Assembly (NCBI GenBank): GCA_013203315.1 | Contig: JABMQJ010000012.1 | Location: 6,402 to 70,401 of the forward strand | Reading direction: 5' to 3' | DNA: 64,000 bases | From: Candidatus Omnitrophota bacterium | GTDB lineage: Bacteria; Omnitrophota; Gorgyraeia; JABMRN01; RBG-13-46-9 | Part shown: one piece after another, positions 1 to 64,000 of the stretch | How positions within the stretch are numbered: the stretch's first letter is position 1 | Layout of the letters: each line of letters starts with the position of its first letter | Program-made: the position numbers and the translations under genes | Notes under the pieces: model-generated | The model's input: only the letters and a program-made list of their open reading frames with translations | Databases searched by the model: none | What the model was told of the DNA's origin: nothing

Positions 1-451
1 GACTACAAAGACAGATGCGTCTTTTGTGACATGCTAAGACAGGAGCTTGATGATCAAAAAAGAATTGTTCTTGATTTAGGCGGGTTTGTGGCGGTCAATC
101 CCTATTGTTCCAGATTTCCTTTTGAGACATGGATTTTGCCCAAAAGACATTCATGCGATTTCGATAGCATGACAAAGAAGGAAATAAAAGGGTATTCCGA
201 GATTTTCCAGCTGACACTAAAAAAACTTGTAAAAACATTAGGGGATTTTCCGTACAATATAGTTTTGCATACAGCGCCCCTGCGGAGAAGAAAGAAAAAA
301 GGTTACTGGGAAACGATAGAGGCAGACTATCACTGGCACATCGAAATCATGCCGCGCCTGACGCAGGTGGCCGGTTTTGAATGGGGTAGCGGTTTTTATA
401 TTAATCCCGTACCGCCCGAGGATGCCTGTAAATATTTAAAGGAAGCAAATA

Positions 452-465
<14 letters not shown>
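1..465 (+). CDS. GalT-family (HIT-like) hexose-1-phosphate uridylyltransferase paralog. Only the C-terminal ~155 aa lie in the window (5' end outside).
   Basis: Reading frame runs in from base 1. DYKDRCVFCDM, HWHIEIMPRL and FEWGSGFY motifs closely match the C-terminal half of the downstream 332-aa GalT-like gene. Nucleotides 1-45 are near-identical to 1024-1068. Confidence 0.7.
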
Positions 466-2472
<2,007 letters not shown>

Positions 2473-2477
2473 ACTGA

Positions 2478-3641
2478 ATGAAAAATAGGCCAGTCAGGTC
2501 CGCTAAAAGAAAAGCCGTCAAGAAATATACGCCAAGAAAAGACGAGCTTAAAAATTTAGCGGATTTCACTTCCAAAAACCCGAGGCCGTCTTTGTGCATA
2601 GGGAAAGGCGGGACTCTTCTTTACGCGAATGCCGCCAGTCTTCCTATTATTTCCGATTGGGGTAAAAAAATCGGCGATATGGTTTCTCGTGAATGGGGCG
2701 AGCTCATAAAAGAAGTTCTCGTCTCCGGCATTAGAGAAAATGTTGAGGTAGAGTGCAGTGGCCGCACTTATTCCTTCGTGATGGTGCCTGTGAAAAAAGC
2801 TTCTTACGTCAACATGTACGGGAGCGATGTCACGGAACGGAAAAGAGCGATGGAGAGGCTAACGGCCGCGTATGCCCAGCTTCAGGAAGCCCAGTCCCAG
2901 CTTGTCCGAGCGGAGAAAATGAACGTTATCGGTACGCTTGCCAGCGGTATCGCGCATGAGGTAAAAAATCCACTGGCTACTATATCCCAGGGCCTCGAGT
3001 ACCTTTCAAAAAATATTAATTCAAAAGATGAAAACGTGAATTCCATATTAAATTACATGGAAGACGCAGTCAAGAAGGCCGATGGCACGATAAGAGGGCT
3101 TTTGGATTTTAGTAGGGCCACGGCATTGGATATAAAATCGGAAAATTTAAATTCCGTGATTGAAGAGTCCCTGTCTCTTATAAAAATGCAGTCCGAAAAG
3201 AGTAAAACTACCGTTGTACAGGACCTTGACAAAAACATTCCGCAGATAGAAATAGACAAAAGTCGAATGCAGCAGGTGTTCGTGAACCTTTTTCTGAATT
3301 CCATTCAGGCAATGCCTGACGGAGGAGAGCTAAAGGTAAAGACCTACTTGAGGAAGTTGGTTAAGCGTAGCGTGATAGGCGTTGCGTCCCCGGGCGTGGA
3401 AAGCGCTATTGAAATCGAAGAAAAATCCATAATCGCAGAAATCGTCGATACGGGTAAAGGAATTCCCAAAGGCATCGCCGATAAAATCTTTGAACCCTTT
3501 TTTACTACAAGGCAGGGTAAGGGAGGCACAGGCCTAGGGCTTTCAATCGTAAGGAATATATTAGAGATGCATGAAGCGGGCATTGAAATAAAAAATAAAG
3601 AAGGCGGCGGGGTAAGAACAACTGTAATTTTCAAATTATAA
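2478..3641 (+). CDS. Cytoplasmic sensor histidine kinase (PAS-like N-terminus, HisKA, HATPase_c)
   Basis: H-box HEVKNPLATI, N/G boxes (NLFLNSIQAMPDGG, GTGLGLSIV). No TM segments. Confidence 0.85.
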   Translation: MKNRPVRSAKRKAVKKYTPRKDELKNLADFTSKNPRPSLCIGKGGTLLYANAASLPIISDWGKKIGDMVSREWGELIKEVLVSGIRENVEVECSGRTYSFVMVPVKKASYVNMYGSDVTERKRAMERLTAAYAQLQEAQSQLVRAEKMNVIGTLASGIAHEVKNPLATISQGLEYLSKNINSKDENVNSILNYMEDAVKKADGTIRGLLDFSRATALDIKSENLNSVIEESLSLIKMQSEKSKTTVVQDLDKNIPQIEIDKSRMQQVFVNLFLNSIQAMPDGGELKVKTYLRKLVKRSVIGVASPGVESAIEIEEKSIIAEIVDTGKGIPKGIADKIFEPFFTTRQGKGGTGLGLSIVRNILEMHEAGIEIKNKEGGGVRTTVIFKL

Positions 3642-3656
3642 AAGAGGAGGCGGATT

Positions 3657-4040
3657 ATGGCAAAGACAAAAATACTTATAGTTGACGATGAGGAAAATTT
3701 TGCACATATAGTAAAAATAAATCTTGAGCAGACGGGTAGCTTCGAGGTCGCGGTAGTGCCAGAGGCATCCGAGGCATGCAAGGCTGCCACGGTTCTTAAG
3801 CCGGACCTGATACTCTTGGATATAGTAATGCCTGACAAGGACGGCTTCGAAGTTCTAAAAGCGCTCAAGTCGAACGATAAAACCATGGCCATACCCGTAA
3901 TAATGCTGACAGCGGTAGGGGACGATAGCGCGAAGATTAAAGCAGCCGAGCAATTTAGCGAAGGTTACATCATAAAGCCGGTTAGCACCGAGGTTCTCCG
4001 GACAAAAATAGAAAGAGTGCTGGAGAGGCGCCCGAGTTAA
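3657..4040 (+). CDS. Single-domain response regulator (CheY-like receiver)
   Basis: ILIVDDE ... [14 protein letters not shown] ... conserved T/K positions. 127 aa with no output domain. Confidence 0.9.
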   Translation: [127 protein letters not shown]

Positions 4041-4067
4041 GGCCAAGATAAAACCTATGCATATTTT

Positions 4068-5471
4068 ATGAATATTCTTTTTGCTTCATCTGAGGTGGCG
4101 CCGTTTGCTAAGACCGGGGGATTGGCTGACGTATCCGCAAGCCTGCCGGCGGCCCTTGGCGAAATCGGGTGCGAAACAAAGGTCATCCTTCCTTTTTATA
4201 AAAGTGTCAAAAATATGGGCCTCGCCGGCCTCGTACCTTTTGCCATAAATGAATTCAATTTTTTTAAATATACAGAGCTCGGTATTGAGTACATTTTTGT
4301 CATTAATGACCGGTACTATGACAGGGAAAATCTATACGGGGAACCGCACGGCGATTACCCGGACAACGAGGCGCGTTTCTCATATTTTAGCAAAGCCATT
4401 GTAGCATTCGCCGCGCACACAGACCGAAAAACGGATATTATCCACTGTAACGATTGGCAGACGGGCCTGGTTCCCGTTTATTTAAAACTGCAAAAAAAAG
4501 AAATAAAAACGCTTTTTACCATACACAATATCGGTTATCAGGGTTTATTTAAAAAGGACCTGTTGGAAAGCCTTGGAATACCCAGGCAATTCTACAACAT
4601 AAACGGCATCGAATACTACGGGAAGATATCCTTTTTAAAAGCAGGAATCGTGTATTCCTCGGCTATAAGTACCGTCAGCAAGGGTTACGCAAGAGAAATA
4701 CTTACCCCGGCATTTGGTTGCGGTATGGACGGAATCCTCGGCACGCGCTCCTCCGAGCTTTACGGCATAGTTAACGGCGTTGACTATAACCTCTGGGACC
4801 CCGCGCGGGATAAATTCATAAAAGAGAACTATGGCCCGGAAAATGTTGATAAAAAAATAGAATGCAAGAAAGATCTGATAAAAGCAGTAGGGTTACCCGC
4901 CGAGACTATAGGCAGGCCGCTTATCGGCGTGATATCGAGGCTTGCGCACCAGAAGGGCATAGACCTTTTGGCCGGTGCAGCAAAAGAAATAATTGACCTG
5001 GGCGCAAGTATCATCATCCTCGGCACCGGGGACAAGAAGTACAACGCCATATGCTCGGATATTGCAAAGAAACACCCGAAATATATATCGAGCCAGATAA
5101 CTTTTAATAATGCCCTTGCCCACAAAGTCGAAGCAGGTAGCGATATGTTTGCGATGCCGTCACGATACGAGCCGTGCGGATTAAACCAGCTTTATAGCAT
5201 GAGATACGGCACGCTGCCCGTGGCAAGGGCAACGGGCGGATTAGATGATACAATAATTGATTTATACGAGGATAAAGACAGCGGAAACGGAATAAAGTTT
5301 CCGGATGCTACAAAAGACGGCCTTGTAAATGCCCTCCGCCGCGCCGTAGAACTTTATAAAGATAAAGCCTTGTGGCAGAGGACGCAGAAGAGAATAATGA
5401 ATCTGGATTTTTCCTGGAAAACATCCGCCTTGCACTACAAAGAACTCTACCAAAGCCTGCTTAATACATGA
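4068..5471 (+). CDS. glgA: Glycogen/starch synthase, ADP-glucose type (GT5)
   Basis: N-terminal EVAPFAKTGGLADV signature, 467 aa. Confidence 0.92.
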   Translation: MNILFASSEVAPFAKTGGLADVSASLPAALGEIGCETKVILPFYKSVKNMGLAGLVPFAINEFNFFKYTELGIEYIFVINDRYYDRENLYGEPHGDYPDNEARFSYFSKAIVAFAAHTDRKTDIIHCNDWQTGLVPVYLKLQKKEIKTLFTIHNIGYQGLFKKDLLESLGIPRQFYNINGIEYYGKISFLKAGIVYSSAISTVSKGYAREILTPAFGCGMDGILGTRSSELYGIVNGVDYNLWDPARDKFIKENYGPENVDKKIECKKDLIKAVGLPAETIGRPLIGVISRLAHQKGIDLLAGAAKEIIDLGASIIILGTGDKKYNAICSDIAKKHPKYISSQITFNNALAHKVEAGSDMFAMPSRYEPCGLNQLYSMRYGTLPVARATGGLDDTIIDLYEDKDSGNGIKFPDATKDGLVNALRRAVELYKDKALWQRTQKRIMNLDFSWKTSALHYKELYQSLLNT

Positions 5472-5483
5472 GGGCTTCCGGCA

Positions 5484-5512
5484 TTGACATTATCAAAAAA
5501 GCCAAGTATACT
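5484..5512 (+). promoter_or_regulatory. Sigma70-type promoter TTGACA-17-TATACT upstream of pgk
   Basis: ttgaca at 5484-5489, 17-nt spacer, tatact at 5507-5512. ~75-nt leader follows, with AGTATA direct repeats and a GC hairpin. Confidence 0.55.
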
Positions 5513-5589
5513 ATTATTTTTGTACAAGTATAGTAGTATATTCTTATAGAGATATAGAGCCTGCCTGTCGGTAGGCAGAGAGGTTTTTA

Positions 5590-6768
5590 ATGAAAAAAAC
5601 GATACGCGACATTGATATAAAAGGAAAAAGAGTTCTAATGCGCGTGGATTTCAACGTGCCCCTGGACGAAAAACAGAATATTACAGACGATACACGAATC
5701 AAAAGCGTGCTCCCCACAATAAAGTATGCCCAAAACGCCCCCTCAAAGCTTATATTAATGAGCCATCTCGGAAGGCCAAAGGGGAGCGTAAATCCCCAGA
5801 TGAGTCTGGGGCCATGCGGAGAGAGACTTTCAAAGCTTTTGGGTAAAGACGTAAAGATGCTAAAGGACTGTGTTGGCTCTTCGGTCGAAGAAGAAGTGAG
5901 CAAAATGAAAGACGGAGACGTTGTTCTCCTGGAGAACCTGCGTTTTCATAAAGAAGAAACAAAAAATGACCCGCAATTTGCCGAATCCCTTGCCAAATTA
6001 GGCGATGTATTTATTAATGACGCTTTTGGCACTTGCCACAGGGCGCACGCTTCAACCGAAGGGATTACTAAATATTTACCGAGCGCTATGGGATTTTTGG
6101 TGGAAAAAGAAATAGAATACTTCGATAAAGTTCTCAATAATCCCGATAAGCCGGTTGCCCTTATCCTGGGGGGTGCTAAGGTTTCAGACAAAATCGCTGT
6201 TATAGAGAATATGCTTAAGGATATAGATTTTCTTTTGATTGGCGGAGCAATGGCATACACCTTTCTAAAATCACGCCTTAAGGGAGTAGGAAGTTCCAGG
6301 GTGGAGGAAGATAAAATTGAAACCGCATCGGAAATTTTCCAGAAAGCCAGGGACAATAACGTAAGCATATTTTTACCGGAAGACCATGTTATTGCCAAGG
6401 CCATAACACCTACCGCGCGAACCAGGGTCGTAAGGGAACATATTCCTGACGGCTGGATAGGCCTTGACATAGGCCCGAGAACGATCAAAAAGTTCAAAAA
6501 CGCCCTTAAAGGCGCAAAGACCATACTCTGGAACGGCCCGGTGGGCTATTTTGAAATGAAACCTTTTAAGAGGGGCACAACCGATATCGCAAAATTCATA
6601 TCCCGGCTTGATGCCACAACCGTAATAGGCGGCGGCGACACGGCTGCGGCGATAAACGCGCTGGGCCTCGCCAAGAAGATGAGCCACATCTCAACCGGCG
6701 GCGGTGCATCCTTGGAGTATTTGGAAGGGAAAGAACTGCCGGGCATAAAAGCTTTGCAGGATAAATAA
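5590..6768 (+). CDS. pgk: Phosphoglycerate kinase
   Basis: 392 aa. RVDFNVP N-terminus, GGGDTAAA and ISTGGGASLE motifs. Confidence 0.95.
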   Translation: MKKTIRDIDIKGKRVLMRVDFNVPLDEKQNITDDTRIKSVLPTIKYAQNAPSKLILMSHLGRPKGSVNPQMSLGPCGERLSKLLGKDVKMLKDCVGSSVEEEVSKMKDGDVVLLENLRFHKEETKNDPQFAESLAKLGDVFINDAFGTCHRAHASTEGITKYLPSAMGFLVEKEIEYFDKVLNNPDKPVALILGGAKVSDKIAVIENMLKDIDFLLIGGAMAYTFLKSRLKGVGSSRVEEDKIETASEIFQKARDNNVSIFLPEDHVIAKAITPTARTRVVREHIPDGWIGLDIGPRTIKKFKNALKGAKTILWNGPVGYFEMKPFKRGTTDIAKFISRLDATTVIGGGDTAAAINALGLAKKMSHISTGGGASLEYLEGKELPGIKALQDK

Positions 6769-6784
6769 GTTTTGGGGGAGCAAT

Positions 6785-7552
6785 ATGCGTAAACCGATAA
6801 TAGCGGGAAACTGGAAGATGCATAAAACCGTTGAAGAGGCAATTGTACTCGCAAACGCGATAAAAAGAGATGTATTTGACATAGAAGACGTGGAAATCGT
6901 TCTCTGCCCGCCGTTTACATCGCTGGGTGACGTTAAAGACGTAATTCTTGAAACAAATATTTCTTTAGGCGCGCAGAATATGCACTGGGAAGCCGAGGGT
7001 GCCAAGACAGGCGAGATTTCTTCAAAAATGTTGAAGCAGATAGGGTGCAAATATGTTATAATAGGGCACTCTGAAAGAAGGGCATATTTCGGCGAAACCA
7101 ACCAGACCGTGAATAATAAGGTAGGTGCCGCCTTAAAAGAAGGGCTCTTTCCTATAATGTGCGTGGGCGAAAAACTGGAAGAACGCGAAAGCGGCAAAGC
7201 CTTCGATATAATTTCAGGGCACATAGAAGGAGGCCTCGTAAATATCGGGCCTGAAGAAATTTTAAATTTAGTTATCGCATACGAACCCGTATGGGCGATA
7301 GGAACCGGCAAGAACGCAACGCCTGACCAGGCCCAGGAAGTGCATAAGTTTATTCGGGGATTACTTGCAAAAAAATACGGTAAGGATACCTCGGAGAAGA
7401 TTCGAATTCAGTATGGGGGAAGCGTGAAGCCCTCCAATATCGAGAGTCTTATCGGGGAAAAAGACATAGACGGCGCTTTAGTAGGAGGCGCGTCCCTTAA
7501 GTCAGAGAGTTTTGTTGAACTTGTGAAAAAGTCTTCGCAGGTTGTGAAATAA
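6785..7552 (+). CDS. tpiA: Triosephosphate isomerase
   Basis: IAGNWKMH N-terminus, catalytic IIGHSERR, AYEPVWAIGTG, 255 aa. Confidence 0.95.
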   Translation: MRKPIIAGNWKMHKTVEEAIVLANAIKRDVFDIEDVEIVLCPPFTSLGDVKDVILETNISLGAQNMHWEAEGAKTGEISSKMLKQIGCKYVIIGHSERRAYFGETNQTVNNKVGAALKEGLFPIMCVGEKLEERESGKAFDIISGHIEGGLVNIGPEEILNLVIAYEPVWAIGTGKNATPDQAQEVHKFIRGLLAKKYGKDTSEKIRIQYGGSVKPSNIESLIGEKDIDGALVGGASLKSESFVELVKKSSQVVK

Positions 7553-7589
7553 ATAGAGACGCTTGAGGTCTCTTATAATAGGAGAAAAT

Positions 7590-7979
7590 ATGGCTTACGG
7601 TTTAGCTATAGGTGTTCATGTAATTGCGTGTCTGATTTTAATTGTAGTAATACTTCTGCAGGCAGGTCGCGGCGGGGGATTGAGTGAGGCCTTCGGCGGC
7701 GGCGAATCAAGCCAGACTATTTTTGGCACGAAGATATCCGTTTTTTTAACAAAGGCCACGGTTGTTGCGGCATGCCTTTTTCTGATTACATCTCTGCTCT
7801 TAGGGATAATGACATCCAGGAGGGGAAGGAGCTTAGTCGAAATGGAAAGGCGAAGGGCGGTGGCTCTTCCCGGTACGGTTCCCATCCCGAAGAATTTAAC
7901 AGAACAGTCTAAAGAAGTCGAAGTTACCGACAAAGAGGATCTCCCTCTTGCGAAACCCGACAAGAAGCCTACAGAGTAA
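7590..7979 (+). CDS. secG: Preprotein translocase subunit SecG
   Basis: ATG at 7590 preceded by a GGAG SD. LILIVVILLQAGRGGGLSEAFGG core typical of SecG. Sits in the conserved pgk-tpiA-secG position. The ORF track's upstream start at 7563 was rejected. Confidence 0.75.
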   Translation: MAYGLAIGVHVIACLILIVVILLQAGRGGGLSEAFGGGESSQTIFGTKISVFLTKATVVAACLFLITSLLLGIMTSRRGRSLVEMERRRAVALPGTVPIPKNLTEQSKEVEVTDKEDLPLAKPDKKPTE

Positions 7980-9630
7980 TATACAAAAAATACCGCTATT
8001 TTTTATAATAGCGGTATTTTTTTTACTATACCTAACCACTCCGAGCGCGAACGGGGACAGGTCTTCTCCTGACACTATACTGCCTGATGAAAGACCTGTC
8101 CCCGCCGAACCTGTCTACGGAGACGCATTCGTAGTCGGCCAGATAGGCGATGCGCGCACGTTAGTTCCCATATTAGCCTCAGACAGCCCATCCTCTTATA
8201 TCGTGGCCCTTGTATTCAATGGACTTCTAAAATATGACAAAAACGTAGAGCTCATAGGCGACTTGGCCGAATCCTGGACGATAGAAGACGACGGCTTATC
8301 AATAGTATTTTTCTTGAGAAGAAATGTTAAGTGGCATGATGGGCACCCCTTTACAGCAAAAGACGTTGAATTTACGTACAAATCAATAATAGACCCGAAC
8401 GTACCCACCCCGTATAGCGGTGATTTTAAAATGATTAAAACACTCGCTGTCATTGACGATTATACCGTAAAAATAACTTATAAAGAACCATTTGCCCCGG
8501 GCTTGACAAGTTGGGGCATGCCGATTATGCCCAAGCACATCCTGGAAGGCCAAGATCTTCTTACCACGGATTTCGCGCGCAACCCCATAGGAACCGGACC
8601 TTATAAATTTAAAAGATGGAAAACCGGCGAAAGGATTGATCTTGTATCCAATCACGAATATTTCAGGCATCGCCCCTACATAGACAGGTATATATATAGG
8701 GTAATACCGGATACGGCGACAATGTTCCTGGAATTGAAAACAGGCGGCATAGATGAAATGGGGCTTACGCCGCTACAGTTTACAAGGCAGACAGACACGG
8801 CGTTTTTTAAAAAGCGTTTTCAAAAATTTAAATACCCCTCTTTCGGCTACACCTTCCTGGCGTATAATCTTAAAGACGAAAAATTCATGGATAAAAATGT
8901 CCGACAGGCGCTTAATTATGCCGTAGATAAAAATGAAATAATAGACGGCGTTCTTTTGGGGCAGGGAAGAGTTTGTACGGGGCAGTTTGTTCCGGAATCC
9001 TGGGCCTTTAATAAGGATGTAAAGCCATGGCCCTATGATCCCAAAAAAGCCAAAGTAATGTTGAAAGAGTCAGGTTGGCAGGATACCGATCGTGACGGCT
9101 GGCTTGATAAAAACGGTAAGATTTTTGAATTTACAATACTTACAAATCAAGGTAATGAAACCCGGCGCCAGACGGCTGAAATCATGCAGAGGCGCCTTAG
9201 GGATATCGGCGTTAAGGTAAATATAAGGATTCTGGAATGGTCCGTTTTCTTGAACGAATTCGTGAATAAAAAAAGATTCGAAGCAATCATTCTAGGGTGG
9301 GGTCTCGGCAGGGAGCCGGACTGCTTTGACATATTTCATTCTTCAAAAACAAAAGAAGGCGAATTTAATTTTATAAGTTATTCAAATTCCGAAATAGACC
9401 GTCTTCTCATAGAAGGAAGGCGCACATTCGATAGGGAAAAGAGAAAAGAAATTTATAATAGAATTCACGAAATTCTCTACACCGATCAGCCGTACATGTT
9501 TTTATATATACCGGATTCACTGGTCGCGGTAGATAGCCGTTTTCAGGGGATAGAAGTCTCACCGATCGGCATCGGTTACAATTTCATCGATTGGTGGGTA
9601 CCTAAGGCTAGGCAGCGATACAGGTATTAA
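7948..9630 (+). CDS. Oligopeptide/dipeptide ABC transporter periplasmic substrate-binding protein (SBP family 5, OppA/DppA-like)
   Basis: 560 aa. Family-5 SBP features throughout. The only in-frame start upstream of the hydrophobic signal segment ([15 protein letters not shown]) is TTG at 7948, which overlaps the secG 3' end. Start is uncertain. Confidence 0.8.
7985..8024 (+). terminator. Rho-independent terminator, possibly bidirectional (A-tract, 10-bp perfect stem, U-tract)
   Basis: aaaaaa-taccgctatt-ttttat-aatagcggta-tttttttt. It lies just after secG, inside the predicted 5' coding region of the oppA-like gene. Confidence 0.7.
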
Positions 9631-9631
9631 C

Positions 9632-10606
9632 ATGCTGAAATACATATTAAAGCGTTTACTGCACATGATCCCTATCTTGCTGGGGATCACACTTATCTCA
9701 TTTGCCGTAATTCATCTGGCGCCGGGTAAACCGACGGATTTGATGCTTCAATTAAACCCTAAAGTCGATTTTGAGGCGCGCGAAAAATTAAATAGAATTT
9801 ATGGCTTTGACAAGCCTCTCTACGTTCAGTATCTAAACTGGATGAAGAAACTCTCGCGATTAGATTTCGGAAAAAGTTTTATCGACAATAGGCCCGTTAT
9901 CGAGAAGATCAGAGAGAGGCTCCCTATAACGATATTTATAAACGTCCTGGCCATGACGACAATTTTCCTGCTTTCGATACCCATCGGAATAAAAAGTGCC
10001 GTTAGGCGGGGTTCTGTTTTTGACAAAACAACAACGGTTTTTGTTTTCTTGGGTTTCGCGGCGCCGAGTTTTTGGCTGGGGTTACTTCTCATGTCCTTTT
10101 TCGGGGTAAGGCTCGGGATCCTACCGGTTTCGGGGATAGCCTCGCTTGATTTTGAAAATTTTTCAACCCTTGGAAAAATTGCGGATGTTTCCAAGCATCT
10201 CATTCTACCCGTTGCCGTAGCGAGTATCGGGGGATTGGCCGGGGTGTCTCGATACATGCGCCAGAGCATGTTAAATGTTATTTCGCAGGATTACATAAAA
10301 ACAGCCCGGGCGAAAGGGCTTCCCGAAAAAACAGTAATCTACAAGCACGCTTTAAGAAACGCGTTACTGCCCATAATTACAATTCTTGGACTCTCAATTC
10401 CGGGACTCATATCAGGAAGCGTGATTTTGGAGACAATTTTTAGTATACCGGGAATGGGACGCCTCATGGTCGAATCTGTTTTTACGCGGGATTACAACGT
10501 TATAATGGCGGGCCTTGTAATAAGCGCGCTTCTTACTTTGATCGGAAATCTAATCGCGGATATCGCCTACGTGCACGCGGATCCACGCATAAGGTATAAA
10601 CGATGA
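9632..10606 (+). CDS. ABC peptide transporter permease (OppB/DppB-like)
   Basis: Six predicted TM helices. EAA-like loop [21 protein letters not shown]. 324 aa. Confidence 0.85.
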
Positions 10607-11418
10607 AGAAGCTTTTTCGGAATAAATTAACGGTATTCGGTGCAGGCATAATACTCTTTCTTCTTATCGTAGCGATTTTTGCGCCGCAAATTTCAAGATA
10701 TGACCCGACGTATATCGATATAAAAGAGGCCCTGCTTCGGCCGTCCGCCGAACACCTGCTTGGCACGGATTCTCTCGGGAGAGACCTTTTCTCCAGAATG
10801 GTATATGCCGCTCGAATAGCGCTTTTAATAGGTTTTGTCGCCGTGGGCCTGGCAGCAGTAATAGGCGTGATCCTGGGTTCTGTTGCAGGATACTTCGGGG
10901 GCAAAATCGATTCTTTGATCATGCGTTTTGCGGATATAATGCTTTGTTTCCCGCGATTTTTCCTTATTCTTGCGGTTATCGCGGTTGTGGGCCCCAACAT
11001 TTTTAATGTAATGATTATTATAGGCCTTACGGGGTGGATGGGCATGGCGCGGCTCATAAGAGCGGAGATATTAAGTTTAAAAATAAGAGACTATGTTTCG
11101 GCATCAAGGGCGCTTGGGGCGAGCGATGTTTTCATAATAACAAGACACCTTATACCTAACGGCATAGGGCCCGTTCTGGTGAGTTTTGTTTTCGGTGTTG
11201 CAGGAGCAATTCTTACGGAAGCAGGGTTAAGTTTTCTTGGCCTAGGAGTACAGCCGCCTAACCCGAGCTGGGGAAATATTCTCATGGAAGGCAAAGCGGT
11301 TCTGGGCGTTGCCTGGTGGGTAATTCTTTTTCCAGGGCTGGCGATTTTAATTACAGTGCTTGCGTTTAATCTTGTAGGAGAGGGTCTAAGGGATTCGCTT
11401 AACCCGAAACAGGGATAA
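10603..11418 (+). CDS. ABC peptide transporter permease (OppC/DppC-like)
   Basis: 271 aa, polytopic. Permease EAA motif [21 protein letters not shown]. 4-nt overlap with the upstream permease. Confidence 0.85.
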
Positions 11419-11420
11419 CT

Positions 11421-12977
11421 ATGCTTTTAAAAATAAAAAACCTAAAAATACAATTTACGCATGACGGAAAAGTCATGAAAGCCGTGGACGGTATTGACTT
11501 TGAAATAAAAGAAAACGAGGTCGTGGGGCTTGTAGGGGAATCCGGGAGCGGAAAAACCGTTACCGCACTTTCGATAATGAAACTGCTTCCGACAAAGGAT
11601 TGCACGACATCCGGCGAAATTATTTTTGAAGGAAAAGATTTAGCGATCTCAAATGAAAAAGAAATCCGGAGCGTAAGGGGCTCTAAAATAACGATGGTTT
11701 TCCAGGAACCGTTCACCTCGCTAAATCCTGTCATGAGAGCGGGGGAGCAAATAAGAGAGGCAATTTTTGCGCACAGGAAAATATCAAAAAAAGAAGCTGA
11801 AGAAAAAAGTATAAGCCTTTTAGAAAAAGTAAAGATAAGCGATCCTCACAGAATTTACGATTCTTACCCGCACCTTCTTTCCGGTGGGGAAAGGCAAAGG
11901 GTAATGATCGCGATGGCAATTGCAATGAGACCTAAGCTTTTGATTGCCGATGAGCCTACGACCGCGCTTGACGTAACTATACAATCCGAAATTTTGGAGC
12001 TTCTACTAGGGTTGAAAAAAGATCTAAATATGTCGGTTCTTTTTATCACTCATGATTTTGGCATCATAAATAAAGTTGCCGACAGGGTTCTTGTCTTAAA
12101 CGGCGGGAAAATCATAGAGAGAGGAGAGAAAAAGGATATTCTTTCCGCGCCCAAAGAAGATTACACGAAAAAACTTCTTCTCGCCGTTCCGAAGATTACC
12201 TTTGCACCCGGGAAAAAGGAAATGCCCGGTGAAAAAAGCGCGATAACGGCTGAAAAACTGAATAAGACTTTCATAATCGAAAATGGTATTTTTAAAAAAG
12301 ATGAAAATAGGGTGTGTGCGGTCAGAGATGTGAATTTGGAAATAAAAAAGGGAAGAACACTTGGCGTAGTCGGTGAGTCCGGTTCCGGCAAGACAACCCT
12401 GGGAAAACTTTTAATAGGTTTATTAAAACCCGATTCCGGCAGTATACGATATAGCCGGAAGACTGCCTTCGCATCCGGTATCCAGATTGTGTTCCAGGAC
12501 CCCTACAGTTCTTTGGATCCGCGGATGAGGATGCAGGACATCGTTCTTGAGGGTCTTACGATTAGTGGGGTGAATAAAGAGAAAAAGGAATCGGTTCTAC
12601 GGGACGTGCTTTTTAAAGTGCACTTAAATTATAAAAATCGGATGAAATACCCGCACCAGTTTTCAGGCGGACAAAGACAAAGAATCGCGATTGCGCGGGC
12701 GCTGGCAGTAAATCCGGAGATTCTGATCCTTGACGAACCCGTTTCAAGCCTGGACGTAATAATACAAAAAGAGATCTTAAATCTTTTAAGAGAACTCCAG
12801 AAGGAGTTTTGCCTTACTTACGTATTCATATCGCACGACTTACGTGTTGTCGAATATATGGCTGATAACGTTGCTGTGATGCAGAAAGGCGAGATTGTGG
12901 AGCTTGCGTCTCGCGACGAAATCTACCGCTCACCCAAACACCCTTACACAAAACGCCTCCTCTCAAGCGTGCTGTAA
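11421..12977 (+). CDS. Fused tandem ABC ATPase (OppD-OppF in one polypeptide)
   Basis: Two Walker A motifs (GESGSGKT x2). Two ABC signatures (LSGGERQRV, FSGGQRQRI). Two Walker B motifs (LLIADEPT, ILILDEPVS). Confidence 0.85.
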   Translation: MLLKIKNLKIQFTHDGKVMKAVDGIDFEIKENEVVGLVGESGSGKTVTALSIMKLLPTKDCTTSGEIIFEGKDLAISNEKEIRSVRGSKITMVFQEPFTSLNPVMRAGEQIREAIFAHRKISKKEAEEKSISLLEKVKISDPHRIYDSYPHLLSGGERQRVMIAMAIAMRPKLLIADEPTTALDVTIQSEILELLLGLKKDLNMSVLFITHDFGIINKVADRVLVLNGGKIIERGEKKDILSAPKEDYTKKLLLAVPKITFAPGKKEMPGEKSAITAEKLNKTFIIENGIFKKDENRVCAVRDVNLEIKKGRTLGVVGESGSGKTTLGKLLIGLLKPDSGSIRYSRKTAFASGIQIVFQDPYSSLDPRMRMQDIVLEGLTISGVNKEKKESVLRDVLFKVHLNYKNRMKYPHQFSGGQRQRIAIARALAVNPEILILDEPVSSLDVIIQKEILNLLRELQKEFCLTYVFISHDLRVVEYMADNVAVMQKGEIVELASRDEIYRSPKHPYTKRLLSSVL

Positions 12978-12978
12978 G

Positions 12979-13110
12979 TGTACCGTTTGCAATTTTCCGT
13001 CCAACCTGTCCCCAATTCTGAACGTAAAGGTGTCCCTTCTTTGCATTACTAGAGAGACATCTTTAATTTCAGAATTGGGGACAGGTTGCATTGAAAATTG
13101 CAAACGGTAC
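12979..13110. repeat. Large imperfect inverted repeat (43-44 nt arms, ~45 nt spacer that itself folds into a 9-bp hairpin)
   Basis: Left arm gtaccgtttgcaattttccgtccaacctgtccccaattctgaa (12979-13021). Right arm ttcagaattggggacaggttgcattgaaaattgcaaacggtac (13067-13110). Only a 5-nt internal mismatch. No U-tract follows. Confidence 0.8.
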
Positions 13111-13117
13111 AGAATCC

Positions 13118-13146
13118 TTGCAAATCAGGTGCTTTTATTGTATAAT
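13118..13146 (+). promoter_or_regulatory. Sigma70-type promoter TTGCAA-17-TATAAT upstream of otsA
   Basis: ttgcaa at 13118-13123, 17-nt spacer, tataat at 13141-13146. ~35 nt upstream of the otsA ATG with an AAGGAA SD. Confidence 0.55.
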
Positions 13147-13180
13147 ATTATACTCAAATAATAATAAATAAAGGAATGTC

Positions 13181-14650
13181 ATGCCCTGGACAAAAACGCA
13201 ACTCAACGAATCAATTAAGAAAATTATAGGCGATAGGCTGCTTATTATCGCATCCAACAGGGAACCCTATATACACACCTATAAAGAGGGTAAGGTTGAG
13301 TATATTCGGCCGATCGGCGGCGCTGTTACGGCATTGGATCCTGTTATGAGGGTTACCAAGGGAACGTGGGTAGCCTACGGAAGCGGAAATGCCGACAAAG
13401 ACGTTGTAGATAAGAAGAACGAAGTAAAAGTCCCTCCCGAAAACCCCAAATATAAACTGAGAAGAATATGGCTCTCTAAGGACGAGGAAAACGGTTACTA
13501 TTATGGGTATTCCAACAAAGCAATGTGGCCGCTTTGCCACATGGCTTATACAAGGCCCGCTTTCGACGATGTAGACTGGGCTTACTATAAAATCGTAAAC
13601 CAGAAATTCGCCGACACGATTCTTGATATCGTCAAGGACCAAAAGGCCTTCGTGTGGATACAGGATTATCATCTTTTGCTTTTGAGTAAACTTTTGAAGG
13701 AAAAAAACAAGAACCTGATTACCGCTCACTTTCTTCATATACCATGGCCCAATCCCGAAGCATTCCGCATATGCCCGCAAAAAAACGAGATACTTGAAGG
13801 GCTTCTGTCAAATAACCTTTTGGGATTTCACATAAGGTACCACTGCAGTAATTTTATGGAGACCGTTAAGCTGGAAATGGAGGCAAGGATTGACACCGAA
13901 AGGACATCCGTTGTTTACGGGGGGCACGAGACGCTTGTGAGGGCATTTCCTATAAGCGTGGATTTTGCGGAAATATCCGAGCAGGCCGAATCAAAAGAAG
14001 TTAAAAGCGCGATGAAAAAATTAAGGCACGAATTTTCGATAGAAAATGACGTTTTTATCATGGTCGGCTTAGACAGAATAGATTACACAAAAGGCATAGT
14101 TGAGAAGATTAGGGCAGTGGACCGTTTCTTCGAAAAATTTCCCGAATATAAAGGCAAGGTCACGTTCATTCAAAAGGGTGGCTTGAGCAGAATGCATATA
14201 CCCGAATACAAAGAGCTGAACGATACCCTAAACAGGTTGGTAGAGGAAGTAAACTGGAAGCATTCGACCGAAAAGTGGTACCCGATTTTACTTATCAGGC
14301 GCCACATGTCGAGAACAGGGATCATTGCTTTATATAAGATGGCAAACGCGTGCCTGGTGAGTCCCTTGCACGACGGAATGAATCTGGTCTGCAAAGAGTT
14401 TATAGCGACGAAAAACGATTTAAACGGCGTTTTAATCTTGAGCCAGTTTACCGGCGCAGCCAGGGAACTGGACGATGCGATATTCGTAAATCCTTACGAC
14501 AGGGAGAATTTCGCCATAATGCTGAAAGAAGCCGTAGAACTTCCCGATTCAAAAAAGAAAAAAAGGATGAAACGCTTAAGAAGCGTCGTAAAGGAAAATA
14601 ATATTTACAAATGGGCGGGAAAATTCTTAGAAGAATTAAAAAAGATTTAG
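13181..14650 (+). CDS. otsA: Trehalose-6-phosphate synthase (GT20)
   Basis: 489 aa. YGYSNKAMWPLCH, FLHIPWP and LVGLDRIDYTKG motifs typical of OtsA. Confidence 0.9.
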   Translation: MPWTKTQLNESIKKIIGDRLLIIASNREPYIHTYKEGKVEYIRPIGGAVTALDPVMRVTKGTWVAYGSGNADKDVVDKKNEVKVPPENPKYKLRRIWLSKDEENGYYYGYSNKAMWPLCHMAYTRPAFDDVDWAYYKIVNQKFADTILDIVKDQKAFVWIQDYHLLLLSKLLKEKNKNLITAHFLHIPWPNPEAFRICPQKNEILEGLLSNNLLGFHIRYHCSNFMETVKLEMEARIDTERTSVVYGGHETLVRAFPISVDFAEISEQAESKEVKSAMKKLRHEFSIENDVFIMVGLDRIDYTKGIVEKIRAVDRFFEKFPEYKGKVTFIQKGGLSRMHIPEYKELNDTLNRLVEEVNWKHSTEKWYPILLIRRHMSRTGIIALYKMANACLVSPLHDGMNLVCKEFIATKNDLNGVLILSQFTGAARELDDAIFVNPYDRENFAIMLKEAVELPDSKKKKRMKRLRSVVKENNIYKWAGKFLEELKKI

Positions 14651-15405
14651 CGGCACGAATTAAGGGCGCGAAAAGAGTAATATTTTTCCTGGATTACGAC
14701 GGCACGTTAGTCCCCATCAAGAAGAGACCATCCCTCGCCAAAATTCATAAAAATACAAAAAACCTCCTTAAGAAACTGGCAAATACTCCTCCTGCAAAAA
14801 TTTTCATCATAAGCGGCCGCTCATTAAAAGACGTAAAAAAGTTGGTCGGCATAAAATCCCTCTACTATATAGGCAACCACGGCATGGAACTCGAGGGCCC
14901 ACGCTTAAAATACGTAAACAAATCAGCAAATGCTTTAAAAACTTTTATGCAAAAAAGTTGCCAAATGCTGAAAAAGAGGGTACACTTAAGAGGTGTTGTT
15001 TTAGAAGACAAGACTTACACCTTGAGTTTGCATTATAGACTGGTTGATCCGGGTAAGGTGAAGGCCCTAAAAAAAGTTTTTTTTGAAACATTAAAGCGCG
15101 CTAAAAGTGAAAAAAAGATAAAGGTTACCGAGGGCAAAAAAGTCTTAGAAGTCCGGCCGAATATAAAGTGGGATAAAGGAAAAATATTAAATCAGGTTTT
15201 AAGAGGCATGGGGCAAAAAGGCACCTTGGCTATTTGTATAGGCGATGATAAGACGGACGAAGATGCCTTTAGGGCGCTCGGGAAAAAGGGAGTAAGCATA
15301 GTCGTTTCGAGAAAGTCCAGAAAAACACGAGCGCAGTACAGGCTAAAATCTCCGAAGGAAGTTTTGAATTTATTAAAATGGTGCAGGCATGAACTGGTGG
15401 ACTAA
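14611..15405 (+). CDS. otsB: Trehalose-6-phosphate phosphatase (HAD family)
   Basis: FLDYDGTL HAD motif I, GDDKTDEDAF motif. 264 aa, immediately after otsA with a 40-nt overlap. Confidence 0.85.
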   Translation: MGGKILRRIKKDLAARIKGAKRVIFFLDYDGTLVPIKKRPSLAKIHKNTKNLLKKLANTPPAKIFIISGRSLKDVKKLVGIKSLYYIGNHGMELEGPRLKYVNKSANALKTFMQKSCQMLKKRVHLRGVVLEDKTYTLSLHYRLVDPGKVKALKKVFFETLKRAKSEKKIKVTEGKKVLEVRPNIKWDKGKILNQVLRGMGQKGTLAICIGDDKTDEDAFRALGKKGVSIVVSRKSRKTRAQYRLKSPKEVLNLLKWCRHELVD

Positions 15406-16066
15406 AAAATCATCGAATCCTTTTCAATTTTACACGAGCGTTAAGCTAAGAGAGGTAACGGGGAGAAAAGCCCGTACATTGCGGGAGCTTGTGGAAATTA
15501 TAAAAGAGGTTTCGGGCTCGGTCATATATTATCATACACACGTTTTTCTGCAGAGGCATCAGAACATTTCACCGGAACCGCCGAACGATTTCGCGTTTTG
15601 GGTGTCATCTACTTTGGGGGAGAACAAATTAAGCGAGGAATTGGCAAGCATAGATATATGCGAGTTTAGCACTATTCGTGAGCTTAGAGAAAGAATAATA
15701 AAAACAATAGAAAATCATTTATTCGAAACAAAAGAGCCCCAGAGATATGCGTTGCAGGGAAAAGAATTCGAGTTTATAAAAGCTCACAGCATTGTCATGC
15801 CTGCCGGTTTTACGGCGCATAACCTTAAAGAATTCGCGACAATCCTGGAGAAGGTTACCATTCATTCGATATATTTTCATATATTTGAGGCAAGATTAAG
15901 GCTGGAGAAAGCCGTCAATGACTTTGCATTCTGGATAGGTACTTCGGTAGGCTCTCCGGAGCTTGCAAAGATTATCGAATCGCTCGATCCTTATACGTTT
16001 ACCGGAGAGGGTTTGAGGCGGGAATTGATAAAGATCATAAACGATTGGTGTACCACGCATAAATAA
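15389..16066 (+). CDS. Hypothetical protein with an internal two-fold repeat (NDFAFW ... SL/ELA ... motif twice), embedded in the trehalose cluster
   Basis: 225 aa, no TM or signal. The halves ...YYHTHVFLQRH...NDFAFWVSSTLGENKLSEEL... and ...IYFHIFEARLR...NDFAFWIGTSVGSPELAKII... are clearly homologous. Overlaps the otsB stop by 17 nt. Confidence 0.6.
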   Translation: MNWWTKKSSNPFQFYTSVKLREVTGRKARTLRELVEIIKEVSGSVIYYHTHVFLQRHQNISPEPPNDFAFWVSSTLGENKLSEELASIDICEFSTIRELRERIIKTIENHLFETKEPQRYALQGKEFEFIKAHSIVMPAGFTAHNLKEFATILEKVTIHSIYFHIFEARLRLEKAVNDFAFWIGTSVGSPELAKIIESLDPYTFTGEGLRRELIKIINDWCTTHK

Positions 16067-16077
16067 TAGGGCCTAAA

Positions 16078-17295
16078 ATGAAAATAGCGGATTACGAGAA
16101 ATTAGTAGGTAAGGACATAATTTACGAACTGACGCTTCTTGCCAAGAAACTTAAACGAAAGAAGATACAGTGCATAAATTCCACGCGTGTTGGCGGCGGC
16201 GTCGCGGAAATACTTTCCCGGCTCATTCCTCTTTTAAACGATTTGGGAATTGACGCCACATGGGACGTGATAGCCGCGGACACCGATTATTTTAATGTAA
16301 CCAAGGCTTTTCATAATGCCTTGCACGGCAGAAAAGTCGACATCAATCAAAGCATGTTTGATAAGTTTTTGAGCACCGGGAAAAAGATTTTAAAGGATAC
16401 TAAAATATACGGCGATATCGTTTTTGTTCACGATCCGCAGCCAATGATGCTGGTAGATGCGAAGAGCAGGGGAAATAAATGGCTCTGGCGTTGCCATGTT
16501 GATGTCTCGCGGCCTTACCCGGAAGTGTGGGAATTTTTGCGCAAGTACATAGAAAAATATGACAGCTCGATATTTTCAAGCCCAAAGTTTGCCAGTAAGC
16601 TCGATATTCCGCAGTTTTTAGTGGCGCCTTCCATAGATCCTTTTAGCGAAAAAAATAGAGACCTCACTAAAACCGAAATTGACACCGCCCTTGCAAGATA
16701 CGGCATCGAAAGGGATAAGCCTATAATAACCCAGGTATCAAGATTTGATTATTTAAAGGATCCTGTCGGCGTGATAGATGCGTATAGGCTTGTTAAAAAA
16801 TATATAGATTGCCAGCTTATCTTAGCCGGAAATGAAGCCGCCGATGACCCGGAAATGGACATGGTTTATAAGGATATTATGCAGCACAAGGGCGACGACC
16901 CGGACATACATGTGCTATTAATAAAACCGGAAAATAACGACCTTGACGTAAATGCCATCCAACGCGCAAGCGCTGTGGTTATCCAGAAATCAATAAGGGA
17001 AGGATTTGCCCTTACCGTAACAGAAGCTCTTTGGAAGGAAAGGCCTGTTGTCGCCTCAGCTGTCGGAGGAATTCCGCTACAGATAAGCCACGGACATAGC
17101 GGCCTTTTATGCCACACAGTCGGAGGAGCAGCCCTCCATATAAGGGAGCTTCTTCATAGCCCCGAGTACGCCAGACAGCTTGGTAAAAACGCCAAAGAGC
17201 ATGTCCGGCGTAACTTCTTATCCACCCGCCACTTACGTGATTATATGATGCTCTTCCTCTATCTCTACAACCCCCAGGACATTATTTACCTCTAA
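16078..17295 (+). CDS. treT: GT4 glycosyltransferase resembling trehalose glycosyltransferring synthase (TreT)
   Basis: 405 aa. NSTRVGGGVAEIL, WRCHVDVS, IITQVSRFD and SIREGFALTVTEALWKERPV blocks match my recollection of archaeal/Thermotogae TreT. The assignment is from memory of motifs, not a search. Confidence 0.55.
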   Translation: MKIADYEKLVGKDIIYELTLLAKKLKRKKIQCINSTRVGGGVAEILSRLIPLLNDLGIDATWDVIAADTDYFNVTKAFHNALHGRKVDINQSMFDKFLSTGKKILKDTKIYGDIVFVHDPQPMMLVDAKSRGNKWLWRCHVDVSRPYPEVWEFLRKYIEKYDSSIFSSPKFASKLDIPQFLVAPSIDPFSEKNRDLTKTEIDTALARYGIERDKPIITQVSRFDYLKDPVGVIDAYRLVKKYIDCQLILAGNEAADDPEMDMVYKDIMQHKGDDPDIHVLLIKPENNDLDVNAIQRASAVVIQKSIREGFALTVTEALWKERPVVASAVGGIPLQISHGHSGLLCHTVGGAALHIRELLHSPEYARQLGKNAKEHVRRNFLSTRHLRDYMMLFLYLYNPQDIIYL

Positions 17296-17304
17296 AAAAA
17301 ACCG

Positions 17305-17332
17305 TTGCATTTTATTTATAAAGTGGTACAAT
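17305..17332 (+). promoter_or_regulatory. Promoter TTGCAT-16-(TG)gTACAAT; predicted start site only ~3-4 nt before the leuC ATG (near-leaderless)
   Basis: ttgcat at 17305-17310, extended -10 tggtacaat at 17324-17332, leuC ATG at 17343. Confidence 0.5.
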
Positions 17333-17342
17333 TACACGCTAT

Positions 17343-18623
17343 ATGGGATATACTATAACTGAAAAAATATTACGGGCGCACATTACCAAGAAATCCATAA
17401 ACCCCGGCGATTTCATTAACGCCAAGGTGGATTTTTGCCTGGGAAACGATATAACCGCCCCGATAGCGATTAATGAATTCCGCAGGACAGGCGCAAAAAA
17501 AGTATTCGACAAGACAAGGATCGCCCTCATACCCGACCACTTCACACCTGCAAAGGACCTAAGAAGCGCCAACCAGGCGAAGATGCTCTGTGAATTCGCA
17601 AAAGAGCACAAAATCGAGCATTATTACGAAGTCGGCAGAATGGGCGTCGAGCATGCGCTTTTACCTGAATTAGGATTGGTCCTGCCGGGCAATCTTGTTG
17701 TAGGCGCTGATTCACATACGTGTACTTACGGGGCGCTGGGATGTTTTTCAACGGGTGTGGGTTCAACAGATTTGGCGGCCGCGTTTATAAAAGGAGAATG
17801 CTGGTTTAAGGTTCCCGAGACGATTAAGTTCGTTTATCACGGAAAGCTAAAAAAGTGGGTAAGCGGTAAGGACCTAATACTCTATACGATCGGCCAGATT
17901 GGTGTAGACGGGGCGCTTAATAAGGCGATGGAGTTTACCGGGGAAGCGATAAAAGCGCTTCCAATGGATGACAGGTTCAGCATTTGCAATATGGCCATAG
18001 AGGCAGGCGGAAAAAACGGTATTATCGAACCCGACAAAGCTACGGTAAGTTACGTAAATGCCGCTATAAGAAAAAATAAACCGAAAAGGAAAGGTTTTAA
18101 ATTATATAAAAGCGACAAAGACGCAAACTACGCGGATGTAAAAGAATTTGATGCCTCAAAAATCGAGCCGCAGGTAAGTTTTCCGCATCTTCCGAGTAAC
18201 GCGAAGCCCGTAACCAAGGCAAAGAATATAAATATTGATCAGGTGGTTATCGGCTCGTGCACAAACGGCAGAATAAGTGATTTAGAAATAGCCGCCAAGA
18301 TTCTAAAGGGAAGAAAAGCAAAGCAAGGCGTGCGGCTTATAATCATACCGGCAACGCAGGCGATTTATCTCGAGGCCGTAAAACTGGGATTTGCAAAGAC
18401 CTTTATTGATGCAGGAGGAGTTTTTTCAACGCCGAGCTGCGGACCGTGTTTGGGAGGGCATCTCGGGATACTCGCAGAAGGCGAACGCGCGATCGCAACG
18501 ACGAATCGGAATTTCGTAGGAAGGATGGGGCACCCTAAATCTGAGGTTTATCTTGCCTCGCCGGCAGTAGCAGCAGCAAGCGCTATCAGGGGACGCATAG
18601 CGCACCCGAAAGAGGTCGTGTAA
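17343..18623 (+). CDS. leuC: 3-isopropylmalate dehydratase large subunit (short archaeal-type LeuC/aconitase family)
   Basis: 426 aa. [11 protein letters not shown]-terminus, aconitase-family Cys ligands (GSCTNGR, CGPCLG). Confidence 0.85.
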
Positions 18624-19105
18624 TGAAATACAAAGGCAAAGCGCACAAGTTCGGAGACAACATAAACACCGACGATATCATACCGGCGAAGTATCTAAAC
18701 ATACATGACGCCGTAGAGCTCGGTAAGTTCTGCATGGAGCATGTCGATAAGAATTTCGCGAAGAAAGTAAAAAAAGGCGACATTATAGTTGGTGGCAAAA
18801 ACTTTGGATGCGGTTCCTCAAGAGAGCATGCGCCTATCGCCATTAAAGGTTGCGGTGTATCGTGCGTCATAGCCGAGACTTTTGCGAGAATTTTTTATAG
18901 AAACGCCATCAATATCGGCCTTCCGGTAGTTACTTCGAGTGAAGCTGCGAAAGGCGTAAAAGAAGGAAACGCAGTAGAAGTTGATACTCATAAAGGCGTG
19001 ATTAAAAACATATCGAAGAAGAAAGAATATAAAACAGAGGCGTATCCGCCGTTCCTAGAGAAAATAATCAAAAAGGGCGGATTGCTTAACGCAATTAAGA
19101 GGTAA
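18623..19105 (+). CDS. leuD: 3-isopropylmalate dehydratase small subunit
   Basis: 160 aa. GDNINTDDIIPA, GCGSSREHAP motifs. Start overlaps the leuC stop. Confidence 0.85.
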   Translation: MKYKGKAHKFGDNINTDDIIPAKYLNIHDAVELGKFCMEHVDKNFAKKVKKGDIIVGGKNFGCGSSREHAPIAIKGCGVSCVIAETFARIFYRNAINIGLPVVTSSEAAKGVKEGNAVEVDTHKGVIKNISKKKEYKTEAYPPFLEKIIKKGGLLNAIKR

Positions 19106-19116
19106 AGGAGACACGA

Positions 19117-20163
19117 GTGTACAAAATAGCAGTGATTCCCGGTGACGGCACAGGCCCGGAGGTCGTGCACGAAGGCCTAAAAGTTCTAGAAGCGGTTTCA
19201 AAGAAAACCGGATTCAAGTATGAAAAAATAATGTACGATTTAGGCGGCGAGAGATATAAAAAGACGAAAGAAGTCTTACCTGACTCTGTACTTGAAGAAT
19301 TAAAGAAGGTAGACGTGATATATCTGGGCGCAGTCGGACATCCGGACGTAAAACCGGGCATCCTTGAAAAGGGCCTACTTTTAAAGCTCAGATTCAGTCT
19401 GAAGCAGTATATTAATCTAAGGCCGGTTGTGCTTTATCCCGGTGTCTGGACGCCTCTTAAAGATAAGGGCCCTAAAGATATAGATTTTGTAGTGGTGCGT
19501 GAAAATAACGAGGGGCTTTACGTGGGCGAGGGCGAATTTCAAAATAAGGGAACCAAGGATGAAATTGCAATCCAGGTTTCCCGGAACAGCCGAAAGGGCG
19601 TCGAGAGATGTCTGAGGTATGCTTTTGAATATACCCGAAAACGCAACAAAAGAAAACAACTTACTCTTTGCGGCAAAACCAACGTTTTAACGTATGCATT
19701 TGATTTGTGGGATAGGACATTTAACGAGCTCGCAAAGGAATACAAGGATATAAAAACCGATTATACACATGTTGACGCTACATGCATGTGGATGGTGAAG
19801 AATCCGGAGTGGTTTGACGTGATCGTGACAGACAACATGTTTGGCGATATCATTACGGATTTAGGCGCGATGATACAGGGCGGCATGGGTATTGCTGCCG
19901 GAGGAAATTTAAATCCCGAAGGCGTCTCCATGTTTGAGCCGATAGGCGGTTCTGCCCCGAAATACACGGGCAAAAATGTAATAAATCCGCTAGCAGCCAT
20001 AGCCGCGCTTTCGATGCTACTGGATGAAATCGGTGAAGAAAAAGCGTCAAAGATGATTGAGGAGTCGATTAAAAAAGTTACTACAAAGATGAAATCTATG
20101 TCGGCCGGTAAGATGGGGTATTCTACGACAGAAGTCGGCGACTTGGTGGTTAAAAATTTATAG
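19117..20163 (+). CDS. leuB: 3-isopropylmalate dehydrogenase (isocitrate/isopropylmalate DH family)
   Basis: 348 aa, GTG start. [14 protein letters not shown]-terminus, NMFGDIITD and GSAPKYTG motifs. Confidence 0.8.
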
Positions 20164-20172
20164 AGGCAAACA

Positions 20173-21225
20173 ATGTTAAAGAAAAAAGATAAATATAATG
20201 TCGCGATAATGGGCGCAACCGGCGCCGTAGGCAGTGAGTTTTTATCAATTCTCGAAGAGAGAAATTTCCCCATTAAGGAGCTCAAGCTTCTGGCATCCGA
20301 GAGATCAAAAGGCAAGAACCTCAAATTTAAGAAGAAAAATTACCCGGTCGAAGTCCTTACCCACAAATCGTTCAAGGGCATAGACATAGTTCTTGCAAGC
20401 GCAGGTGCGTCAAGGAGCCTTGAATTTTTGCCAAGCGCCGTAAAGGCAGGCGCTGTATGTGTAGACAATTCAAGCGCTTTTAGAATGAAAGACGATGTTC
20501 CCCTGGTTGTCCCTGAGGTAAATCCGGATGAAACTTATAGCCACAAAGGTATTATAGCTAACCCGAACTGCTCAACCATACAGGCTGTGGTAGCACTGGG
20601 CCCTTTACATAAACAGGCGAAAATAAAAAGAGTTGTCGCTTCTACTTATCAGTCTGTTTCCGGCGCCGGACAGAAACATATCCTGGAGCTCGAAAAGCAG
20701 GTCGAGACCATCGAAAAGACTGTCGACAACTGGATCGTGGGCCATCACAGCGTGGATAAGTTCTTAATAAAGCAATTCCCGCATCAGATAGCATTCAATC
20801 TCATTCCCCAGATAGATGTATTTATGGAAAACGCCTACACCAAAGAAGAAATGAAGCTTGTTCATGAAACCAGGAAGATTATGGGCGATCCTTCGATGAG
20901 GATTACCTGCACTTCTATTCGTGTGCCCGTATTCTTTGCCCATTCGGAAAGCATAAATATAGAAACCGAAAAGAAGCTAAGCGCAGACGATGCAAGAAAA
21001 ATTCTTTCAAAAGCGCCCGGTATCCGGGTTATAGACGACCCCGCTAAACAAAAATATCCCATGCCTCTTAACGCGGAAGGAAAGAACGAGGTCTTCGTAG
21101 GCCGCATTCGCGAAGACGAGTCAGTCGAAAACGGATTAAACCTCTGGGTTGTCAGTGACAACCTGCGTAAAGGGGCCGCACTTAACACGATCCAGATCGC
21201 GGAACTGCTTATAAAACATGCCTAA
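20173..21225 (+). CDS. asd: Aspartate-semialdehyde dehydrogenase
   Basis: 350 aa. [12 protein letters not shown]-terminus, catalytic [20 protein letters not shown]. Confidence 0.9.
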
Positions 21226-21958
21226 TATTTGCCTTACAATCGCCTATGACGGAACGCGTTACGGCGGTTGGCAAATCCAGAAAAACGCAAAAACAATTCA
21301 AGGTGAGATAGAAAAAGCTCTAAAAAAAATACTTAAAGAGAAAATAAAACTAACCGGAGCCGGCAGGACCGACTCCGGCGTACACGCCAGGGCGCAAGTC
21401 GCAAATTTTAAAACAAAAAAAATTTTTCCTCCCAAAAAGCTCACCGCTGCGCTAAACGCAAACCTCCCGACGGATATTTCAATAGTAAAGATAGAAAAAG
21501 TCCCTTCGGAATTTCATTCGCGTTTCGACGCAAAAAGTAAAATTTATCGGTATACTATTTTAAATACACGCGCGGACGACCCGTTTCTAATTGCTTATTA
21601 CTTTAAAATTCCCCGCAGGTTAGATGTTGCGCTGATGAGAAAAGAGGCAAGTGTTCTAGTGGGGACGCACGACTTCAAATCTTTCCAGGCCAAAGCCAAT
21701 CTGTCACCTGTAAAAAATACACGAAGAAAAATAAAAAAAATAACCATCAAAAGAGAAAAACAATTTATTTATATTGATGTTGAAGGTACGGGATTCTTGC
21801 ATAACATGGTTCGTAATATAGCGGGCACCCTTATTGAAGTAGGCAGGGGATACTTTCCGGAAGGCAGCATGAAAAAGATTCTGGCATCTCGCGACCGCCG
21901 GAAAGCCGGCCCCACGGCCCCTGCCAAAGCGCTTTTACTAGTACGGGTTAAATATTAG
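21218..21958 (+). CDS. truA: tRNA pseudouridine(38-40) synthase
   Basis: 246 aa. GAGRTDSGVHA catalytic Asp motif. 8-nt overlap with asd. Confidence 0.9.
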   Translation: MPNICLTIAYDGTRYGGWQIQKNAKTIQGEIEKALKKILKEKIKLTGAGRTDSGVHARAQVANFKTKKIFPPKKLTAALNANLPTDISIVKIEKVPSEFHSRFDAKSKIYRYTILNTRADDPFLIAYYFKIPRRLDVALMRKEASVLVGTHDFKSFQAKANLSPVKNTRRKIKKITIKREKQFIYIDVEGTGFLHNMVRNIAGTLIEVGRGYFPEGSMKKILASRDRRKAGPTAPAKALLLVRVKY

Positions 21959-21967
21959 CCCAATATT

Positions 21968-21996
21968 TTGACTATAATAGATCCGTTATGTATACT
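21968..21996 (+). promoter_or_regulatory. Sigma70-type promoter TTGACT-17-TATACT upstream of the membrane HK
   Basis: ttgact at 21968-21973, 17-nt spacer, tatact at 21991-21996. Confidence 0.55.
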
Positions 21997-22026
21997 TAAG
22001 ACATAAGTACGAATAGGGCAATGTAA

Positions 22027-23037
22027 ATGAAAAAGAATAAAACACGAAAAAGAAAACCGCGTGAAGATCAAAATAGCTATAAAGTAGTTATTTCTGATTT
22101 AGGCATGAGCCCGTTTCGCATTATGCGCGCCTCTTTTGTGTTAATGGGCATACTTCCGCTTCTTATCATCTTCTACATAATCGTAGGACGCAAATTTCTT
22201 TTTGATATTTTTCTGGGGACCAACGGCCTGATAGCGTTTTTTGCTGTCATGATCTCGCTCATAGGATTTGTGTATGCTTACACTCTTATTGCGAATATGA
22301 TAAGAAAACTAGTCGTGTATTCTGCCGAACGCAAGCAAATAGACGAGGAGAAAACCGAACTACTTCTTGCGGTAAGCCATGATTTAAAAACACCTTTAAC
22401 CATACTTAAAACGGGAATGCGTAATCTCACCGACGGTATCGGTGGGGCTCTAAGCAAGGTTCACGTCGGAGTGGCCGATCACTGCCTTCGCGCCGTGGAC
22501 AGGATAAACCGTTTTATAGATGAACTTTTGGACTTCTCCAAGGTGGGTTTCATGAGAACGAATATAAAGCGCGACCTGATAGACCTCGGCGAAATGGTAA
22601 AGAATGAGGTAGATGCGATGTCTGATCTTGCCAGAGAGAACGGGCAGGATCTTCGGGTTAAGATTGAGGCCAAAGACGCAAAAGTATGGGCTGACGAGAA
22701 AAAAATGTCAAGAGCGGTCATGAATCTTCTTTCCAACGCCATAAAATATACCCCGAAGGGCGGCAAGATTAACGCGACGGTATCCACTGATGAAAATACC
22801 ACGAGATTCACGCTAATAAATACCGGTCCCGGAATTCAGCCAAACGAATTAGATAAAATATTTAAAAAATACGAAAGGCTTGACAGGCATTCCGATGTAG
22901 AAGGCACGGGGCTTGGGCTTTCTATCGTAAAAGAAATAATGGATTTACACAAAGGCCGCCTAACCGTAAAAAGCGAACCCGGCAAAGAGACAGAATTTGA
23001 TCTAATTCTACCCAGAGACTTACGAGAACGAGTATAG
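22027..23037 (+). CDS. Membrane-anchored sensor histidine kinase (2 TM, HisKA, HATPase_c)
   Basis: TM segments FVLMGILPLLIIFYIIV and LIAFFAVMISLIGFVYAY. H-box SHDLKTPLT. N/G boxes NLLSNAIKYT and GTGLGLSIVKEI. Confidence 0.8.
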   Translation: MKKNKTRKRKPREDQNSYKVVISDLGMSPFRIMRASFVLMGILPLLIIFYIIVGRKFLFDIFLGTNGLIAFFAVMISLIGFVYAYTLIANMIRKLVVYSAERKQIDEEKTELLLAVSHDLKTPLTILKTGMRNLTDGIGGALSKVHVGVADHCLRAVDRINRFIDELLDFSKVGFMRTNIKRDLIDLGEMVKNEVDAMSDLARENGQDLRVKIEAKDAKVWADEKKMSRAVMNLLSNAIKYTPKGGKINATVSTDENTTRFTLINTGPGIQPNELDKIFKKYERLDRHSDVEGTGLGLSIVKEIMDLHKGRLTVKSEPGKETEFDLILPRDLRERV

Positions 23038-23061
23038 CGATAGCAGAAAGGCTATCTCCAT

Positions 23062-24072
23062 ATGGAAAGGGTAAGATACCAGATAGACCCGCATAATAGG
23101 CTCGTTATCCGGAAAGCTGCCAGAAAAACACCCCTTCCGTATTTTAGAAAAGTCCTGACAGGCCGTTTTAAAATCGATAACGATAATGAGCTCACCTACC
23201 ACGTAAAAACTCCCGTCCCGCATGGCAAAAATATTCCTCATCAGGTAAAGCTAAGAGGGCAATGGTCAGTAACAGATGATCATAATCTCCGTCTTACTTT
23301 TGACAAATGGGGAAGGGAGACTTTCGGCGATCGGCTTACCATAAAAGGCGATATCGTAGACACGAGTAAAAATTCATTCCTCTTTGCAATCACTACAAAA
23401 ACAAAAGAAAATACCCGCTCAACATATATACTTAGACTTCAAGGGGTATGGCAGGCCGATAAAAATAACCGTCTTACATTTAGGATAACAAAGGAGGATG
23501 GTAGGCATGATATTCTGGTATTAGACGGTATCTGGGAAATAAATAAAAACTATCAGATTATTTATAAATACGAAAAGGCGCATCTTGTAAGAAAACGAAA
23601 AAAACTTCACACCCTTATTTTTAAGGGCTATTGGGATATCTCCGGAAAAAAGCGTATATCATATATAATTGACGCAAAATCCGGTTCCGTGTTTAACTTT
23701 AAAACCGGCCTTGACATATTCAGGGCCGGTTATGTAAAATATGAACTAGGTGTAAAGCTCTCATACAGCCCTAAACCGGTTAAGCGCAAGATTACTCTTT
23801 CCGGTGCCTGGAAGATTAAGAGAAATCTAGGGCTTGTATTCGAAATGGCATACAAAAATCAAAAACTTCACGCCATAATTTTCGGCGCCGAAGCAAGATT
23901 GACGGCAAGAGATATGGTATCTTTCAGGCTTAGAAATGAATTAAATAAAGACATGGGCGTAACCTTAAAGCTGTCGCATAAAATATTAAAAGGGGACGGC
24001 GAGGCTTTTTTAAAATTACTTAGGTCGAAAAAAGAATGCGCCGTATTAGCAGGTTCGGGGTGGAAATGGTAA
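23062..24072 (+). CDS. Hypothetical repeat protein, ~9 tandem ~35-aa beta-hairpin-like repeats centred on G-x-W / N-x-L-x-F
   Basis: Repeats include LRGQWSVTDDHNLRLTF, LQGVWQADKNNRLTFRI, LDGIWEINKNYQIIYKY, FKGYWDISGKKRISYII and LSGAWKIKRNLGLVFEM. No signal peptide. 7-nt overlap with the downstream protease gene. Confidence 0.6.
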   Translation: MERVRYQIDPHNRLVIRKAARKTPLPYFRKVLTGRFKIDNDNELTYHVKTPVPHGKNIPHQVKLRGQWSVTDDHNLRLTFDKWGRETFGDRLTIKGDIVDTSKNSFLFAITTKTKENTRSTYILRLQGVWQADKNNRLTFRITKEDGRHDILVLDGIWEINKNYQIIYKYEKAHLVRKRKKLHTLIFKGYWDISGKKRISYIIDAKSGSVFNFKTGLDIFRAGYVKYELGVKLSYSPKPVKRKITLSGAWKIKRNLGLVFEMAYKNQKLHAIIFGAEARLTARDMVSFRLRNELNKDMGVTLKLSHKILKGDGEAFLKLLRSKKECAVLAGSGWKW

Positions 24073-24806
24073 CTAAGCTTGCCGCAGCGGTAATCGTCGT
24101 TATGCTAACCTACGCGCCAAGTATAATTGCCGATACAATTATACTTAAAAATGGCGAAGAAATAGTAGGAAACGTGGTTAGTGAATCCGGCGAAGGTGTA
24201 GTAGTAAGCAAACAGGGCGGAAGCTTTGTATATTCAATTTCAAAAAATAGAATAAAAAACATAAGAAAATCAACCCCGGGGGAAGAAGCCTGGCAGGAGA
24301 AAAAAGAGGGGCGTTTCTACAAAACGGATAAGAAAAATATTTCCGAACAAAAAAGCAAGTGGAAAGAATACCGTTTATCGGAATACAAAAAAGAAGTGAT
24401 TGCAGCAGATCGTGCCCAGGGCAGAATGCGCGTTCATTTTACGAATAATAAATTTGGCGTTGTGGATGTGGTTCTGAATGATAAAATAAGGGCCTCGCTT
24501 TTCGTTGACACGGGTGCTAGTTTTGTATCGATTTCCGAGAAAACAGCCGGAGACCTAAAGATTGACTTAGGGTCGCTTCCGAAGATCAAGCTTATACTCG
24601 CAAACGGAAGCGAGGTAGAGGGGTATTCTACTACGCTCGATTCAGTCGAAGTCGGCAATGCCCGCATCGAAAATGTTAAAATCGCTATACACAAGATGTC
24701 TGACTCCGGCAAGGTAGACGGCCTCCTCGGCATGTCCTTCCTGAAGCACTTCCACGTAAAACTTGATTCACAAGAGAACTGTCTCATCCTCGAAAAATAC
24801 CAGTAA
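24066..24806 (+). CDS. Secreted retropepsin-like aspartic protease (clan AA, bacterial DTGA type) with an N-terminal SH3-like region
   Basis: Signal peptide MVTKLAAAVIVVMLTYAPSIIA. Catalytic LFVDTGASFVSIS and flap-like GLLGMSFL. Start taken at ATG 24066 instead of the ORF-track start 24036. Confidence 0.7.
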   Translation: MVTKLAAAVIVVMLTYAPSIIADTIILKNGEEIVGNVVSESGEGVVVSKQGGSFVYSISKNRIKNIRKSTPGEEAWQEKKEGRFYKTDKKNISEQKSKWKEYRLSEYKKEVIAADRAQGRMRVHFTNNKFGVVDVVLNDKIRASLFVDTGASFVSISEKTAGDLKIDLGSLPKIKLILANGSEVEGYSTTLDSVEVGNARIENVKIAIHKMSDSGKVDGLLGMSFLKHFHVKLDSQENCLILEKYQ

Positions 24807-24836
24807 TTCGAACACTCCTTTTTCTGCGCACAAATT

Positions 24837-24865
24837 TGACAAAAGTTAGTTCCTAATGTATACTT
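24837..24865 (+). promoter_or_regulatory. Sigma70-type promoter TTGACA-17-TATACT upstream of cheR-TPR
   Basis: ttgaca at 24837-24842, 17-nt spacer, tatact at 24860-24865. An ~85-nt AT-rich leader follows, with ttgagtt x2 and cataata x2 direct repeats. Confidence 0.55.
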
Positions 24866-24950
24866 ATTGAGTTCAGGATATTTGTTGAGTTTTAGATATA
24901 AAGGACACCACAATATTAACTCATAATATTAATATCATAATACTAAGTAA

Positions 24951-26465
24951 ATGCCTGCAACAGTAGATATAAGAAACCAATTTAAGACTTTTGTAGCCAA
25001 CCGTGGCGGCCTATATTTTAAGGACCACGACCTAAAGAACCTCGAAAGCGCTATCTCCGCACGAATGAAATCCCGCGGAATGCATTCATTTCCCGGATAC
25101 TATGCATACCTTACAACCGCCGAAGAGAAAGAAGATGAGTTCAGAGAACTCTTAAATCTTCTAACGATAAACCACACATACTTCTTCAGGAACGAACCAC
25201 AATTCAAGGCTCTGAGGGAAAAGGTTTTGCCCAATGTGATTGAGAAAAAACGACAAGAAGCAAGCGCATCAGGCGAGGAAAAACCCGCGTTACGCATATG
25301 GAGCGCCGGTTGTGCGACAGGACAGGAGCCATATTCAATTGCAATGATAGTGCGTGATCTTATAGAAGACATAGATGATTGGGACGTACAAATACTCGCC
25401 ACTGACGCGTCCGAAAATGCATTACAGAATGCACGAAAAGGCACATATAGCCAGAACTCGGTAAAGCATGTTGATGAAACGCGCCTCGCGAGATATTTTA
25501 CAAAAGAAGGGAATACCGAGCGCGATACAAAATACCGGATACAGGAAAACATTAGAAGAATGATTAATTTTGCCTTTTTCAATCTCATGGAGGAAAGTTT
25601 CCCTACGGGTTTTGATATCATATTTTGCCGCAACGTTGTCATATATTTCGAATTTGAAACAACTGTAAAGGTTATGAATAAGCTTTATTCCGGCCTTTTA
25701 GACGGCGGTTACATGTTCATAGGCTATTCCGAAACGCTTCAATTCATGCAGGACAGGCTTCAGATGATAAGTTGGGAAGACGCGATATATTATCACAAGG
25801 CCAAAGGAAAAGCACCTGTTTATACGGAATTCGCCGAACCCCTGCCTGCTAAAGAGGAGATAGATCTAGATAAGGTCCTGGAAGAAATCTCAAAGGCAGA
25901 AGCCACCGCGAACTTAGAGGCCGAGACAAAAAAAGCGCCGCCTACTCAAAAAATAGAGAATATGCTCATTCAGATTATTAAAGCCATGCACCTAAAGCAA
26001 TACGACAAGGCCCTCTCACTTATTGAAGAAGCAAGTTCAGTGGACGATAAAGTGGTCGACCCTCATTATCTGGCGGCCGAGATTTTTATAAACCAGGGAA
26101 AAAGAGGCGAGGCAAAGACAAGGCTTTCTACCGCGCTAAAACTCGATTCGCTTTTCGCGCCGGCGCATTATCTTTATGGTTGTATATACGTGGAGGAAAG
26201 CGATCTTGATAACGCGAAAAAAAGTCTGAAAAAAGCCTTATTCATAGATAAAAATTTCTTATTGGCGCATTTTTATCTTGCTCAGGTTTTCAAAACCGAG
26301 GGACGCACAAAGGATGCGATCAGGGAATACAGAAATAGCCTGAAACTCTTGTCCGGGGCTGCGCCCGGAGATATTATAGCCTATAGCGGCGGGTTTAATG
26401 CTGCTACATTCATGAGTGTTTGCAGGGATAATCTGGAAAGACTAAAAATAGAATACGGAGATTAA
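24951..26465 (+). CDS. CheR-type protein-glutamate O-methyltransferase fused to C-terminal TPR repeats
   Basis: CheR N-terminal helical domain. SAM-binding RIWSAGCATGQEPYSIA. Residues ~330-504 form TPR helices (LAAEIFINQGKRGEA, YLYGCIYVEESDLDNA, HFYLAQVFKTEGRTKDA). Confidence 0.85.
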   Translation: MPATVDIRNQFKTFVANRGGLYFKDHDLKNLESAISARMKSRGMHSFPGYYAYLTTAEEKEDEFRELLNLLTINHTYFFRNEPQFKALREKVLPNVIEKKRQEASASGEEKPALRIWSAGCATGQEPYSIAMIVRDLIEDIDDWDVQILATDASENALQNARKGTYSQNSVKHVDETRLARYFTKEGNTERDTKYRIQENIRRMINFAFFNLMEESFPTGFDIIFCRNVVIYFEFETTVKVMNKLYSGLLDGGYMFIGYSETLQFMQDRLQMISWEDAIYYHKAKGKAPVYTEFAEPLPAKEEIDLDKVLEEISKAEATANLEAETKKAPPTQKIENMLIQIIKAMHLKQYDKALSLIEEASSVDDKVVDPHYLAAEIFINQGKRGEAKTRLSTALKLDSLFAPAHYLYGCIYVEESDLDNAKKSLKKALFIDKNFLLAHFYLAQVFKTEGRTKDAIREYRNSLKLLSGAAPGDIIAYSGGFNAATFMSVCRDNLERLKIEYGD

Positions 26466-26467
26466 TT

Positions 26468-26647
26468 ATGAAACTAACAGTATTTACTCTGAAAGATAAG
26501 GAATACGGAGTTGACATGATGGTAACGGCTTCAGCCGACGCAGTGGACGCAGTAAAGGCAAGAAAAATGGGCGCGGACGATTATTACGCAAAGACGAGCG
26601 ACTTATCCATTTTAGTCAAAGCTATAAAAAAAATAACTGAAATATAA
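26468..26647 (+). pseudogene. 59-aa ORF matching only the C-terminal half (beta4-alpha5) of a receiver domain. Truncated REC remnant or non-phosphorylatable fragment.
   Basis: VDMMVTASADAVDAVKARKMGADDYYAKTSDLSILVKAIKKI aligns to VIIFTAKPE...AGADDYILKPFD...KIEKLL of the downstream CheY-like genes. The N-terminal DD and phospho-Asp region is absent. Too short for the ORF track. Confidence 0.45.
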
Positions 26648-26661
26648 AAAAACACTTAAAT

Positions 26662-29600
26662 ATGGAAAAGCAAATCAAACATAAGACTAGCTTGAGGCGA
26701 AAAATCGCGTTTCTTATTGTATTTTCCTGTCTTATCGTTATGCTTACAGGTTTTGGGTTGGGGTATTTATGGGGATTCAATTTGTTGCGTACTACAATAG
26801 GCGAAAGCCATGTCAGCATGGCCGATTTAATTTCAGAATCTGTTAGCAGAATTCTCAACGAAGAAGTCTCGGATCTTCACATATACATGTCGCTTCCGTT
26901 ACGCAGGGGCATGATTGAAAAGCAAAATCTCAAATATAGAGGAATGAATGAAGAGGCCGTTAGCAGATATTTTAAAGATATGGACGAAAAGTGGAAAGGG
27001 ACACAAAAAGACAATCCTTTGATCGAAGAATTGTTAGCGACAGAAACCAGCAACAGGTTGAAAAGCTTAGTAGCCGGAGATGCCGGTATTGCAGAAATTT
27101 TCATGACTGATGTGCAAGGAGGGTTAGTCGCTTCCTCAAACAAAACAAGCGATTTTTACCAGGCAGACGAAATCTGGTGGCAAAAAGCTTTTAACAACGG
27201 AAAGGGCGCTGACTTTATCGGGGATGCAGAACTTGATACGTCGTCTAATGTAATAAGCATAAGCTTAGCCGTCCCCATAAGAGGCGATTCAGGAGAAGTG
27301 ATAGGTGCCTGCAAGGCTGTCATGGATGTGAACCGTTTGTTTGAGCCCTTAAAAGATTTTGTTATCGGAAAAACAGGTCATGCAGTGTTGATTAACAAAA
27401 AAGGCGTTATCATTTTTCAAGAGGACATCACACCTTTAAGCCAAAGCCTAACAAGCGAAGAAAATTTGCAAAAAATATTAGAAACCCCAAAAGGGTGGAT
27501 AATTACAAGCAAACCTAACGAGCATAACAAAAAAACATTTATTGCGTTCACGGCAAGCAATTACTCTCTCTTTTTGCGAGAAGGGATACTGTGGAAGGTA
27601 TGCGTAGGCCAAAATGCCGATGAAGTGTTTGCGCCATTGAATACTTTAATGTTTCAGCTTTTTATAGTTGTCATTCTTGCCGCCGCAATTCTTGTTTTGG
27701 CTAGTGCGGTGTTTAGTGCAGCGTTCATTAAGCCGCTAATTGAGCTTCGCAATGCTACGGAGAAAATCGCGAAGGGTGATTTAGACTACCATATAGAAGT
27801 AAAAACGGGCGACGAAATCGAAGAATTTGCCGATTTTTTCAACCGGATGACTGACGAGTTAAAAAAATCTACTAGATCCGTCAGTGCGCTAAATAAAGAA
27901 ATCACCGAGCGTAAGAAAGTAGAATATGCACTTAAAGAAAGCGAGGAAAGATATAGAGTGCTGTACGATTCCTCGCGCGATGCCATTATGACATTGATGC
28001 CCGGGGGGAAATTTTTAAGCGGCAATCCTGCTACATTAGAAATGTTTGGGTGCAAGGATGAAAAAGAATTTATTTCTAAAACCCCAGCTGATTTATCACC
28101 GGAATATCAACCCGATGGGGAACTTTCTAGCGTAAGAGCGAAGCAGATGATGGACATGGCAATGGAAAAAGGTTCGCACTTTTTTGAATGGACGCATAAG
28201 AACGTAGGCGGAAAGAATTTTTTCGCTACAGTATTATTGACCCGAATGAAAATGGGAAATAAAGAATTTTTGCAAGCGACAGTCCGTGATATTTCCGTGT
28301 CTAAGAATATAGAGACTAAAGTAAGGCAAGCAGCAGAAGAATGGCAGCGCACATTTGATTCGATAGCGGATTTGGTATTTATTCAGGATACGAATTTCGT
28401 TATACTGAAAGCAAACAGGGCGTTTGCCGAAGCGATTAAAATGAAACCCGAAGACATTATCGGCAAAAAATGTTATGATTTATTGCATGGTCGGGATAAG
28501 CCATGGCCAAACTGTCCGTTTGAAAAAACAAAACACGACTCGAAGGCCCACACCGAAGAGGTGGACGACCCAAATATTGGCCTACCACTTTCGGTTTCAA
28601 CTTCGCCGATATTTGACAAAAAAGGTAAATTGGTGGGCAGCGTGCATATTGCCCAGGACATAAGAGCCAGAAAGAAAGCAGAGAAAGTCTTTCAGGACAC
28701 AAAAGACGAATTGGAAAAACAGACCTGGGGGCTCAGAAAAAGCAACGAAGCCATCAAGTCTCTCTATAAAGAGTTGGAGGGAAGCAATAAAGAACTCCAG
28801 AAGTTGGACCAATTAAAATCCGATTTCGTGTCAACCGTTTCACACGAATTACGCACGCCGCTATCTATAACTAAAGAAGGCATATCCTTGGTCCTGGATA
28901 GGGTAACCGGTGATATTAGCGGAAAACAGGAAAAAATACTCTCTACGGCAAGGGATAACATAGATCGCTTAGCTCGAATAATAAATGACCTACTTGATAT
29001 ATCCAAAATCGAAGCAGGCAAGGTCGATTTGAAAAAAGCCCTCGTGGATCTTTCAGGTAAGATAAAGGACGACTGCACATTATGGAAAATAGATGCGGAT
29101 AAAAAAAATCAAACCTTACAAATTTCCGTGCCGGATTCCCCGGTTAGCATTTATGTTGATCCTGACAAGATGGACCAAATTCTTCTTAATCTCGTATCGA
29201 ATGCCGTAAAATATACCCCTGATAAAGGAAAAATAAAGGTTGAGTTAAAAGATAAAGAAGGCGAGGTAGAGGTTTCTATTTCCGATACAGGCGTTGGCAT
29301 TGCCAAGGAGGATTTTCATAAGTTATTCGGTAAATTTCAACAGTTCAGCAGGGCCATAGGCCCAGGGGCAAAAGGCACGGGGCTTGGCCTTGCCATTGTT
29401 AAGCAGCTTGTTGAAATGCACAAGGGTAACATACGCGTTGAAAGCGAGCTCCACAAAGGTAGCAAATTTATCTTTTCTATTCCCAAGCTGGATGTTGAAG
29501 AGGTGTTTAGGGAATATATTAGTAGCGGGATAAAACAGGCAGCCGATAGAAAAACGCATCTTTCACTTCTTATTGTGCACGTGGTGAATTTCAAGCAAAT

Positions 29601-29910
29601 TTTTGAAGAGCTGGGCTATGATAAGGCGCACGCTTTACTTAAGGACATTGCGAAAGAGACAAAGGGATCGCTGCGTCGCCGTGCGGATAGCGTGGTAAGA
29701 GATACGGGCGATCTTATTGTGCTTCTATTCGATACGCGCAAGGAAGATGTGGCGGTTGTGAGGAAGAGGGTTGAAAAAACAATTAGCGATTATCTATCCG
29801 GCGGCAAAGAAAAATTTCTTAAAAATATCAGCATAACTTTCGGTAACGCAACATATCCCGATGAGGCAATCACTGATGAGGAATTACTAAAAAAGGCAAG
29901 ACCCGCGTAA
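26662..29910 (+). CDS. Multi-sensor histidine kinase: TM-periplasmic Cache-like domain-TM-HAMP-3 PAS-HisKA-HATPase_c, plus a C-terminal degenerate GGDEF domain with a preserved RxxD I-site
   Basis: 1082 aa. Two TM segments flank a ~280-aa extracytoplasmic domain, followed by HAMP (GDLDYHIEVKTGDEIEEFADFFNRM). H-box SHELRTPLS, G-box GTGLGLAIVKQL. The tail LSLLIVHVVNFKQIFEELGYDKAHALL...RRRADSVVRDTGDLIVLLFDT aligns to [27 protein letters not shown]...[21 protein letters not shown] of the downstream GGDEF protein. GGDEF is replaced by DTGDL but RxxD is kept. No receiver domain. Confidence 0.85.
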   Translation: MEKQIKHKTSLRRKIAFLIVFSCLIVMLTGFGLGYLWGFNLLRTTIGESHVSMADLISESVSRILNEEVSDLHIYMSLPLRRGMIEKQNLKYRGMNEEAVSRYFKDMDEKWKGTQKDNPLIEELLATETSNRLKSLVAGDAGIAEIFMTDVQGGLVASSNKTSDFYQADEIWWQKAFNNGKGADFIGDAELDTSSNVISISLAVPIRGDSGEVIGACKAVMDVNRLFEPLKDFVIGKTGHAVLINKKGVIIFQEDITPLSQSLTSEENLQKILETPKGWIITSKPNEHNKKTFIAFTASNYSLFLREGILWKVCVGQNADEVFAPLNTLMFQLFIVVILAAAILVLASAVFSAAFIKPLIELRNATEKIAKGDLDYHIEVKTGDEIEEFADFFNRMTDELKKSTRSVSALNKEITERKKVEYALKESEERYRVLYDSSRDAIMTLMPGGKFLSGNPATLEMFGCKDEKEFISKTPADLSPEYQPDGELSSVRAKQMMDMAMEKGSHFFEWTHKNVGGKNFFATVLLTRMKMGNKEFLQATVRDISVSKNIETKVRQAAEEWQRTFDSIADLVFIQDTNFVILKANRAFAEAIKMKPEDIIGKKCYDLLHGRDKPWPNCPFEKTKHDSKAHTEEVDDPNIGLPLSVSTSPIFDKKGKLVGSVHIAQDIRARKKAEKVFQDTKDELEKQTWGLRKSNEAIKSLYKELEGSNKELQKLDQLKSDFVSTVSHELRTPLSITKEGISLVLDRVTGDISGKQEKILSTARDNIDRLARIINDLLDISKIEAGKVDLKKALVDLSGKIKDDCTLWKIDADKKNQTLQISVPDSPVSIYVDPDKMDQILLNLVSNAVKYTPDKGKIKVELKDKEGEVEVSISDTGVGIAKEDFHKLFGKFQQFSRAIGPGAKGTGLGLAIVKQLVEMHKGNIRVESELHKGSKFIFSIPKLDVEEVFREYISSGIKQAADRKTHLSLLIVHVVNFKQIFEELGYDKAHALLKDIAKETKGSLRRRADSVVRDTGDLIVLLFDTRKEDVAVVRKRVEKTISDYLSGGKEKFLKNISITFGNATYPDEAITDEELLKKARPA

Positions 29911-29937
29911 AGCACCCAATGCTTAAAAGGAGGATGA

Positions 29938-30312
29938 GTGGCAAAGATGAAAATACTACTTGTTGACGATGAGCCAATGTTTATCGAAATAATGAAAACA
30001 AGGCTGGAGGCCGACGGCTGCGAGGTAATTACCGCTTCCGACGGAAAACAGGCGCTTGACAGGATAGCGCAAGACAAACCTGATGCGGTTTTGCTGGATA
30101 TTCTTATGCCCGTATTGGACGGGATGTCTGCGCTTGAAATGATAAGAAAGAAGGATAAAGAATTACCCGTATACATGCTGACTGCTTTCTCGACCGAAGA
30201 TAGAATTAAAGAGGCAAAAAGGGCCGGCGCTTCCGGGTTCCTTGTTAAAGACGGTGAGTTGAAAGAAGAAATTGGCGGTATAGTAGATCAATTAAAGAAA
30301 AATAAATCCTAA
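29938..30312 (+). CDS. CheY-like single-domain response regulator (1 of 4 tandem paralogs)
   Basis: GTG start. KILLVDDEP, LLDILMPVLDG, phospho-acceptor Asp, T and K positions conserved. 124 aa. Confidence 0.85.
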   Translation: MAKMKILLVDDEPMFIEIMKTRLEADGCEVITASDGKQALDRIAQDKPDAVLLDILMPVLDGMSALEMIRKKDKELPVYMLTAFSTEDRIKEAKRAGASGFLVKDGELKEEIGGIVDQLKKNKS

Positions 30313-30330
30313 CATGAAAAAGGAGGGTGC

Positions 30331-30714
30331 ATGAATAAGAAGAAAATCCTGATAATAGACGATGAAGTGGACCTGGTTGATTTAGTCAAGATGAGGCTTG
30401 AGGTGGCGAACTATTATGTGTTACCGCTTTATACGAGTACGCGCAGCCTCGAGATAGCGAAAAGAGAAAAACCCGACCTGGTTCTTCTGGATGTAATGAT
30501 GCCGGATAAAAACGGGTATGAGGTCTGCAAGGAGCTAAAAGCCGACGAGGCAACGCGCCATATCCCCGTAATTATATTTACCGCAAAACCTGAACAGAAA
30601 GAACGCATTAAAAAAGACGCTGAATTGGCCGGAGCCGATGACTACATCTTGAAACCTTTTGACCCGGCGGATTTAACTAAAAAGATCGAAAAACTCCTAA
30701 AAAAGGGGGTGTAA
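30331..30714 (+). CDS. CheY-like single-domain response regulator (2 of 4)
   Basis: ILIIDDEVDLV, LLDVMMPDKNGYEV, IPVIIFTAK, GADDYILKPF. 127 aa. Confidence 0.85.
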   Translation: MNKKKILIIDDEVDLVDLVKMRLEVANYYVLPLYTSTRSLEIAKREKPDLVLLDVMMPDKNGYEVCKELKADEATRHIPVIIFTAKPEQKERIKKDAELAGADDYILKPFDPADLTKKIEKLLKKGV

Positions 30715-30715
30715 A

Positions 30716-31093
30716 ATGAGTAAGAAAAGAATATTAGTCATTGATGATGAGTTGGAATTAGTGGCCATGCTAAAAATCAGGCTGGAAGCAAATAACTACG
30801 AGGTTGTTACAGCAGGTGACGGCGAAGAGGGTATGGAAAAGGCTAAAACCGAAAAGCCGGACTTAATCATTCTGGACATCATGATGCCTAAAAAAGACGG
30901 CTACACATTTATTAAGGAAATGAGAACCGAGCAAGGTATAAAAAGTACGCCTGTTATCATACTTACCGCTAAGGCGAAAATGCAGGATTTGTTTGCAATC
31001 GAAGGCGCGAAAGATTACATTGTAAAGCCTTTCGAAGCTACGGAACTCCTGGAGAAGATAGCAAGATATTTTAAGAATACAGGAAGCGAGTAA
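30716..31093 (+). CDS. CheY-like single-domain response regulator (3 of 4)
   Basis: ILVIDDELELV, ILDIMMPKKDGY, PVIILTAK, KDYIVKPF. 125 aa. Start 2 nt after the upstream stop. Confidence 0.85.
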   Translation: MSKKRILVIDDELELVAMLKIRLEANNYEVVTAGDGEEGMEKAKTEKPDLIILDIMMPKKDGYTFIKEMRTEQGIKSTPVIILTAKAKMQDLFAIEGAKDYIVKPFEATELLEKIARYFKNTGSE

Positions 31094-31104
31094 AGAACCG
31101 GAGG

Positions 31105-31485
31105 GTGAAAATGCCTGATAAAAAGAGGATCTTAATAGTCGACGACGAAATGCAATTGGTGGAAATGGTAAAGATACGCCTCGAGGCTAACGGCTACGAA
31201 ACTTTAGCAGCTTATGACGGCCAGACAGGGCTGAATATGGCAAAAAAAGAAAAACCCGATTTAATCATATTGGATTTGATGATGCCCAAAATGGACGGAT
31301 ATAAAGTTTGTGCCCTTTTGAAAAGAGATTCCAGATACTCAAAAATTCCCGTACTGATATTTACGGCAAAGGCGCAGGAAGAAGACGCAAAAATGAGCGA
31401 AGAAGCCGGTGCTGACGCATACCTTGTCAAACCCTTTGAACCGGAGGCACTACTAGGCAAAATAAGCGGATTATTGAAGGAGTGA
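31105..31485 (+). CDS. CheY-like single-domain response regulator (4 of 4)
   Basis: ILIVDDEMQLV, ILDLMMPKMDGY, PVLIFTAK, ADAYLVKPF. 126 aa. Stop overlaps the start region of pilB. Confidence 0.85.
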   Translation: MKMPDKKRILIVDDEMQLVEMVKIRLEANGYETLAAYDGQTGLNMAKKEKPDLIILDLMMPKMDGYKVCALLKRDSRYSKIPVLIFTAKAQEEDAKMSEEAGADAYLVKPFEPEALLGKISGLLKE

Positions 31486-31487
31486 AC

Positions 31488-33182
31488 ATGGCAAAAAAGC
31501 AGAAAAAGTCCCTCGGTGAGAGCCTCGTGGACGAAGGTATCATAACTCAGGATCAGCTGAAACAGGCGCAGGCAGAAGAGAAGCGCGTGGGTCAGCGTTT
31601 ACGTAAAGTGCTTGTTAAGATGGGGTTGATTGACGAAGGGGATCTCGTATCTTTTTTAAGCGACAAGTTGGGTGTGCCCAGGATAGAGCTTGGTAATTAT
31701 TTGATTGACGCGAAGATAATTGATTTGGTGCCCGAGGCGCTGGCCAGAAAACACGAACTTATTCCTGTATTTAAAATTGGGGATCGCCTTACGTGCGCGA
31801 TGCTTGATCCATGGAACATATTTGCGCTTGATGAGGTAAGAATGAAAACGCATTTAACGGTTGAGCCTGCTGTGGCGACAGAAGGCGAGATAAAGAAGGC
31901 CCTTAATCAATATTACAGCGCAAGGGGCAACATGGAAGACCTTATAAAAACTTTAGACCAAAAAGACCTGGGATTAGGAGAGGGTAAAGAAATCGACGCT
32001 AAAAAGCTACAGGGAATAGTGGAGGAGCCCATAGTAATAAGGCTTGTTAACATGATTATTTCAAAGGCCGTGCAGGAAAGGGCCAGTGACATTCACATTG
32101 AACCGGAAGAGAGCGTTCTTAAAACGCGATACAGGGTAGACGGCATGCTGCATGAAGCGCCGTCTCCGCCCAAGCACCTTCAATCTGCGGTGATATCGAG
32201 AATTAAAATAATGGCGGATCTCGATATTGCTGAAAGAAGGAAACCGCAGGATGGGCGTTTCAGCATTAAAATGGAAGGTAAACAGATAGATGTTCGCGTA
32301 TCCTGTATCCCCACCATATACGGAGAAAACGTTGTTTTGCGGCTTCTGGATACTTCGAGCACGCTTATTAGCTTGAAAGACATGGGATTCTCTAAAGAAG
32401 TGCTGGAAAAATACGAGAAGCTTGTCACGAGGCCGCATGGAATAATTCTTGTTACCGGGCCTACCGGAAGCGGAAAAACTACGACACTCTACGCCTCGCT
32501 CGATAAAATAAACACGGTGGAGAAAAATATCATAACAATTGAGGACCCGGTTGAATACAAGCTCGAAGGGATAAGGCAGACCCAGGTAAACCCCAAGGTT
32601 GACCTTACGTTTGCCAACGGACTCCGCTCTATACTGCGGCAAGATCCGGACATAATAATGGTAGGTGAAATGAGGGACTTCGAGACAGCTGAGATTGCAA
32701 TTCAGGCGGCGTTAACGGGCCACCTTGTTTTCTCAACGCTTCACACCAATGACGCCCCGGGCGCGGTGACACGAATGATCGATATGCGAGTCGAGACATT
32801 TCTTGTATCGTCTTCGGTAATTGGCGTGTTGGCCCAGAGGCTTGTAAGAACAATATGCCTTGCGTGCAAGGAAAAATATCAGCCGACAAAAGAAGAGTTG
32901 AAAGATATAGGGCTCACGGGTGATGAGAAAATAGATTTCTATAGAGGCAAGGGTTGCGATAAATGCATGAAAACAGGCTACAAGGGTAGAATCGGTATTT
33001 TTGAACTTATGATGGTGGATGACGAGATAAAGAACTTAATCATTGCGAAAACAACAGCCGAGGAGATTAGGAAAAATGCCCTTTCAAAAGGAATGATATC
33101 ATTGCAGGACGACGGAATCGAGAAAATAAAACAAGGACGTACAACAGTAGAGGAAGTTCTGCGCGTAACCCAGGAGGAATAA
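31488..33182 (+). CDS. pilB: Type IV pilus assembly ATPase (PilB/GspE family) with N-terminal T2SSE_N domain
   Basis: ATG at 31488 after a GAAGGA SD. Walker A GPTGSGKTTT, Asp/His boxes, tetracysteine CLAC...CDKC. N-terminal ~150 aa is a GSPII_E_N-like domain. Confidence 0.9.
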   Translation: MAKKQKKSLGESLVDEGIITQDQLKQAQAEEKRVGQRLRKVLVKMGLIDEGDLVSFLSDKLGVPRIELGNYLIDAKIIDLVPEALARKHELIPVFKIGDRLTCAMLDPWNIFALDEVRMKTHLTVEPAVATEGEIKKALNQYYSARGNMEDLIKTLDQKDLGLGEGKEIDAKKLQGIVEEPIVIRLVNMIISKAVQERASDIHIEPEESVLKTRYRVDGMLHEAPSPPKHLQSAVISRIKIMADLDIAERRKPQDGRFSIKMEGKQIDVRVSCIPTIYGENVVLRLLDTSSTLISLKDMGFSKEVLEKYEKLVTRPHGIILVTGPTGSGKTTTLYASLDKINTVEKNIITIEDPVEYKLEGIRQTQVNPKVDLTFANGLRSILRQDPDIIMVGEMRDFETAEIAIQAALTGHLVFSTLHTNDAPGAVTRMIDMRVETFLVSSSVIGVLAQRLVRTICLACKEKYQPTKEELKDIGLTGDEKIDFYRGKGCDKCMKTGYKGRIGIFELMMVDDEIKNLIIAKTTAEEIRKNALSKGMISLQDDGIEKIKQGRTTVEEVLRVTQEE

Positions 33183-34402
33183 TGCCTATATATACGTACA
33201 AAGCCCGAGACACGATGGGCAAATCAGTGCGAGGCAAGATGGAGGTTGATACCAAAGCCGAACTTATCGATAGGCTGCACAAAATGGGCTATATGACGAC
33301 GCAGGTGACAGAGGCCCGTTCCACCGGTGACCTTAACATCGAAACCCTACTCGACAAGATAAGACCCGTAGGCACTGAGCACATGCTCATGTTTTATGTT
33401 CAGCTTTCAAATATGATCAGCGCCGGTATACCTATTTTAACCTGTTTAGATACGCTCAGTAATCAGATTGAAAATAAGAAATTGAAAGACGCTGTTGGTA
33501 GTATTGCCAGAAGCGTCGGCGGAGGGGAAAGCCTTTCAAAGGCATTCAGGGACCAGCCCCGGGTATTCCCGCAACTCTTTTCCAATATGGTAAAAGCCGG
33601 AGAAGTCAGCGGAAAACTGGATACAGTATCGGTAAAATTTGCCGAATATTTCGAACACCAGGAAGACCTGCGCCAAAAAATAAGGAGCGCGCTTTTCTAC
33701 CCCATGATACTTTTGGTGGCAGGCGTAGCCGTTATGCTTTTTATAGTAACCTTTATCATACCGCTGTTTGCCCAGATTTTTGCAAAAAGCGGCATAGCCT
33801 TACCGGCCCCGACACTCCTGCTTTTAAAAATTGGCCTTTCAATTAAGCATTTCTGGTATTTAGGCATTCTGGCTTTCGTCGGATGTTTTTTAGTGGTTAA
33901 ATTTTACATAAATACTGAAATTGGACGGCTTAATTTCGATAAACTAAAATTGAAAATACCCATAATCGGATCGTTGCATCGCAGGGCAGCGCTCGCCAGC
34001 TTTACAAGGACCCTGGGGACCCTTACAGATAGCGGGGTTCCTATTCTCGAATCCCTGGATATCACAAAGTCAGTAATGGGAAACGAGGTGCTGTCCCGTG
34101 TTATTGCCAACGCGCGTAGCGCGGTTGAAAAAGGGGAGAAATTATCCGGGCCGCTTAAGATAAGCGAAGAGTTTCCGCCTGATGCTGTCCAGATGATTTC
34201 AGTAGGAGAGGAAACAGGTAATCTGGATACAATGCTGAATAAGGTCGCGGATTTTTATGACATGTCAGTGGGGTACTCCATAAAAAAACTGACAACCGTG
34301 ATTGAGCCCCTGTTTTTAGTTATCATGGGTAGCCTTATAGGATTTATCATGATCTCCATACTTTTGCCGATGTTTGACATGATAAAGGTTATTAAGCATT
34401 AG
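33182..34402 (+). CDS. pilC: Type IV pilus inner-membrane platform protein (PilC/GspF family)
   Basis: 406 aa. Two GspF repeats with 3 TM. Start overlaps the pilB stop (ATGA-type). Confidence 0.9.
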   Translation: MPIYTYKARDTMGKSVRGKMEVDTKAELIDRLHKMGYMTTQVTEARSTGDLNIETLLDKIRPVGTEHMLMFYVQLSNMISAGIPILTCLDTLSNQIENKKLKDAVGSIARSVGGGESLSKAFRDQPRVFPQLFSNMVKAGEVSGKLDTVSVKFAEYFEHQEDLRQKIRSALFYPMILLVAGVAVMLFIVTFIIPLFAQIFAKSGIALPAPTLLLLKIGLSIKHFWYLGILAFVGCFLVVKFYINTEIGRLNFDKLKLKIPIIGSLHRRAALASFTRTLGTLTDSGVPILESLDITKSVMGNEVLSRVIANARSAVEKGEKLSGPLKISEEFPPDAVQMISVGEETGNLDTMLNKVADFYDMSVGYSIKKLTTVIEPLFLVIMGSLIGFIMISILLPMFDMIKVIKH

Positions 34403-34411
34403 AAAGAGGGG

Positions 34412-34630
34412 GTGGCGAAAATGGAAGTATTTCTAGGTATTGCTTCAATATTTTTTCTTATTTTTGGCGCGATGCTTTTGCTTTCACCGAATATCGTTGA
34501 ACGAATTTCCAAAGCGACAAATAAGGTGCTTTTTAATCTGGATGACAAAATACAGTCTACGAGAAGACCCCTGGGAATTCTGCTATTGGCAATATCGATT
34601 TTTTTATGGTATACTGCGCTACATAAGTAA
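34412..34630 (+). CDS. Small 2-TM membrane protein (72 aa) between pilC and the major pilin
   Basis: Strong SD AGAGGGGG immediately upstream. Two hydrophobic helices (FLGIASIFFLIFGAMLLL, LGILLLAISIFLWY). Function unknown. Confidence 0.4.
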   Translation: MAKMEVFLGIASIFFLIFGAMLLLSPNIVERISKATNKVLFNLDDKIQSTRRPLGILLLAISIFLWYTALHK

Positions 34631-34645
34631 AAAAGGAGGCCAGGG

Positions 34646-35104
34646 ATGATGAAGAAGAAAGGTTTTACACTGATTGAGCTTTTAATTGTGATAGCGGTTA
34701 TTTCTATCCTGATTGGTATCGCGCTTCCGCGTTTCAGGGGCATGCAGGAAGAGGGTTTGGTTGCGCAGGCCAAGGGAGAGTTAAGGACGCTCCAAACAGC
34801 CATAGAAAGTTACTATATCCACAATAGCAGCGCCTATCCGACAGATAGTGCTACCTGGCAATCAGATACAGATAGCCTTACCACTGCTACCCCGCTAATA
34901 GTAGGTACGGCTTTAATTGATCCGTTTTCCAGTGCAGGGGCGCAATATCAGCTGGTGTATGATACAAATACGGCTTATTATGCTATGTATTCAGTGGGTC
35001 CGGGCGGCACCGGGAGCGTTACCGCAGTTAGCACTGCCGGCGGTGTTACTGATACACCCAACTGCATTTATGTTTCGAACGGAGAAAGAGACACGACGCC
35101 ATAA
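34646..35104 (+). CDS. Type IV pilin, candidate major pilin (class III signal peptide, N-methylation motif)
   Basis: MMKKKG|FTLIELLIVIAVISILIGIALP with Glu at +5. 152 aa. Confidence 0.8.
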   Translation: MMKKKGFTLIELLIVIAVISILIGIALPRFRGMQEEGLVAQAKGELRTLQTAIESYYIHNSSAYPTDSATWQSDTDSLTTATPLIVGTALIDPFSSAGAQYQLVYDTNTAYYAMYSVGPGGTGSVTAVSTAGGVTDTPNCIYVSNGERDTTP

Positions 35105-35121
35105 TTTAAAGAGGGTACTTG

Positions 35122-35477
35122 TGAAAAATAATGGCTTTACCTTGCTGGAAATCCTTATGGCTATCGTACTTTTTACGGGAAGCGTTAGCCTTATTGTGAT
35201 GCTTTTCGCGAACGCTTTGGTTGCCAGCACTGATGCTGAAAATACGACAATCGCCATGAACTTAGCGCAAGGAAAAATGGAAGAGGTACGAAACCTTTCC
35301 TTCGCCAGCATTGCAGATGAAGCCAAGGCCGCCGTAACCGGTTTTACCGGATTTCAGAGAGAGGTTGCGGTGACAACGTCCGAAACAGACCTAAAGCAGG
35401 TAACGGTTACAACATACTGGACATATAAAGGCGGTGAAGTAGAAGTGCCGCTCGTAACCTATATTAGCAAAAATTAA
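35122..35477 (+). CDS. Minor (pseudo)pilin with prepilin-type N-terminus
   Basis: GTG start after an AGAGGG SD. VKNNG|FTLLEILMAIVLF, E at +5. 118 aa. The ORF-track 186-aa version (34917..) overlaps the pilin gene in another frame and was not used. Confidence 0.7.
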
Positions 35478-35478
35478 A

Positions 35479-35997
35479 ATGAAAAAGGGAATCACGTTAA
35501 TCGAGCTTATTATTAGCGTAACTCTTTTTTTAATACTTGGTAGCGTTGTTCTTTGGGTTTTTGTAGTGGGTTTAAGATCTTGGGATTCGGGTCTGAATAG
35601 GGCTAACATACGCCAGAGTGTCAATGTAGCGCTTGAGAGGATGACGCGGGAGCTCGGCCAGGCAAGCGAGGTTACTCAAGCCAAAGCCGGTAACATTACG
35701 TTTCAGGCAGATTTAGACGAGAATGGCACCGTGGAAACCATAACGTTTGATGTTACAAATGCCGATAACCTGGAGCGCACCGAGAGTGGCCGAGACATTC
35801 TTATGGTTAGCAATGTGCAAGACTTTACACTGGGTTATTATCTGGAATCGGGCAATGACACTCTTTTAAGCTCTGTTAATTCTCCTGCTAACCGGGATAC
35901 TATACGGGTTGTTGTTATATCAATTACCGTAAGCGAAGGTGACGAAACGCTTACATTTAGCACAAGCGCTTATACACGAAATCAGTCAAATGATTAA
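35479..35997 (+). CDS. Minor (pseudo)pilin with prepilin-type N-terminus
   Basis: MKKG|ITLIELIISVTLFLILGSVV, E at +5. 172 aa. Confidence 0.75.
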   Translation: MKKGITLIELIISVTLFLILGSVVLWVFVVGLRSWDSGLNRANIRQSVNVALERMTRELGQASEVTQAKAGNITFQADLDENGTVETITFDVTNADNLERTESGRDILMVSNVQDFTLGYYLESGNDTLLSSVNSPANRDTIRVVVISITVSEGDETLTFSTSAYTRNQSND

Positions 35998-36790
35998 AAG
36001 AGAAAAAGGCGCGATTTTAATAATGGTTTTTGTTGTTATGGTTGCTCTAAGCGGTGTGGCATTTGCTTTTTTGACAATGATTAGCCAGGAGACAAAGAGT
36101 GCGGGAACGGGACTCCTAAATATGCAAGCATTTTATATAGCGGAAGCAGGCCGCGCAAAGGCGAGGTGGGCACTTACTACAGACGGGCAAACTGCCGGTG
36201 TCTGGGGTGAATCCGATACTTCCCTGGGAGAGGGGACGTATAACGTTACTACTGTTGATAATGGTGATGGTACAATCACTATTACATCAGATGGGTATAT
36301 CCCCGATGACACCAGTCCACTCATAATGAGAAGGGTTTTAGAGAAAGATATAACTACGGTTTCCGGTTCATCTAATAATCTTGCTTTAGACGCCATAGCC
36401 TCGGATTCATCTACATTTGGCGGTAATGTTGCCGCAAATGCCAACGACGACAATAGTTCTACGAGATGGCGCTCAGGTGTTAATGGCAATTCGCAGCTTC
36501 AATTAGATTTTGGAAGCGCAACAGAATTCGATAAGGTTGTGTTTGACGAAAGGCAATTTAGTTCATATGCAGTGCAATATTCAAGTAATGCTAGCACGTG
36601 GAATTCGGTGACTGGTGCGACTACAACAGTAGCCGGAAATGTGACTACGGTTACTTTTGATGGGGTTACAGTCAGATATGTGAGACTTGACATTAATGGT
36701 AATAGACCGTCGGTATATGAATTTGAAACATATCTAACAACTGCAACAGGCATCGGGCTCGAAAGAGGCGAATTCGCTACTTCCTGGTAG
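35990..36790 (+). CDS. PilX-like minor pilin fused to a C-terminal F5/8 type C (discoidin/CBM32-like) carbohydrate-binding domain
   Basis: ATG 35990 (ATGATTAA overlap with the upstream stop). N-terminus MIKREKG|AILIMVFVVMVALSGVAFAFL lacks E+5, typical of PilX/minor pilins. Residues ~130-265 (ASDSSTFGGNVAANANDDNSSTRWRS...QLQLDFGSATEFDKVVFDE...YAVQYSSNASTWNSV...VRYVRLDINGN...YEFETY) match the discoidin/CBM32 pattern (N-x-T-R-W, LDLG, RYVRL, aromatic-E-aromatic-E). Confidence 0.7.
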   Translation: MIKREKGAILIMVFVVMVALSGVAFAFLTMISQETKSAGTGLLNMQAFYIAEAGRAKARWALTTDGQTAGVWGESDTSLGEGTYNVTTVDNGDGTITITSDGYIPDDTSPLIMRRVLEKDITTVSGSSNNLALDAIASDSSTFGGNVAANANDDNSSTRWRSGVNGNSQLQLDFGSATEFDKVVFDERQFSSYAVQYSSNASTWNSVTGATTTVAGNVTTVTFDGVTVRYVRLDINGNRPSVYEFETYLTTATGIGLERGEFATSW

Positions 36791-36791
36791 C

Positions 36792-38396
36792 ATGAAGGGT
36801 ATAATGGGATTTATTGCATTTTTTAAAAAAGATTACATAGTTGGAATAGACATAGGAACCTCGTCTGTAAAAATCGCGCAATTTAAAGAAACGGAATACG
36901 GGTTAAATCTTGTCAGGGCAGAGTTGCGGGAGTTTAAGCCAACCGTTGACAAGGCCATTTACGAAAAAGAAGTTTTATCCGCGCTCAAGGCCTTATTTAA
37001 AGGTATAGACACCAAAAAATCTCAAATCATCGCACATATAAATTGCCCCATGACAACCGTGAAGACTCTTAAGGCGCCCTATATGCCAAAATCAGAATTG
37101 CGCGAAGGCATAAAACTGGAGGTAAAGAATTATTTCCCGTTTCCGATAGATGATTCCCTCTTGGATTTTGAAATACTGGGCGATGTCGTAGAAAAGGGCG
37201 TGAGAAAATATGAAGTAGCGGTAGCGGTCTCACCCGCTATGACAGTTGACAAGTATTTGGCGCTACTTAATAAAGCAGGAATTAAGCCCGCTTCTTTTGT
37301 CCCCTGCCCGTATGCCCTGCAGAAATTAGCAGAACAGTTACCACAAAAGGGAGAAGGCGCTACAACGTGTTTTGTCGATATAGGCGAAATTCATACGGAA
37401 CTTGTAATTTTAAAAGGCAAAACGTTAATGTTCAGCCGCAAAATTCCTGTTGCCGGAAAGGATTTTACAAAAGCCATGACAGGGGTCCTTGTCTCCGATA
37501 GAGGAAAGACCGAACTTAGTATAGATGAGGCGGAAAAAATAAAGCGTGAAACAGGTATTCCGGAAGTCGCCGAAGAGAAAATTATAGATAATAAAATTTC
37601 TACCACGCAGATCTCATCAATGCTTCGGACACCGCTTGAGCAGTTTGTAAGCGAGATGGAAAGGTGTTTTGATTATTACAGAGAAGAAACCGGTGGCGGG
37701 AAAATAGATTCTGTTGTGTTGTTCGGCGCCGGCGCATCTTTGACGGGCTTTATCAAGTTTCTGTCCGAAGAGTTAGGTATAGAGGTTAAGTTGGGAGACC
37801 CTACCGAAGGAATCAGGTGCGAAAAGGATGCGATTCCGGAAAGAGACAAAAATTCTTATAGGCTGGATCTGGCGATAGGCGCAGCTTTGGGCCGGGCCAG
37901 GGGCATAAATCTTCTTCCTCCTGAAATTAAAGAAGCAACAAAAAAGGTTGTTACGCGCGGGACAATTGAAGCAGTTGCTACGGCGGTAATACTCGTATCG
38001 CTACTCCTTTATATAGGAATGAGAATACAAATCGGAAATTTTGATAAAAGAATTTCAGTAGCAAAACTGGAACTAGCTAGCTTACAACCCGCGCTCAAAA
38101 AAGCCGAAGCCCACCACGCGGCAAATATGGTTCTGGTAGATGAGCCGCACTGGGAAGATGTTTTCAGAGAATTGGCTAATCTCATACCGAAAGATACCCA
38201 TCTTACAAATGTTAGCATGAGAGATAGCGTGATTACCATGAAAGGCATTGTAGCCGCCGAGGATGGCGAAAGCCATCTCTCGGAGTTCATGCTTACGCTT
38301 GAACGAGGAATATTTAAGAACGTAAAACTTGTAAAGACAAGAGATTTAAGCGATAAATCAGGTAATGAATTTGAGCTTGAGTGTCAGGTAGATTGA
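36792..38396 (+). CDS. PilM-PilN fusion: actin-like ATPase-fold PilM domain, then a TM helix and PilN-like periplasmic region
   Basis: 534 aa. N-terminal IVGIDIGTSSVKIA (actin/FtsA-like fold) through ~aa 370. Then TM AVATAVILVSLLLYIGMRI and a coiled-coil/periplasmic tail. Confidence 0.8.
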   Translation: MKGIMGFIAFFKKDYIVGIDIGTSSVKIAQFKETEYGLNLVRAELREFKPTVDKAIYEKEVLSALKALFKGIDTKKSQIIAHINCPMTTVKTLKAPYMPKSELREGIKLEVKNYFPFPIDDSLLDFEILGDVVEKGVRKYEVAVAVSPAMTVDKYLALLNKAGIKPASFVPCPYALQKLAEQLPQKGEGATTCFVDIGEIHTELVILKGKTLMFSRKIPVAGKDFTKAMTGVLVSDRGKTELSIDEAEKIKRETGIPEVAEEKIIDNKISTTQISSMLRTPLEQFVSEMERCFDYYREETGGGKIDSVVLFGAGASLTGFIKFLSEELGIEVKLGDPTEGIRCEKDAIPERDKNSYRLDLAIGAALGRARGINLLPPEIKEATKKVVTRGTIEAVATAVILVSLLLYIGMRIQIGNFDKRISVAKLELASLQPALKKAEAHHAANMVLVDEPHWEDVFRELANLIPKDTHLTNVSMRDSVITMKGIVAAEDGESHLSEFMLTLERGIFKNVKLVKTRDLSDKSGNEFELECQVD

Positions 38397-38415
38397 AGTA
38401 GCAACAAGGGGAGAC

Positions 38416-38943
38416 ATGATAAAAATAGGAAATATTGAAATAACGCCGGAAAAAAAGATTATTGCGATAATTACGGCAGTTTTAGTTTTGGCAATAACAA
38501 TATACGTTATTTTCTTCGCTCCGCTTTTTGTAAAACTAAAAATAAAATTTTCCGAATACATGGCAATTGAGCATGAGGTGCGCCAATACAGGAGCATTAT
38601 AGAGTCTGCAGGAAAAGTATATAGCGAGAGAACCCTTCAGAGTGAAGAAGACGTTTCGCGCTCAATAGACGAGCTGGCCAAACACGGAAAAGTAAAAGAT
38701 GTGAAATTTATCTCCATAAATCCTGAAAAAGTCGTAAGGAAAGAAGATACGCAGTATAAGGTATTACCTGTTGAGATGGAACTCGAGTCTACATATGCGG
38801 GCCTCGGAGTATTCCTGGGGTCACTGGATGACCTGGAAAAGACCCTGGTTAAGGTAAAGAGTTTTAACATTTCTCATGATAAAAATGATCCAACGAAATT
38901 TATAACGGATCTTGAAGTAGAAGTATACCTCTCGGAGAAATAA
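38416..38943 (+). CDS. PilO-like pilus assembly protein (single N-terminal TM, periplasmic domain)
   Basis: 175 aa. TM IIAIITAVLVLAITIYVIFFAPLF, coiled-coil, ferredoxin-like C-terminus. Position after pilMN. Confidence 0.6.
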   Translation: MIKIGNIEITPEKKIIAIITAVLVLAITIYVIFFAPLFVKLKIKFSEYMAIEHEVRQYRSIIESAGKVYSERTLQSEEDVSRSIDELAKHGKVKDVKFISINPEKVVRKEDTQYKVLPVEMELESTYAGLGVFLGSLDDLEKTLVKVKSFNISHDKNDPTKFITDLEVEVYLSEK

Positions 38944-38944
38944 C

Positions 38945-39376
38945 ATGAAAAATAAAAAGCTCGTCGTATTAATTATATTGGGAATCGGCGCTATATTAAG
39001 CCTAATTTACGGCATAACCACGCCTTCGCGTGGAAAAAGGAGCGCTGCTACCTCCCGCAAGCCTCAGGAAGCGGTAACCCAGGATAACACGGCGCAACAT
39101 GCAAGCAAAATCGTTCCCACCGCGCGTCGCGCAAAAAAAACAGAGTTTACTACCTGGAAAAGAAATCCGTTTACCCCGACGGGCGTTCCCGGCACATCAT
39201 CTTCCGCGCTTACCCTGGGTGGTATAATGTGGCAGGAGGTAAGCCCTAAGGCCATGGTCAGTAATGAAATCGTTGGAATAGGCGACAAAGTCGGTGGGTA
39301 TAAGGTAATCGACATAAAAAAAGATCGTGTTGTTCTAAGCGATGGCAAAGAAAACCACACCCTCTATCTTAAATAA
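38945..39376 (+). CDS. PilP-like pilus assembly protein
   Basis: 143 aa. N-terminal membrane anchor, low-complexity linker, C-terminal beta-domain motif VGIGDKVGGYKVIDIKKDRVVL typical of PilP/GspC HR domains. Confidence 0.5.
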   Translation: MKNKKLVVLIILGIGAILSLIYGITTPSRGKRSAATSRKPQEAVTQDNTAQHASKIVPTARRAKKTEFTTWKRNPFTPTGVPGTSSSALTLGGIMWQEVSPKAMVSNEIVGIGDKVGGYKVIDIKKDRVVLSDGKENHTLYLK

Positions 39377-40686
39377 TGCCTAACAAGCTAAAAAGAACAG
39401 GGACCAGAAACAAACGTATCAGCGCACGGGATAAATTTCTTAAGGGTATCCACCAAAAAAACCGCCAAGTGCTTGAGAAGAGCCTGTTTGAGCTCACCGC
39501 TGCATATAATATAGGAAGAGAAGCCTCTTACGCAGCCGATTTACGGAATTGTCTCAAGATTCTTGTGGACGGCATTGCGGATTTGATGTCTGTTGAAATC
39601 GTATCGGTTATGCTAATGGATAGATATGAAGAGGGGCTTGTATTGGAATTCTCCAAGGGCCTGGGTAATGAAATAACCAAAGAAAAAGTGCGGTTGGGCC
39701 ACGGTATTGCGGGCTGGATTGCCCAGACCGGGGAAGCGTTACTAATTAAAGATATAAAAAAGGATGTAAGATTTTCGAGGCGCGGGGGCAAATATTATAC
39801 GGATTCACTCCTGAGCGTGCCGCTCAAAATAAACAAGAAAGTTATCGGCGTAATAAACGTAAATAATAAGGTAACGAGAGATATTTTTGAAGAAGAAGAC
39901 ATGGATGTACTGAGGAAGGTTGCGGGCCTTGCGGCAGCGGCCATTGAAAGCGCCAGGCTTCAGGAGGAGGCAGTGGCGCGCGACGAGACGCGGCTTGAAT
40001 TCATATCAAATATTTCGCACGAATTACGCACGCCACTTTCCTGTATAAACGAGGGCGTGTCCCTGGTTTTAGACGGAGTAACGGGCAAGATAAACAGTAA
40101 GCAAAAAGAGTTTCTGGCCTCGGTAAAGAATAACATTGAACGCCTGAAGCGCCTTGTCAGTGAACTGCTGGAGCTGGCCAAGGTAGAGTCGCGGATTACA
40201 CGAATGAGAAGGAGCCTTTTTGATGTGGTGCAATTGATAGAAGGGGTTGTTGCCTCAATGGGGCCCCTCGTAAAAGACAAAAAGATTTCGCTTAAAAAGA
40301 CGTTGCCCGATAAAAATATTCAGATCTGGGCAGATCCGGATAAACTGAGCCAGGTTCTTACCAATTTGATTGATAACGCCATGAAGTATAATAAACCCAA
40401 GGGCATCGTGGAGGTCAGTATGGATGAGTCAGCCAAGACTGTTAATATCAATATACGCGACACAGGCATTGGCATACCGGAAGAAGATATAAAAAAGATT
40501 TTTGACAGATTTTACCGCGTAGAGGCCTCGGCAAAAAGCAAAACCCGCGGCGCCGGGATAGGCTTGTCGATTATAAACGAAATCATAAAAAAGCACAGGG
40601 GAAACATTTCTGTCGATTCCGAGGTTGGCAAGGGAAGCAGATTTACCGTAACGCTGCCGAAGGACCTGAGGGCGGAAAATAGATAA
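39376..40686 (+). CDS. Cytoplasmic GAF-domain sensor histidine kinase
   Basis: 436 aa. GAF (residues ~60-200: RLGHGIAGWIAQTGEALLIKD), H-box SHELRTPLS, HATPase_c N/G boxes. Confidence 0.85.
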   Translation: MPNKLKRTGTRNKRISARDKFLKGIHQKNRQVLEKSLFELTAAYNIGREASYAADLRNCLKILVDGIADLMSVEIVSVMLMDRYEEGLVLEFSKGLGNEITKEKVRLGHGIAGWIAQTGEALLIKDIKKDVRFSRRGGKYYTDSLLSVPLKINKKVIGVINVNNKVTRDIFEEEDMDVLRKVAGLAAAAIESARLQEEAVARDETRLEFISNISHELRTPLSCINEGVSLVLDGVTGKINSKQKEFLASVKNNIERLKRLVSELLELAKVESRITRMRRSLFDVVQLIEGVVASMGPLVKDKKISLKKTLPDKNIQIWADPDKLSQVLTNLIDNAMKYNKPKGIVEVSMDESAKTVNINIRDTGIGIPEEDIKKIFDRFYRVEASAKSKTRGAGIGLSIINEIIKKHRGNISVDSEVGKGSRFTVTLPKDLRAENR

Positions 40687-41556
40687 GTGGAAAAGAAGAA
40701 AATATTAATTATCGAGGATGACGAAGACTTACTAGAAGTTCTGCAAGTGAGGCTCTCCAGCCAGGGATACGAAGTTCATACGAATATAGGTAAGAGGGAA
40801 GTTCTCCGGGAGATACGAAGCATATGGCCGGATCTTATTCTTCTTGATATAACATTGCCTGAAATAAGCGGCCTGGAAATAAAAGCGGAATTAAATAAAA
40901 ATACTCATACCGCCAGCATTCCTGTAATATTTTTAACCGGCAAAGACTCGGTTTCCGATAAGGTGAAAGGCCTTGGGCTCGGCGCGGACGATTATATAGC
41001 GAAGCCATTTGACTCAAAGGAGCTGATGTCTCGGATTGAGGCCGCGCTAAGACGGAGAGGTTTTTACGAAGAGATTTCCATGACTGACGGCCTTACGGGG
41101 GTGTATAATGTGAAATTTTTTCAAAAACAGATTACATTATTTTTTAATATAGCCAAAAGATATAAAAAGATATTTGCGCTTATAATCATTGATATCGATA
41201 ATCTGAAAGACATAAATGATACATACGGGCACCTGGCAGGCGATTTTATTTTGAAAGAATTTTCTTCATTAACTAAAAAGACATTGAGAAAATCTGATAT
41301 ACTTGCAAGATACGGAGGAGATGAGTTCGCCATTATTATGCCTGAGACTGACGAAGAGCATGCCGCTTACGCGATTGACAGGTTAAAGCAGAACATAAAC
41401 GGAAAGCCGTTTGTATTCGGGGATAAAAAACAGGAGTTAAGATTTAACATTAGCGTTGGTATGACGACCTACAGGGACACGCTAACAAGCGAGCTCGAAA
41501 TGTTCGGGGAAGCCGACAAAAAGCTCTATCGGGATAAGCATAAAGCGAGTAAATAA
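40687..41556 (+). CDS. Response regulator-diguanylate cyclase (REC-GGDEF, PleD/WspR-like). Intact GGDEF and RxxD I-site.
   Basis: GTG start. Receiver [13 protein letters not shown]...[11 protein letters not shown]. GGDEF domain with [13 protein letters not shown] and I-site RKSD. 289 aa. Confidence 0.9.
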   Translation: [289 protein letters not shown]

Positions 41557-43101
41557 ATGACGAAACAAAGGGAAACCTGGAACTCGCACTGGGGCATGAT
41601 AGCGGCAATGATAGGCACGGCTATCGGGCTCGGAAATATCTGGCGATTTCCGTATCTTTGTGGAAAATACGGCGGGGCAACATTCTTAATTCCTTATATT
41701 ATTTTATTATTCGGCGTTGCGATCTTTGCCATGATGTGCGAATGGGTGCTCGGCCGCCACACAAAAAGGGAACCGCTCGGCGCGTTTGACAAAATAAAGT
41801 TTCCTTTCGGACGTGATATAGGTGCCTGGGGGATCGTAGGACCGTTTTTCCTTTACTCCTATTATATAGTTATCACAAGCTGGGTTTTATTTTTTGTCTT
41901 TGCCTCGTTTGAAGGGCTATATTTCGGAAAAAATACGGAGACTTTTTTCGCCTCGTTTTTAGGAAGCAAATGGATATTTCTGGCGCATTTTGCTGCAGTG
42001 TGCATTACAAGCGGCATCCTGGCGATGGGCGTACAGAAAGGTATCGAACGAGCCTGCAAGATAATGATACCTACATTGTTCGTGCTCCTTATTGTTGTTG
42101 TGATTAGATCTGTTACGCTTCCCGGGGCAAATGAAGGCATAGAATTTTACATGCGTCCGCGCTGGGGAGGCCTATTAAACATAGAGACATGGGTTGCCGC
42201 TCTCGGGCAGGTATTTTTTACTTTGAGTCTTGGCATGGGGGCGATGCTTCTTTACGGCTCTTACATGAAGGATGAGTGGGGAATACCCATGAACGCGATT
42301 AGCGTGACGCTCGGCAATACCTCGGCCAGTATTTTAGCCGGTTTTGCGATTTTTCCTGCTGCCTTTGCGCTAGGATTTGGTGCAGTAATAGGTGGTGCAA
42401 AATCTATCGGCCTTACATTTTTTGTTTTACCAAAGGTTTTTGAAGTCATGCCGGGCGGGCACTTTTTCGGTGGAATATTTTTTATCCTTCTTGCGTTTGG
42501 TGCCATATCGAGTGCGATAAGCATTCAGGAGCCGGCCATTGCATGGCTAAAAGCCGAGGTAGGTTGGTCGAGAAAAGAAGCGGCTCTCTTTACCGGGATT
42601 ATACTTTGGATTATGGGGCTACCTTTTCTGCTCAACGGCTTTGTTAAAGGCGGGCTTGGCGCGAAACTGGCGCTTCTTTCAAAAATGGACATAATTATTG
42701 GGCAGCTCGCAATCCCCATATTCGGGATTTTAGCGATCATTGCCGTCGGATATTTCATGGGGGACCGCGGTTTCGACGAGATGAACAAAAACGCGCGGGT
42801 TAAGCTGAGTCACACGTGGATTAAATTCTGGATAAAGGCAATCGTGCCGATATTTGTGGCCATACTTTTTATTTTAACACTTTTGAAGATATTACAGGAA
42901 AACGGCGTTATCCCTGCAATTATCCTGCCTGCAAAAGAAATAGGGTTTACCCCTATCGGCATAACGCCGATGACCGTATTCATGATAATATTCGTATGCG
43001 TTGTTTTCTGGGGAGGATTTATTTATACTACAGCGAAGGTATTGACGATAGAAAAAGATAAAAAAGCGAGGGTGAAACGTGGACTTGCGCATTCTCGCTA
43101 G
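41557..43101 (+). CDS. Sodium-dependent transporter, SNF (neurotransmitter:sodium symporter) family
   Basis: 514 aa. N-terminal WNSHWGMIAAMIGTAIGLGNIWRFPYLCGKYGGATF signature. 11-12 TM. Confidence 0.85.
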   Translation: MTKQRETWNSHWGMIAAMIGTAIGLGNIWRFPYLCGKYGGATFLIPYIILLFGVAIFAMMCEWVLGRHTKREPLGAFDKIKFPFGRDIGAWGIVGPFFLYSYYIVITSWVLFFVFASFEGLYFGKNTETFFASFLGSKWIFLAHFAAVCITSGILAMGVQKGIERACKIMIPTLFVLLIVVVIRSVTLPGANEGIEFYMRPRWGGLLNIETWVAALGQVFFTLSLGMGAMLLYGSYMKDEWGIPMNAISVTLGNTSASILAGFAIFPAAFALGFGAVIGGAKSIGLTFFVLPKVFEVMPGGHFFGGIFFILLAFGAISSAISIQEPAIAWLKAEVGWSRKEAALFTGIILWIMGLPFLLNGFVKGGLGAKLALLSKMDIIIGQLAIPIFGILAIIAVGYFMGDRGFDEMNKNARVKLSHTWIKFWIKAIVPIFVAILFILTLLKILQENGVIPAIILPAKEIGFTPIGITPMTVFMIIFVCVVFWGGFIYTTAKVLTIEKDKKARVKRGLAHSR

Positions 43102-43220
43102 TGCTAAGTTTGGCTGGATTTTTGTTATAACCGAAATTGTGCTTCTTTATTTATTATTTCTGTATATACACCGGGTAGTAGAGAAGAAGCTCGGCAAGAA
43201 ATAAGCCCGAAACTGTTGGA

Positions 43221-43264
43221 CCGTTTCCATATCGCAATGTCTATATGGAAACGGTATATTTTTG
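43221..43264 (+). terminator. Candidate intrinsic terminator or operator: perfect 12-bp inverted repeat followed by a T-rich run
   Basis: ccgtttccatat-cgcaatgtct-atatggaaacgg then tatattttt. Downstream of the SNF transporter gene, upstream of the rplM promoter. Confidence 0.4.
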
Positions 43265-43277
43265 TCCATTTTTTCCC

Positions 43278-43306
43278 TTGACAACACGACGGCAATATGG
43301 TATATT
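43278..43306 (+). promoter_or_regulatory. Sigma70-type promoter TTGACA-17-TATATT upstream of rplM-rpsI
   Basis: ttgaca at 43278-43283, 17-nt spacer, tatatt at 43301-43306. GAGG SD before the ATG at 43328. Confidence 0.55.
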
Positions 43307-43327
43307 CTCGCTTCTATTGAGGTTAGC

Positions 43328-43756
43328 ATGAAAACTACATGTATAAGAAAAGAAGACGTAAAAAGGACATGGTTCATTGTCGATGCCAAGGATAAGGTTT
43401 TGGGCAGGCTTTCGACAAAAATCGCGTCCCTTTTAAAGGGAAAACACAAGGTTACCTATTCACCCCACGTAGACATGGGGGACGGGGTAGTTGTCATAAA
43501 TTCTGAAAAGATAAAGATTACCGGCAAAAAGCCGCAGGAAAAACTCTACAAAAATTTTTCAGGATACCCGGGCGGTTTGAGGCTTGAGAAGCTTGAAAGC
43601 CTTATCAAGAGAAGGCCGCATGAGGTATTGAGGCACGCGGTAAACGGTATGTTGCCGAAGAATAAAATCGGCAAAAAAATGATAAAAAGATTAAAGGTGT
43701 GCGTAGGCGATAAGCACCCGCACATGGCGCAGAAACCGAAGGAAATCGAGTTATAA
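43328..43756 (+). CDS. rplM: 50S ribosomal protein L13
   Basis: [28 protein letters not shown]... classic uL13 N-terminus. Start at ATG 43328, not the ORF-track start 43262. Confidence 0.9.
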
Positions 43757-43757
43757 A

Positions 43758-44183
43758 ATGGTAAAGCAAAAAGAAAAAGAAGTTAAAGAGACGAAGCCGA
43801 AGTATATAATGACGATCGGTCGGCGGAAAGAATCCACGGCGCGCATTTATTTACGCGAGGGTCAAGGTAAGATCAAGGTAAATAAACGCACGTTCGAAGA
43901 TTATTTTCCACGGGAATCACACAGGCTAATCATTAATCAGCCGATTAAGATCGGAGACCTTGAAAATAAGCTGGATATTATTGCGACGGTACGGGGCGGC
44001 GGCGTAAGCGGCCAAGCCGGAGCCGTTAGACACGGAATCGCAAGGGCTATCGTAAAGCTCGACGAGACAAAGAAGTCCGTAGTAAAAAAAGCAGGCTTTT
44101 TAACAAGGGATCCGAGAGCAAAAGAAAGAAAAAAATACGGAAGAAAACGCGCAAGAAAGAGATTCCAGTACTCGAAGCGCTAA
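43758..44183 (+). CDS. rpsI: 30S ribosomal protein S9
   Basis: 141 aa. C-terminal ...[17 protein letters not shown] typical uS9 tail. Confidence 0.92.
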
Positions 44184-44205
44184 TTTTATACGAAGCTGTA
44201 TAAAA

Positions 44206-44261
44206 CCTATCCTGTCAGATTCTCGACGAGAAAAATGTTGACAGGGTAGGTTTTTTGTTTT
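44206..44261 (+). terminator. Rho-independent terminator after rpsI (13-bp stem with 2 G.U, 21-nt loop, U-tract)
   Basis: cctatcctgtcag ... ttgacagggtagg then ttttttgtttt. Confidence 0.6.
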
Positions 44262-44266
44262 ATACT
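44238..44266 (+). promoter_or_regulatory. Sigma70-type promoter TTGACA-17-TATACT for argC, overlapping the rpsI terminator's descending arm
   Basis: ttgaca at 44238-44243, 17-nt spacer (gggtaggttttttgttt), tatact at 44261-44266. A ~60-nt AT-rich leader with ATATGTA repeats follows. Confidence 0.5.
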
Positions 44267-44328
44267 GACGAGATATGTAGTATTATGATTATATGATATG
44301 TACTGTGGAATAGTTGAAAGGGTCCAAA

Positions 44329-45348
44329 ATGCTAAAAGTAGGTGTAATAGGGGCAACAGGATATACGGGCGAAGAGGTTGTAAGGATTCTCGCAGGGCAC
44401 AAGGATGTCAGGATAACCGTCTTGCAGGCCGTTATTGAAAAAGAAGAGCCGATATCTTCAATATTTCCTTCGCTAAAGGGAAAAGTTGACCTTGTGTGCG
44501 AGAAACCTAACACCGAAATTGCAATAAAAGAAGCGGACTTGATATTCTTGGCGCTTCCGCACACTGTTTCCATGAAACTGGCACCGAAATTTCTCAATGC
44601 AGGAAAAAGAGTTATAGATTTAAGCGCTGATTATAGACTGGATGTAAAAGAGTACGAAAAGTGGTACGGCACTAAGCACACAGACCCGGCGAATATCGAA
44701 AAAGCTGTATACGGCATGCCGGAGCTTTTTAGAGACAAGGTAAAAAAAGCAAATTTCATAGCAAATCCCGGCTGTTATCCGACATCTGTGATATTAAGCG
44801 TTGCGCCGCTTCTGGAAAAAGGCTTAATTCATTCGGATCATATAATATGCGATTCAAAAAGCGGAATTACAGGTGCTGGGAGGTCGCCCGGATGGAATTT
44901 GGAGAATCCAAACATAAAGGGTAATTTTAAGGCTTATAAGGCGCTCAAACACCAGCATTCGCCGGAGATGGAACATATACTTAGCAAGGTTTCCAAAAAG
45001 AAAGTAGGGGTTGCATTTGTTCCGCATCTATTGCCTCTGGAAAGAGGCATTCTTTCAACGATATATATGAAAACCAGAGAAAAATTAACATATGAAAAGA
45101 TTGCGAAGGTTTACGAAGAGAAATATAAGGATTGCCCTTTTGTAAGAATAAAGGAAAAAGGAGAATTTCCCCAGTTAAAAGAAGTAGCCTTCACTAACTT
45201 CTTTGATGTGGGATTCGCCGTAGATACTGCCGGAAAACTGATAGTGGCAGTCGCCGCTATCGATAACCTCCTTAAGGGGGCTGCCGGCCAGGCCGTGCAG
45301 AACATGAACGTGATGTACGGTTTTGACGAAGGAGAAGGGCTATTGTGA
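44329..45348 (+). CDS. argC: N-acetyl-gamma-glutamyl-phosphate reductase
   Basis: MLKVGVIGATGYTGEE N-terminus, catalytic ANPGCYPT. ATG 44329 chosen over upstream TTG 44314. Confidence 0.9.
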   Translation: MLKVGVIGATGYTGEEVVRILAGHKDVRITVLQAVIEKEEPISSIFPSLKGKVDLVCEKPNTEIAIKEADLIFLALPHTVSMKLAPKFLNAGKRVIDLSADYRLDVKEYEKWYGTKHTDPANIEKAVYGMPELFRDKVKKANFIANPGCYPTSVILSVAPLLEKGLIHSDHIICDSKSGITGAGRSPGWNLENPNIKGNFKAYKALKHQHSPEMEHILSKVSKKKVGVAFVPHLLPLERGILSTIYMKTREKLTYEKIAKVYEEKYKDCPFVRIKEKGEFPQLKEVAFTNFFDVGFAVDTAGKLIVAVAAIDNLLKGAAGQAVQNMNVMYGFDEGEGLL

Positions 45349-46535
45349 AGTATATATTGCCAAAAGGGTTTCAGGCAAGCGGGACGCATTGCGGCATAAA
45401 AAGGTTTAAAAAAGACCTTGCCCTAATATATTCAAAGACAGGATGCAAGGCGGTGGGTGTTTTTACGAAAAATAAGGTTAAGGCAGCCCCGCTTGTTGTT
45501 TCAAAGTCTATTCTTAAAAGGGGCGCTCCGATCAGGGCTATCGTTATAAATAGCGGAAATGCCAATTGTTGCACGGGTTGGTATGGCACAAGGGATGCAA
45601 ATAGGATGATCGGCGCTGTATGCAAAAATATGCAATTAAAGTTTAATAACGTGCTTGTGTCTTCTACGGGAATTATAGGAAAGAGGCTGCCGATAGATTT
45701 GATAGAGGCAAGTACTCCGAAGCTCGTAAAACTTCTTTCGGAAAAAGGCCTCTTGGGCGTTGCCAAGGCCATATTGACCACGGATAAGAAGACAAAAATC
45801 AGCGTTGAAAAGTTTAATGTCGGAAAGAAAGAAGTGATCGTAACCGGCATAGCAAAGGGCGCCGGCATGATAGAGCCAAACATGGGGACCATGCTTTCGT
45901 TTATAATGACCGACGCCAAGATAGATAAGGATGCCCTGAAGTTCGCCTTAAGGGAGGCGTGCGACAAATCCTTCAACTCGATAACGATTGACGGAGATAT
46001 GAGCACAAATGATACAGTGCTTCTTCTGGCTAATGGTTTGGCGAACAATAAAACAATCAAAAGAGGCACTAAAGAATACAAAGCGTTTCTTAAAGTCTTG
46101 AAAAATGTGGCATTCAAATTAGCCAAGAATATTATTGAAGACGGTGAAGGCGCTACAAAATTTGTAACAGTTTATGTTGAAAATGCCAGAACCACAACCG
46201 ATGCCTACAAGGTCGCAAAGGCCATAGCGAATTCGTGCCTTGTAAAAACAAGCATTCATGGCGAAAACCCGAACTGGGGGAGGGTCGCCTCCAGCGTGGG
46301 CGCAAGCGGTGTCGGCGGAATAAAACCGAATAGATTCGAAATCTACTTAGATGGTGTTCTTGTTTTTAAAGGCGGCAAGTTTACGATGCCGTCTAGTAAG
46401 AGATTCTATAAGATTTACAAGAGAAAAAACGTAGAAATAACGGTAAATCTTAATCTTGGTAAAAAAGATGCCGTGATGTGGACCTGCGATTTGTCGAAAC
46501 GTTATGTGGAGATAAACTCGCATTACATGACTTAG
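45345..46535 (+). CDS. argJ: Bifunctional glutamate N-acetyltransferase / amino-acid acetyltransferase (ornithine acetyltransferase)
   Basis: 396 aa. Autoprocessing-site region GMIEPNMGTMLSFIMTDA (ATML motif). 4-nt overlap with argC. Confidence 0.9.
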   Translation: MKYILPKGFQASGTHCGIKRFKKDLALIYSKTGCKAVGVFTKNKVKAAPLVVSKSILKRGAPIRAIVINSGNANCCTGWYGTRDANRMIGAVCKNMQLKFNNVLVSSTGIIGKRLPIDLIEASTPKLVKLLSEKGLLGVAKAILTTDKKTKISVEKFNVGKKEVIVTGIAKGAGMIEPNMGTMLSFIMTDAKIDKDALKFALREACDKSFNSITIDGDMSTNDTVLLLANGLANNKTIKRGTKEYKAFLKVLKNVAFKLAKNIIEDGEGATKFVTVYVENARTTTDAYKVAKAIANSCLVKTSIHGENPNWGRVASSVGASGVGGIKPNRFEIYLDGVLVFKGGKFTMPSSKRFYKIYKRKNVEITVNLNLGKKDAVMWTCDLSKRYVEINSHYMT

Positions 46536-46542
46536 GAGAAAA

Positions 46543-47430
46543 ATGGAAGAAGCGATAAAAAAGAGTGAAGTCCTGATAGAGGCATTGCCTTACATCAAGA
46601 AGTTTTTTCATAAAATTTTTGTCATAAAATTCGGCGGTTCAGCACTCTCGGACGCTGCCCTGCGAAAAAGCGTCCTCGAGGACATAGTGTTCATGCATTA
46701 CGCCGGAATGAGGCCGGTTCTCGTTCACGGTGGCGGGCCGCACATAAGCGAGAAGATGAGAGAGGCCAAAAAAAGACCAAAATTCGTTGACGGATTCAGG
46801 GTTACAGATAAAAAGACAATGGAGATCGTCGATGATGCCCTTAACGACCTTAACGCCATGCTCGTAGAGGAGATCAAAAAAATGGGTGCCGAGGCGTTTG
46901 GTTTGAGCGGCAAGGAAAATAAGCTTATTCAGGCAAAAAAGATGGAGCACAAGGAAGACATTGGTTTCGCCGGGGCGGTAGAATCCGTTGATACAACTGT
47001 TCTTGAAAAACTGATGGAGGCTAATATTATCCCGGTTATTTCCCCTGTTGGTATTGGCCGAGATACTGAGCTTTATAACGTCAATGCGGATGAAGTCGCA
47101 AGTAACATAGCCATGGCCTTCAAGGCGGAAAAACTTTTTATCCTTACAAACGTAAGGGGAATCATGAGGGAAATAGGGAACCCCGACACTCTCTATAGGT
47201 CGTTATCGCTGGCGGACGTGGACATTCTGGGTGAGAAAAAAATTATTTCCCAGGGTATGATCCCGAAGACAAGGGCCTGTACGAAGGCCTTGGAGGGCAA
47301 GGTAAAGAAGGCGCACATAATTGACAGTAACATACCACACGCATTACTTTTGGAAATTTTTACAGATAAAGGAATCGGAACGGAAATTATAAAATTAGGC
47401 AGAAGAACGAAAGCGACTGAGGGGATATGA
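46543..47430 (+). CDS. argB: Acetylglutamate kinase
   Basis: 295 aa. IKFGGSAL, VHGGGP, amino-acid kinase family. Confidence 0.9.
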   Translation: MEEAIKKSEVLIEALPYIKKFFHKIFVIKFGGSALSDAALRKSVLEDIVFMHYAGMRPVLVHGGGPHISEKMREAKKRPKFVDGFRVTDKKTMEIVDDALNDLNAMLVEEIKKMGAEAFGLSGKENKLIQAKKMEHKEDIGFAGAVESVDTTVLEKLMEANIIPVISPVGIGRDTELYNVNADEVASNIAMAFKAEKLFILTNVRGIMREIGNPDTLYRSLSLADVDILGEKKIISQGMIPKTRACTKALEGKVKKAHIIDSNIPHALLLEIFTDKGIGTEIIKLGRRTKATEGI

Positions 47431-48605
47431 ACACGCAAGGCGTAGAAAATTTATACGATAAATACGTGATGAAGACCTACACGAGGGTGCCGCTTGTTTT
47501 CGCGAAAGCAAAGGGCGCGCTTGTGGAGGACATAGAAGGGAAGAAATACCTCGACTTTTTCCCGGGTTGGGCAGTAAGCGGGATAGGTCATTGTCACCCG
47601 AGAGTTGCAAGCGCGGTCGCCAAGCAGGTAAAAAAACTCGTGCACGTTTCGAACAATTATTATAGCGAGCTCCAGGGCAGGCTTGCGAAAAAAATTATCG
47701 AACATTCTTTCCCGGGAAAAGTGTTTTTTGGTAACTCCGGGGCCGAGGCGAACGAAGGCGCAGTTAAGCTCGCCAGAAAATACGGCCATGAAAAGGGGAG
47801 ATTTGAAGTCATAACCATGAATAAGTCGTTTCACGGAAGAACCCTCGCCATGATAGCGGCAACGGGCCAGGATAAGGTGAAGCACGGCTTTGAACCCATG
47901 CCTCAAGGGTTTGTTCACGTTCCATTCGGTGACATAGAGGCTTTGGAAAAGGCCATAAATGAGAAAACAGCCGCGGTAATGCTTGAGTTAATTCAATGCG
48001 AAGGCGGTATCAATGTCGCAAGAAAAGAGTATGTAGAAAAAATAAGAGAAATTTGCGACAAAAATGACATAGTTCTTATTGTTGACGAAGTGCAGACAGG
48101 CATGGGTAGAACCGGAAAGATGTTTTGCTACCAGAACTATGGTATTGAGCCTGACGTCATGACGCTGGCCAAGGCGCTCGGCGGCGGCCTTCCGATAGGC
48201 GTCATAGTAGCCAATGCCAAGTTTAAGGACGTTTTGTTGCCCGGCAATCACGCCTCGACTTTCGGCGGGAGCCCGATTGTGTGCGCGGCAGCTTTAGGAG
48301 TTTTTGAAGCCATAGAAAAGGATAGATTACTGCAGAATGCCGTGAAGCAGGGAAAGTATTTAGCCAAAAAGCTTGAGCTTCTCAAAAAGAAAAACAAGCT
48401 CATCAAAGAAATAAAAGGCATGGCCCTTACAATCGGCGTTGTGTTGGGCGTGGACGGCGAAGGGGTATATAGGAAAGCCTTGGAAAACGGCTTACTGATA
48501 AACTGCACGCAAAAAAATATTTTAAGAATCATGCCGCCGCTTACGGTTACGAAAGCGCAGATTGACAAAGCAGTAGGCATATTGGAAAAGATTCTGGAAG
48601 GATAA
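47427..48605 (+). CDS. argD: Acetylornithine aminotransferase (class III PLP aminotransferase)
   Basis: 392 aa. GNSGAEANEGA, DEVQTGMGRTG, PLP-Lys region TLAKALGGG. Position between argB and argF. Confidence 0.85.
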   Translation: MNTQGVENLYDKYVMKTYTRVPLVFAKAKGALVEDIEGKKYLDFFPGWAVSGIGHCHPRVASAVAKQVKKLVHVSNNYYSELQGRLAKKIIEHSFPGKVFFGNSGAEANEGAVKLARKYGHEKGRFEVITMNKSFHGRTLAMIAATGQDKVKHGFEPMPQGFVHVPFGDIEALEKAINEKTAAVMLELIQCEGGINVARKEYVEKIREICDKNDIVLIVDEVQTGMGRTGKMFCYQNYGIEPDVMTLAKALGGGLPIGVIVANAKFKDVLLPGNHASTFGGSPIVCAAALGVFEAIEKDRLLQNAVKQGKYLAKKLELLKKKNKLIKEIKGMALTIGVVLGVDGEGVYRKALENGLLINCTQKNILRIMPPLTVTKAQIDKAVGILEKILEG

Positions 48606-48609
48606 GAAA

Positions 48610-49527
48610 ATGGCTAAAAGAGATTTTATATCAATAACAGATTTAAGAAAACCCGAGATCCTTGGAATTTTTAAACAGGCAAAAGTCTTTAAAAAGAAAC
48701 CTTTTTCAAAAAGGGATGCTTTGGCGTCCAAGTCGATAGCGCTTGTTTTTCAAAAGCCGTCGAACAGAACCAGGGTTTCTTTCGAAGTGGGAATTTTTGA
48801 CCTCGGGGGGCATGCCACTTATCTGGGCCCGGAAGAACTAAAATTAGGCGTTAGAGAATCGGTAAAGGATGCTGCCAAGGTCCTGTCAAGGTACCTGGAC
48901 GGTATAGTGGCGAGAACTTTCAGCCATGAAGATATGCTTCTCATGGCGAAGTTTTCGACAATCCCCATTATAAACGGCTTAAGTGACTTGCTTCACCCGT
49001 GCCAGGGTTTGAGCGACCTTTTCACGATTGATGAAAAATTTGGCAAAAGTGATATCAAGATATCATTTGTAGGCGACGGAAACAATGTTCTGCATTCCCT
49101 TCTATTGGGTTGTAGCGTGCTAGGAAGGGACATACATGTAGCAACCCCGGCAGGACAGGGACCCAACGCCGAAGTTTTAGAGAAAGCAAAAAGCGAAGCA
49201 GCTAAAAGCGGATCAAAAATAGAATTAACTAACGACCCCGTAGAATGCGTTAAGGGTGCGGACGTGGTTTATACCGATGTATGGGTTAGTATGGGGCAGG
49301 AAAGAGAGAAGCAAAAAAGGTTAAGCGCATTTAGCGGCTTTCAGGTAAATAAGGAACTTCTCTCGCACGCGAAAAAAAACGTGCTTGTTATGCATTGTCT
49401 CCCTGCTCATAGAGGCGAGGAGATAACGGATGCTGTTTTGGACGGGAAAAATTCCATTGTCTATGATCAGGCGGAAAATAGATTACACGTACAGAAGGCG
49501 ATTTTACTTAAGCTTTTGGGAGGATAG
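48610..49527 (+). CDS. argF: Ornithine carbamoyltransferase
   Basis: 305 aa. STRTR carbamoyl-phosphate site (PSNRTRVSFE), HCLPAHRGEE. Confidence 0.88.
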   Translation: MAKRDFISITDLRKPEILGIFKQAKVFKKKPFSKRDALASKSIALVFQKPSNRTRVSFEVGIFDLGGHATYLGPEELKLGVRESVKDAAKVLSRYLDGIVARTFSHEDMLLMAKFSTIPIINGLSDLLHPCQGLSDLFTIDEKFGKSDIKISFVGDGNNVLHSLLLGCSVLGRDIHVATPAGQGPNAEVLEKAKSEAAKSGSKIELTNDPVECVKGADVVYTDVWVSMGQEREKQKRLSAFSGFQVNKELLSHAKKNVLVMHCLPAHRGEEITDAVLDGKNSIVYDQAENRLHVQKAILLKLLGG

Positions 49528-49529
49528 AA

Positions 49530-50705
49530 ATGTCGAAAAAAGTAATACTTGCGTATTCCGGCGGGCTTGACACGTCTTGCGCCGTAAAATGGTTAAAAGA
49601 GAAGGGCTTTAACGTCATCTGCTATCTGGCTGACGTGGGCCAGGGCCAGAATTTCCAGACGGTAAAGACCAGAGCCATGAAAACCGGTGCCAGCAAAGTG
49701 ATCGTGGGTAATTTAAAAAAAGAGTTTGTCGAAGACTTTATATGGCCGAGCCTTAAGGCTAACGCCGTTTATGAGTCAAAGTATTTTCTTGCGACAGCGC
49801 TTTCGAGGCCCATCATCGCAAAGGAACTTGTTGAAGTGGCGCATAAAGAAAAAGCAAGCTACGTCGCACACGGATGTACGGGCAAGGGTAATGATCAAGT
49901 AAGGTTTGAGGTCACTTTCGCCGCGCTGGATTCTAAGCTTAAAACGATTGCGCCCCTCAGGGAATGGGACCTTCCTACAAGGGAAGCTGAAATAAGATAT
50001 GCGAAGGTTCATAAGATTCCGATAGACGTTACAAAGAAAAAACCGTATAGCATAGATAAAAATCTCTGGGGCATAAGCATAGAAAGCGGAAATCTTGAGG
50101 ACCCGTGGTTTGAGCCTACCGAGGACGCTTATCAGATGACCAGGGCTATCGTCAAATCACCCAATAAGCCGTGTTATCTTAAGATTGACTTCAAGAAAGG
50201 CATTCCTACTAAAATAAACGGTAAAAAACTGGATGGGATAAAACTAATCGGCAAGCTAAACGAAATAGGCGGGAGATATTCGATCGGAAGGTCTGACTTA
50301 ATAGAGAATAGGTTAGTCGGTATTAAATCCAGGGAAATTTATGAAGCACCTGCCGCGAAAATACTTTTTGAAGCGCACAAAGCGCTGGAAAGCCTGGTAC
50401 TTGACAGGGAAACGCTTCATTTTAAGGAAGTGGTTGGCCTTAAATATTCGAGGCTCGTATACGACGGTCTTTGGTACACGCCGTTAAAGGGGGCGATAGA
50501 TAAATTTGTGGACAGTACCCAGGAGCCCGTAGAAGGTACGATAAACCTGAAGCTCTTTAAGGGTAATGTAATAATAGTCGGTAGAAAATCACCGAAGTCA
50601 CTTTATAAAAAAGAGCTTGCTACTTACGGCAAGGGCGATAAGTTCGACCAGGGCCTGGCGAAAGGCTTTATCGAGCTCTTCGGTTTGCCTTACAAAAAGG
50701 GGTAA
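49530..50705 (+). CDS. argG: Argininosuccinate synthase
   Basis: 391 aa. AYSGGLDTS PP-loop. Overall ArgG type I architecture. Confidence 0.92.
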   Translation: MSKKVILAYSGGLDTSCAVKWLKEKGFNVICYLADVGQGQNFQTVKTRAMKTGASKVIVGNLKKEFVEDFIWPSLKANAVYESKYFLATALSRPIIAKELVEVAHKEKASYVAHGCTGKGNDQVRFEVTFAALDSKLKTIAPLREWDLPTREAEIRYAKVHKIPIDVTKKKPYSIDKNLWGISIESGNLEDPWFEPTEDAYQMTRAIVKSPNKPCYLKIDFKKGIPTKINGKKLDGIKLIGKLNEIGGRYSIGRSDLIENRLVGIKSREIYEAPAAKILFEAHKALESLVLDRETLHFKEVVGLKYSRLVYDGLWYTPLKGAIDKFVDSTQEPVEGTINLKLFKGNVIIVGRKSPKSLYKKELATYGKGDKFDQGLAKGFIELFGLPYKKG

Positions 50706-50715
50706 GGGGTAATTT

Positions 50716-52095
50716 ATGGCCAAGAAATTATGGGGCGGAAGATTTAATAAGGCACTTGCAAAAGATGTTCTATCTTTTACCTCGAGCATCAATATAGACA
50801 AGACGCTTGCGATATACGATTGCCTGGGGTCGATAGCGCATGCCAAAATGCTCGGCAAGGCAAAGATAATACCGGCAAAAGACGCAAAGAAAATCGTAAA
50901 GGGCCTTAAATCTATTCTAACGTCGCTTAAAAAAGGAACCTTTAAGGTAGATAAAGGCTTTGAGGACATCCATTCCAATATTCAGTACGTACTTACGAAA
51001 AAGATCGGTAAGACAGCCGGTAGATTGCATACGGCGCGTTCCAGGAATGACCAGGTAGTGACGGATACGAGAATGTATTGCAAGGACACGATAGATGCGC
51101 TTATCAGATCAATCACATTACTTCAGAAGTCTGTGCTCGGTGCCGCGAAAAAATATGTTACGCTTGTTATCCCCGGGTATACGCATCTTGAGCATGCGCA
51201 ACCCGTGCTTTTTTCGCACCTATTGCTTGCGTACATTGAAATGCTGGAAAGGGACAAAGAAAGACTGGAAGATACCAGAAAGAGAATAGACGTTTTAGTC
51301 CTGGGAAGCGGAGCCTTGACCGGCACGACGCTCCCGATAGATAGAAACTATGTAAAAAAACTTTTAGGGTTTAAATATCTGTCTAGAAACAGCATAGATG
51401 CGGTAAGCGACAGGGACTTTATAGTCGAATTTTTAGGCGCACTCTCTATCATATCGATGCACCTTTCGAGGATTGCCGAAGATATGATTCTCTATGGAAC
51501 AAAAGAATTCGACCTGATCGAAATAGATGAAAGATTCTGCACGGGCAGTTCTCTTATGCCGCAGAAGAAAAATCCGGATGTTTTGGAGCTTATAAGAGGT
51601 AAAACAAGCCAGATATACGGAAGCCTCGTGAGCGTGCTTGGCATGCTAAAAGGTTTGCCGCTATCTTACAACAGGGACTTGCAGCTCGATAAAGAGCCGT
51701 TATTTAGTTCGATCGAAACAATAAACGAGGAGTTAAAGCTTTTGGCAGGCCTTTTCGCGAGCATAAAAATAAATAAGAAAAACGCAGGCAAGGCATTGAA
51801 GGATGAGACAATCTTTGCAACTGACATAGCCGAATATTTGGTAGGGAAGGGGATAGCTTTCAGGGACGCCCATGACATTACGGGAAAACTTGTAAAATAT
51901 TGCGAGAAACATAATAAAAATATTTCTACACTTGACATAAAGGAGCTTAATAAATTTTCGAAATGCTTTAAAAAAGATATTTTTGCAAGGCTAAATCCGG
52001 AATCTTCCGTAAGGCTTAAAAAGTCTATCGGAAGCACGAATCCGGTGTTTGTAAAAAAGCAAATTAAAAATTGGAATAAAATTTTAAAAGTCTAA
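50716..52095 (+). CDS. argH: Argininosuccinate lyase
   Basis: 459 aa. Fumarate-lyase signature GSSLMPQKKNPD. Confidence 0.92.
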   Translation: MAKKLWGGRFNKALAKDVLSFTSSINIDKTLAIYDCLGSIAHAKMLGKAKIIPAKDAKKIVKGLKSILTSLKKGTFKVDKGFEDIHSNIQYVLTKKIGKTAGRLHTARSRNDQVVTDTRMYCKDTIDALIRSITLLQKSVLGAAKKYVTLVIPGYTHLEHAQPVLFSHLLLAYIEMLERDKERLEDTRKRIDVLVLGSGALTGTTLPIDRNYVKKLLGFKYLSRNSIDAVSDRDFIVEFLGALSIISMHLSRIAEDMILYGTKEFDLIEIDERFCTGSSLMPQKKNPDVLELIRGKTSQIYGSLVSVLGMLKGLPLSYNRDLQLDKEPLFSSIETINEELKLLAGLFASIKINKKNAGKALKDETIFATDIAEYLVGKGIAFRDAHDITGKLVKYCEKHNKNISTLDIKELNKFSKCFKKDIFARLNPESSVRLKKSIGSTNPVFVKKQIKNWNKILKV

Positions 52096-52104
52096 GGGAG
52101 AATT

Positions 52105-53346
52105 ATGCACCGTTTTAAGTACAAAGGAAATTCACTTTATTGCGAAAACGTGAAGGTTGAAGAAATAGCCAAAGAGGTAGGCACGCCTGTCTACATCTAT
52201 AGCAAGAACACGCTTCTTGACCATTATCGGAAGATAGAGGACGCGCTTCGCGAAGTATCGCCGCTTATTTGTTTTTCCGTAAAGAGTAACTCTAATCTCG
52301 CTGTATTGAAGACGTTAGTTTCAGCAGGTGCAGGACTTGATGTTGTTTCAGGTGGGGAACTATACCGAGGAAAACTCTCAGGCGTGCGACCCGAAAAGAT
52401 TGTTTATGCGGGTGTCGGAAAAAAGCGCGATGAAATTCTAGACGCCATTCGCTACGGGATACTGTTTTTCAACGTAGAGTCCGAAGAGGAGCTCGCGCTC
52501 ATAAATCGATGCGCGCTCGAATTACGCAAGAAAGTAAACGTTGCGATCAGGGTAAACCCGGACGTTGGTGCCCATACGCACAAATATATAACTACCGGCA
52601 AGGGGCACACGAAGTTTGGTGTTGATTTTAATACCGTAAAGCGTATCTTCCGTTCAAAATGGAGATATAGGAATGTCAACCTAAGAGGCATACACATACA
52701 CATAGGTTCTCAGATAGTGAATCCAAACCCGTTTCAGAACGCGATAAAGAAGGTATTGAAGTTTTTAAAAGAAAACAAGATATTCGTGGAATATCTTAAT
52801 ATAGGAGGGGGCCTGGGGATAGTATATTCTTTTGAAAAACCGCAGACTGCCAAACATTTTGCTAAAAGAATTCTACCGTTAATTAAAAAGTCCGGGCTCA
52901 AGCTTATACTTGAACCGGGCAGATTTATTTGCGGTAATAGCGGAATAATGGTTACAAAAGTTCTCTTTAGAAAAAAGACAGGGCAAAAGAGATTTGCCAT
53001 CGTAGACGGCGGCATGAATGACCTTATAAGGCCAAGCCTCTACGAGGCGCATCACACCATTGTTCCCGTCACTCTGCCCAAGAAAGGGGCTAAGAAGGGA
53101 AAGTTCGACATAGTCGGACCCATATGTGAAACCGGTGACTTCCTCGCTAAAGATCGAAGAATGAAGCTCCTGGATCGGGGCGACCTTCTTGCCGTGATGG
53201 CCGCAGGCGCTTACGGCTACACCATGTCCAGCAATTATAACTCAAGGCCGCGCGCAGCAGAGGTAATGGTTAGCGGAAGCAAGTTTTCCGTGGTTAAGAA
53301 AAGAGAAAATTACAGGGATCTCGTAAGAGGGGAATCGTCCGGGTAA
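52105..53346 (+). CDS. lysA: Diaminopimelate decarboxylase
   Basis: 413 aa. Fold-III PLP decarboxylase (FSVKSN PLP-Lys, GGGLGI, EPGR). Genomic context with dapF/A/B. Confidence 0.85.
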   Translation: MHRFKYKGNSLYCENVKVEEIAKEVGTPVYIYSKNTLLDHYRKIEDALREVSPLICFSVKSNSNLAVLKTLVSAGAGLDVVSGGELYRGKLSGVRPEKIVYAGVGKKRDEILDAIRYGILFFNVESEEELALINRCALELRKKVNVAIRVNPDVGAHTHKYITTGKGHTKFGVDFNTVKRIFRSKWRYRNVNLRGIHIHIGSQIVNPNPFQNAIKKVLKFLKENKIFVEYLNIGGGLGIVYSFEKPQTAKHFAKRILPLIKKSGLKLILEPGRFICGNSGIMVTKVLFRKKTGQKRFAIVDGGMNDLIRPSLYEAHHTIVPVTLPKKGAKKGKFDIVGPICETGDFLAKDRRMKLLDRGDLLAVMAAGAYGYTMSSNYNSRPRAAEVMVSGSKFSVVKKRENYRDLVRGESSG

Positions 53347-53347
53347 A

Positions 53348-54166
53348 ATGAAAATAAACTTCACTAAAGCAGTAGCCAGCGGAAACGATTTTGTAATCGT
53401 GGACAATAGAGCCGGCAAGCTTGCCGGAGAAATAGCCGATTTCGGTGATTTTGCGAAGTTCGTATGCCGAAGAATGCTTTCCGTAGGATCCGATGGGCTA
53501 CTCGTTTTAGAAGATTCAAGTGCGGCAGATTTTAAAATGCGTATCTTTAATCCCGACGGCTCCGAGGTGACAATGTGCGGAAACGGCATTAGGTGTAGCG
53601 CCTTATACGCTTACGAAAAGAAATGGTGCGGTGCCGTAATGAAAATTGAAACAGGCGCAGGCACGCTGGCCGCTGAAGTAGAGGGTGATTCGGTAAAGGT
53701 AAAAATGACAGCCCCTAAAAATATAAAACTTGATCAGAATATAGGCGCCGGTAAAACAATAATGAACGTTCACACGGTGAATACGGGCGTCCCGCATGTT
53801 GTGCATTTTGTCGAAAAGATAGAGAAATATCCCGTAAAAGAAATGGGATCAAAAATTAGATATCACAAGGTTTTTCAGCCTGAAGGAACGAACGCGAACT
53901 TTGTGCAGAAAATAGACGATTCAACTATTGTGGTAAGAACTTACGAAAGAGGCGTCGAAGACGAGACGCTTGCGTGCGGTACGGGCGTGGTTGCCTCGGC
54001 TATTATTTCACATTTAGCGCTTGGAGCCAAGGAGCCGGTTAGCGCTATTACAAGAAGTAAAGAAATTTTAAGGGTTAGCTTTAAAAAGGAACACAAGTCT
54101 TTTCGCGATGTTTTCCTGGAAGGACAGGCGCGAATTGCTTTTGAAGGAGAGGTAGATTATGTTTAG
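53348..54166 (+). CDS. dapF: Diaminopimelate epimerase
   Basis: 272 aa. SGNDFVIVDN N-terminus, two catalytic Cys regions (MCGNGIRC, ACGTGVVAS). Confidence 0.88.
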   Translation: MKINFTKAVASGNDFVIVDNRAGKLAGEIADFGDFAKFVCRRMLSVGSDGLLVLEDSSAADFKMRIFNPDGSEVTMCGNGIRCSALYAYEKKWCGAVMKIETGAGTLAAEVEGDSVKVKMTAPKNIKLDQNIGAGKTIMNVHTVNTGVPHVVHFVEKIEKYPVKEMGSKIRYHKVFQPEGTNANFVQKIDDSTIVVRTYERGVEDETLACGTGVVASAIISHLALGAKEPVSAITRSKEILRVSFKKEHKSFRDVFLEGQARIAFEGEVDYV

Positions 54167-55025
54167 AGGATCATTTGTCGCCATAGTTACGCCGTTTAGA
54201 AACGGCAAAATTGACGAAAAAAAGTTTGAGCAACTTGTGGAATTCCAGATTAAAAACGGAACAGACGGTATTGTCCCGGCAGGATGCACGGGCGAGGCCG
54301 CGACGCTTAGCCACCAGGAGCAAAAGCGTTTCGTGAAGCTTGCTGTCGAGATAGTGGACGGACGCGTTCCTGTCATAGGCGGGGCAGGCTCGAATAATAC
54401 CGCGGAGGCTATTTCTCTTACGAAACAAGCGAAGTCGGCGGGCTGCGATGCAGTGCTGTCGATTACCCCTTACTACAATAAGCCCACGCCCGAAGGGCAA
54501 TACAGGCATTACGAGGCGATTGCTAAGAATGTTGATATACCGATTATGCTTTACAACGTGCCCTCGCGTACGGGCATATCGATTAAACCCGAAACGGTTG
54601 CGCGGCTTTCTAAAATCGACAACATTGTCTCTATTAAAGAGGCATCAGGGAGCCTCGATCAGGTAAGCCAGATCCTGTCTCTTTGTGACATAAACGTGTT
54701 AAGCGGGGACGATTCACTTACGCTGCCCATGATGGCGATCGGCGCGACGGGCGTTGTAAGCGTTGTGGCCAATATTATCCCGAAGGAAGTTCACGACATG
54801 GTGTTTAATTTCCTGGAAGGCGATATAGAGAGAGCAAAGAAGCTGCATTACAGCATAATACCTCTCTGTAAGGCAATGTTTATCGAGACAAACCCGATAC
54901 CTGTCAAGACCTCGATGAAAGCGATGAAGAGGATAAACGGCCAGATGCGCCTGCCTCTTTGCGGGATGATGAAGGATAATGAAGCAAAGCTTAAGAAGGC
55001 CCTGAAGGCTTACGGACTAATATAA
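54159..55025 (+). CDS. dapA: 4-hydroxy-tetrahydrodipicolinate synthase
   Basis: 288 aa. GIVPAGCTGEAATLS N-terminal motif. Lys in YNVPSRTG region. Confidence 0.88.
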   Translation: MFRGSFVAIVTPFRNGKIDEKKFEQLVEFQIKNGTDGIVPAGCTGEAATLSHQEQKRFVKLAVEIVDGRVPVIGGAGSNNTAEAISLTKQAKSAGCDAVLSITPYYNKPTPEGQYRHYEAIAKNVDIPIMLYNVPSRTGISIKPETVARLSKIDNIVSIKEASGSLDQVSQILSLCDINVLSGDDSLTLPMMAIGATGVVSVVANIIPKEVHDMVFNFLEGDIERAKKLHYSIIPLCKAMFIETNPIPVKTSMKAMKRINGQMRLPLCGMMKDNEAKLKKALKAYGLI

Positions 55026-55036
55026 AAGAGAAAAAA

Positions 55037-55738
55037 ATGGTTAAAATAGTTATAAGTGGTGCTGCGGGTAGGATGGGGAAGCGCATAGCAGAGCTTGCCC
55101 GGAAGGATACGGATCTCGGCGTAGTGGCCGGTGTTGAACTAAAAGACAACCCCGGTTTAAAAATCGTAAGTGATTTAAATAAAATCAAAGACGAATACGA
55201 CTGCATTATCGAATTTACTACACCGAAGGCGACCCTTGAGCACGTTAAAATTGCCAAAGAGCGTAAAAAGGCAATCGTAATCGGTACTACCGGTTTATCC
55301 GAAACCCAAATGAGCGAAATACGCGAAGCTTCGAAAACTATACCTATAGTTTTTTCACCGAACATGTCAGTCGGCGTTAACGTGCTTTTTGATCTTATAG
55401 GAAAAGCGTCCAAGGTTCTGGGAAAAAGCTATAAGGTAAAGATAAAGGAAGCCCATCACGTGCACAAAAAAGATAAACCGAGTGGCACGGCAAAATTGAT
55501 GGCGAACATCGTAAACGAAAAAACCGGGTCAAAAAACGTGCCGGTGCAATCCGTAAGGGAAGGCGAGATCGTGGGCGACCACGACATATTCTTCGAAAGC
55601 GACGTGGACGTTTTGAGAATCTCGCATAGCGCAAAGACCAGGGATATATTTGTGCTGGGTGCGTTAAAAGCGGCAAAATTCGTTGCTACGAAAAAAAATG
55701 GCCTCTTTTCCATGAAAGATGTGCTGGAGGAGTTATAA
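55037..55738 (+). CDS. dapB: 4-hydroxy-tetrahydrodipicolinate reductase
   Basis: 233 aa. VISGAAGRMG Rossmann, EAHHVHKKDKPSGTA catalytic region. Confidence 0.88.
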   Translation: MVKIVISGAAGRMGKRIAELARKDTDLGVVAGVELKDNPGLKIVSDLNKIKDEYDCIIEFTTPKATLEHVKIAKERKKAIVIGTTGLSETQMSEIREASKTIPIVFSPNMSVGVNVLFDLIGKASKVLGKSYKVKIKEAHHVHKKDKPSGTAKLMANIVNEKTGSKNVPVQSVREGEIVGDHDIFFESDVDVLRISHSAKTRDIFVLGALKAAKFVATKKNGLFSMKDVLEEL

Positions 55739-55740
55739 AG

Positions 55741-56910
55741 ATGGGATTGCGCATAGTCAGGTCCGATAGGTTGAATAAATTGCCACCGTATCTATTTGTG
55801 GAAATAGATAGGGCAAAGAAGAAGGCGGTCAGCGCGGGCCGCGATATAATTGATTTAGGTGTCGGCGACCCTGATCAGCCTACGCCGCGATTCATCCTGG
55901 ATGCATTACATAAGGCAAGCCGGGATCCTAAGACGCATAAATATGCGCTTGATAAAGGGATGCCGGAACTAAGGGCCGAGATTGCCCGCTGGTATAAAGC
56001 AAGGTTTGGTGTTGAACTGGACCCTGATAGGGAAGTTCTGCCCCTTATCGGCTCCAAGGAGGGCATTGCTCACATACCGCTCGCTCTCATTAACCCGGGC
56101 GACATAGGCCTTGTCCCGGAGCCATGCTACCCTCCATACAATTCAGGCGTGATTTTTGCTGGGGGCGAACCACATAAGCTGCCGCTACTGGCAAAAAATG
56201 CGTTTTTGCCGGATTTGCGTCACATAAATTCTACGGTCCTCAGTAAGGTGAAGCTCATGTTTATAAATTATCCGAACAACCCTACTGCGGCAGTGTGCGA
56301 TAAAGCATTTTTTAAGGAATGCGTAAAGTTTGCGGAAAAACACAATATTATTATTTGTCACGACGCCGCTTATAGCGAACTTTCTTTTGATGGATTAAGG
56401 AACCCGAGCTTTTTGGAAACAGACGGCGCAAAAGGAGTCGGCGTTGAATTCCATTCCTTTTCGAAAGTTTTTAACATGACCGGCTGGAGAATTGGCTTTG
56501 TATGCGGAAATTCAGAAGTCATAGAAGCGCTTGCGAAAGTAAAGGCGAATGTCGATTCAGGCGTTTTTAACGCTATCCAGATAGCCGGCATCACAGCATT
56601 GAAAAAAATAGATAGTGTTACAAAAAGCGCAAACGCGCTTTACCAGAAGCGAAGAAACATTTTCATTGATGGTTTGGATAAAATCGGTTGGAGTGTTCCA
56701 AAGCCTAAGGCCACGTTTTACGTATGGGCACCTGTTTTTGGAAGGCATACGTCGGTTACACTGGCGCAGGCTCTTCTTGATAAAGCCAATGTAATCGCTA
56801 CGCCGGGCAACGGCTTCGGCGCAAGCGGAGAAGGCTATGTGCGGATGGCACTTACGGTAGATGAGGGTCGACTAAAGGAAGCGGTTGCAAGAATCGCGAA
56901 GATTATCTGA
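55741..56910 (+). CDS. dapL: LL-diaminopimelate aminotransferase (DapL, class I/II aminotransferase)
   Basis: 389 aa. N-terminal LNKLPPYLFVEIDRAKK...IDLGVGDPDQPTP. PLP-Lys in SFSKVFNMTGWRIG. Placed in the dap cluster where dapD/C/E would otherwise be expected. Confidence 0.7.
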   Translation: MGLRIVRSDRLNKLPPYLFVEIDRAKKKAVSAGRDIIDLGVGDPDQPTPRFILDALHKASRDPKTHKYALDKGMPELRAEIARWYKARFGVELDPDREVLPLIGSKEGIAHIPLALINPGDIGLVPEPCYPPYNSGVIFAGGEPHKLPLLAKNAFLPDLRHINSTVLSKVKLMFINYPNNPTAAVCDKAFFKECVKFAEKHNIIICHDAAYSELSFDGLRNPSFLETDGAKGVGVEFHSFSKVFNMTGWRIGFVCGNSEVIEALAKVKANVDSGVFNAIQIAGITALKKIDSVTKSANALYQKRRNIFIDGLDKIGWSVPKPKATFYVWAPVFGRHTSVTLAQALLDKANVIATPGNGFGASGEGYVRMALTVDEGRLKEAVARIAKII

Positions 56911-56914
56911 TAAA

Positions 56915-57334
56915 ATGCCGGAAGAAAAGAAAACCGTCTTTATAGGCATGGGGTCAAATCTGGGAGACCGGAAGGCAAATATCGAAAAAGCCTTAGCGCT
57001 TGTAAACCTGATTAAAGGTGTAAAGCTTTTAAGGGTTTCCTCGATTTATGAGACAGAGCCGCAGGGCGGCCCGCCCCAGGGAAACTTCTTAAACGGCGTC
57101 TTTGAGGTGAAAACGGCGCGTAGCCCATTTAAATTGCTGGATGAATTGCAGAAAATAGAAAAACACCTCGGCAGAAAAAGAAGAGTAAAAAACGGGCCGC
57201 GCACGATAGATTTAGATATTCTCACTTTCGCCGACAGAAAAGTAAACGCCAAAAATTTAAAAATTCCGCACCCCAGAATGCATAAACGTGAATTTGTTTT
57301 GCGTGGCATAAGAGAGTTACGGGGCTTAAAATGA
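56915..57334 (+). CDS. folK: 2-amino-4-hydroxy-6-hydroxymethyldihydropteridine pyrophosphokinase (HPPK)
   Basis: MPEEKKTVFIGMGSNLGDR...TIDLDIL...PHPRMHKREFVL HPPK motifs. ATG 56915 chosen. Confidence 0.85.
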   Translation: MPEEKKTVFIGMGSNLGDRKANIEKALALVNLIKGVKLLRVSSIYETEPQGGPPQGNFLNGVFEVKTARSPFKLLDELQKIEKHLGRKRRVKNGPRTIDLDILTFADRKVNAKNLKIPHPRMHKREFVLRGIRELRGLK

Positions 57335-58248
57335 AGATAATAAAAAAAGTCGATAAAATGAAAACCTACGCGAAGATCATGAAGAAAGAAAATAAGCTTA
57401 TCGGCTTTATTCCGACAATGGGATATCTACACGAAGGGCACTTAAGTCTTATGCGGACTGCCAGAAAGCAAACAGACACGGTTATAACAAGCATATTTGT
57501 AAATCCTCTCCAGTTTGGTCCGGATGAGGATTTTAAGAAATACCCGCGGAACATAAAAAAGGACGAGGAGCTTGCCAGGCAATGCGGCGTAGACGTCATG
57601 TTCTATCCCGAAAATGAAGACATGTACCCGGAAGGTTTCGCTACCTACATAAATGTCGAGGGGCTGACCGAGGGCTTGTGCGGCAAGTCGAGGGCAGGCC
57701 ATTTTAGAGGCGTTACTACGGTAGTTATGAAATTATTCGAAATCGTGAAACCGGACATAGCGTATTTCGGCCAGAAAGACGCGCAGCAGGCCTTTGTGAT
57801 TAAAAAGATGATCGAAGACTTGAGAATGGATATAACCATGAAGATCATGCCTATCGCAAGAGAGGAAAGCGGCCTTGCGATGAGTTCCAGAAACGCTTAT
57901 CTTACGAAGCCCGAGAAGAAAGAGGCAGGTATTTTATTTACATCCCTTAAACTGGCGGAAGAATCTGTTAATTCCGGTGAAAAAGACCCGAAAAAAATCA
58001 TAAAAAAGATGCGGGATTCAATATCTGCTTCGTCAGCTTCCGCAAAAATAGATTACATATCAATCGTTGATACAAAAAGCTTAAAAGAGGTTCGGGACAT
58101 TTCCGGAGAGGTTTTGATAGCGCTAGCCGTATTTATCGGCAAAACGCGATTGATCGACAATATTATTATAAACACGGAAAAATCCGAAGAGGGGTACAAA
58201 AATGTCGGAACGCCCAAAGAGCGAAACACAGTACAAGGAAGAGCTTAA
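57331..58248 (+). CDS. panC: Pantoate-beta-alanine ligase
   Basis: 305 aa. IGFIPTMGYLHEGH HIGH-like motif, FGQKDAQQ. ~25-aa C-terminal extension overlaps the nadA start. Confidence 0.88.
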   Translation: MKIIKKVDKMKTYAKIMKKENKLIGFIPTMGYLHEGHLSLMRTARKQTDTVITSIFVNPLQFGPDEDFKKYPRNIKKDEELARQCGVDVMFYPENEDMYPEGFATYINVEGLTEGLCGKSRAGHFRGVTTVVMKLFEIVKPDIAYFGQKDAQQAFVIKKMIEDLRMDITMKIMPIAREESGLAMSSRNAYLTKPEKKEAGILFTSLKLAEESVNSGEKDPKKIIKKMRDSISASSASAKIDYISIVDTKSLKEVRDISGEVLIALAVFIGKTRLIDNIIINTEKSEEGYKNVGTPKERNTVQGRA

Positions 58249-59176
58249 ACAAAAGATAGCTCGACTTAAGAAAGAGCGAAACGCTGTTATCATCGTGCAC
58301 AATTATCAGCGGGATGAGATACAGGAAATAGCCGATATTCTGGGTGATTCGCTGACACTCGCCCGCGCGGCGGTTAATACGAAAGCAAAAATAATTGTAT
58401 TCTGTGGCGTACACTTCATGGCAGAGAGCGCCGCGATCTTGAACCCCGGAAAAAAGGTGCTCTTACCGGTCAAGGAAGCCGGCTGCCCGCTTGCCGACAT
58501 GATCACCGTTCAAAAACTTCGCCGTAAGAAAAAAGAATTCCCGGATGCTGCGGTTGTCTGTTACGTAAATTCCAGCGCCGAGATCAAGGCCGAAAGCGAT
58601 GTAAGCTGTACTTCCTCAAACGCGATAGAGGTCGTGAGATCTATAGAAAATAGGCGTATTATATTTGTTCCCGACAAAAACCTTGGTAGATACGTGCAGA
58701 GCCAGGTACCTGAGAAGGAGATAATGTTATGGGAAGGTTTTTGCCCTACGCATCTTAGGCTTACCGAAGAAGATGTGGTTAAGGCGAAAAACAAGCATCC
58801 CGAAGCAGAATTTATAGCGCATCCTGAATGTCGGCCCGAAGTTTTAGCAAATGCCCATCACATTTGTTCTACCGGCGGCATGTTTCAATATGCGAAGGCA
58901 TCAAAAGCCAAAGAGTTCATCGTCGGTACTGAGAGCGGCATGCTATATAGGCTGCGAAAGGAAAATCCCGGTAAAAAGTTCTATATGCCGACCGCGCACC
59001 TTATGTGCGCCAACATGAAGCTGACAACGCTTGGCTGGGTAGCGTACTCACTGGAAAATCTCGTATACGAAGTAAAGGTTTCTGAGGAAATTGCCGGTAA
59101 GGCGCGTAAAACTTTGGAGAGAATGCTAAGCGTAACGCAACAAGTGCAAAAAAACACGGCAAAATCAAACTCATAG
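58202..59176 (+). CDS. nadA: Quinolinate synthase
   Basis: 324 aa. Three conserved Cys (FCGVHFM, VCYVNSS..., HLMCANMK). N-terminus LKKERNAVIIVHNYQ. Confidence 0.88.
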   Translation: MSERPKSETQYKEELKQKIARLKKERNAVIIVHNYQRDEIQEIADILGDSLTLARAAVNTKAKIIVFCGVHFMAESAAILNPGKKVLLPVKEAGCPLADMITVQKLRRKKKEFPDAAVVCYVNSSAEIKAESDVSCTSSNAIEVVRSIENRRIIFVPDKNLGRYVQSQVPEKEIMLWEGFCPTHLRLTEEDVVKAKNKHPEAEFIAHPECRPEVLANAHHICSTGGMFQYAKASKAKEFIVGTESGMLYRLRKENPGKKFYMPTAHLMCANMKLTTLGWVAYSLENLVYEVKVSEEIAGKARKTLERMLSVTQQVQKNTAKSNS

Positions 59177-59185
59177 AAAGCTAAC

Positions 59186-59998
59186 GTGGAAAAAATAAAA
59201 GCAGGTATTATCGGTTGTGGTGTGATAGGAAGTGAGATCGCCTCCGCGTGCGTAACGGTACTTTCGAAAAAAATCGAACTCGTAGCCCTTTACGATATAG
59301 ATAAACAAAAAAGCGCCGGCCTTTCGAAGTTAATAAAAAAAGATGTCGCAGTTGATGCCCCGGATGAGCTTTACGATAAGTCAGACTTCGTGATAGAAGC
59401 CGCAACCGGCGGCGTTGCGCGAGAGACAGTAAAAAAGGTTATTGAGAAGAGGAAAAGTGTTTTGGTAATGAGCGTGGGAGGGTTAATCGAATCGCAAGAC
59501 CTAATCGAAGAAGCAAAGAAGAAAAACATCAAATTATTCTTCCCGAGCGGCGCCATATGCGGGATAGACGGCCTAAAAAGTGCCGGCGTATCTAAAATAG
59601 AAAGCGTTACATTGACTACGAAGAAGCCGCCCCGTGGCCTTGCCGGCGCGCCATACCTCAAAGAAAAAAATATAGACGTAAATTCGATAAAAAGCGAAAC
59701 AGTTGTATTCAGCGGTAGCGCGTTAGAGGCGGTCGCAGGTTTCCCTAAAAACGTAAACGTGTCTTCGATTCTCTCGCTTACAGGGATCGGAGCAAAGAAA
59801 ACAAAAGTAAAAATTGTAACCTCTCCGGAATTCAAGAAAAATGCGCATGAAATAGAAATAATCGGCGATTTCGGTAGAATGACTACGAGAACCGAAAATG
59901 TCCCGTCAGAGAAAAACCCCAAAACAAGCAAATTAGCTGCTCTTTCGGCCATAGCTACACTGACCGCAGCGGTCGAAAGCGTGAGGTTCGGGACATAA
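59186..59998 (+). CDS. nadX: L-aspartate dehydrogenase (NadX-type), likely replacing NadB for iminoaspartate supply to NadA
   Basis: GTG start. KAGIIGCGVIGSEIA Rossmann. 270 aa, typical of Thermotoga-type aspartate dehydrogenase. Immediately downstream of nadA. Confidence 0.7.
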   Translation: MEKIKAGIIGCGVIGSEIASACVTVLSKKIELVALYDIDKQKSAGLSKLIKKDVAVDAPDELYDKSDFVIEAATGGVARETVKKVIEKRKSVLVMSVGGLIESQDLIEEAKKKNIKLFFPSGAICGIDGLKSAGVSKIESVTLTTKKPPRGLAGAPYLKEKNIDVNSIKSETVVFSGSALEAVAGFPKNVNVSSILSLTGIGAKKTKVKIVTSPEFKKNAHEIEIIGDFGRMTTRTENVPSEKNPKTSKLAALSAIATLTAAVESVRFGT

Positions 59999-60029
59999 AC
60001 TATAGATTAGATGAGAGGAGGTGAAACAA

Positions 60030-60257
60030 ATGGCAAAGACAGTATGTAAATGCGGCATAAAGAGAAAGAAAGGCTATCTCTATTTTGTCGGCAAGAATGG
60101 TTGTGCATATGAAACAAAAATGGCACGCGGCACGAAAAAAGGCGGCGGAAGAAAGGTAGTGCACAATTGCCGTATCAAGAAAGAGAAAGGCTATCTTTAT
60201 TTTATCGACAAGAAGGGTAACGTCGGTGCAGCAAAAATGCAGCGCGGCGGCAAATAA
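60030..60257 (+). CDS. Small basic protein (75 aa) built from two ~30-aa tandem repeats C-x-C/H-x-C ... KKGYLYF[VI][GD]K ... KM.RG. Unknown function.
   Basis: Perfect AGGAGG SD before ATG 60030. Repeat visible at the nucleotide level (agaaaggctatctntatttt...caagaa twice). pI very high (K/R-rich). Confidence 0.55.
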   Translation: MAKTVCKCGIKRKKGYLYFVGKNGCAYETKMARGTKKGGGRKVVHNCRIKKEKGYLYFIDKKGNVGAAKMQRGGK

Positions 60258-60269
60258 ACAAATAATACC

Positions 60270-60333
60270 GTAGAGAGTGGCAAGCGACAAAAGAGGAAGG
60301 GCTCTTCCTTGTTTGTTTAATGCTGCTCTCTAC
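60270..60333 (+). terminator. Nested hairpin (outer 8-bp stem gtagagag/ctctctac, inner 12-13-bp stem) after the small basic protein gene. Terminator-like or structured RNA.
   Basis: Stems seen directly. The U-tract is weak (tgtttgttt). Confidence 0.35.
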
Positions 60334-60401
60334 TTCTTGCAGAATGAAAATCGAATACACGTACTTCCTTAAAATCCTCATTTTAAAATCCTTACCAAAA
60401 T

Positions 60402-61082
60402 ATGGGTAAAGCGCGAACCTTAATGAGTATGTACAAGAAACTGTACGCCCACTTCGGGCCGCGGCACTGGTGGCCGGCGAAGAGCGCGTTCGAAGTCATG
60501 GTCGGAGCCATACTCACACAAAATACGGCCTGGTCAAATGTTGAAAAAGCGATAGCGAACTTGAGAAGGGAAGGCCTTCTTTCCCAGAAAAAAATAAGTC
60601 AAATAAAAACCAGAAAGCTCGCAGCCCTTATAAGGCCATCCGGATTTTATAACGAAAAGGCAAAGAAACTTAAAGAGCTTGTAAGATTCCTGGCAGGCTT
60701 TTGCGGAAGTAATTTAAGGAAACTGCGCCAGCATGACACTGCTTACCTCAGAAAAGAATTTTTACGCGTACACGGGATAGGCCCCGAAACAGCCGACAGC
60801 ATACTTCTCTATGCGCTCGGAAAGGCGAGCTTTGTGGTTGATGCGTATACAAAAAGGATTTGTATGCGGCATAAACTGATACCCGAACATGCGACGTATC
60901 ACCAGATTCAAGAGTTCTTTACGGACAATCTTCTTAAAGATGCGAAAATATTCAATGAGTACCATGCCCTTATAGTGGAGACAGGCAAAAATTACTGTAA
61001 AAAAAATAAGCCACTTTGCAAAATTTGCCCCTTGAGACTGGTCAAATGCGGCAAAAATATGGTATACTTAAATAAAAAATAG
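60402..61082 (+). CDS. HhH-GPD superfamily DNA glycosylase (endonuclease III-like) with a C-terminal Cys cluster
   Basis: 226 aa. HhH GIGPETADSILLYALG, catalytic-Asp region VVDAYTKRI, C-terminal C-x6-C-x2-C-x5-C. No Lys at the Nth K120 position, so possibly monofunctional. Confidence 0.8.
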   Translation: MGKARTLMSMYKKLYAHFGPRHWWPAKSAFEVMVGAILTQNTAWSNVEKAIANLRREGLLSQKKISQIKTRKLAALIRPSGFYNEKAKKLKELVRFLAGFCGSNLRKLRQHDTAYLRKEFLRVHGIGPETADSILLYALGKASFVVDAYTKRICMRHKLIPEHATYHQIQEFFTDNLLKDAKIFNEYHALIVETGKNYCKKNKPLCKICPLRLVKCGKNMVYLNKK

Positions 61083-61092
61083 GGGGTGCGTT

Positions 61093-61386
61093 ATGATATT
61101 TGGTTTATTTAAGAAAAAAAGAACCACTGAGGAATTGGGAGCTCCCATCGGCGAAATAACTCATTATTTCCAGCATGTAAAAGCAGCAGTTATAAAATTG
61201 AAAAAAAACACCATGTCCGAAGGGGATACCATTTGCATTAAAGGGCACACAACGGATTTTGAGCAAAAAGTAAAGAGTATGCAGGTTAATCATAAAACGA
61301 TACATAAGGCATCTTCGGGGCAGGAGATCGGAATGAAGGTTAAGTCTAAAGTGCGGCACGGTGATAAAGTTTATAAAATTTCTTGA
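61093..61386 (+). CDS. Small standalone beta-barrel protein resembling EF-Tu/IF2 domain II (translation-protein beta-barrel)
   Basis: 97 aa. GDTICIKG...VKSMQVNHKTIHKASSGQEIGMKV...VRHGDKVY pattern. Confidence 0.45.
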   Translation: MIFGLFKKKRTTEELGAPIGEITHYFQHVKAAVIKLKKNTMSEGDTICIKGHTTDFEQKVKSMQVNHKTIHKASSGQEIGMKVKSKVRHGDKVYKIS

Positions 61387-61411
61387 TATAACGATAAGTG
61401 TAGTGTATAAT
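61383..61411 (+). promoter_or_regulatory. Sigma70-type promoter TTGATA-17-TATAAT whose predicted start site coincides with the ATG at 61420 (leaderless)
   Basis: ttgata at 61383-61388, 17-nt spacer, tataat at 61406-61411. ATG begins 8 nt after the -10 hexamer. Confidence 0.5.
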
Positions 61412-61419
61412 TTGCCAAT

Positions 61420-61683
61420 ATGAAAAATAGATTGTATAAAAAAATGCTCTTGGGTCTGGGTTTTGACTGCAGAGACGGTCACGTGCGGATAACAAAGGGC
61501 AAGAATTTCCGCCTCTACGGAGGTTCAAAAGAAACACACGGCCTCATGCAGGAAAAAGCCGTTAAATTTAATGAGCATCTCCACAAAAAGCAAAAGACAT
61601 TGGAGGGCTTAAGTAGAAGAGAATTTCATGATATCGCGAAAAAAATAGGCCTTCAGATACCAAAAGACAATGAAGGCGCGTAG
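61420..61683 (+). CDS. Hypothetical basic protein (87 aa)
   Basis: ORF only. No recognisable motif. No SD, consistent with leaderless initiation. Confidence 0.45.
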   Translation: MKNRLYKKMLLGLGFDCRDGHVRITKGKNFRLYGGSKETHGLMQEKAVKFNEHLHKKQKTLEGLSRREFHDIAKKIGLQIPKDNEGA

Positions 61684-61786
61684 ATAGCCCCGTCATTACT
61701 TATCCGCCCGAGCCCCTAAAAGGCTTGCCACATACAATTTTTAATGATATCATATTGTTTCATAAAAAAGGAAAGGGGGAGCGATA

Positions 61787-61969
61787 ATGGCTAAGATTAC
61801 CATCGATGTAACCACTTGTACCGGTTGCGGGCTTTGCTCATCGCTATGTCCGGAAGTGTTCGAAATAGATGATAAGAACATTGCAAAAGTAAAAGGCGAT
61901 TCATGCCAGGGCCAGGACATAAATGACGTGGCTTCACAATGCCCTGTTGAGGCAATAAAAGTAGAATAA
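61787..61969 (+). CDS. Small single-cluster ferredoxin (Fe-S, Pyrococcus/Thermotoga-like)
   Basis: 60 aa. CTGCGLCSSLCP ... QCP cluster-binding pattern. Strong SD AGGAAAGGGGGAG. Confidence 0.8.
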   Translation: MAKITIDVTTCTGCGLCSSLCPEVFEIDDKNIAKVKGDSCQGQDINDVASQCPVEAIKVE

Positions 61970-61972
61970 AAG

Positions 61973-62749
61973 TTGAAAACCGATAGATTCAAGAAGGTTG
62001 CGGCCGCCGCCGCGGTTTCCGCGGGCAATTATATCGCCAAGAATGTCGGCAAAATAAAAAGCATTCGCTACAAGGGCGAGACAAATATTGTCACTGACAT
62101 AGACAAAAGGGCCGAAGACATAATTATAGGCGCGATAAAAAAATCCTACCCGCGCCATAACTTTCTTGCCGAAGAAAAAACCTACCTAAAACGCGAATCA
62201 GATTTTACGTGGATTATTGATCCTATTGACGGCACGACGAATTTTTTGCACGGGTTTCCTTTTTTTTGCGTTTCCGTGGCGCTTGCGTATCGCGAAAAGG
62301 TTATCGTGGGCGTCGTGTACGATCCGTCAAAAAATGAACTTTTTCACGCAGAACATAAAAAAGGCGCGTTTTTAAACAGAAAAAGAATCCGTGTCTCCGG
62401 AGTAAGAGAAGTTAAGAAAGCGCTCCTATCAACGGGATTTGCCTATAACGTGAAAAAGGCAAAGCGCAATAATGTTAACAATTTTGCAAAATTCCTTAAA
62501 ACCTCACAGGCAATAAGAAGGCCCGGTTCCGCTGCGCTCGACATTTGCTATGTTGCATGCGGGCGTTTTGACGGATTCTGGGAGCTGCGCCTTAGCCCAT
62601 GGGATACGGCGGCAGGTTTTCGAATAGTAGAAGAAGCGGGCGGAAGGGTTACCAAGTTTGACGGGACAAAATATACTATATACGATCAGGAAATTCTTGT
62701 CTCAAACTCAAGGATTCATGCCCGCATGGTAAAAACCCTGCTGACATAA
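61973..62749 (+). CDS. Inositol monophosphatase family protein (SuhB/IMPase-like)
   Basis: 258 aa. FLAEE, WIIDPIDGT and WDTAAG motifs. Confidence 0.8.
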   Translation: MKTDRFKKVAAAAAVSAGNYIAKNVGKIKSIRYKGETNIVTDIDKRAEDIIIGAIKKSYPRHNFLAEEKTYLKRESDFTWIIDPIDGTTNFLHGFPFFCVSVALAYREKVIVGVVYDPSKNELFHAEHKKGAFLNRKRIRVSGVREVKKALLSTGFAYNVKKAKRNNVNNFAKFLKTSQAIRRPGSAALDICYVACGRFDGFWELRLSPWDTAAGFRIVEEAGGRVTKFDGTKYTIYDQEILVSNSRIHARMVKTLLT

Positions 62750-62818
62750 AAGAGATATTTTTATTGTAATCTATCCGGTTCGTGCTAAAATATATGCAAG
62801 GTAAAAGGAGGTGGCTTT

Positions 62819-63190
62819 ATGGGAAAACTATTTTTATATCTAATAAGCATATTCTGGATAATCATCGGTGCGCTTTCCGTGTTCGCTACTGACTTGGTGA
62901 GAAAGAAATTTTTTAATAGGCTTTTAAAAAAGAAAGATATGAAAAAATTAGCTCCTATTCCTATCGCTATAGGAATACTGCTGTTTCTATCAGCTTCGGC
63001 CAATAATCATGCAATAATCGTTATCCTGATTGGGATTCTGGCTATCGCAAAAGGGGTAATGATCATCGTGGCAGAAGACAAAATGCAAAAAATAACCGAC
63101 TGGTGGCTAAAATCCAAGGATAACGCCTACAAAATATGGGGTGTTGTCATAATTCTCTTAGGCTCGGTAGTGTTGATGGGGATTAAATAG
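62819..63190 (+). CDS. Hypothetical 4-TM membrane protein
   Basis: 123 aa. SD AAAAGGAGG. Four hydrophobic helices. No motif recognised. Confidence 0.5.
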   Translation: MGKLFLYLISIFWIIIGALSVFATDLVRKKFFNRLLKKKDMKKLAPIPIAIGILLFLSASANNHAIIVILIGILAIAKGVMIIVAEDKMQKITDWWLKSKDNAYKIWGVVIILLGSVVLMGIK

Positions 63191-63215
63191 TAGCCTCTCT
63201 TTTAAATATTTTTAA

Positions 63216-63243
63216 CGGGGACAGTCCGCAAGGCCTGTCCCCG
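63216..63243 (+). terminator. Stable hairpin with GCAA (GNRA) tetraloop, 9-12-bp GC-rich stem, downstream of the membrane protein gene. No clear U-tract.
   Basis: cggggacagtcc-gcaa-ggcctgtccccg. Confidence 0.35.
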
Positions 63244-63261
63244 TATCTATAAACACCTCAC

Positions 63262-64000
63262 ATGCTTATAAAAAAAGATCCCACAATTATTCAATCCTAT
63301 CTCGAAGACTCCTCTAATCTAAAAGGCGGCCATACTGAAAGGGTGGTCATACCGCAAACCATCGATGAAGTATCTTCCGTTTTAAAAGAGGCAGATACTA
63401 AGAGGGTTCCCGTTACTGTATCGGGCGCCGGAACGGGTCAGGCAGGGGGAAGGGTTCCTTTTGGGGGGATAGTTTTATCTACGGAGAAACTGAGCGCAAT
63501 AAAGGAAATAAGGAAATTTGATAAAGGCGGATACGTAGTTCTGGAAGCAGGCGTTTTGATCAAGGACTTAAAAGAGGCATGTGAACAAAAAGAGCTTTTT
63601 TATACATACGACCCGACAGAACAAACAGCTTTTGTCGGAGGCGCCATCGCTACTAACGCCTCCGGGGCGCGTTCGTTTCGATATGGGCCGACAAGGCAAT
63701 ATGTAAAAGGCATAAGGGTGGCTTTAGCCGACGGTTCGATTCTTTTATTAAAAAGGGGAGAAGTTAAGGCAAAGGGGCGCATCTTAGGGTTCGAAGCGTC
63801 CGGAAAGCGTTACAAAATCAACCTTCCCGCATACAAAATGCCGGATACAAAAAACTCTGCCGGATATTACGCAAAAGATGACATGGATCTTGTGGACCTT
63901 TTTGTGGGCCAGGAGGGCACGCTTGGGGTTATCGTAGAAGCGGAGCTAGGGCTTATTGATAGGCCAAAAGAAATATTTAGCGCATTTGCATTTTTTAAAG
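63262..64000 (+). CDS. FAD-linked oxidase (GlcD / D-lactate dehydrogenase-like FAD-binding PCMH domain). 3' end outside window.
   Basis: VIPQTIDEVSSVLKEA...VTVSGAGTGQAGG FAD-binding motif. ORF continues to the window edge. Confidence 0.75.
   Translation, partial: MLIKKDPTIIQSYLEDSSNLKGGHTERVVIPQTIDEVSSVLKEADTKRVPVTVSGAGTGQAGGRVPFGGIVLSTEKLSAIKEIRKFDKGGYVVLEAGVLIKDLKEACEQKELFYTYDPTEQTAFVGGAIATNASGARSFRYGPTRQYVKGIRVALADGSILLLKRGEVKAKGRILGFEASGKRYKINLPAYKMPDTKNSAGYYAKDDMDLVDLFVGQEGTLGVIVEAELGLIDRPKEIFSAFAFFK

Follow-up and report, generated by a model that had tools for sequence, protein, structure and literature searches.

A palindromic insertion between opp and otsA of a Candidatus Omnitrophota bacterium as a probable member of an undescribed family of short mobile repeats

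The palindrome between opp and otsA

We analyzed a stretch of 64,000 nucleotides from a Candidatus Omnitrophota bacterium, hereafter the window. A gene encoding a fused Opp-type ABC ATPase (positions 11421-12977, plus strand; recognized from the list of open reading frames and from two Pfam ABC_tran domains together with oligo_HPY) ends in a TAA stop codon at 12975-12977. A single nucleotide separates this codon from a compound palindromic element of 133 nt (12979-13111, without strand assignment), which was delimited by its inverted repeat, its fold, its score with a covariance model (R1) and the empty orthologous site in relatives. Immediately 3' of the element lies GAA (13112-13114, plus strand), a flank common to five of the nine copies considered here, and 6 nt after the element's end begins the -35 hexamer of the otsA promoter (13118-13146, plus strand; -35 TTGCAA, 17-nt spacer, -10 TATAAT; 10/12 in a consensus scan), which is intact after the insertion. 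The downstream gene, otsA (13181-14650, plus strand), encodes trehalose-6-phosphate synthase (Pfam Glyco_transf_20, E = 3e-130) and heads the array otsA-otsB-DUF5752-treT. The original prediction had described a near-perfect inverted repeat of 132 nt at 12979-13110, ending 7 nt before the otsA -35 box. The repeat is real and does lie just upstream of the promoter; its end is at 13111, making it 133 nt long and the gap 6 nt.

A repeat search of the window returned two arms of 59 nt (12979-13037 and 13053-13111) that are 88% complementary and lie 15 nt apart, by far the longest inverted repeat in the whole 64 kb. On a finer scale, the architecture matches the 43-44-nt arms with one 5-nt bubble and the 45-nt spacer reported earlier: a 19-bp outer stem, a 5-nt bubble (CGTCC facing GCATT), a 20-bp inner stem and a 45-nt centre that pairs further. 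Folding, suggested as a check in the original prediction, gave -84.3 kcal/mol for the plus-strand RNA, compared with -30.4 +/- 3.6 for shuffled sequences (z = -15.0; 0 of 200 shuffles were as stable). The minus strand folded at -83.6 kcal/mol (z = -12.5), and the element with DNA parameters at -50.1 kcal/mol (z = -14.8).

Alignment with related copies divides the element into three parts. The left family arm (35 nt; 12979-13013, plus strand; E = 5e-11 with the nhmmer profile of the arms; placed in an alignment with 15 others) consists of a 19-nt outer stem, TGTACCGTTTGCAATTTTC, a 5-nt variable box, CGTCC (12998-13002), and an 11-nt inner stem, AACCTGTCCCC. The right family arm (35 nt; 13077-13111, minus strand; nhmmer E = 7e-12) is the reverse complement of TGTACCGTTTGCAATTTTC-AATGC-AACCTGTCCCC. 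Nested between them at the apex is an inner palindrome of 63 nt (13014-13076, without strand assignment), AATTC-TGAACGTAAAGGTGTC...GACATCTTTAATTTCA-GAATT, which is missing from the basic copies of 75-79 nt. Single arms are weak palindromes when folded alone (-0.4, -3.8 and -8.9 kcal/mol). Five other contigs of the same population carry an identical element, and one contig begins within it.

The window contains a canonical terminator (a hairpin followed by T6) 3' of rpsI, which is conserved in L025, L026 and L027, and a second terminator 3' of the gene for an SNF-family transporter. No T-run follows the palindrome on either strand, whereas the window's own terminators carry one; the element is thus not a canonical intrinsic terminator, as the missing U-tract had already suggested. 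Searches against Rfam gave no match at the gathering threshold. The best sub-threshold match was a plant miRNA hairpin model (51 bits, compared with the 90 required), and permissive matches involved only generic long-hairpin models. The earlier suggestion of a dedicated riboregulator, for which no Rfam family was found, therefore received no support. Readings of the arm as a sigma-54 promoter or as an outward-facing -35 box were rejected by inspection on account of misfitting spacing or motifs.

An open reading frame of 88 aa (12895-13161) spans the element and overlaps the 3' end of the ATPase gene in a different frame. It had been dismissed as a translation of the palindrome, and the protein search bears this out: when the stretch of this frame across the element was searched, as part of a concatenated query, against 5.8 billion proteins, the only matches were two in-frame copies of the element, both in assembly GCA_030605095.1. 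Few copies are thus called as protein.

Empty sites, dispersed copies and family anatomy

We compared the opp-otsA loci of four relatives (L017, L018, L020 and L022), whose OtsA proteins are 80-84% identical. Gene order is conserved in all four, and so is the otsA promoter, CTTGCAAA-N17-TATA(C/A)T, at an unchanged distance from otsA; none of the four has the palindrome in the spacer between opp and otsA. This spacer measures 61-64 nt in L017, L018 and L022, compared with 203 nt in the window, and in these three the promoter lies 6-9 nt past the opp stop codon; in L020, two small genes sit between opp and otsA. The relatives' opp-otsA spacers hold no terminator. Since synteny and promoter are kept while the palindrome is missing, the element of the window represents a clean, lineage-specific insertion of ~133 nt.

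Further copies were sought with a 19-mer from the window, a degenerate arm pattern, an nhmmer arm profile, covariance model R1 (built from seven copies) and a peptide search. The scans of sequence collections used the window's arm, an atypical variant; the consensus in the relatives is TGAACCGTTTGCGATTTTC, and the arm of a second subfamily reads TGAAGCGTCTGC. Among the ten loci found by scanning metagenomes with the 19-mer, one was meaningful (L009), in which 31 identical nucleotides stand right after the pheA stop codon. The other nine share merely 19-20 nt in unrelated contexts and were set aside as chance matches. An internal 20-mer of the element had no match in 185,579 species genomes, and the element had none in viral contigs, plasmids or phages.

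Overall, four other genomes or contigs were found to have the same arms, at no fewer than eight further sites, which are non-orthologous. The L009 copy lies between pheA and hisC (773-908) and is compound. The degenerate pattern recovered a copy of 79 nt in L023, an Omnitrophota MAG from the Black Sea, where it separates queA from tgt. With the arm profile, we located copies in L018 between pgk and tpi (L018a, 3634-3708), between the SBP gene and oppB (L018b, 6454-6528, a perfect palindrome), in frame within the oppDF ORF (8687-8762) and between icd and asd (L018d, 17918-18018, compound), as well as one in L020 between oppB and oppC (6568-6645). Finally, the peptide search revealed a copy in L024 (10672-10746) that bridges the BioH-like and BioC-like domains of one 521-aa ORF (P0122). 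In filled-versus-empty alignments, each aligned copy is an insertion relative to genomes without that copy. Model R1 recovers its own seven copies at 88-101 bits, and it gives the window element, which played no part in building it, 82 bits. The right arm of the window element is identical to an L009 arm over 31 of 31 nt. Elsewhere, palindromes of unrelated families stand at equivalent junctions of other genomes.

The copies are distributed patchily, being dense in one genome and sparse or absent in others; these statements on copy number refer to ~320 kb of sampled sequence rather than to whole genomes. L018 and L024 belong to one assembly, GCA_030605095.1, which carries five copies and two related mini-palindromes in 43 kb. 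In the source genome, R1 found nothing besides the known element in the window, even with filters off, and no copy, whole or partial, in 6.3 kb of additional source contig, leaving a single copy across ~70 kb. Neither arm segment recurs elsewhere in the window. No family copy was detected with the arm profile or R1 in the sampled regions of five relatives (~107 kb). ArgH-anchored loci, sampled from four additional relatives and first screened with the arm profile by itself, form part of this set.

These results bear on the possibility that the palindrome is a one-off local structure, or an odd opp terminator, with no relatives elsewhere. It is indeed single-copy in the window and stands directly after a stop codon, but the recurrence of its arms at the non-orthologous sites, together with the lack of a T-run, refutes this reading, which we regard as very improbable. 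The original prediction had proposed a search for further copies of the arms and held that a single-copy element absent from close relatives would be an idiosyncratic hairpin. The search returned none in ~70 kb of the source and several in other genomes, so that the element is missing from relatives at the orthologous site without being idiosyncratic. The alternative it had raised of a MITE- or REP-type element gains from the four empty orthologous sites and the dispersed arms, with two reservations: the element is single-copy in the ~70 kb of source contig, and no target-site duplication accompanies it.

The basic unit of the family is 75-79 nt long and reads TG(A/T)ACCGTTTGC(G/A)ATTTTC, a 5-nt box, AACCTGTCCCC, a loop of 5-9 nt and then the reverse complement. 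Copies range from 75 to 133 nt, and the outer 19 nt of the arms are their most conserved part. Two alleles of the 5-nt box predominate, CGTTC and AATGC/AATTC. The left and right arms have unlike alleles in six of seven copies; this mismatch produces the conserved bubble and gives the element an internal polarity, which is seen in either direction with respect to the host genes. With the box set aside, 98.6% of the stem cells of seven copies are paired. Both sides have changed in 5 of 31 pairs, compared with 1.7 +/- 1.0 in shuffles, and 2 of 500 shuffles reach five. The covariation proposed earlier as a check is thus seen among dispersed copies; at the orthologous loci for which it had been envisaged, the element is absent. 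All four sense-strand mismatches in the stems, a tiny sample, are C.A and not G.U.

An asymmetric C9 variant, confined to the left arm, is common to L020 and L018d. These copies occupy unlike sites in separate genomes, so the element is copied as a whole and falls into subfamilies; another subfamily, TGTACC/A13, comprises the window element and L009. Three of the nine copies (window, L018d and L009) are compounds, each with a different palindrome at its apex. The inner module of L018d is 86% identical to a free 46-nt mini-palindrome at the oppB|oppC junction of L018. The apex of L009 holds an unrelated perfect palindrome of 68 nt, and the right arm after it is degenerate and now includes the start codon of hisC; the presence of both led us to drop an earlier reading of L009 as a solo arm analogous to a REP singlet. 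A second copy of the window's 63-nt inner module was not found in ~250 kb searched.

We also considered whether the window element could be the attC site of an integron, following a gene cassette. The R''/R' boxes of attC sites have the consensus RYYYAAC/GTTRRRY, and the R boxes are outermost. The element directly follows a stop codon and is an imperfect palindrome of variable length whose internal bubble is conserved and whose apex varies, and GTCCAAC in the region of its left box fits the R'' consensus RYYYAAC. However, this motif is internal, with the conserved 19-bp stem outside it, its partner reads GTTGCAT rather than GTTRRRY, and the neighbours are syntenic housekeeping genes, not cassettes, with no integrase in the window. 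We consider an attC site scarcely conceivable.

The element is a mobile or formerly mobile repeat that is copied as a unit and inserts at junctions and, occasionally, in frame; its activity in the source genome, with one copy in ~70 kb, is putative. A literature search revealed no small mobile repeat family described for Omnitrophota. We interpret the hairpin as more likely than not belonging to a family, not described before, of non-coding, short palindromic repeats that are mobile in Candidatus Omnitrophota, probably with no dedicated function at this site.

Insertion sites, known repeat classes and routes of movement

Intergenic copies all begin within 0-4 nt of the stop codon of the gene before them. 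Four of them (L023, L018a, L018b and L018d) provide this codon through their own terminal TGA, as does the related mini-palindrome at oppB|oppC of L018. In three of the four possible comparisons, the donated TGA occupies the same codon position as the TAA or TAG of element-free genomes; at oppB|oppC, the stop comes one codon earlier than in those genomes. At junctions with an ancestral overlap of the two genes (ATGA), a new start for the downstream gene lies 8-15 nt past the element. The window copy is intergenic, and two others are translated in frame, in oppDF (an ABC ATPase) and in the BioH-BioC ORF. We know of no description of stop-codon donation for Rickettsia palindromic elements (RPEs), the in-frame palindromes to which these two copies are compared below.

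We looked for target-site duplications at nine copies and found no direct repeat of 2-4 bp flanking any of them, not even the perfect and presumably recent copy at L018 6454-6528. GAA directly follows five of the nine copies (background 0.028; binomial P ~ 2e-6). This flank is strand-specific: it is seen with both internal polarities, TTC does not occur on the opposite side, and at the oppDF site GAA is ancestral. These three observations suggest that GAA reflects a strand-specific target preference rather than part of the element, although the sample is small. Alternatively, GAA could be a 3-nt extension of the element or result from selection for purine-rich spacers before start codons. Two readings were examined and put aside. 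A 3-bp target duplication, with the left GAA lying within TGAACC, conflicts with the TGTACC...GGTACA subfamily, which shows that positions 1-4 belong to the element. GAA as an element part is disfavoured, as it follows the element in either orientation of the box, with no TTC opposite, and is ancestral at oppDF.

No gene for a transposase, an integrase or a RAYT-like protein (Y1_Tnp) was found among the ORFs of the window or the called genes of the loci examined, and no IS with matching ends was found in the window, the loci examined, plasmids or phages. The copies would thus be made in trans, by an enzyme encoded elsewhere, as no such enzyme is present in the window.

One rival view is that the family is a classical MITE, a deletion derivative of an IS, in which a DDE transposase binds the 19-35-nt TIRs and cuts at the TG...CA ends. 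TG...CA termini are typical of the ends of IS3, IS481, IS21, Tn7 and Mu. The family's termini are of this kind, its TIRs exceed the 10-15 bp expected of MITEs (19-nt perfect outer ends, 35-nt arms) and are long and conserved, most strongly in the outermost 19 nt, and its interior is replaceable, with three different inner modules. At 75-133 nt, it falls within the small size of MITEs (50-800 bp) and has no transposase of its own, its sole ORF being the palindrome translation. Size and copy pattern fit prokaryotic MITEs (PMC10969869, PMC11602168). Nevertheless, the 2-10-bp target-site duplication of a MITE is missing at nine copies, no IS with these ends was found in the window, the loci examined, plasmids or phages, and the flank bias is one-sided, with GAA downstream only, which symmetric cut-and-paste does not predict. 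We judge a classical MITE unlikely.

Transposons of the IS200/IS605 type make no target duplication, insert beside a short sequence on one strand and depend on DNA hairpins. The family resembles them in lacking a duplication, in its one-strand flank (GAA when read along the gene-sense strand, TTC along its complement) and in its hairpin. Their ends, in contrast, are two different subterminal hairpins, whereas the family forms one long palindrome, and no TnpA gene was found nearby.

REPINs are hairpin-forming inverted doublets that are moved by RAYTs related to IS200/IS605 (PMC3116915). The REPINs of Pseudomonas fluorescens SBW25 resemble the family in several respects (PMC3116915, PMC3337134): they are non-coding units of ~80-130 nt with two inverted arms and a spacer that form a bubbled hairpin, they are copied as whole units, they fall into subfamilies and they decay to half-elements upon insertion of DNA. 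Under the IS200/IS605-like single-stranded DNA mechanism proposed for them, no target duplication is expected. The family differs from REPINs in having no sequence similarity to them, no GTAG-type head, only weak single-arm palindromes and copies within ORFs; moreover, no RAYT gene is among the called genes of the loci examined, and copy number in the source genome seems low.

RPEs (PMC10969869) are similar to the family in being palindromes of a compact genome of small size, whose in-frame presence is tolerated and lengthens the protein by a peptide segment. Indeed, in-frame palindromes in protein-coding genes, the hallmark of RPEs, are found in the oppDF and BioH-BioC copies, which add 25-26 residues to a variable loop of the ABC ATPase and to the BioH-BioC linker, respectively. 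However, the family belongs to another phylum and has another sequence, its basic units measure 75-79 nt compared with about 100-150 nt, and it lies mostly at junctions rather than in genes.

Correia/NEMIS elements of Neisseria and ERIC/IRU elements of enterobacteria are likewise imperfect palindromes of 70-160 nt that lie in transcribed intergenic regions and form long RNA hairpins (PMC10969869, PMC2229807, PMC3184786, PMC2759123). As in the family, size variants arise via internal indels; Correia and ERIC are also known to affect how mRNA is processed and how stable it is, which bears on the RNA discussed below. The features that define Correia/NEMIS (a TA duplication, 26-bp TIRs and an IHF site) do not extend to the family, which has no TA duplication and an unrelated sequence; IHF sites and promoters are Correia's and none occurs in the family. 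The pneumococcal BOX, RUP and SPRITE repeats also comprise unrelated small repeat families that co-exist at junctions and insert into one another (PMC3049150, via PMC10969869), which is paralleled here by the three compound copies and by the other palindrome families of relatives. Unlike the family, SPRITE, with its T-run, looks like a terminator and BOX is built of modules rather than as a single palindrome; their sequences are unrelated to it.

In behaviour, the family is closest to REPINs, RPE and Correia/ERIC. Since it lacks the duplication of a MITE, is not strictly extragenic as a REP is (two copies lie within ORFs), shows no REP head and no RAYT gene among the called genes of the loci examined, and has no TA duplication of the Correia kind, we assign it only to the general class of small palindromic dispersed repeats.

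With regard to mechanism, the missing target duplication, the one-sided flank and the central hairpin point to a route through single-stranded DNA. The route we prefer, though with slightly less than even confidence, is a duplication-free, strand-specific hairpin or ssDNA mechanism of the REPIN-RAYT or IS200/IS605 type. The weak single-arm palindromes, the missing GTAG-type REP head and the long perfect TIRs, which are DDE-like, speak against it. Long perfect inverted ends with TG...CA termini point instead to a DDE transposase acting on those ends, a possibility we hold with considerable doubt. We also entertain, as rather unlikely, a distinct type of hairpin transposon suited to compact genomes. 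Such an element would move to gene junctions without duplication and strand-specifically 5' of GAA, would carry a TGA at both termini that can replace the upstream stop codon in either orientation, would keep other frames open to read-through, would offer its apex as a landing site for further palindromes (self-nesting) and might depend on a new Omnitrophota enzyme.

Consequences for the host genes and for Omnitrophota genomes

In the lineage of the window, a copy has inserted downstream of the stop codon of opp and upstream of the -35 box of otsA; it bears a second, unrelated palindrome of 63 nt at its apex. Under the preferred reading of a mobile repeat without a dedicated function here, transcripts reading through from opp would end in a stem-loop of high stability (-84 kcal/mol). 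If it acts as REP, ERIC and Correia elements do (PMC10969869, PMC2229807), this stem-loop should block 3' exonucleases and so protect the opp mRNA, should be a substrate of RNase III and should lower read-through into otsA. The opp mRNA would be uncoupled from otsA, which retains its own promoter. RNase III cleavage of Correia-containing transcripts, effects of ERIC on transcripts, insertion of elements into elements and in-frame RPE fusions are all documented (PMC10969869).

Could such an effect be the reason for the element's presence, as an intercistronic RNA module under selection (a processing or stability hairpin, or an insulator) that benefits the host by separating opp from otsA? All copies lie in co-directional gene arrays and would be part of mRNAs, the stems are kept via double changes and the hairpin is extremely stable; as the relatives have no terminator between opp and otsA, an insulator could help, and the RNase III and RNase E effects of Correia and ERIC provide a precedent (PMC10969869). 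These points have to be set against a patchy, lineage-specific distribution, with the junction empty in close relatives and no copy in the regions of five relatives, against the translation of the in-ORF copies and against the occurrence of unrelated palindrome families at equivalent junctions elsewhere. Furthermore, C.A rather than G.U mismatches, in a tiny sample, are not expected from selection on the sense RNA. We find a selected RNA module improbable. Because relatives lack the element and the family is also found inside ORFs, the effect on opp and otsA RNA is more likely incidental than a selected function, in keeping with the preferred reading of a mobile repeat.

Omnitrophota are uncultured bacteria with densely packed genes, and many of them are ultra-small. 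Taken with the other palindrome families, this family indicates that their gene junctions have been repeatedly invaded by hairpin elements. The largest census of prokaryotic MITEs left out MAGs (PMC11602168). For genome annotation, such elements account for odd small ORFs, for genes that seem to be fused and for breaks in contigs. For the biology of mobile DNA, the lack of a duplication combined with the one-sided GAA flank offers a concrete, testable handle on mechanism. In the host genomes, these elements replace stop codons, remodel the start of the gene that follows, lengthen enzymes by peptide segments and may join adjacent genes into one.

Palindromes and insertions in and around the opp genes

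The Opp ATPase of one relative (locus L022) carries in its variable loop an in-frame palindrome, CCCCTCACCCT...AGGGTGAGGGG (8639-8694), that is unrelated to the dispersed palindromic repeat forming the family element. The same site of the loop is occupied by a copy of the family element in another relative (L018), and we therefore conclude that this loop was struck independently by two palindrome families. The fused Opp ATPase may also vary within the source population. On the metagenome contig L003 (8241-9797), one variant, it is called as two ORFs of 247 and 251 aa that lie 57 nt apart, a pattern pointing to a polymorphic frameshift or stop codon within the population.

The assembly that contains L018 provided a second protein with an element-encoded segment. 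In its biotin gene cluster (L024, 10001-11566), a single 521-aa ORF, protein P0122, joins a BioH-like alpha/beta hydrolase to a BioC-like methyltransferase, and the linker between the two parts consists of 25 residues encoded by the family element, EPFAISISTCPRKGDRLNGKSQTVQ.

Two further observations concern the opp-otsA junction. A source-population contig (SRR28106066_203664; L006, 1-98) begins inside the family element, at window position 13014, exactly where the family arm gives way to the inner palindrome; the palindrome may have caused the assembly to break there. In the relative's locus L020 (9331-9880), two small genes lie between opp and otsA, encoding a 36-aa product and a 140-aa N_methyl pilin-like protein, so the junction is a recurrent insertion site.

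Terminators and other features of the window

As an internal control for how terminators appear in the window, we used the canonical intrinsic terminator located 3' of rpsI at 44244-44294, AACCTATCCTGTCAG...TTGACAGGGTAGG followed by T6, which is kept in three relatives (L025, L026 and L027). Another hairpin, ACCGTTTCCATAT...ATATGGAAACGGT, lies 3' of the SNF-family transporter gene (43217-43258) and is followed by a T-run; a short distance downstream, rplM has a promoter-like site, TTGACA. The hairpin matched R1, the covariance model built from seven copies of the family element, weakly and only because the sequence forms a hairpin.

Several additional features of the window were recorded. A DUF5752 gene (15389-16066) lies between otsB and treT, a position kept in all relatives, and may belong to the trehalose pathway cluster without having been recognised as such. 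A 19-nt inverted repeat with 95% complementarity (7982-8025) lies in a very AT-rich stretch where the ORF for the Opp substrate-binding protein begins. A 256-aa ORF at 24036-24806 with the retropepsin-like aspartic protease domains Asp_protease_2 and gag-asp_proteas is unusual for a bacterial housekeeping region.

Other palindrome families at gene junctions in relatives

Many more long junction palindromes, belonging to families other than that of the family element, were found in relatives' loci: L018 (16276-16399), L020 (14173-14321, 14446-14575 and 21207-21336), L022 (5631-5682 and 8268-8309), L025 (2283-2380 and 6546-6695), L027 (8750-8795) and L028 (8060-8135). The 130-nt elements at 14446-14575 and 21207-21336 of L020 are members of one family. 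In L026 a double-hairpin element, GACCCCATGCTTACGCATGGGG...CCACAGGCGTAAGCCTGTGG, occurs twice in nearly identical form, one copy between a semialdehyde-dehydrogenase-family gene and argJ (4560-4626), and the other between argD and argF (7858-7924). Since both copies terminate in GGAGGAACG, immediately 5' of the downstream ATG, this repeat seems to bring its own ribosome-binding site. Overall, palindromes at gene junctions look like a general trait of these Omnitrophota genomes.

Follow-up and report, generated by a model that had tools for sequence, protein, structure and literature searches.

The open reading frame at positions 23062-24072 of the window (the whole stretch of DNA analysed, 64,000 nucleotides long) is a real, strongly conserved gene, and its product, a 336-aa repeat protein much as the initial annotation described it, is a member of a previously undescribed family of repeated beta-hairpins. 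The reading that we favour, to which we give a probability of roughly 0.4, is that this protein would be a non-enzymatic partner of proteolysis, either a substrate or a regulator, with a mechanism that we infer from the sequences and their arrangement. The only gene that recurs beside the repeat gene is a peptidase gene directly downstream, and the peptidases found there belong to two unrelated catalytic classes.

Repeat architecture and predicted structure

Five exact G-x-W motifs, starting at residues 66, 128, 156, 189 and 248, account for 5 of the 8 tryptophans of the repeat protein (shuffle probability 5e-5), and degenerate G-x-F and G-x-I copies are present at residues 34 and 96. The unit that is statistically supported by profile-profile comparison (hhalign) is about 60 residues long and comprises two hairpins: residues 55-115, 116-176, 177-236 and 237-296 match one another pairwise with probabilities of 96-97% and E values of 1e-9 to 1e-11, and the N-terminal 54 residues, a region missing from the 249-aa short forms of the family, are a partial copy (96.4% probability against unit B). 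Each unit starts with h-x-h-x-G-x-W, continues through a tight D/N-K-N-N turn and then reads R-L-x-F. The count of about nine repeats in the initial annotation is therefore fair as a tally of hairpins of about 30 aa, but the true unit is the double hairpin of about 60 residues, of which there are four plus a partial copy.

Hydrophobic and charged columns alternate strictly, such that each strand has one hydrophobic and one charged face. The N-terminus is conserved and polar (M-x-K-x-R-Y-E-I-D-P-H-N-R-L, with no hydrophobic stretch), and the 24 nt between the end of the kinase gene and the start leave no room for a signal peptide upstream. The C-terminus is conserved: of 307 family sequences, 296 end in W or F and 295 have glycine at position -5, and about 79% have W, F, I, L or V at position -2. 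We see no conserved catalytic constellation, so that the protein most likely has a binding or structural role and not an enzymatic one.

A usable AF2 model was obtained from a diverse alignment of 71 sequences (alignment A2); it is all-beta, with about 30 DSSP strands, a pLDDT of 85 and a pTM of 0.82. A run with 35 close homologues (alignment A1) gave a pLDDT of 36 and was discarded. Covariation analysis (mean-field DCA, Neff 233, L 336) recovered several sequential antiparallel hairpins independently of AF2; the strongest covarying pair is long-range (H11-W83), and the DCA is too noisy for topology. A Foldseek search with the confident AF2 model returned no analogue (TM at most 0.16).

Family extent and known repeat proteins

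The family comprises 505 homologues in 493 clusters at 50% identity. Records that name an organism are all from Omnitrophota, except for one labelled Syntrophaceae and some that carry a generic Planctomycetes label. The proteins are about 330 aa long (nearly all 320-350 aa, with a short subfamily of about 250 aa), have a median net charge of +27 and are without signal peptide. Each of the two complete chromosomes sampled, CP070780 and CP070837, has one match to the repeat gene, and one metagenome-assembled genome (MAG) carries five copies, of which four are followed by a C1 peptidase.

The initial annotation could not assign the repeats to a known family, and our searches bear this out: no Pfam or NCBIfam match reaches its cut-off, no PADLOC family (0) is matched, the PDB gives no match by sequence and none that is significant by profile, and there is no Foldseek counterpart. 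The annotation had named MORN and Kelch as the families whose match would argue against novelty, and both were looked for without being found. MORN (PF02493/PF07661) gave no match at E<=1 for the window protein or at E<=0.01 for 71 diverse members, the same proteins have no Pfam matches to the repeats of Kelch, WD40 or other beta-propellers, and the propeller matches in Foldseek reach a TM of only 0.10-0.16 with an rmsd above 20 A. Three further candidates were judged spurious, namely DUF7926 (E 5e-4 in 1 of 71 members; an adhesin-type domain in an isopeptide-bond survey), DUF7840 (5 of 71 members, all below cut-off) and YydG radical-SAM matches (E 0.0017 and 0.098). We found nothing relevant in the literature on the family, on Omnitrophota beta-barrel or papain-like proteins, or on these DUF names.

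The family has in common with MORN and other beta-hairpin repeat proteins its tandem, non-enzymatic hairpins, in which a first strand bearing G-x-W leads into a tight turn. It differs from MORN in the length of the hairpin (about 30 aa, with a true unit of about 60 aa, as against 23 aa in MORN) and in that every strand has one strongly hydrophobic face; Foldseek gave no match to solved structures of MORN or of other repeats.

The locus and the downstream protease

The gene order in the window, all on the + strand, is histidine kinase, repeat-protein gene, retropepsin-like protease (Table 1). The kinase gene is separated from the repeat gene by 24 nt, and the TGG-TAA end of the repeat gene is overlapped over 7 nt by the start of the protease gene, for which orthologues begin at the equivalent Met; the junction in the close relative L089 is identical. 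No terminator-like site lies between the three genes, and the window holds no second copy of the repeat gene and no C1 peptidase elsewhere.

Table 1. Features of the locus, in positions of the window
Feature	Position	Strand	Remarks
Terminator-like hairpin directly after truA	21945-21961	+	Ahead of the histidine kinase gene
Sigma-70-like motif	21968-21996	+	TTGACT-17-TATACT; consensus score 10/12
Histidine kinase gene	22027-23037	+	336 aa; HisKA 4.7e-9, HATPase_c 1.7e-28
Repeat-protein gene	23062-24072	+	336 aa; all-beta; net charge +37; pI 10.2; without signal peptide
N-terminal region (residues 1-54)	23062-23223	+	Conserved hairpin R-Y-E-I-D-P-H-N-R-L plus partial unit with G34-x-F36
Double-hairpin unit 1 of 4, in tandem	23224-23406	+	About 60 residues
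Double-hairpin unit 2 of 4	23407-23589	+	About 60 residues
Double-hairpin unit 3 of 4	23590-23769	+	About 60 residues
Double-hairpin unit 4 of 4	23770-23949	+	About 60 residues
C-terminal motif G-S-G-W-K-W-COOH	24052-24069	+	Family pattern G-x-x-hydrophobic-x-W/F
Start/stop overlap ATGGTAA	24066-24072	+	7 nt; protease ATG over repeat-gene stop
Protease ORF	24036-24806	+	
Protease gene, orthologue-supported start	24066-24806	+	246 aa
Signal-like segment of protease	24066-24131	+	Hydrophobic N-terminus MVTKLAAAVIVVMLTYAPSIIA/DT
Small beta N-domain of protease	about 24135-24269	+	Charged linker next
Retropepsin domain	about 24462-24749	+	DTGA at 24507-24518

The downstream product had been described as a clan AA (DTGA) protease bearing a signal peptide, a description that our searches uphold: it matches PF13975 (66.9 bits against a cut-off of 28.2, E 2.5e-18) and PF13650 (65.2 bits against 24.3, E 9.1e-18), has a signal-like segment and carries D-T-G-A, of which the DTG is invariant across its orthologues. 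An NCBI protein that is 100% identical is named 'retroviral-like aspartic protease family protein [Candidatus Omnitrophica bacterium]'. Membership in TIGR02281 (clan_AA_DTGA) falls short of the cut-off (52.7 bits against 57.95), and the N-terminal region has a sub-threshold match to NCBIfam NF047433 (Lepto_7_Nterm; 36 against 43 bits). Bacterial retropepsin-like proteases of the TIGR02281 kind, examples of which are Caulobacter PerP and Rickettsia APRc, resemble the window protease in their PF13975/PF13650 domain and DTGA motif and in having a segment for export or anchoring at the N-terminus; the window protease differs from them in its extra small N-terminal beta domain and charged linker. 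We predict that the protease is secreted or periplasmic.

Genomic context across the family

Neighbouring genes in the fetched loci were called by a crude longest-ORF method. In most of the roughly 85 homologous loci the neighbouring genes are unrelated: 73 Pfam families are represented immediately downstream among 62 loci (Peptidase_C1 being the most frequent), and 99 upstream among 54 loci. The repeat gene stands alone, its chromosomal position differs between lineages, and its sole recurrent neighbour is a peptidase directly downstream.

A papain-like Peptidase_C1 lies downstream in 16 of 87 loci, which span deep divergence and fall into three sequence clades. Most of the C1-linked loci fall within one of these clades, and part of the C1 signal is therefore inherited synteny. 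The pairing is also present at a far-diverged 249-aa short form (locus L174), in which the repeat protein and the C1 peptidase are, respectively, 36% and 49% identical to their counterparts. The partner C1 peptidase has no signal peptide and no prodomain. The other recurrent arrangement, in which a protease composed of signal peptide, N-domain and retropepsin is encoded 3' of the repeat gene, occurs in three separate lineages (the window together with L089; L056; and L136). At L056 the two genes are separated by 41 nt and the protease is 30% identical to that of the window (E=8e-24); at L136 the gap is 48 nt and the repeat protein is 32% identical. The connection to a protease drawn in the initial annotation therefore holds in part, in that a downstream peptidase recurs, but most loci are without one.

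Genes related to lipids were also seen within about 6 kb of the repeat gene (DDHD in 8 loci, PLD-like in 7, SYLF/Ysc84 in 5 and KS-ACP in 5), clustered in a few clades. Tle1-like and DUF900 hydrolases are encoded directly downstream of the repeat gene in a few loci, and the 'effector-like' hydrolytic neighbours also include C92.

A possible role in proteolysis

In the reading that we favour, the repeat protein would be co-expressed with the downstream peptidase (in the window, the two genes may be translationally coupled) and would work with it in one proteolytic process, as its protein partner. With partner peptidases of two unrelated catalytic classes, a relationship that is independent of class fits better than a class-specific active-site inhibitor; the repeat protein might accordingly be cleaved, as a substrate or pro-protein, or might serve as bait or as a scaffold for docking.

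Several known systems place a beta-rich protein without signal peptide beside a protease, as here: bacterial gasdermins with their proteases, staphostatin with staphopain, and chagasin/ICP. Gasdermins are substrates activated by cleavage, whereas staphostatins and chagasin/ICP are all-beta cytoplasmic inhibitors of papain-like proteases. The gasdermins resemble the repeat family in having a downstream protease whose catalytic class varies by lineage; in the repeat family such a protease adjoins the gene in about 20% of loci and is missing from the others. In other respects these pairs differ: the repeat protein is much larger than staphostatins and chagasin and gave no match to them in sequence or in fold, its family is phylum-wide and conserved rather than patchy in the manner of defence or virulence genes, most of its members lack an adjacent protease, and one class of partner here is predicted to be exported whereas the repeat protein has no export signal.

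Several observations count against a partner role. About 75-80% of the homologous loci have no peptidase nearby, and of 56 loci with a retropepsin homologue and enough upstream sequence, only 2 carry the repeat gene. Since export is predicted for the retropepsin, and the repeat protein and the C1 peptidase have no export signal, further assumptions are needed before a single model of physical interaction can fit both partners. Conservation is also higher in the repeat protein than in the proteases (55-65% as against 30-50% identity), a pattern more in line with a structural housekeeping role than with that of an inhibitor or substrate.

Alternative explanations

Such a housekeeping role, in which the protein would be a structural or scaffold component of Omnitrophota (for example, a basic binder of membrane surfaces or nucleic acids, or a part of the cytoskeleton or envelope) with no functional tie to its neighbours, is a possibility that we take seriously while holding it doubtful. 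It would explain peptidase adjacency as inherited synteny plus the chance encounters expected in compact, single-strand-biased genomes, and it is consistent with the high conservation and constant length of the protein across the phylum, the single match in each complete chromosome, the net charge of about +27, the heterogeneity of the neighbours on both sides and the absence of the repeat gene from the syntenic site in the relative L090. It accounts poorly for a rare retropepsin architecture lying directly downstream in three lineages, which would be unlikely for a gene present once or twice per genome, for a C1 pairing that spans the forms of about 340 aa and 249 aa, and for the MAG in which four of five copies precede a C1 peptidase. 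L090 also bears on the trio of kinase, repeat protein and protease that the initial annotation proposed as a unit with its own promoter. The tight packing of the three genes, with no terminator-like site between them, would fit one regulated trio, as would the terminator-like hairpin and promoter-like motif upstream and the kinase-protease coupling that L090 retains. The membrane kinase is indeed present, its two hydrophobic N-terminal segments flanking a very short loop and preceding HisKA and HATPase_c, and the motif exists. In L090, however, the order is leuD-leuB-asd-truA-HK-protease-bigHK, without the repeat gene; the kinase orthologue is 62% identical, and its stop overlaps the ATG of the protease. 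Kinase and retropepsin are thus directly coupled in a relative that lacks the repeat gene, making the kinase a bystander to the repeat gene: its partner is the protease and not the repeat protein. In no repeat-gene locus other than that of the window is a kinase immediately upstream, and among 83 protease loci only L090 has this kinase upstream. Sigma-70-like motifs are not enriched in the region (8 found, against 7.1 +/- 2.9 in shuffles), and the motif does not rise above chance, although it is plausible as a promoter. We consider the trio highly improbable, and L090 has already largely refuted it.

Two further readings start from the amphipathic strands. The protein could be a membrane-inserting beta-barrel or pore-former without signal peptide, following the logic of VDAC or of gasdermins, in which membrane insertion or recognition would depend on the hairpins and on the C-terminal G-x-x-hydrophobic-x-W/F, and the neighbouring proteases would process or activate it. 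Like the barrels of outer membranes and mitochondria (BAM/SAM substrates such as porins, TonB-dependent receptors and VDAC), it has amphipathic antiparallel hairpins with short turns (strands of 9-13 residues, with strict hydrophobic/charged alternation), and about 96% of members have a C-terminus that follows the pattern of the outer-membrane beta-signal; the best PDB profile match is a transmembrane hairpin of the TonB-dependent receptor ZnuD, which is non-significant (E=0.015), and the different catalytic classes of the downstream proteases could also be accommodated. Against this stand the lack of a signal peptide together with the conserved polar N-terminus, a strongly basic charge that is atypical of bacterial outer-membrane proteins, an AF2 model unlike any solved barrel (no outer-membrane protein, porin or VDAC among the Foldseek matches; best TM 0.16), the absence of any PADLOC or Pfam gasdermin match, the absence of a covariation signal for closure of N- to C-terminal strands (for which power is low), and a distribution that is conserved and mostly single-copy, unlike the patchy one of defence genes. 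We regard this reading as quite unlikely, and its most specific form as very improbable: a new class of barrel or pore-former without signal peptide that would use a beta-signal of the OMP/VDAC type, bind acidic membranes and be switched on or processed by co-encoded peptidases of interchangeable class. It is also improbable, in our estimation, that the protein is a lipid-binding or lipid-transfer groove or barrel, the hydrophobic face lining a cavity and the basic exterior docking on acidic membranes. The single hydrophobic face on all strands, the very basic exterior, the recurrence of the DDHD, PLD-like, SYLF/Ysc84 and KS-ACP genes and the Tle1-like and DUF900 neighbours are in keeping with it, as are faint lipocalin-like matches (Lipocalin_4 in 2 of 71 members with a best E of 0.0036, DUF5640 with E 0.31, and DUF5004). 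These Pfam matches are far below cut-off, however; Foldseek gives no lipocalin above TM 0.15 and no match to LolA, LptA or TamB-like folds, the frequency of lipid genes may be ordinary, and those genes cluster in a few clades.

Biological significance

Omnitrophota are uncultured, ultra-small and probably host-dependent, and their biology has mostly been inferred from genomes. The family described here is large and well conserved, and combines an absence of detectable relatives with a predicted structure that is confident and unmatched. Were the pore-former reading true, the protein might act on the cell's own envelope or on the membrane of a host or prey. As a structural housekeeping component, it would be a candidate marker of the phylum and possibly a new beta-repeat fold. 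If the link to the peptidases is real, as in the reading that we favour, the family would provide a testable handle on a lineage-specific proteolytic process, for which activation, quality control and interaction with a host or prey are candidates.

A hairpin-repeat family without a database match

The 336-residue G-x-W repeat protein could not be placed in a known family, as the initial annotation had stated: neither it nor 71 diverse relatives reached the cut-off of any Pfam or NCBIfam model, it matched no PADLOC model and no PDB chain by sequence or profile (the best PDB profile match, to a membrane-spanning hairpin of ZnuD, a TonB-dependent receptor, was not significant at E=0.015), and a search of the available literature library found no description of the family. 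A word-indexed search returned 505 homologues, and a full HMM scan with the family gave 493 clusters at 50% identity. Nearly all members are 320-350 residues long. A subfamily of approximately 250 residues lacks the first 90 or so; such short forms (about 247-250 residues in locus L174 and in records P0351-P0379) are without the N-terminal hairpin and first repeat unit and retain the C-terminal G-x-x-I-P-F end. Records naming an organism are all Candidatus Omnitrophota, except for MAGs with the generic labels 'uncultured Planctomycetia/Planctomycetales' and one cluster labeled 'Syntrophaceae bacterium'. Two narrow peptide patterns alone picked up 213 loci in species-representative genomes; two complete chromosomes are among these matches, with one locus each, and a few MAGs carry two to five copies. 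The homologue search did not return the window's own repeat protein (best match 65% identical), and it did return the neighboring protease, with 100% identity; either the searched collection lacks the repeat protein or the annotation of the contig differs.

Repeat architecture and predicted structure

The G-x-W motif occurs in exact form five times, from residues 66, 128, 156, 189 and 248 onward, and accounts in this way for five of the protein's eight tryptophans (shuffle probability 5e-5); degenerate copies are also present. Repeat units were defined by profile-profile comparison of family sub-alignments, in which segments 55-115, 116-176, 177-236 and 237-296 are mutually homologous (96-97% probability, E 1e-9 to 1e-11) and the first 54 residues are a partial copy. 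This mutual homology shows the true unit to be about 60 residues long and to consist of two hairpins; the original count of approximately nine repeats is fair for single hairpins. The conserved N-terminus (M-x-K-x-R-Y-E-I-D-P-H-N-R-L) is polar and has no hydrophobic stretch, and thus lacks a Sec or Tat signal. Hydrophobic and charged columns alternate near-perfectly in almost all strands, and the family is basic (median net charge +27, pI about 10; +37 for the window protein). Of 307 family sequences, 296 end in W or F and 295 have Gly at -5, which is the beta-signal pattern of outer-membrane barrels. Invariant residues are chiefly G, W, F, Y and L, with D, N and R in turns; no catalytic-looking set was found among the invariant positions.

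AF2 gave a pLDDT of 36 with a shallow alignment and of 85 (pTM 0.82) with 71 diverse sequences. The resulting model is all-beta, its approximately 30 DSSP strands amounting to some 22-24 long strands that bulge at G-x-W. Mean-field covariation independently recovers the sequential antiparallel hairpins and a strong long-range pair (H11-W83), and it gave, at low power, no sign of N-to-C closure. The structure prediction and profile comparison suggested by the initial annotation matched no known repeat fold: Foldseek found no analogue of the model in PDB or BFVD (best TM 0.16), the top matches being propellers and elongated beta proteins at rmsd above 20 A. We conclude that the repeat protein is conserved, basic, all-beta and non-enzymatic-looking, and that it represents a new family among all-beta hairpin-repeat proteins and possibly a new fold.

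Organization of the window region

The kinase, repeat and protease genes are tightly packed on one strand (see table).

Coordinates of features in the window and in two loci compared with it
Feature	Sequence	Position	Strand	Remarks
Promoter-like motif	Window	21968		TTGACT-17-TATACT
Histidine kinase	Window	22027-23037	+	HisKA and HATPase_c domains
Repeat protein	Window	23062-24072	+	ORF, 336 aa
Protease ORF	Window	24036-24806	+	Start refined to ATG 24066
PDC-M08B match	Window	24066-24803		E=1.2e-11
D-T-G-A of protease	Window	24507-24518
Promoter-like motif	Window	24836-24864		TTGACA-17-TATACT (11/12), strong
CheR methyltransferase-TPR fusion	Window	24951-26465		504 aa
Large sensor kinase	Window	26662-29910		1082 aa; dCache, HAMP, two PAS, HisKA, HATPase_c, C-terminal GGDEF-like domain
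Kinase-protease pair	L090	3000-4741		Overlapping junction TAATG
Short subfamily	L174	3501-5133

Alignment with 16 orthologues places the true protease start at an ATG (MVTKLAAAVIVVML...A/DT) that overlaps the end of the repeat gene (...TGG TAA) by 7 nt, which bears out the proposed overlap of stop and start. The identification of the downstream gene as a DTGA aspartic protease also holds, PF13975 and PF13650 both matching well above cut-off; TIGR02281 falls slightly under (52.7 versus 57.95 bits), and the N-terminal domain of about 45 residues matches NF047433 under cut-off only. The PADLOC candidate-defence model PDC-M08B matches the retropepsin domain, which probably reflects just the shared protease domain, because no PADLOC model recognizes the repeat protein. 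As for the promoter assigned to the three genes, the motif exists, behind a terminator-like hairpin 3' of truA, but promoter-like motifs are no commoner in this region than in shuffled sequence.

A second such motif precedes the CheR-TPR gene, which separates the protease gene from that of the large sensor kinase and looks like a lineage-specific insertion because neither of the syntenic loci, L089 and L090, has it. The large kinase is kept 3' of the protease in both (80% and 49% identity, respectively). Across the window (1-64000), nearly every long ORF reads in the + direction and the cumulative GC skew climbs steadily, consistent with one leading-strand stretch of a single replichore.

The initial annotation treated kinase, repeat protein and protease as a trio. 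In L090 the order is leuD-leuB-asd-truA-HK-protease-bigHK (identity to the window: leuB 89%, asd 82%, truA 72%, kinase 62%, protease 60%, large Cache-PAS kinase 49%), the stop codon of the kinase gene overlaps the ATG of the protease gene, and both the repeat gene and cheR are absent from the site. Because L090 couples kinase and protease directly, without the repeat gene, these two are the older pair in the window's lineage, and the junction suggests a pair possibly of interest in its own right. L090 is the only one of 83 protease-homologue loci with the kinase upstream; the branch of the window and L089 is alone in having the repeat gene between the two, and no histidine kinase occurs among the upstream genes (99 families) of 54 repeat-gene loci. 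The kinase is not part of a unit with the repeat gene, and the kinase-centered trio is very improbable.

Downstream peptidases as recurring partners

We examined 87 loci with a repeat homologue (8 from exact protein look-up and 80 from the genome scan, with a few duplicate records). Immediate same-strand downstream genes are heterogeneous (73 Pfam families among 62 loci), and clustering of all ORFs yielded a single standout, a papain-family C1 peptidase of 260-280 residues without signal peptide or prodomain, present in 16 loci and typically 20-95 nt 3' of the repeat gene. The C1-linked loci come mainly from one sequence clade, and the pairing occurs in two further clades; in L174 a far-diverged 249-residue short form is followed after 95 nt by the orthologous peptidase (repeat protein 36% and peptidase 49% identical to their counterparts). 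MAG JAHITY01 carries five copies (L040, L046, L049, L050 and L051), four with a C1 gene within three genes downstream; these may represent either genuine paralogous modules or a bin of mixed strains.

In three lineages a retropepsin gene of window-like architecture directly follows the repeat gene: the window and its close relative L089, with an identical overlapping junction; L056, in unrelated context (41-nt gap; protease 30% identical, E=8e-24); and L136, also in unrelated context (48-nt gap; repeat protein only 32% identical). The view from the protease side tempers this association: only 2 of 56 retropepsin-homologue loci with at least 1.1 kb upstream (L136 and L089) have the repeat gene. 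The repeat gene stands alone and changes position from one lineage to another, and its sole recurring partner is a downstream peptidase of one of two unrelated catalytic classes.

Other neighbors were also recorded. In the clade nearest the window (L001, L002, L006, L008 and L076), an HTH_17 protein of 64-68 residues is encoded about 140 nt 3' of the repeat gene, and several of the loci continue with a cluster of ketoacyl-synthase, ACP and thioesterase genes. Genes of hydrolytic or lipid-related function turn up repeatedly at distances of up to about 6 kb (raw counts): DDHD (L007, L009, L011, L019, L032, L050, L052), PLD-like (L010, L012, L023, L034, L049, L052, L076) and Ysc84/SYLF (L026, L029, L030, L045), together with Tle1-like, DUF900 and C92 amidase.

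Interpretation of the repeat protein

The mechanism that we infer is drawn from gene neighborhood: the repeat protein would be co-expressed with the downstream peptidase (in the window, the 7-nt overlap may couple the translation of the two) and act in the same proteolytic process, either as the protein cleaved or as a bait or docking scaffold. To this reading we assign a probability of about 0.4. Because the class of the partner peptidase is interchangeable, we prefer such a relationship, independent of peptidase class, to an active-site inhibitor specific to one class. A simple physical interaction is weakened by the retropepsin being predicted to be exported and the repeat protein and C1 peptidase having no export signals. 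In approximately 75-80% of its loci the repeat gene is without a peptidase gene in the vicinity. The main rival reading, only slightly less probable, is that the protein has a housekeeping structural role and that its adjacency to peptidases is inherited synteny.

The beta-signal-like C-terminus and amphipathic hairpins recall outer-membrane and VDAC barrels and would suit a membrane-inserting barrel or pore, but the protein has no signal peptide, is basic and matches no barrel, and we consider this reading unlikely; a lipid-binding groove is similarly improbable. The G-x-W motif resembles MORN-type hairpin repeats, and the pairing with a peptidase gene follows the logic of gasdermin-protease and staphostatin-staphopain pairs; the repeat protein is nevertheless matched by no MORN or gasdermin model and by no staphostatin-like sequence or fold, and it carries the C-terminal beta-signal pattern of the barrels without their N-terminal Sec signal peptide. 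Candidate phyla commonly hold uncharacterized families restricted to one lineage; several features of this one are open to testing.

Follow-up and report, generated by a model that had tools for sequence, protein, structure and literature searches.

The 64-kb window (the whole 64,000-nucleotide stretch of DNA from an uncultured Omnitrophota bacterium that was analysed) carries a run of signalling and pilus genes that begins with a CheR methyltransferase gene fused to TPR repeats (cheR-TPR), continues with a 59-codon open reading frame (ORF) and leads into sensor kinase, receiver and pilus genes. All features lie on the forward strand:

24836..24864, + strand: sigma-70-like promoter, TTGACA-17-TATACT, 11/12 matches (consensus scan)
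24951..26465, + strand: cheR-TPR, 504 aa (Pfam, PDB matches, conserved-column comparison, orthologs)
26468..26515, + strand: codons 1-16 of the 59-codon ORF, assigned to the start of a putative ancestral first cheW (CheW alignments)
26513..26521, + strand: putative deletion junction, GAC ATG ATG, where the alignments switch partner from CheW-derived to REC-derived
26516..26647, + strand: codons 17-59 plus stop, assigned to the beta4-alpha5 C-terminal third of a receiver, REC_b (Pfam, alignments, tblastn)
26662..29910, + strand: sensor histidine kinase, 1082 aa (Pfam)
29938..31485, + strand: four tandem single-domain receiver genes (Pfam; the same genes occur in the sister locus L010)
31482..34402, + strand: PilB (MshEN plus T2SSE ATPase) and PilC, then pilin, PilMN and PilO genes (Pfam)

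The initial annotation described the first gene as a full CheR fused to TPR repeats, and Pfam, PDB and the catalytic motifs all agree with that description. Pfam assigns residues 10-56 to CheR_N, residues 74-275 to a SAM-dependent methyltransferase domain and residues ~347-466 to TPRs. The CheR domain (PF01739) is matched at 198 bits (E 1.3e-58; cut-off 27) and CheR_N (PF03705) at 24.2 bits, slightly below its cut-off of 27, so that the 504-aa protein carries both parts of the profile of a CheR protein-glutamate O-methyltransferase; the solved CheR structures 5xly, 5ftw, 1af7 and 1bc5 match residues 11-282 with E-values of 1e-29 to 1e-33. Its C-terminal repeats (TPR_2, TPR_19, TPR_8 and TPR_11 in Pfam at residues 347-466, with TPR matches in the PDB too) place it in the CheR-TPR subfamily. 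The catalytic Arg and Tyr of Salmonella CheR are R98 and Y235 (PMC3447774). In the window protein the motifs are FFRN (R80, in HTYFFRN) and VIYF (Y232, in CRNVVIYF), which align with P. aeruginosa CheR1; both residues fall in columns that are at least 93% conserved across 120 homologs, and the protein deviates at neither. Overall it deviates at 4 of 102 family-conserved columns (family median 2, maximum 12); one of these four deviations is common to its closest intact-cluster relative and another is also present in the active P. aeruginosa CheR1. The promoter-like site sits in the 144-nt gap 5' of cheR-TPR and probably serves the whole downstream operon.

Upon tblastn searching with queries from an intact relative, no CheW, MCP, CheA core or CheB was detected in the 64 kb, where the same search returned only generic REC and HATPase similarity; the earlier statement that no MCP, CheA, CheW or CheB gene lies near cheR is borne out over that whole length. 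A comparison of the CheR-TPR protein with a genome-contig collection that excluded this metagenome-assembled genome and its close relatives gave one match, in a distant Planctomycetaceae. The HAMP-containing histidine kinase that had been reported directly downstream of the CheR locus is likewise recovered by Pfam, with the domain order dCache-HAMP-PAS-PAS-HisKA-HATPase and a degenerate GGDEF domain that has 'TGDLI' in place of GGDEF at the C-terminus. The PilB/PilC and pilus genes that follow probably encode the machinery through which the signalling module exerts its output, and the HK-REC-PilB-PilC order is conserved in L010, L022 and L023. The kinase/pilus module appears to work without CheR, since the 10 kb upstream of the kinases of L022 and L023 contain no Che genes. 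Among the kinase orthologs inspected, L020-L023 and L030 have no Che genes upstream, and in L031 a Che cluster lies downstream.

The short ORF between cheR-TPR and the kinase is a chimera. The cheR stop TAA (26463-26465) is followed by 'tt' and then by the ATG at 26468, and the ORF ends at 26647; it was originally taken to encode only the beta4-alpha5 half of a receiver. Its position 2 nt after the stop and its receiver half hold up, but residues 1-17 belong to CheW. The first 16 codons retain the cheW start codon, its inherited ribosome-binding-site context and the first beta-strand. Of residues 1-17, 14 are identical to residues 1-17 of the CheW of L014, the head also aligns against five CheW N-termini, and the DNA is colinear with the cheR end and cheW start of L014 as far as GGAGTTGACAT. 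With only the first 16-17 CheW residues left, the mini-ORF has no PF01584 match and falls short of a complete CheW-like domain (~140 aa).

The remainder of the ORF derives from REC_b, the putative ancestral stand-alone receiver, which bears the signature ADDYxAKTSD and in intact clusters is encoded ahead of the sensor kinase. Residues 17-54 correspond to positions 74-111 of the 111 positions of Pfam Response_reg (E 2.8e-4). At 21.4 bits this match lies under the gathering cut-off of 30.2; it is real rather than a chance match, because residues 17-56 are identical at 28 of 40 positions (70%, E 1e-18) to residues 80-119 of L028 REC_b, an intact 127-aa receiver that served as reference, and the fragment is also matched in tblastn with residues 80-119 of L017 REC_b. 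The alignment places beta1-beta3, the Asp pocket, the conserved Thr and the DTLL phospho-acceptor region outside the fragment, which is therefore no PF00072 receiver with a complete (beta-alpha)5 fold, acidic pair, Asp, Thr/Ser and Lys. An origin as a copy of a downstream receiver was rejected, as identity to the window's own RECs is at most 37%. The same C-terminal signature also occurs in P0002 (locus L013), a REC of 100 aa on a short contig of 935 bp, with in-frame stops before the DD pair and a different downstream gene. Lacking a phospho-acceptor Asp, an acidic pocket and a CheW fold, the 59-aa chimera reads as a scar, not as a signalling protein.

To place this scar, we compared the window with five orthologous Omnitrophota loci (L014, L016, L017-19, L028 and L029), whose CheR-TPR proteins are 55-73% identical to that of the window. 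In 5/5 of them cheW stands directly after cheR-TPR and is followed by a second cheW and mcp. All three that are long enough (L017, L028 and L029) share the order cheR-TPR, cheW, cheW, mcp, cheA-REC, REC, cheB, REC, sensor kinase, and cheA in the intact loci encodes an Hpt-dim-HATPase-CheW-REC hybrid. The search for an intact REC at this position, suggested in the initial annotation, thus succeeded: the same three loci carry one directly upstream of the sensor kinase. [quoted passage not shown] 2012). Because MCP, CheW, CheA and a response regulator are found together in all five orthologous loci and not in the window, the window is a broken remnant of a CheR-TPR/ACF-type cluster and not a working member.

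We consider it about 90% probable that the lone CheR-TPR and the mini-gene are the remains of a ~6.2-kb deletion in a chemotaxis-like cluster. The ancestor would have carried a Wsp/Frz-type operon, an ACF pathway with CheR-TPR, in the order cheR-TPR, cheW, cheW, mcp, cheA-REC, REC, cheB, REC, kinase, receivers, type IV pilus genes. A single in-frame deletion would have brought codon 16/17 of the first cheW up against codon ~79 in the last receiver, removing most of cheW, the second cheW, mcp, cheA-REC, REC, cheB and the first two thirds of the stand-alone REC, and leaving an intact, orphaned cheR-TPR and a 59-codon CheW/REC chimeric ORF. The DNA is colinear with the cheR end and cheW start before the junction and with the 3' end of REC_b after it, and the span equivalent to the deletion measures 6217-6272 nt in the intact loci. 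The earlier notion of a relic of rearrangement survives in this form; its specific scenarios of a CheR-TPR-REC or REC-HK fusion do not, as the deletion would have joined cheW to a stand-alone REC. The make-up of the scar, the gene order of the relatives, the recurrence of the junction across assemblies and the loss of cheR in the sister lineage are direct observations. We infer the direction and number of deletion events, and the ancestral state of the locus is reconstructed rather than observed, because the closest intact-cluster relative found has 73% CheR identity. A search anchored on the kinase for a closer intact-cluster relative returned only L010 (80% aa identity), which is itself further degraded, and orthologs that are at most 54% identical.

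Also against the deletion model, the L017 kinase after REC_b is only 26% identical to the window kinase, in the C-terminal half, and the kinases after REC_b in intact loci do not look like clear orthologs of it. Since, in addition, L031 has a related kinase upstream of its Che cluster, gene order here varies across the phylum. On the deletion reading, the 1082-aa kinase is the gene after the Che cluster, untouched by the deletion. The possibility that its dCache-HAMP part had been captured from the deleted MCP was rejected, as the similarity to the L014 MCP is only at HAMP level (32% over 120 aa). The chimera keeps the start of cheW and the stop of REC, so translation would continue to the start of the kinase, which lies 14 nt beyond the chimera; this kept translation toward the kinase may be the reason why the in-frame deletion survived.

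Two other explanations of the junction fare badly. The data are metagenome-assembled and represent one clonal population, and a collapsed or chimeric contig could in principle have created it. An identical 501-nt sequence across the junction occurs, however, in five independent assemblies (n=5) from two pipelines (JGI 3300032608 and 3300032738; Logan SRR28106066, SRR28106059 and SRR28106056), no repeat is present that would promote collapse, and in three further samples a related species carries, at this place, a deletion that is larger and not the same; an assembly artefact is almost certainly not the cause. The CheW-like head and REC-like tail also follow the domain order of CheV, as if a single CheW-REC fusion gene had lost its middle. 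This is extremely unlikely, and we rejected it: in the orthologous loci CheW is a stand-alone protein (156-160 aa) encoded directly after cheR, the REC is another stand-alone protein (119-127 aa) encoded ~6 kb downstream, and no CheV was seen in any orthologous locus inspected.

The related species is represented by the sister locus L010, which is 86.9% identical to the window in nucleotide sequence and keeps the kinase (80% aa identity, after a shorter scar), the four receivers and the pilus genes. Of cheR-TPR it has only an in-frame remnant of 58 codons, made up of 28 CheR codons joined to the final 30 codons of REC; nothing is left of the CheW-derived head, and CheR scraps stand in its place. 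The same promoter-like sequence lies upstream of this remnant. In the shared REC part, the substitutions between L010 and the window are all non-synonymous and the conserved Gly of GADDY is lost. The two loci together are a snapshot of operon decay, with step 1 in the window lineage and step 2 in the sister lineage.

The comparison with L010 also bears on the proposal that the ORF encodes a deliberately truncated, non-phosphorylatable fragment, or more generally a functional receiver-like peptide acting as a modulator of the kinase or receivers downstream. Several features would suit such a peptide: the ORF is in frame with a Shine-Dalgarno-like GGAG ~10 nt upstream, its sequence is identical in all assemblies, all three junctions observed (one in the window, two in L010) are in frame, and positions 26573-26700, covering the 3' portion of the fragment as well as the leader of the kinase, are unusually conserved, with runs of 53 and 67 nt identical to L010 against the mean identity given above. 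This conservation spans the intergenic spacer into the kinase start, however, and fits a translation-initiation or leader constraint better; an RNA element is not indicated, as 26560-26700 has a folding z of +0.87 and no Rfam match. Only three similar proteins were found in 5.8 billion, none of them a conserved family of this length, and a receiver fold is impossible without the missing strands, pocket and Thr. The L010 scar, with its head deleted and its GADDY Gly replaced, speaks against deliberate truncation, and we regard a functional peptide as very unlikely.

The methyltransferase itself is an orphan left by deletion. Its original substrate was most likely the deleted MCP, which largely settles the puzzle raised in the initial annotation over whether CheR methylates the kinase, pilins or something else: the cognate MCP would have been encoded in the deleted segment. 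If the genome holds no other MCP, CheR would now be redundant and heading for loss. A further point against the model is that the gene has no signs of decay, with a full ORF and intact catalytic residues; its intactness is equally compatible with a recent deletion and with continued selection for a substrate elsewhere. Strain variation from which a dN/dS for CheR might be derived is lacking in this clonal population, whose only 7 mismatches all lie at a contig end.

It is possible, if unlikely, that the orphan is retained by selection to methylate a substrate other than the deleted MCP, a view that concerns the present role of CheR only and is compatible with the deletion. Candidates would be an MCP of a second system elsewhere or, more exotically, the adjacent HAMP kinase or another protein. 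CheR enzymes can serve receptors encoded elsewhere in multi-MCP genomes, cheR-TPR still comes first after a strong promoter-like site, and its conservation profile, R80 and Y232 included, is near normal. Against retention, L010 has lost cheR-TPR yet keeps the kinase, receivers and pilus genes, other Omnitrophota kinase orthologs have no CheR nearby, and no result of this analysis indicates a non-MCP substrate; moreover, a CheR-TPR gene typically serves just its own ACF cluster, and a genome has one such gene (PMC3447774). The stronger combination, in which CheR-TPR is kept for a non-canonical target (the dCache-HAMP kinase or another receptor) and the in-frame scars are selected for translation of the kinase/pilus operon, strikes us as quite improbable.

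The reconstructed cluster resembles two known systems. The ACF-class Wsp system of Pseudomonas comprises WspA (MCP), WspB and WspD (CheW), WspC (CheR-TPR), WspE (CheA-REC), WspF (CheB) and WspR (REC-GGDEF). By its parts list, the ancestral cluster matches it with one MCP, two CheW, CheR-TPR, a hybrid CheA-CheW-REC and CheB, and GGDEF proteins are nearby in the window: the C-terminal GGDEF domain of the kinase and, 14 kb away at 40687-41556, a REC-GGDEF protein with an intact RYGGDEF motif. The Omnitrophota order differs in starting with cheR-TPR, in having two or three extra single-domain receivers and in leading to a Cache/PAS kinase and type IV pilus genes instead of WspR; in the window the core is deleted and only the WspC-like gene is left. 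The Frz system of Myxococcus xanthus, with FrzF (CheR-TPR), FrzA and FrzB (CheW-like), FrzCD (MCP), FrzE (CheA-REC) and FrzG (CheB), controls pilus- and gliding-based motility. TPR repeats attached to its CheR tune receptor methylation (PMC2535941), and it has two CheW-like proteins (PMC6952110). CheR-TPR, the paired CheW-like proteins, the hybrid CheA-REC and the association with type IV pilus motility are shared, and in two of the relatives, L017 and L029, the gene immediately before cheR-TPR encodes a PilB-REC fusion. The differences from Frz are the absence of a FrzZ-type dual receiver, the different phylum, the MCPs of the relatives, which are membrane-bound (dCache, 4HB or CHASE3 sensors) or lack any recognised sensor domain, and the destruction of the system in the window. 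Like other deletion scars, chimeric pseudogene ORFs and orphan chemotaxis genes of bacterial genomes, the window's scar joins the beginning of one gene to the end of a second and strands an accessory gene. It is unusual in two respects only: all three observed junctions are in frame, and the translational start/stop context of the operon is retained.

In summary, the apparent anomaly of a receptor-less CheR beside a kinase and half a receiver disappears: the locus reflects ordinary gene-cluster decay, not a new signalling design or architecture. Both the process and the Wsp/Frz-like kind of system are known, and the locus illustrates them at good resolution. For annotation, the lesson is that an orphan CheR-TPR gene or a REC fragment below threshold calls for comparison with orthologous loci before it is taken for a novel module. 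A conserved Wsp/Frz-like CheR-TPR cluster is present in many Omnitrophota, where it neighbours genes for sensor kinases, receivers and type IV pili, and it may merit study as a pilus regulator.

Almost all coding in the window lies on the + strand. The initial annotation was accurate here in both coordinates and content: an intact CheR-TPR gene, backed by Pfam and PDB matches, a short ORF two bases further on and then a HAMP kinase.

Features around the CheR-TPR gene, 5' to 3' (domains from Pfam)
Upstream of cheR-TPR: small kinase, protein without assigned function, aspartyl protease, then a 144-nt gap
24836-24864: predicted sigma-70-like promoter in that gap, near-consensus TTGACA-17-TATACT
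24951-26465, + strand: cheR-TPR, 504 aa; CheR_N, CheR methyltransferase, C-terminal TPR repeats
26463-26465, + strand: cheR-TPR stop codon TAA, two bases before the mini-ORF
26468-26647, + strand: mini-ORF, 59 codons; protein MKLTVFTLKDKEYGVDMMVTASADAVDAVKARKMGADDYYAKTSDLSILVKAIKKITEI
From 14 bases past the mini-ORF, + strand: 1082-aa kinase, dCache-HAMP-PAS-PAS-HisKA-HATPase-GGDEF
Downstream of the kinase, in order: four single-domain receivers, PilB (MshEN + T2SSE), PilC, pilins, PilMN, PilO
After PilO: GAF kinase and REC-GGDEF

The SAM-dependent methyltransferase domain of the 504-aa protein is recovered at E 1.3e-58, and the solved CheR structures of P. aeruginosa, B. subtilis and Salmonella match it at E 1e-29 to 1e-33. 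Residues 17-54 of the mini-ORF align with positions 74-111 of the 111-position receiver profile (E 2.8e-4, sub-threshold alone). NCBI lists both products as "hypothetical protein" (HQ549_03010 for CheR-TPR, HQ549_03015 for the 59-aa protein; 'Candidatus Omnitrophica bacterium' MAG). Identical proteins in the same gene neighbourhood are present on contigs from at least five samples that were assembled separately (JGI 3300032608 and 3300032738; Logan SRR28106066, SRR28106059 and SRR28106056). The junction is real and not an artefact, since the 501 nt over 26300-26800 are identical in all five assemblies; the sampled population is essentially clonal.

Because mini-ORF residues 1-17 resemble the first CheW strand, we fetched orthologous loci via CheR-TPR homologs, which are abundant in Omnitrophota. 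In each of L014, L016, L017-L019, L028 and L029 (CheR identity to the window 73%, 63%, 59%, 57% and 55%, respectively), cheR-TPR is directly followed by a 156-160-aa cheW, then by another cheW and an mcp. Three of these loci extend far enough to reveal the onward order, and all continue with a hybrid cheA (Hpt, dimerisation, HATPase, CheW, REC), a single-domain REC, a cheB (REC + methylesterase) and REC_b, a stand-alone receiver of 119-127 aa that precedes a large sensor kinase and further receivers. An intact REC, which the initial annotation had proposed looking for, thus stands before the kinase in these loci.

The mini-ORF joins the two ends of this cluster. In protein alignments, its residues 1-17 match L014 CheW residues 1-17 at 14 of 17 positions, and residues 17-56, which contain the REC_b-specific signature ADDYxAKTSD, match L028 REC_b residues 80-119 at 28 of 40 (E 1e-18). 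The DNA of the window runs colinearly with the end of cheR and the start of cheW in L014 as far as ...GGAGTTGACAT, past which it turns to the REC_b 3' end (...ATGATG...); the equivalent span in intact loci is 6217-6272 nt. A tblastn search with all L017 Che proteins found no CheW, MCP, CheA core or CheB in the 64-kb window. By these comparisons the 59-codon ORF is the scar of a ~6.2-kb deletion, because its head is a cheW start, its tail is a REC_b end, the two lie ~6.2 kb apart in relatives and the core Che genes are gone. The deletion took most of cheW1, all of cheW2, mcp, cheA, a REC and cheB, and REC_b up to its last third. The proposal that the fragment is the relic of a CheR-TPR-REC or REC-HK rearrangement was correct as to the kind of event, though not in its details; the alternative of a deliberately truncated receiver found no support. 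A copy of one of the window's own receivers is ruled out by identities of at most 37%. A receiver homolog of 100 aa in L013 (1-935) shares the fragment's ADDYCAKTSD tail; in-frame stop codons directly precede its DD pair, and the next gene encodes a multi-pass membrane protein, not the kinase.

Relatives of the mini-ORF in a 5.8-billion-sequence database comprise only this 100-aa receiver of L013, whose contig is very short, and P0003, a 58-aa ORF in the sister-lineage locus L010, which was found in three samples. The DNA of L010 and the window is 86.9% identical. Both loci have the aspartyl protease upstream, and downstream L010 likewise has the kinase (80% aa identity), the four receivers, PilB, PilC and pilins; cheR-TPR has gone from it. 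P0003 consists of CheR residues 1-14, CheR residues ~47-60 and the final ~30 residues of the REC fragment; L010 has no counterpart of window positions ~24993-25091 and ~25135-26543. L010 may have lost everything independently of the window deletion, but both carry Tyr in place of the Cys of ADDYC, a motif otherwise invariant, which weakly favours a shared first step, with L010 inheriting the 6.2-kb deletion and then decaying to a second stage. Between pilC and the first pilin the two loci differ by an indel (window 34405-34657, ~250 nt; L010 8951-9048, ~100 nt), and the window's gap holds a called 69-codon ORF. The four tandem single-domain receiver genes between kinase and pilB (window 29938-31485) are kept in L010; three such genes occur in L023.

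The orphan cheR-TPR gene shows no visible degradation. The protein departs at 4 of the 102 columns on which at least 93% of 120 homologs agree (S122A, E125Q, V205I and F270L; family median 2, maximum 12); its closest intact-cluster relative also has S122A, and active P. aeruginosa CheR1 likewise has Q at position 125. The protein retains the counterparts of the catalytic residues R98 and Y235 in Salmonella CheR (PMC3447774). Either a recent deletion or ongoing use with a receptor encoded at another site would account for this state; that the enzyme still has a physiological substrate seems rather doubtful. The kinase or pilins had been named as possible methylation targets; a novel target of this kind found no support, and the CheR-free loci argue against it: the kinase/receiver/pilus module persists in L010, and in L020-L023 and L030 the more distant kinase orthologs (40-54% identity) lack Che genes within reach upstream, with a bare HK-REC-PilB-PilC arrangement in L022 and L023. 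Retention for a non-canonical substrate, together with in-frame scars selected for operon expression, is quite improbable. In another Omnitrophota contig, L031 (7004-14446), cheR-TPR-cheW-cheW-mcp is preceded by a related dCache kinase and a receiver, so kinase and Che cluster are recurrent neighbours in variable order.

The chimera retains the cheW ribosome-binding context (GGAG ~10 nt before ATG) and, 14 nt ahead of the kinase start, the stop codon of REC_b; the gap between REC_b and the kinase in intact loci is 0-50 nt, or the two genes overlap. All three deletion junctions seen (window 26513-26521; L010 ~1045 and ~1088) are in frame, against a chance expectation of ~1/27. Of the five longest identical runs in the 7.9-kb L010 alignment, two (53 and 67 nt, at an average identity of 86.9%) fall in the fragment tail, spacer and kinase start (26573-26700, versus L010 1118-1245). 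Folding gave no RNA structure in this interval (z +0.87) and no Rfam family matched it; its conservation may reflect a translation-initiation or leader constraint. Deletions that keep translation up to the kinase start would avoid polarity on the kinase/pilus operon, and it is a reasonable reading that these would be the survivors. The in-frame junctions hint that only such deletions survive.

CheR-TPR fusions are known mostly from "alternative cellular function" chemosensory clusters, such as WspC of Pseudomonas and FrzF of Myxococcus (PMC3447774, PMC2535941). The Omnitrophota cluster reconstructed from relatives shares their parts (one MCP, two CheW, CheR-TPR, hybrid CheA-REC and CheB), the two CheW recalling FrzA and FrzB (PMC6952110), and is Wsp/Frz-like by this parts list. 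What sets it apart from those systems is a different gene order, additional single-domain receivers and the genes around it: a Cache/PAS sensor kinase whose GGDEF domain is degenerate, and type IV pilus genes. The window itself is not a working member of that class, because the core genes are absent. The kinase's C-terminal domain is probably not a cyclase, judging by 'TGDLI' at the motif ('VRDTGDLIVLL', window 29500-29907); the L028 kinase after the Che cluster has the same HisKA-HATPase-GGDEF layout. Trehalose genes (OtsA-like GT20, trehalose phosphatase, DUF5752, TreT) lie at window 13181-17295, and a DUF5752-TreT pair also adjoins a related kinase/PilN/PilO cluster in L030 (13437-15354). 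A PilX_N pilin-like protein with an F5/8 type C (discoidin) carbohydrate-binding domain (window 35939-36790) may be an adhesive minor pilin.

The initial observation is confirmed; what it describes is an ordinary deletion scar, resolved very cleanly, within a system of a known kind. The window PilB contains MshEN, a known c-di-GMP receptor module (PMC5013675). In L017 (7782-9974) and L029 (7819-9972), PilB (MshEN + T2SSE) is fused to a C-terminal receiver directly upstream of cheR-TPR, an unusual direct link of phosphorelay to pilus motor; the window PilB (31482-33182) has no receiver and is preceded by the four stand-alone ones. Gene context suggests that the intact Che system regulates pili.

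Follow-up and report, generated by a model that had tools for sequence, protein, structure and literature searches.

Four intact genes for stand-alone receiver (REC) domains lie in tandem on the + strand at positions 29938-31485 of the window, a 64,000-nucleotide stretch of DNA from a Candidatus Omnitrophota bacterium, between the gene of a 1082-aa sensor histidine kinase and the pilus assembly gene pilB. The kinase and its receivers represent a recurring and uncharacterised module, of which this array is the longest version seen here. A four-member array had been flagged as unusual in the initial annotation; it is unusual in standing at the top of a range of one to four copies, but it is not a one-off. 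REC1-4 may form the receiver side of a branched module, in which one kinase serves several receivers and controls the adjacent type IV pilus post-translationally, together with c-di-GMP. This reading, whose functional steps all rest on inference from gene order and motifs, is given about an even chance of being correct.

The receiver array

The four genes are: (i) REC1 (29938-30312, 124 aa, GTG start, Pfam E = 5e-29), with the acceptor Asp54 at nt 30097, (ii) REC2 (30331-30714, 127 aa, OmpR/PleD type, E = 4e-25), with Asp54 at nt 30490, (iii) REC3 (30716-31093, 125 aa, OmpR/PleD type, E = 1.5e-27), with Asp54 at nt 30875, and (iv) REC4 (31111-31485, 124 aa, E = 2e-29), with Asp55 at nt 31273. 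The open reading frames and Pfam matches confirm the earlier claim that receiver-only genes stand in tandem directly 5' of pilB, and the independent gene calls of JGI, ENA and Logan on identical contigs return the same four genes. REC4 could start at 31105 (126 aa) or 31111 (124 aa). The most likely start is the ATG at 31111, 6 nt 3' of GGAGG, and that of pilB is most likely the ATG at 31488, 6 nt 3' of AAGGAG, with public calls in agreement on both proteins (124 and 564 aa). With these starts and ribosome sites, the REC4 stop precedes pilB by 2 nt and does not overlap the pilB start region as first described; the two would overlap only if the GTG at 31482 were the start of pilB.

From the kinase through REC1, REC2, REC3 and REC4 to pilB, the gaps are 27, 18, 1, 17 and 2 nt, so that the spacing of 2-19 nt first given from REC1 onwards is amended to 18, 1, 17 and 2 nt. 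A Shine-Dalgarno sequence is present 5' of each receiver gene, and a terminator scan of the stretch from the kinase stop to pilB revealed no terminator-like site on the + strand. The terminator and promoter counts were not above shuffled expectation, so the scan says only that there is no obvious terminator within the array. Given the gaps of 1-27 nt and this lack of a terminator-like site, it is plausible that the kinase through pilB form one transcription unit.

The sole Pfam match of each receiver is PF00072 (Response_reg), which covers nearly the whole protein (E = 4e-25 to 2e-29) with 88.6-102.2 bits against a gathering cut-off of 30.2 bits, far beyond chance. At 124-127 aa and without an output domain, REC1-4 are single-domain response regulators. 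The phosphorylation pocket, comprising the DD acidic pair, the acceptor Asp (D54/D55), Thr and Lys, is complete in all four, as had been noted for the Asp and the Thr/Lys residues; it is also complete in all 40 array members examined, some of which have E-D in place of D-D. REC1 has the peculiarities of K-D for K-P and of Phe for Tyr at the switch position.

The receivers were at first described as CheY-like, a label that applies in the generic sense only. Their best matches are the receivers of RpaA, PhoP, PleD and MtrA (E = 1e-30 to 1e-25), whereas CheY entries follow at E = 1e-15 to 1e-19, with the exception of one Leptospira CheY (6azr, 8e-24); REC2-4 are thus nearer to PhoB/RpaB/MtrA/PleD than to most CheY entries. 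NCBIfam assigns no family to any of the receivers, or to the 336-aa and 143-aa proteins of the locus. Its best partial matches are to the receiver halves of PhoB, RpaB and MtrA (PhoB, 112.6 bits against a cut-off of 296), and the C-terminal winged-helix (Trans_reg_C) domain of the OmpR/PhoB family is missing. The scores for the DVU0259_DivK family (64-86 bits) fall below its cut-off of 160.

By sequence, the array is a set of old paralogues of two origins, with REC2-4 OmpR/PhoB/PleD-like and REC1 NarL-like, and not the single paralogous set that was first assumed. REC2, REC3 and REC4 share 45-55% protein identity pairwise, while REC1 is 31-38% identical to the others; the earlier estimate of about 40-50% by eye roughly fits REC2-4 but not REC1. 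At the DNA level the four genes are 58-65% identical and have no long stretches in common, with alignment confined to the ribosome-binding site and the N-terminal KILxVDDE region; thus, they do not derive from recent duplication or gene conversion. The same is concluded from the slot-specific orthologues (70-75% identity) in the related loci L085 and L175. REC2, REC3 and REC4 are 70%, 70% and 74% identical to slots 2, 3 and 4 of L085, and REC2 has positional orthologues in both L085 and L175 (70-71%). Identities of 70-74% to the matching L085 slots, compared to 55% or less among REC2-4, mark the receivers as old, position-specific paralogues, and the initial view that the array is not a recent duplication is borne out. 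REC1-4 are also under purifying selection, with dN/dS of 0.109, 0.069, 0.056 and 0.110, respectively, against a relative with the same array (PilB 0.05 and PilC 0.10 in the same comparison). Values of 0.06-0.11 are not those of decaying or pseudogenised copies. Only a fifth copy is a relic: a 59-aa ORF at 26468-26647 (+ strand) that retains the beta4-alpha5 half of a REC domain (REC profile positions 81-119, E = 1e-8) without the phospho-acceptor Asp. Public contigs carry a gene call for the relic, which is also present in the close relative L168.

The partner kinase and its c-di-GMP setting

The large kinase (26662-29910, + strand) is membrane-bound, with an outward-facing dCache sensor followed by HAMP, two PAS, HisKA and HATPase domains and a C-terminal degenerate GGDEF domain (nt 29500-29901). 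The HisKA domain includes SHELRTP (His728, nt 28840-28860), with an H-E-x-x-T-P kinase/phosphatase motif, and the protein is presumed to act as kinase/phosphatase for the receiver array. When aligned with the intact cyclase encoded further along the operon, the C-terminal domain has an I-site RxxD (R1006-R-A-D1009) and, five residues on, TGDLI in place of GGDEF (nt 29677-29718, + strand), which by sequence is the signature of a c-di-GMP receptor and not of a cyclase. Similar tails are widespread in the module: 17 of 19 adjacent kinases have a C-terminal domain of c-di-GMP-receptor type (13 degenerate GGDEF and 4 PilZ). None of the 13 GGDEF-derived tails has an intact GGDEF motif, 11 of them keep RxxD, and the RxxxR and DxSxxG motifs are intact in the two PilZ tails checked (L086 and L125). 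The four equivalent kinases with PilZ in the same position lend indirect support to a c-di-GMP-binding role for the large-kinase tail. In its DHp region the large kinase is 72-82% identical to seven kinases of the module (L085, L087, L089, L169, L171, L172 and L175), while overall identity, measured for two of the seven, is only 48-57% and the sensor domains differ.

The pilus operon that follows the array begins with a PilB/GspE-type assembly ATPase (31488-33182, + strand, 564 aa; T2SSE E = 7e-141 plus MshEN) that carries an MshE-type c-di-GMP motif (nt 31512-31664, residues 9-59; NF053729, 51.7 bits against a cut-off of 38). The 406-aa platform protein PilC (33182-34402, + strand; T2SSF E = 7e-62) is next, and Pfam and gene calls place the rest of the operon at 34646-39376 (+ strand), with a major pilin, minor pilins, a PilX-like protein with F5/8 type C, a PilM-PilN fusion, PilO and the 143-aa protein. 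A 436-aa GAF histidine kinase (39376-40686, + strand) and a REC-GGDEF diguanylate cyclase (40687-41556, + strand; GGDEF E = 2e-39) complete the series. With an intact GGDEF (nt 41314-41328) and an RKSD I-site (nt 41287-41298), the cyclase is a likely local source of c-di-GMP.

A CheR-TPR methyltransferase gene (24951-26465, + strand) is an accessory, non-core neighbour. It is missing from the close relative L168, and neither a methylation substrate nor Che partners were found for it in the annotated window (1-52.1 kb); a homologue, 57% identical, resides in the Che cluster of L174 beside a PilZ-tailed kinase and two receivers. The best promoter-like site of the region (24836-24864), from a scan whose counts were not above shuffled, is located just 5' of this gene.

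The number of signalling proteins in this region raises an alternative in which the receivers work as a phospho-hub or relay, shuttling phosphoryl groups among the large, GAF and 336-aa kinases and to the REC-GGDEF cyclase, so that the output is the level of c-di-GMP read by the MshE motif of PilB and the motor itself is untouched. Three kinases and five receiver domains are present within 22-41.6 kb; a further receiver, unrelated to these, is found at 3657-4040. The large and GAF kinases share S, E and G at His+7, +11 and +12 of DHp alpha1, and no sensor domain could be recognised in the 336-aa kinase, which has two membrane helices. A sensor-less kinase of 265 aa is similarly found between pilB and pilC in L172, the feeding of phosphate back into kinases has a precedent in MrrA (PMC5964349), and a relay would account for the occurrence of the module beside non-pil operons. 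By contrast, L175 keeps three receivers without a GAF kinase or cyclase nearby, many loci (e.g., L090, L125 and L173) pair one kinase with one receiver and lack a second kinase as relay partner, and Pfam detects no Hpt protein in the locus. The relay is regarded as having a minor chance, well short of that given to direct control of the pilus.

Recurrence of the module and proposed control of the pilus

REC4 belongs to a family of more than 100 clusters of 120-127-aa proteins (66-92% identity), the named members of which are Omnitrophota. REC1 belongs to a family of its own with about 70 clusters (52-89% identity), members of which come first after the kinase in the arrays of L168, L171 and L172. 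A metagenome scan with the REC4-family alignment gave, among the matches listed, 80 loci, of which about 65 are ordinary OmpR-type regulators (~230 aa, 48% identity or less) and about 15 are family members; full-length OmpR-type proteins of this length turn up only at 48% identity or less. A REC4-family member is present in every array and is the last of the run in 14 of 15 arrays of two or more receivers, L092 being the exception.

Homologous arrays are usually linked to pil genes, a point on which the initial annotation had staked its interpretation. A REC4-family gene ends an array of one to four receivers just 5' of pilB or pilC in 16 of 22 informative loci (12 adjoining pilB, one a kinase gene away and three, L096-L098, directly preceding pilC), although the loci were picked by REC4 similarity and size of contig, so that 16/22 is no unbiased census. 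The REC4 family tracks the tailed kinases (17/19) even more closely than it tracks the pil genes. Seen from the motor, no receiver precedes pilB in any of the 80 nearest PilB loci of species-representative genomes, the two nearest sequenced Omnitrophota pil operons (L005 and L006, PilB 72-75% identical) among them. Other REC4-family genes are found 5' of a PilZ gene and Wza/Wzc/Wzy polysaccharide genes (L169 and L171), of a MoxR/Bat operon (L170) and of a Che cluster (L174). In L175, a kinase and three receivers, including the REC2 and REC4 orthologues, lead directly into SNF-rplM-rpsI-arg genes at a site that is syntenic with the window but has no pil operon.

These exceptions are what would be expected if the kinase and array were an autonomous module for some other envelope or surface function that merely tends to sit beside pil operons: the syntenic L175 array lacks pil genes, the L005 and L006 operons lack an array, and the polysaccharide, Bat and Che contexts are of other kinds. 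Such incidental adjacency is nonetheless judged unlikely, as the linkage to pil genes in 16 of 22 loci extends across differing sensor domains, tails and REC4 identities (50-91%), the distance to pilB is 2-12 nt in most loci, and receiver-only regulators that act on PilB are documented (PMC11973254, PMC13507683). The same range of contexts can be read more broadly, with the REC4 family as a general adaptor, mainly of Omnitrophota, that would couple c-di-GMP-gated kinases to the pilus motor, Wzx/Wzy export and Bat/MoxR, and with the arrays as combinatorial switchboards. If so, the extra receivers might address other parts of the machine or heterodimerise with REC4 via a PhoB-like alpha4-beta5-alpha5 face, and the number of receivers in an array would encode how many outputs or logic states one sensor has. 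This extension is speculative and is held to be about as doubtful as incidental adjacency.

Least probable, at a slim chance, are pure phosphate sinks, i.e., receivers without targets that drain the kinase to sharpen or shorten signalling to another output regulator. While the presence of several receivers per kinase here fits such a role, in the single-receiver loci L090, L125, L173 and L086 the kinase has no other regulator beside it than the REC4-family protein, which thus cannot be only a sink. The H-E-x-x-T phosphatase motif of the kinase makes a sink less necessary, and the conservation of the REC4 family, with 28 invariant and 28 nearly invariant columns beyond the active site among 36 members, is strong and family-specific. 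It is possible that some members of the array are phosphate sinks or antagonists.

In the favoured reading of post-translational pilus control, the phosphorylation of REC1-4 would be set by the kinase, which would sense an external ligand as well as c-di-GMP bound to its C-terminal domain. Phosphorylated REC4 would bind the PilB/PilC motor and change its activity or assembly; EmvR, DrdR and PixG~P are reported to bind PilB, DrdR also PilT, and the first two to alter ATPase activity. REC1-3 may compete for phosphate, serving like PixH as antagonists or sinks, or may pass the signal on to additional targets. The extra receivers might thereby provide the lineage with a more finely graded or multi-output switch.

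Omnitrophota are uncultured and often ultra-small, and type IV pili are thought to be important for their attachment. Literature searches found nothing on the regulation of Omnitrophota type IV pili; the locus offers a concrete, testable regulatory unit, in which a kinase with a c-di-GMP-receptor-type tail is joined to one to four bare receivers, the last nearly always adjoining the motor genes. Two unrelated tail domains, a dead GGDEF with an I-site and PilZ, occupy the same position of the kinase in different lineages. So far, receiver-only post-translational control of pilus motors has been described in Xanthomonas and cyanobacteria; should the receivers act on PilB/PilC, it would be extended to a two-component system of classical, non-chemotaxis type in a phylum far removed from these, and the natural series with one, two, three and four receivers would be a chance to study how extra receivers reshape a signalling pathway.

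Comparison with known receiver systems

The closest functional analogue is the PixL-PixG/PixH (Tax1) system of Synechocystis sp. PCC 6803, in which an effector receiver and a competing receiver act on a pilus motor. PixL phosphorylates the two receivers PixG and PixH; once phosphorylated, PixG binds PilB1, and it is opposed by the CheY-like PixH (PMC11181946). However, PixL is of CheA type and takes its input from an MCP-like photoreceptor, while the kinase here is a HisKA sensor of the classical kind; the two receivers of Tax1 include the PATAN-bearing PixG, whereas the array consists of up to four bare OmpR/PhoB- or NarL-like domains. The PilG and PilH receivers of the Pil-Chp system (Pseudomonas and Xanthomonas) are also stand-alone and control type IV pilus function antagonistically (PMC7029496). 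Unlike REC1-4, these are CheY-type proteins whose genes belong to a chemosensory cluster (ChpA, PilJ and PilI) and do not adjoin pilB. The initial annotation had likened the array to PilG/PilH or PixG-type regulators, and neither assignment stands: no CheA, CheW or MCP domain occurs within 1-52.1 kb, the kinase is of HisKA type, the receiver sequences are not CheY-type, and REC1-4 are receiver-only proteins of 124-127 aa with no N-terminal PATAN domain as in PatA/PixG.

Receiver-only proteins that bind the motor are described from Xanthomonas. EmvR of X. oryzae binds PilB and represses its ATPase, and is linked to a classical kinase in a 'one-to-two' arrangement (PMC11973254), while the REC-only DrdR of X. 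campestris binds PilB and PilT and alters PilB ATPase activity (PMC13507683). Both are encoded by orphan genes that are not beside pilB, in a different phylum, and DrdR is a double-receiver protein; by contrast, REC4 is 2 nt from pilB. REC4 may be a PilB-binding receiver of the EmvR/DrdR type, a role to which its gene adjacency points.

The kinase itself has, in the form of TGDLI + RRAD, the same kind of signature as SgmT of Myxococcus xanthus, for which c-di-GMP was found to affect localisation and not kinase activity in vitro (PMC3509222). SgmT, however, is a hybrid kinase of the cytoplasm that senses through a GAF domain, has a receiver ahead of its GGDEF domain and signals to the DNA-binding DigR, whereas the window kinase is membrane-bound, has dCache and PAS domains but no internal receiver, and is accompanied by partners without DNA-binding domains. 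Another M. xanthus protein, the single-domain regulator EpsW, activates a Wzx/Wzy pathway by binding the initiating glycosyltransferase (PMC12802240), in parallel with the L169 and L171 arrays that precede Wzc/Wzy genes. EpsW is phosphorylated by the CheA-like DifE, and REC4 scores 73.5 bits against the NCBIfam EpsW cut-off of 200 and, thus, is not a member of that family. The template for the relay alternative is MrrA of Caulobacter, a stand-alone, single-domain receiver that links several kinases and feeds phosphate back into kinases acting as phosphotransferases, with a second receiver, LovR, serving as a sink (PMC5964349).

Four receiver genes between a sensor kinase and pilB

Between the gene of a 1082-aa dCache/PAS/HisKA kinase (26662-29910) and pilB lie four successive open reading frames (29938-31485, + strand) of 124, 127, 125 and 124/126 aa, termed REC1 to REC4, for each of which the PF00072 receiver is the sole Pfam match (E = 4e-25 to 2e-29). 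The same four genes are annotated publicly on identical metagenome contigs, where REC4 is 124 aa and PilB 564 aa. REC4 most likely starts at the ATG at 31111, 6 nt 3' of a GGAGG, and pilB at the ATG at 31488, 6 nt 3' of an AAGGAG; with these starts, 2 nt separate the REC4 stop from pilB, and the overlap given in the initial annotation disappears. The intergenic gaps from the kinase through REC1, REC2, REC3 and REC4 to pilB are 27, 18, 1, 17 and 2 nt, each gene of the string is preceded by its own Shine-Dalgarno sequence, and a scan of the + strand from the kinase stop to pilB found no terminator-like site. The phospho-acceptor residues are in place as initially annotated: the acidic pair, the acceptor Asp (D54/D55), the Thr and the Lys are kept in all four receivers. 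REC1 is peculiar in having K-D where the others have K-P and a Phe at the aromatic switch position.

The pairwise identity first estimated at about 40-50% is roughly right for REC2, REC3 and REC4 (45-55%) and too high for REC1, which shares only 31-38% with the other three. At the DNA level the four genes are 58-65% identical, and no more than the ribosome-binding site and first codons can be aligned. About 70 clusters, at 52-89% identity, make up a separate family to which REC1 belongs, with NarL/FixJ-type regulators as more distant relatives; REC2-4 are closer to the receiver halves of PhoB, RpaB, MtrA and PleD than to most CheY entries. By membership tests, the four genes are of the receiver superfamily and the stand-alone class. 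None reaches a curated NCBIfam cut-off, and the tests rejected the PilG/PilH, PixG/PatA, OmpR-family, DivK/DVU0259 and EpsW memberships, and so leave the PilG/PilH or PixG-type identity first suggested for the receivers without support.

A closely related locus, L168 (PilB 96.5% identical to that of the window), has the same four receiver genes. Between the two loci, dN/dS is 0.109 for REC1, 0.069 for REC2, 0.056 for REC3 and 0.110 for REC4, compared to 0.048 for PilB and 0.101 for PilC; therefore, purifying selection maintains all four receivers. In L085, a more distant locus (PilB 83%), REC2, REC3 and REC4 have counterparts in slots 2, 3 and 4 that are 70%, 70% and 74% identical, and slot 1 is unrelated to REC1 (33%). 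Thus, REC2-4 are an old set of three, each tied to its position, and the occupant of the first slot can change.

A 59-aa open reading frame (26468-26647, +) between cheR-TPR and the large kinase matches the C-terminal half of a receiver (beta4-alpha5) without the acceptor Asp, and probably represents what is left of a fifth receiver 5' of the kinase. L168 has a matching 58-aa relic at the same place, its C-terminal part conserved and its N-terminal part different, and an intact receiver is still present upstream of the kinase in L089 and L086.

Gene neighbourhood of the array

The exact REC4 protein carries the NCBI label 'Candidatus Omnitrophica bacterium', and the nearest PilB genes come from Omnitrophota MAGs. 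The genes around the array begin with a 336-aa membrane kinase, which has two membrane helices and in which no sensor domain could be recognised (22027-23037, +), and a repeat-rich protein, likewise of 336 aa, that falls into no Pfam or NCBIfam family (the pair spanning 22027-24072, +), followed by a retropepsin-like protein, a CheR-TPR methyltransferase (24951-26465, +), the receiver relic, the large kinase, REC1-4, pilB and pilC. Next come a small hydrophobic membrane protein of 69-72 aa (34421-34630, +), the pilin and minor pilins, a PilX-like minor pilin with an F5/8 type C domain (35939-36790, +), a PilM-PilN fusion of about 530 aa (36804-38396, +), PilO, a 143-aa protein without a family match (38945-39376), a GAF kinase, a REC-GGDEF cyclase, and SNF, rplM, rpsI and arginine biosynthesis genes. 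Elsewhere in the annotated 1-52.1 kb the genes are of housekeeping metabolism, and no MCP, CheA, CheW, PilT, secretin (PilQ) or prepilin peptidase was found in these 52.1 kb.

Several neighbours recur elsewhere. The 336-aa kinase and repeat-rich protein are conserved in L085 (L085:1-2595), where two extra stand-alone receivers lie between them; these are ~50% identical to a distant receiver of the window (3657-4040), which forms a separate pair with a kinase (2478-4040, +) between GAPDH and glycogen synthase within a glycolysis/glycogen gene run. The F5/8 type C (discoidin, carbohydrate-binding) domain of the PilX-like protein suggests a glycan-binding pilus tip, and the same architecture occurs in L168 and L172. 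PilM and PilN are fused in all related loci. The small hydrophobic protein recurs in the related pil operons of L005 (74 aa), L087 (74 aa), L172 (69 aa) and L173 (71 aa), in the last of these between pilB and pilC. CheR-TPR is absent from L168, and no MCP, CheA or CheW that could partner it was found in 1-52.1 kb; a 57% identical CheR-TPR (L174:7828-8934) lies within a full Che cluster (two CheW, CheA-REC and a 467-aa protein) directly 3' of a PilZ-tailed kinase and two receivers. Across the window (1-64000), nearly every plausible gene is on the + strand, GC skew is positive in every 2-kb bin and cumulative skew rises monotonically.

A recurring module and its partner kinase

REC4 homologues form >100 clusters of 120-127 aa at 66-92% identity, far nearer to REC4 than REC1-3 are. 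Their contexts were read from 22 informative loci chosen by likeness to REC4 and by long-enough contigs, a biased sample and no census. The REC4-family gene is followed: (i) directly by pilB in 12 loci (the window, L168, L085, L087, L088, L089, L090, L125, L099, L109, L172 and L173), (ii) by one kinase gene and then pilB in L086, (iii) directly by pilC in L096, L097 and L098, and (iv) by other genes in the remainder, namely a PilZ gene with Wza/Wzc/Wzy polysaccharide genes (L169, L171), a MoxR/Bat operon (L170), a CheR-TPR/CheW/CheA cluster (L174), SNF and ribosomal protein genes (L175), and a second receiver and then a kinase (L092). Pil linkage in 16 of the 22 answers the initial concern that homologous arrays might never adjoin pil genes. 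The last slot is a REC4-family member in 14 of 15 arrays of two or more receivers (the exception is L092), and REC1-family members, where present, occupy the first. Arrays are four long in the window, L168 and L085, three in L171 and L175, two in eight loci and one in about ten; the module recurs, and the window has it in its long form. In species-representative genomes, pilB lacks a preceding stand-alone receiver at all 80 of the nearest PilB loci; these include the two closest Omnitrophota genomes, in which pilB is preceded by an XRE-type gene or a short open reading frame that is PilZ-like by eye.

Variants of the module include a subclade (L096, L097, L098) that is 50-54% identical to REC4, with upstream kinases that bear an N-terminal receiver domain and with no pilB anywhere on the stretch covered. 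L172 has REC1-family and REC4-family receivers upstream of pilB, and a 265-aa HisKA and HATPase-only kinase inserted between pilB and pilC (L172:10556-11353). L175 (86-10280) shares similar housekeeping genes with the window (26662-47430), including SNF (85% identical), rpsI (81%) and argB (80%). Its dCache kinase, which is without the PAS and GGDEF-like parts, and three receivers are directly followed by SNF-rplM-rpsI-argCJB, without the ~10-kb pil operon, GAF kinase and cyclase. Thus, the pil operon was gained or lost as a block beside the array.

The large kinase of the window ends in a degenerate GGDEF domain (E = 5e-13), with TGDLI in place of GGDEF and with RRAD kept at the I-site position five residues upstream. 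Among 19 kinases adjoining REC4-family genes, 13 have a GGDEF-type tail (10 by profile match, 3 by alignment only), with the active site degenerate in all 13 and RxxD kept in 11; four end in a PilZ domain, with RxxxR and DxSxxG intact in both of those checked (L086, L125); and two (L090, L175) have no tail. Because two unrelated c-di-GMP-binding modules occupy the same position, the property under selection is likely the sensing of c-di-GMP by the kinase; the joint absence of pil operon, cyclase and kinase tail from L175 fits, as one case. In the window operon, PilB passes the MshE-type c-di-GMP motif model (51.7 bits, cut-off 38), and the GGDEF and RKSD motifs of the REC-GGDEF protein are intact. 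A rival and rather unlikely reading of the locus is a phospho-hub like MrrA (PMC5964349), with c-di-GMP as its output.

The H-[ED]-x-x-[TN]-P motif, a mark of bifunctional HisKA kinases, is present in every kinase of the region. In its DHp region, the large kinase is 72-82% identical to the kinases next to the REC4-family genes of L085, L087, L089, L169, L171, L172 and L175, whose sensor domains differ and whose overall identity is 48-57% in the two measured (L085, L175); the DHp identity is 32% to the 336-aa kinase and 11% to the kinase at 2478-3641. This likeness is consistent with a conserved kinase-REC4 interface, and is weak evidence because DHp regions are generally conserved. The GAF kinase and large kinase have alpha1 residues at His+7, +11 and +12 in common and, thus, may share targets.

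Proposed mechanism and comparison with known systems

Domain content and motifs, purifying selection on the four receivers and conserved gene order are read from sequence. On this basis, the kinase is predicted to integrate an outside ligand (dCache), cytoplasmic cues (PAS) and c-di-GMP (tail) and would set the phosphorylation state of REC1-4; phosphorylated REC4 would act post-translationally on PilB or PilC, while REC1-3 would compete for phosphate or branch the signal. We give this model as a whole an even chance. The main evidence against it is that the module also stands beside non-pil operons and that the syntenic site of L175 is without a pil operon; these sites would suit an autonomous module only incidentally adjacent to pil genes, which is unlikely given the predominance of pil-linked loci in the sample. 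That the receivers are pure phosphate sinks is a further reading, which we regard as improbable. The regularities of the module are clear and directly testable; every part is of a familiar class, and the function is predicted.

Stand-alone receivers that control the pilus motor are of an already known kind. EmvR, which receives its signal from a classical kinase in a 'one-to-two' design, binds PilB and represses its ATPase (PMC11973254), the REC-only DrdR binds PilB and PilT (PMC13507683), and phospho-PixG binds PilB1 and is counteracted by PixH (PMC11181946); the four receivers may work like PixG/PixH or EmvR. EpsW activates a Wzx/Wzy pathway through binding its first enzyme (PMC12802240), which fits the polysaccharide-linked REC4-family arrays. 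SgmT of Myxococcus is a degenerate-GGDEF, I-site-dependent receptor kinase (PMC3509222), and shares with the window kinase the degenerate GGDEF with an I-site motif. No description of this module came up in literature searches combining Omnitrophota with pili, response regulators or c-di-GMP. Compared to these systems, what appears new is the predicted wiring to a classical c-di-GMP-receptor kinase and the expansion, in an uncultured phylum, to up to four receivers.
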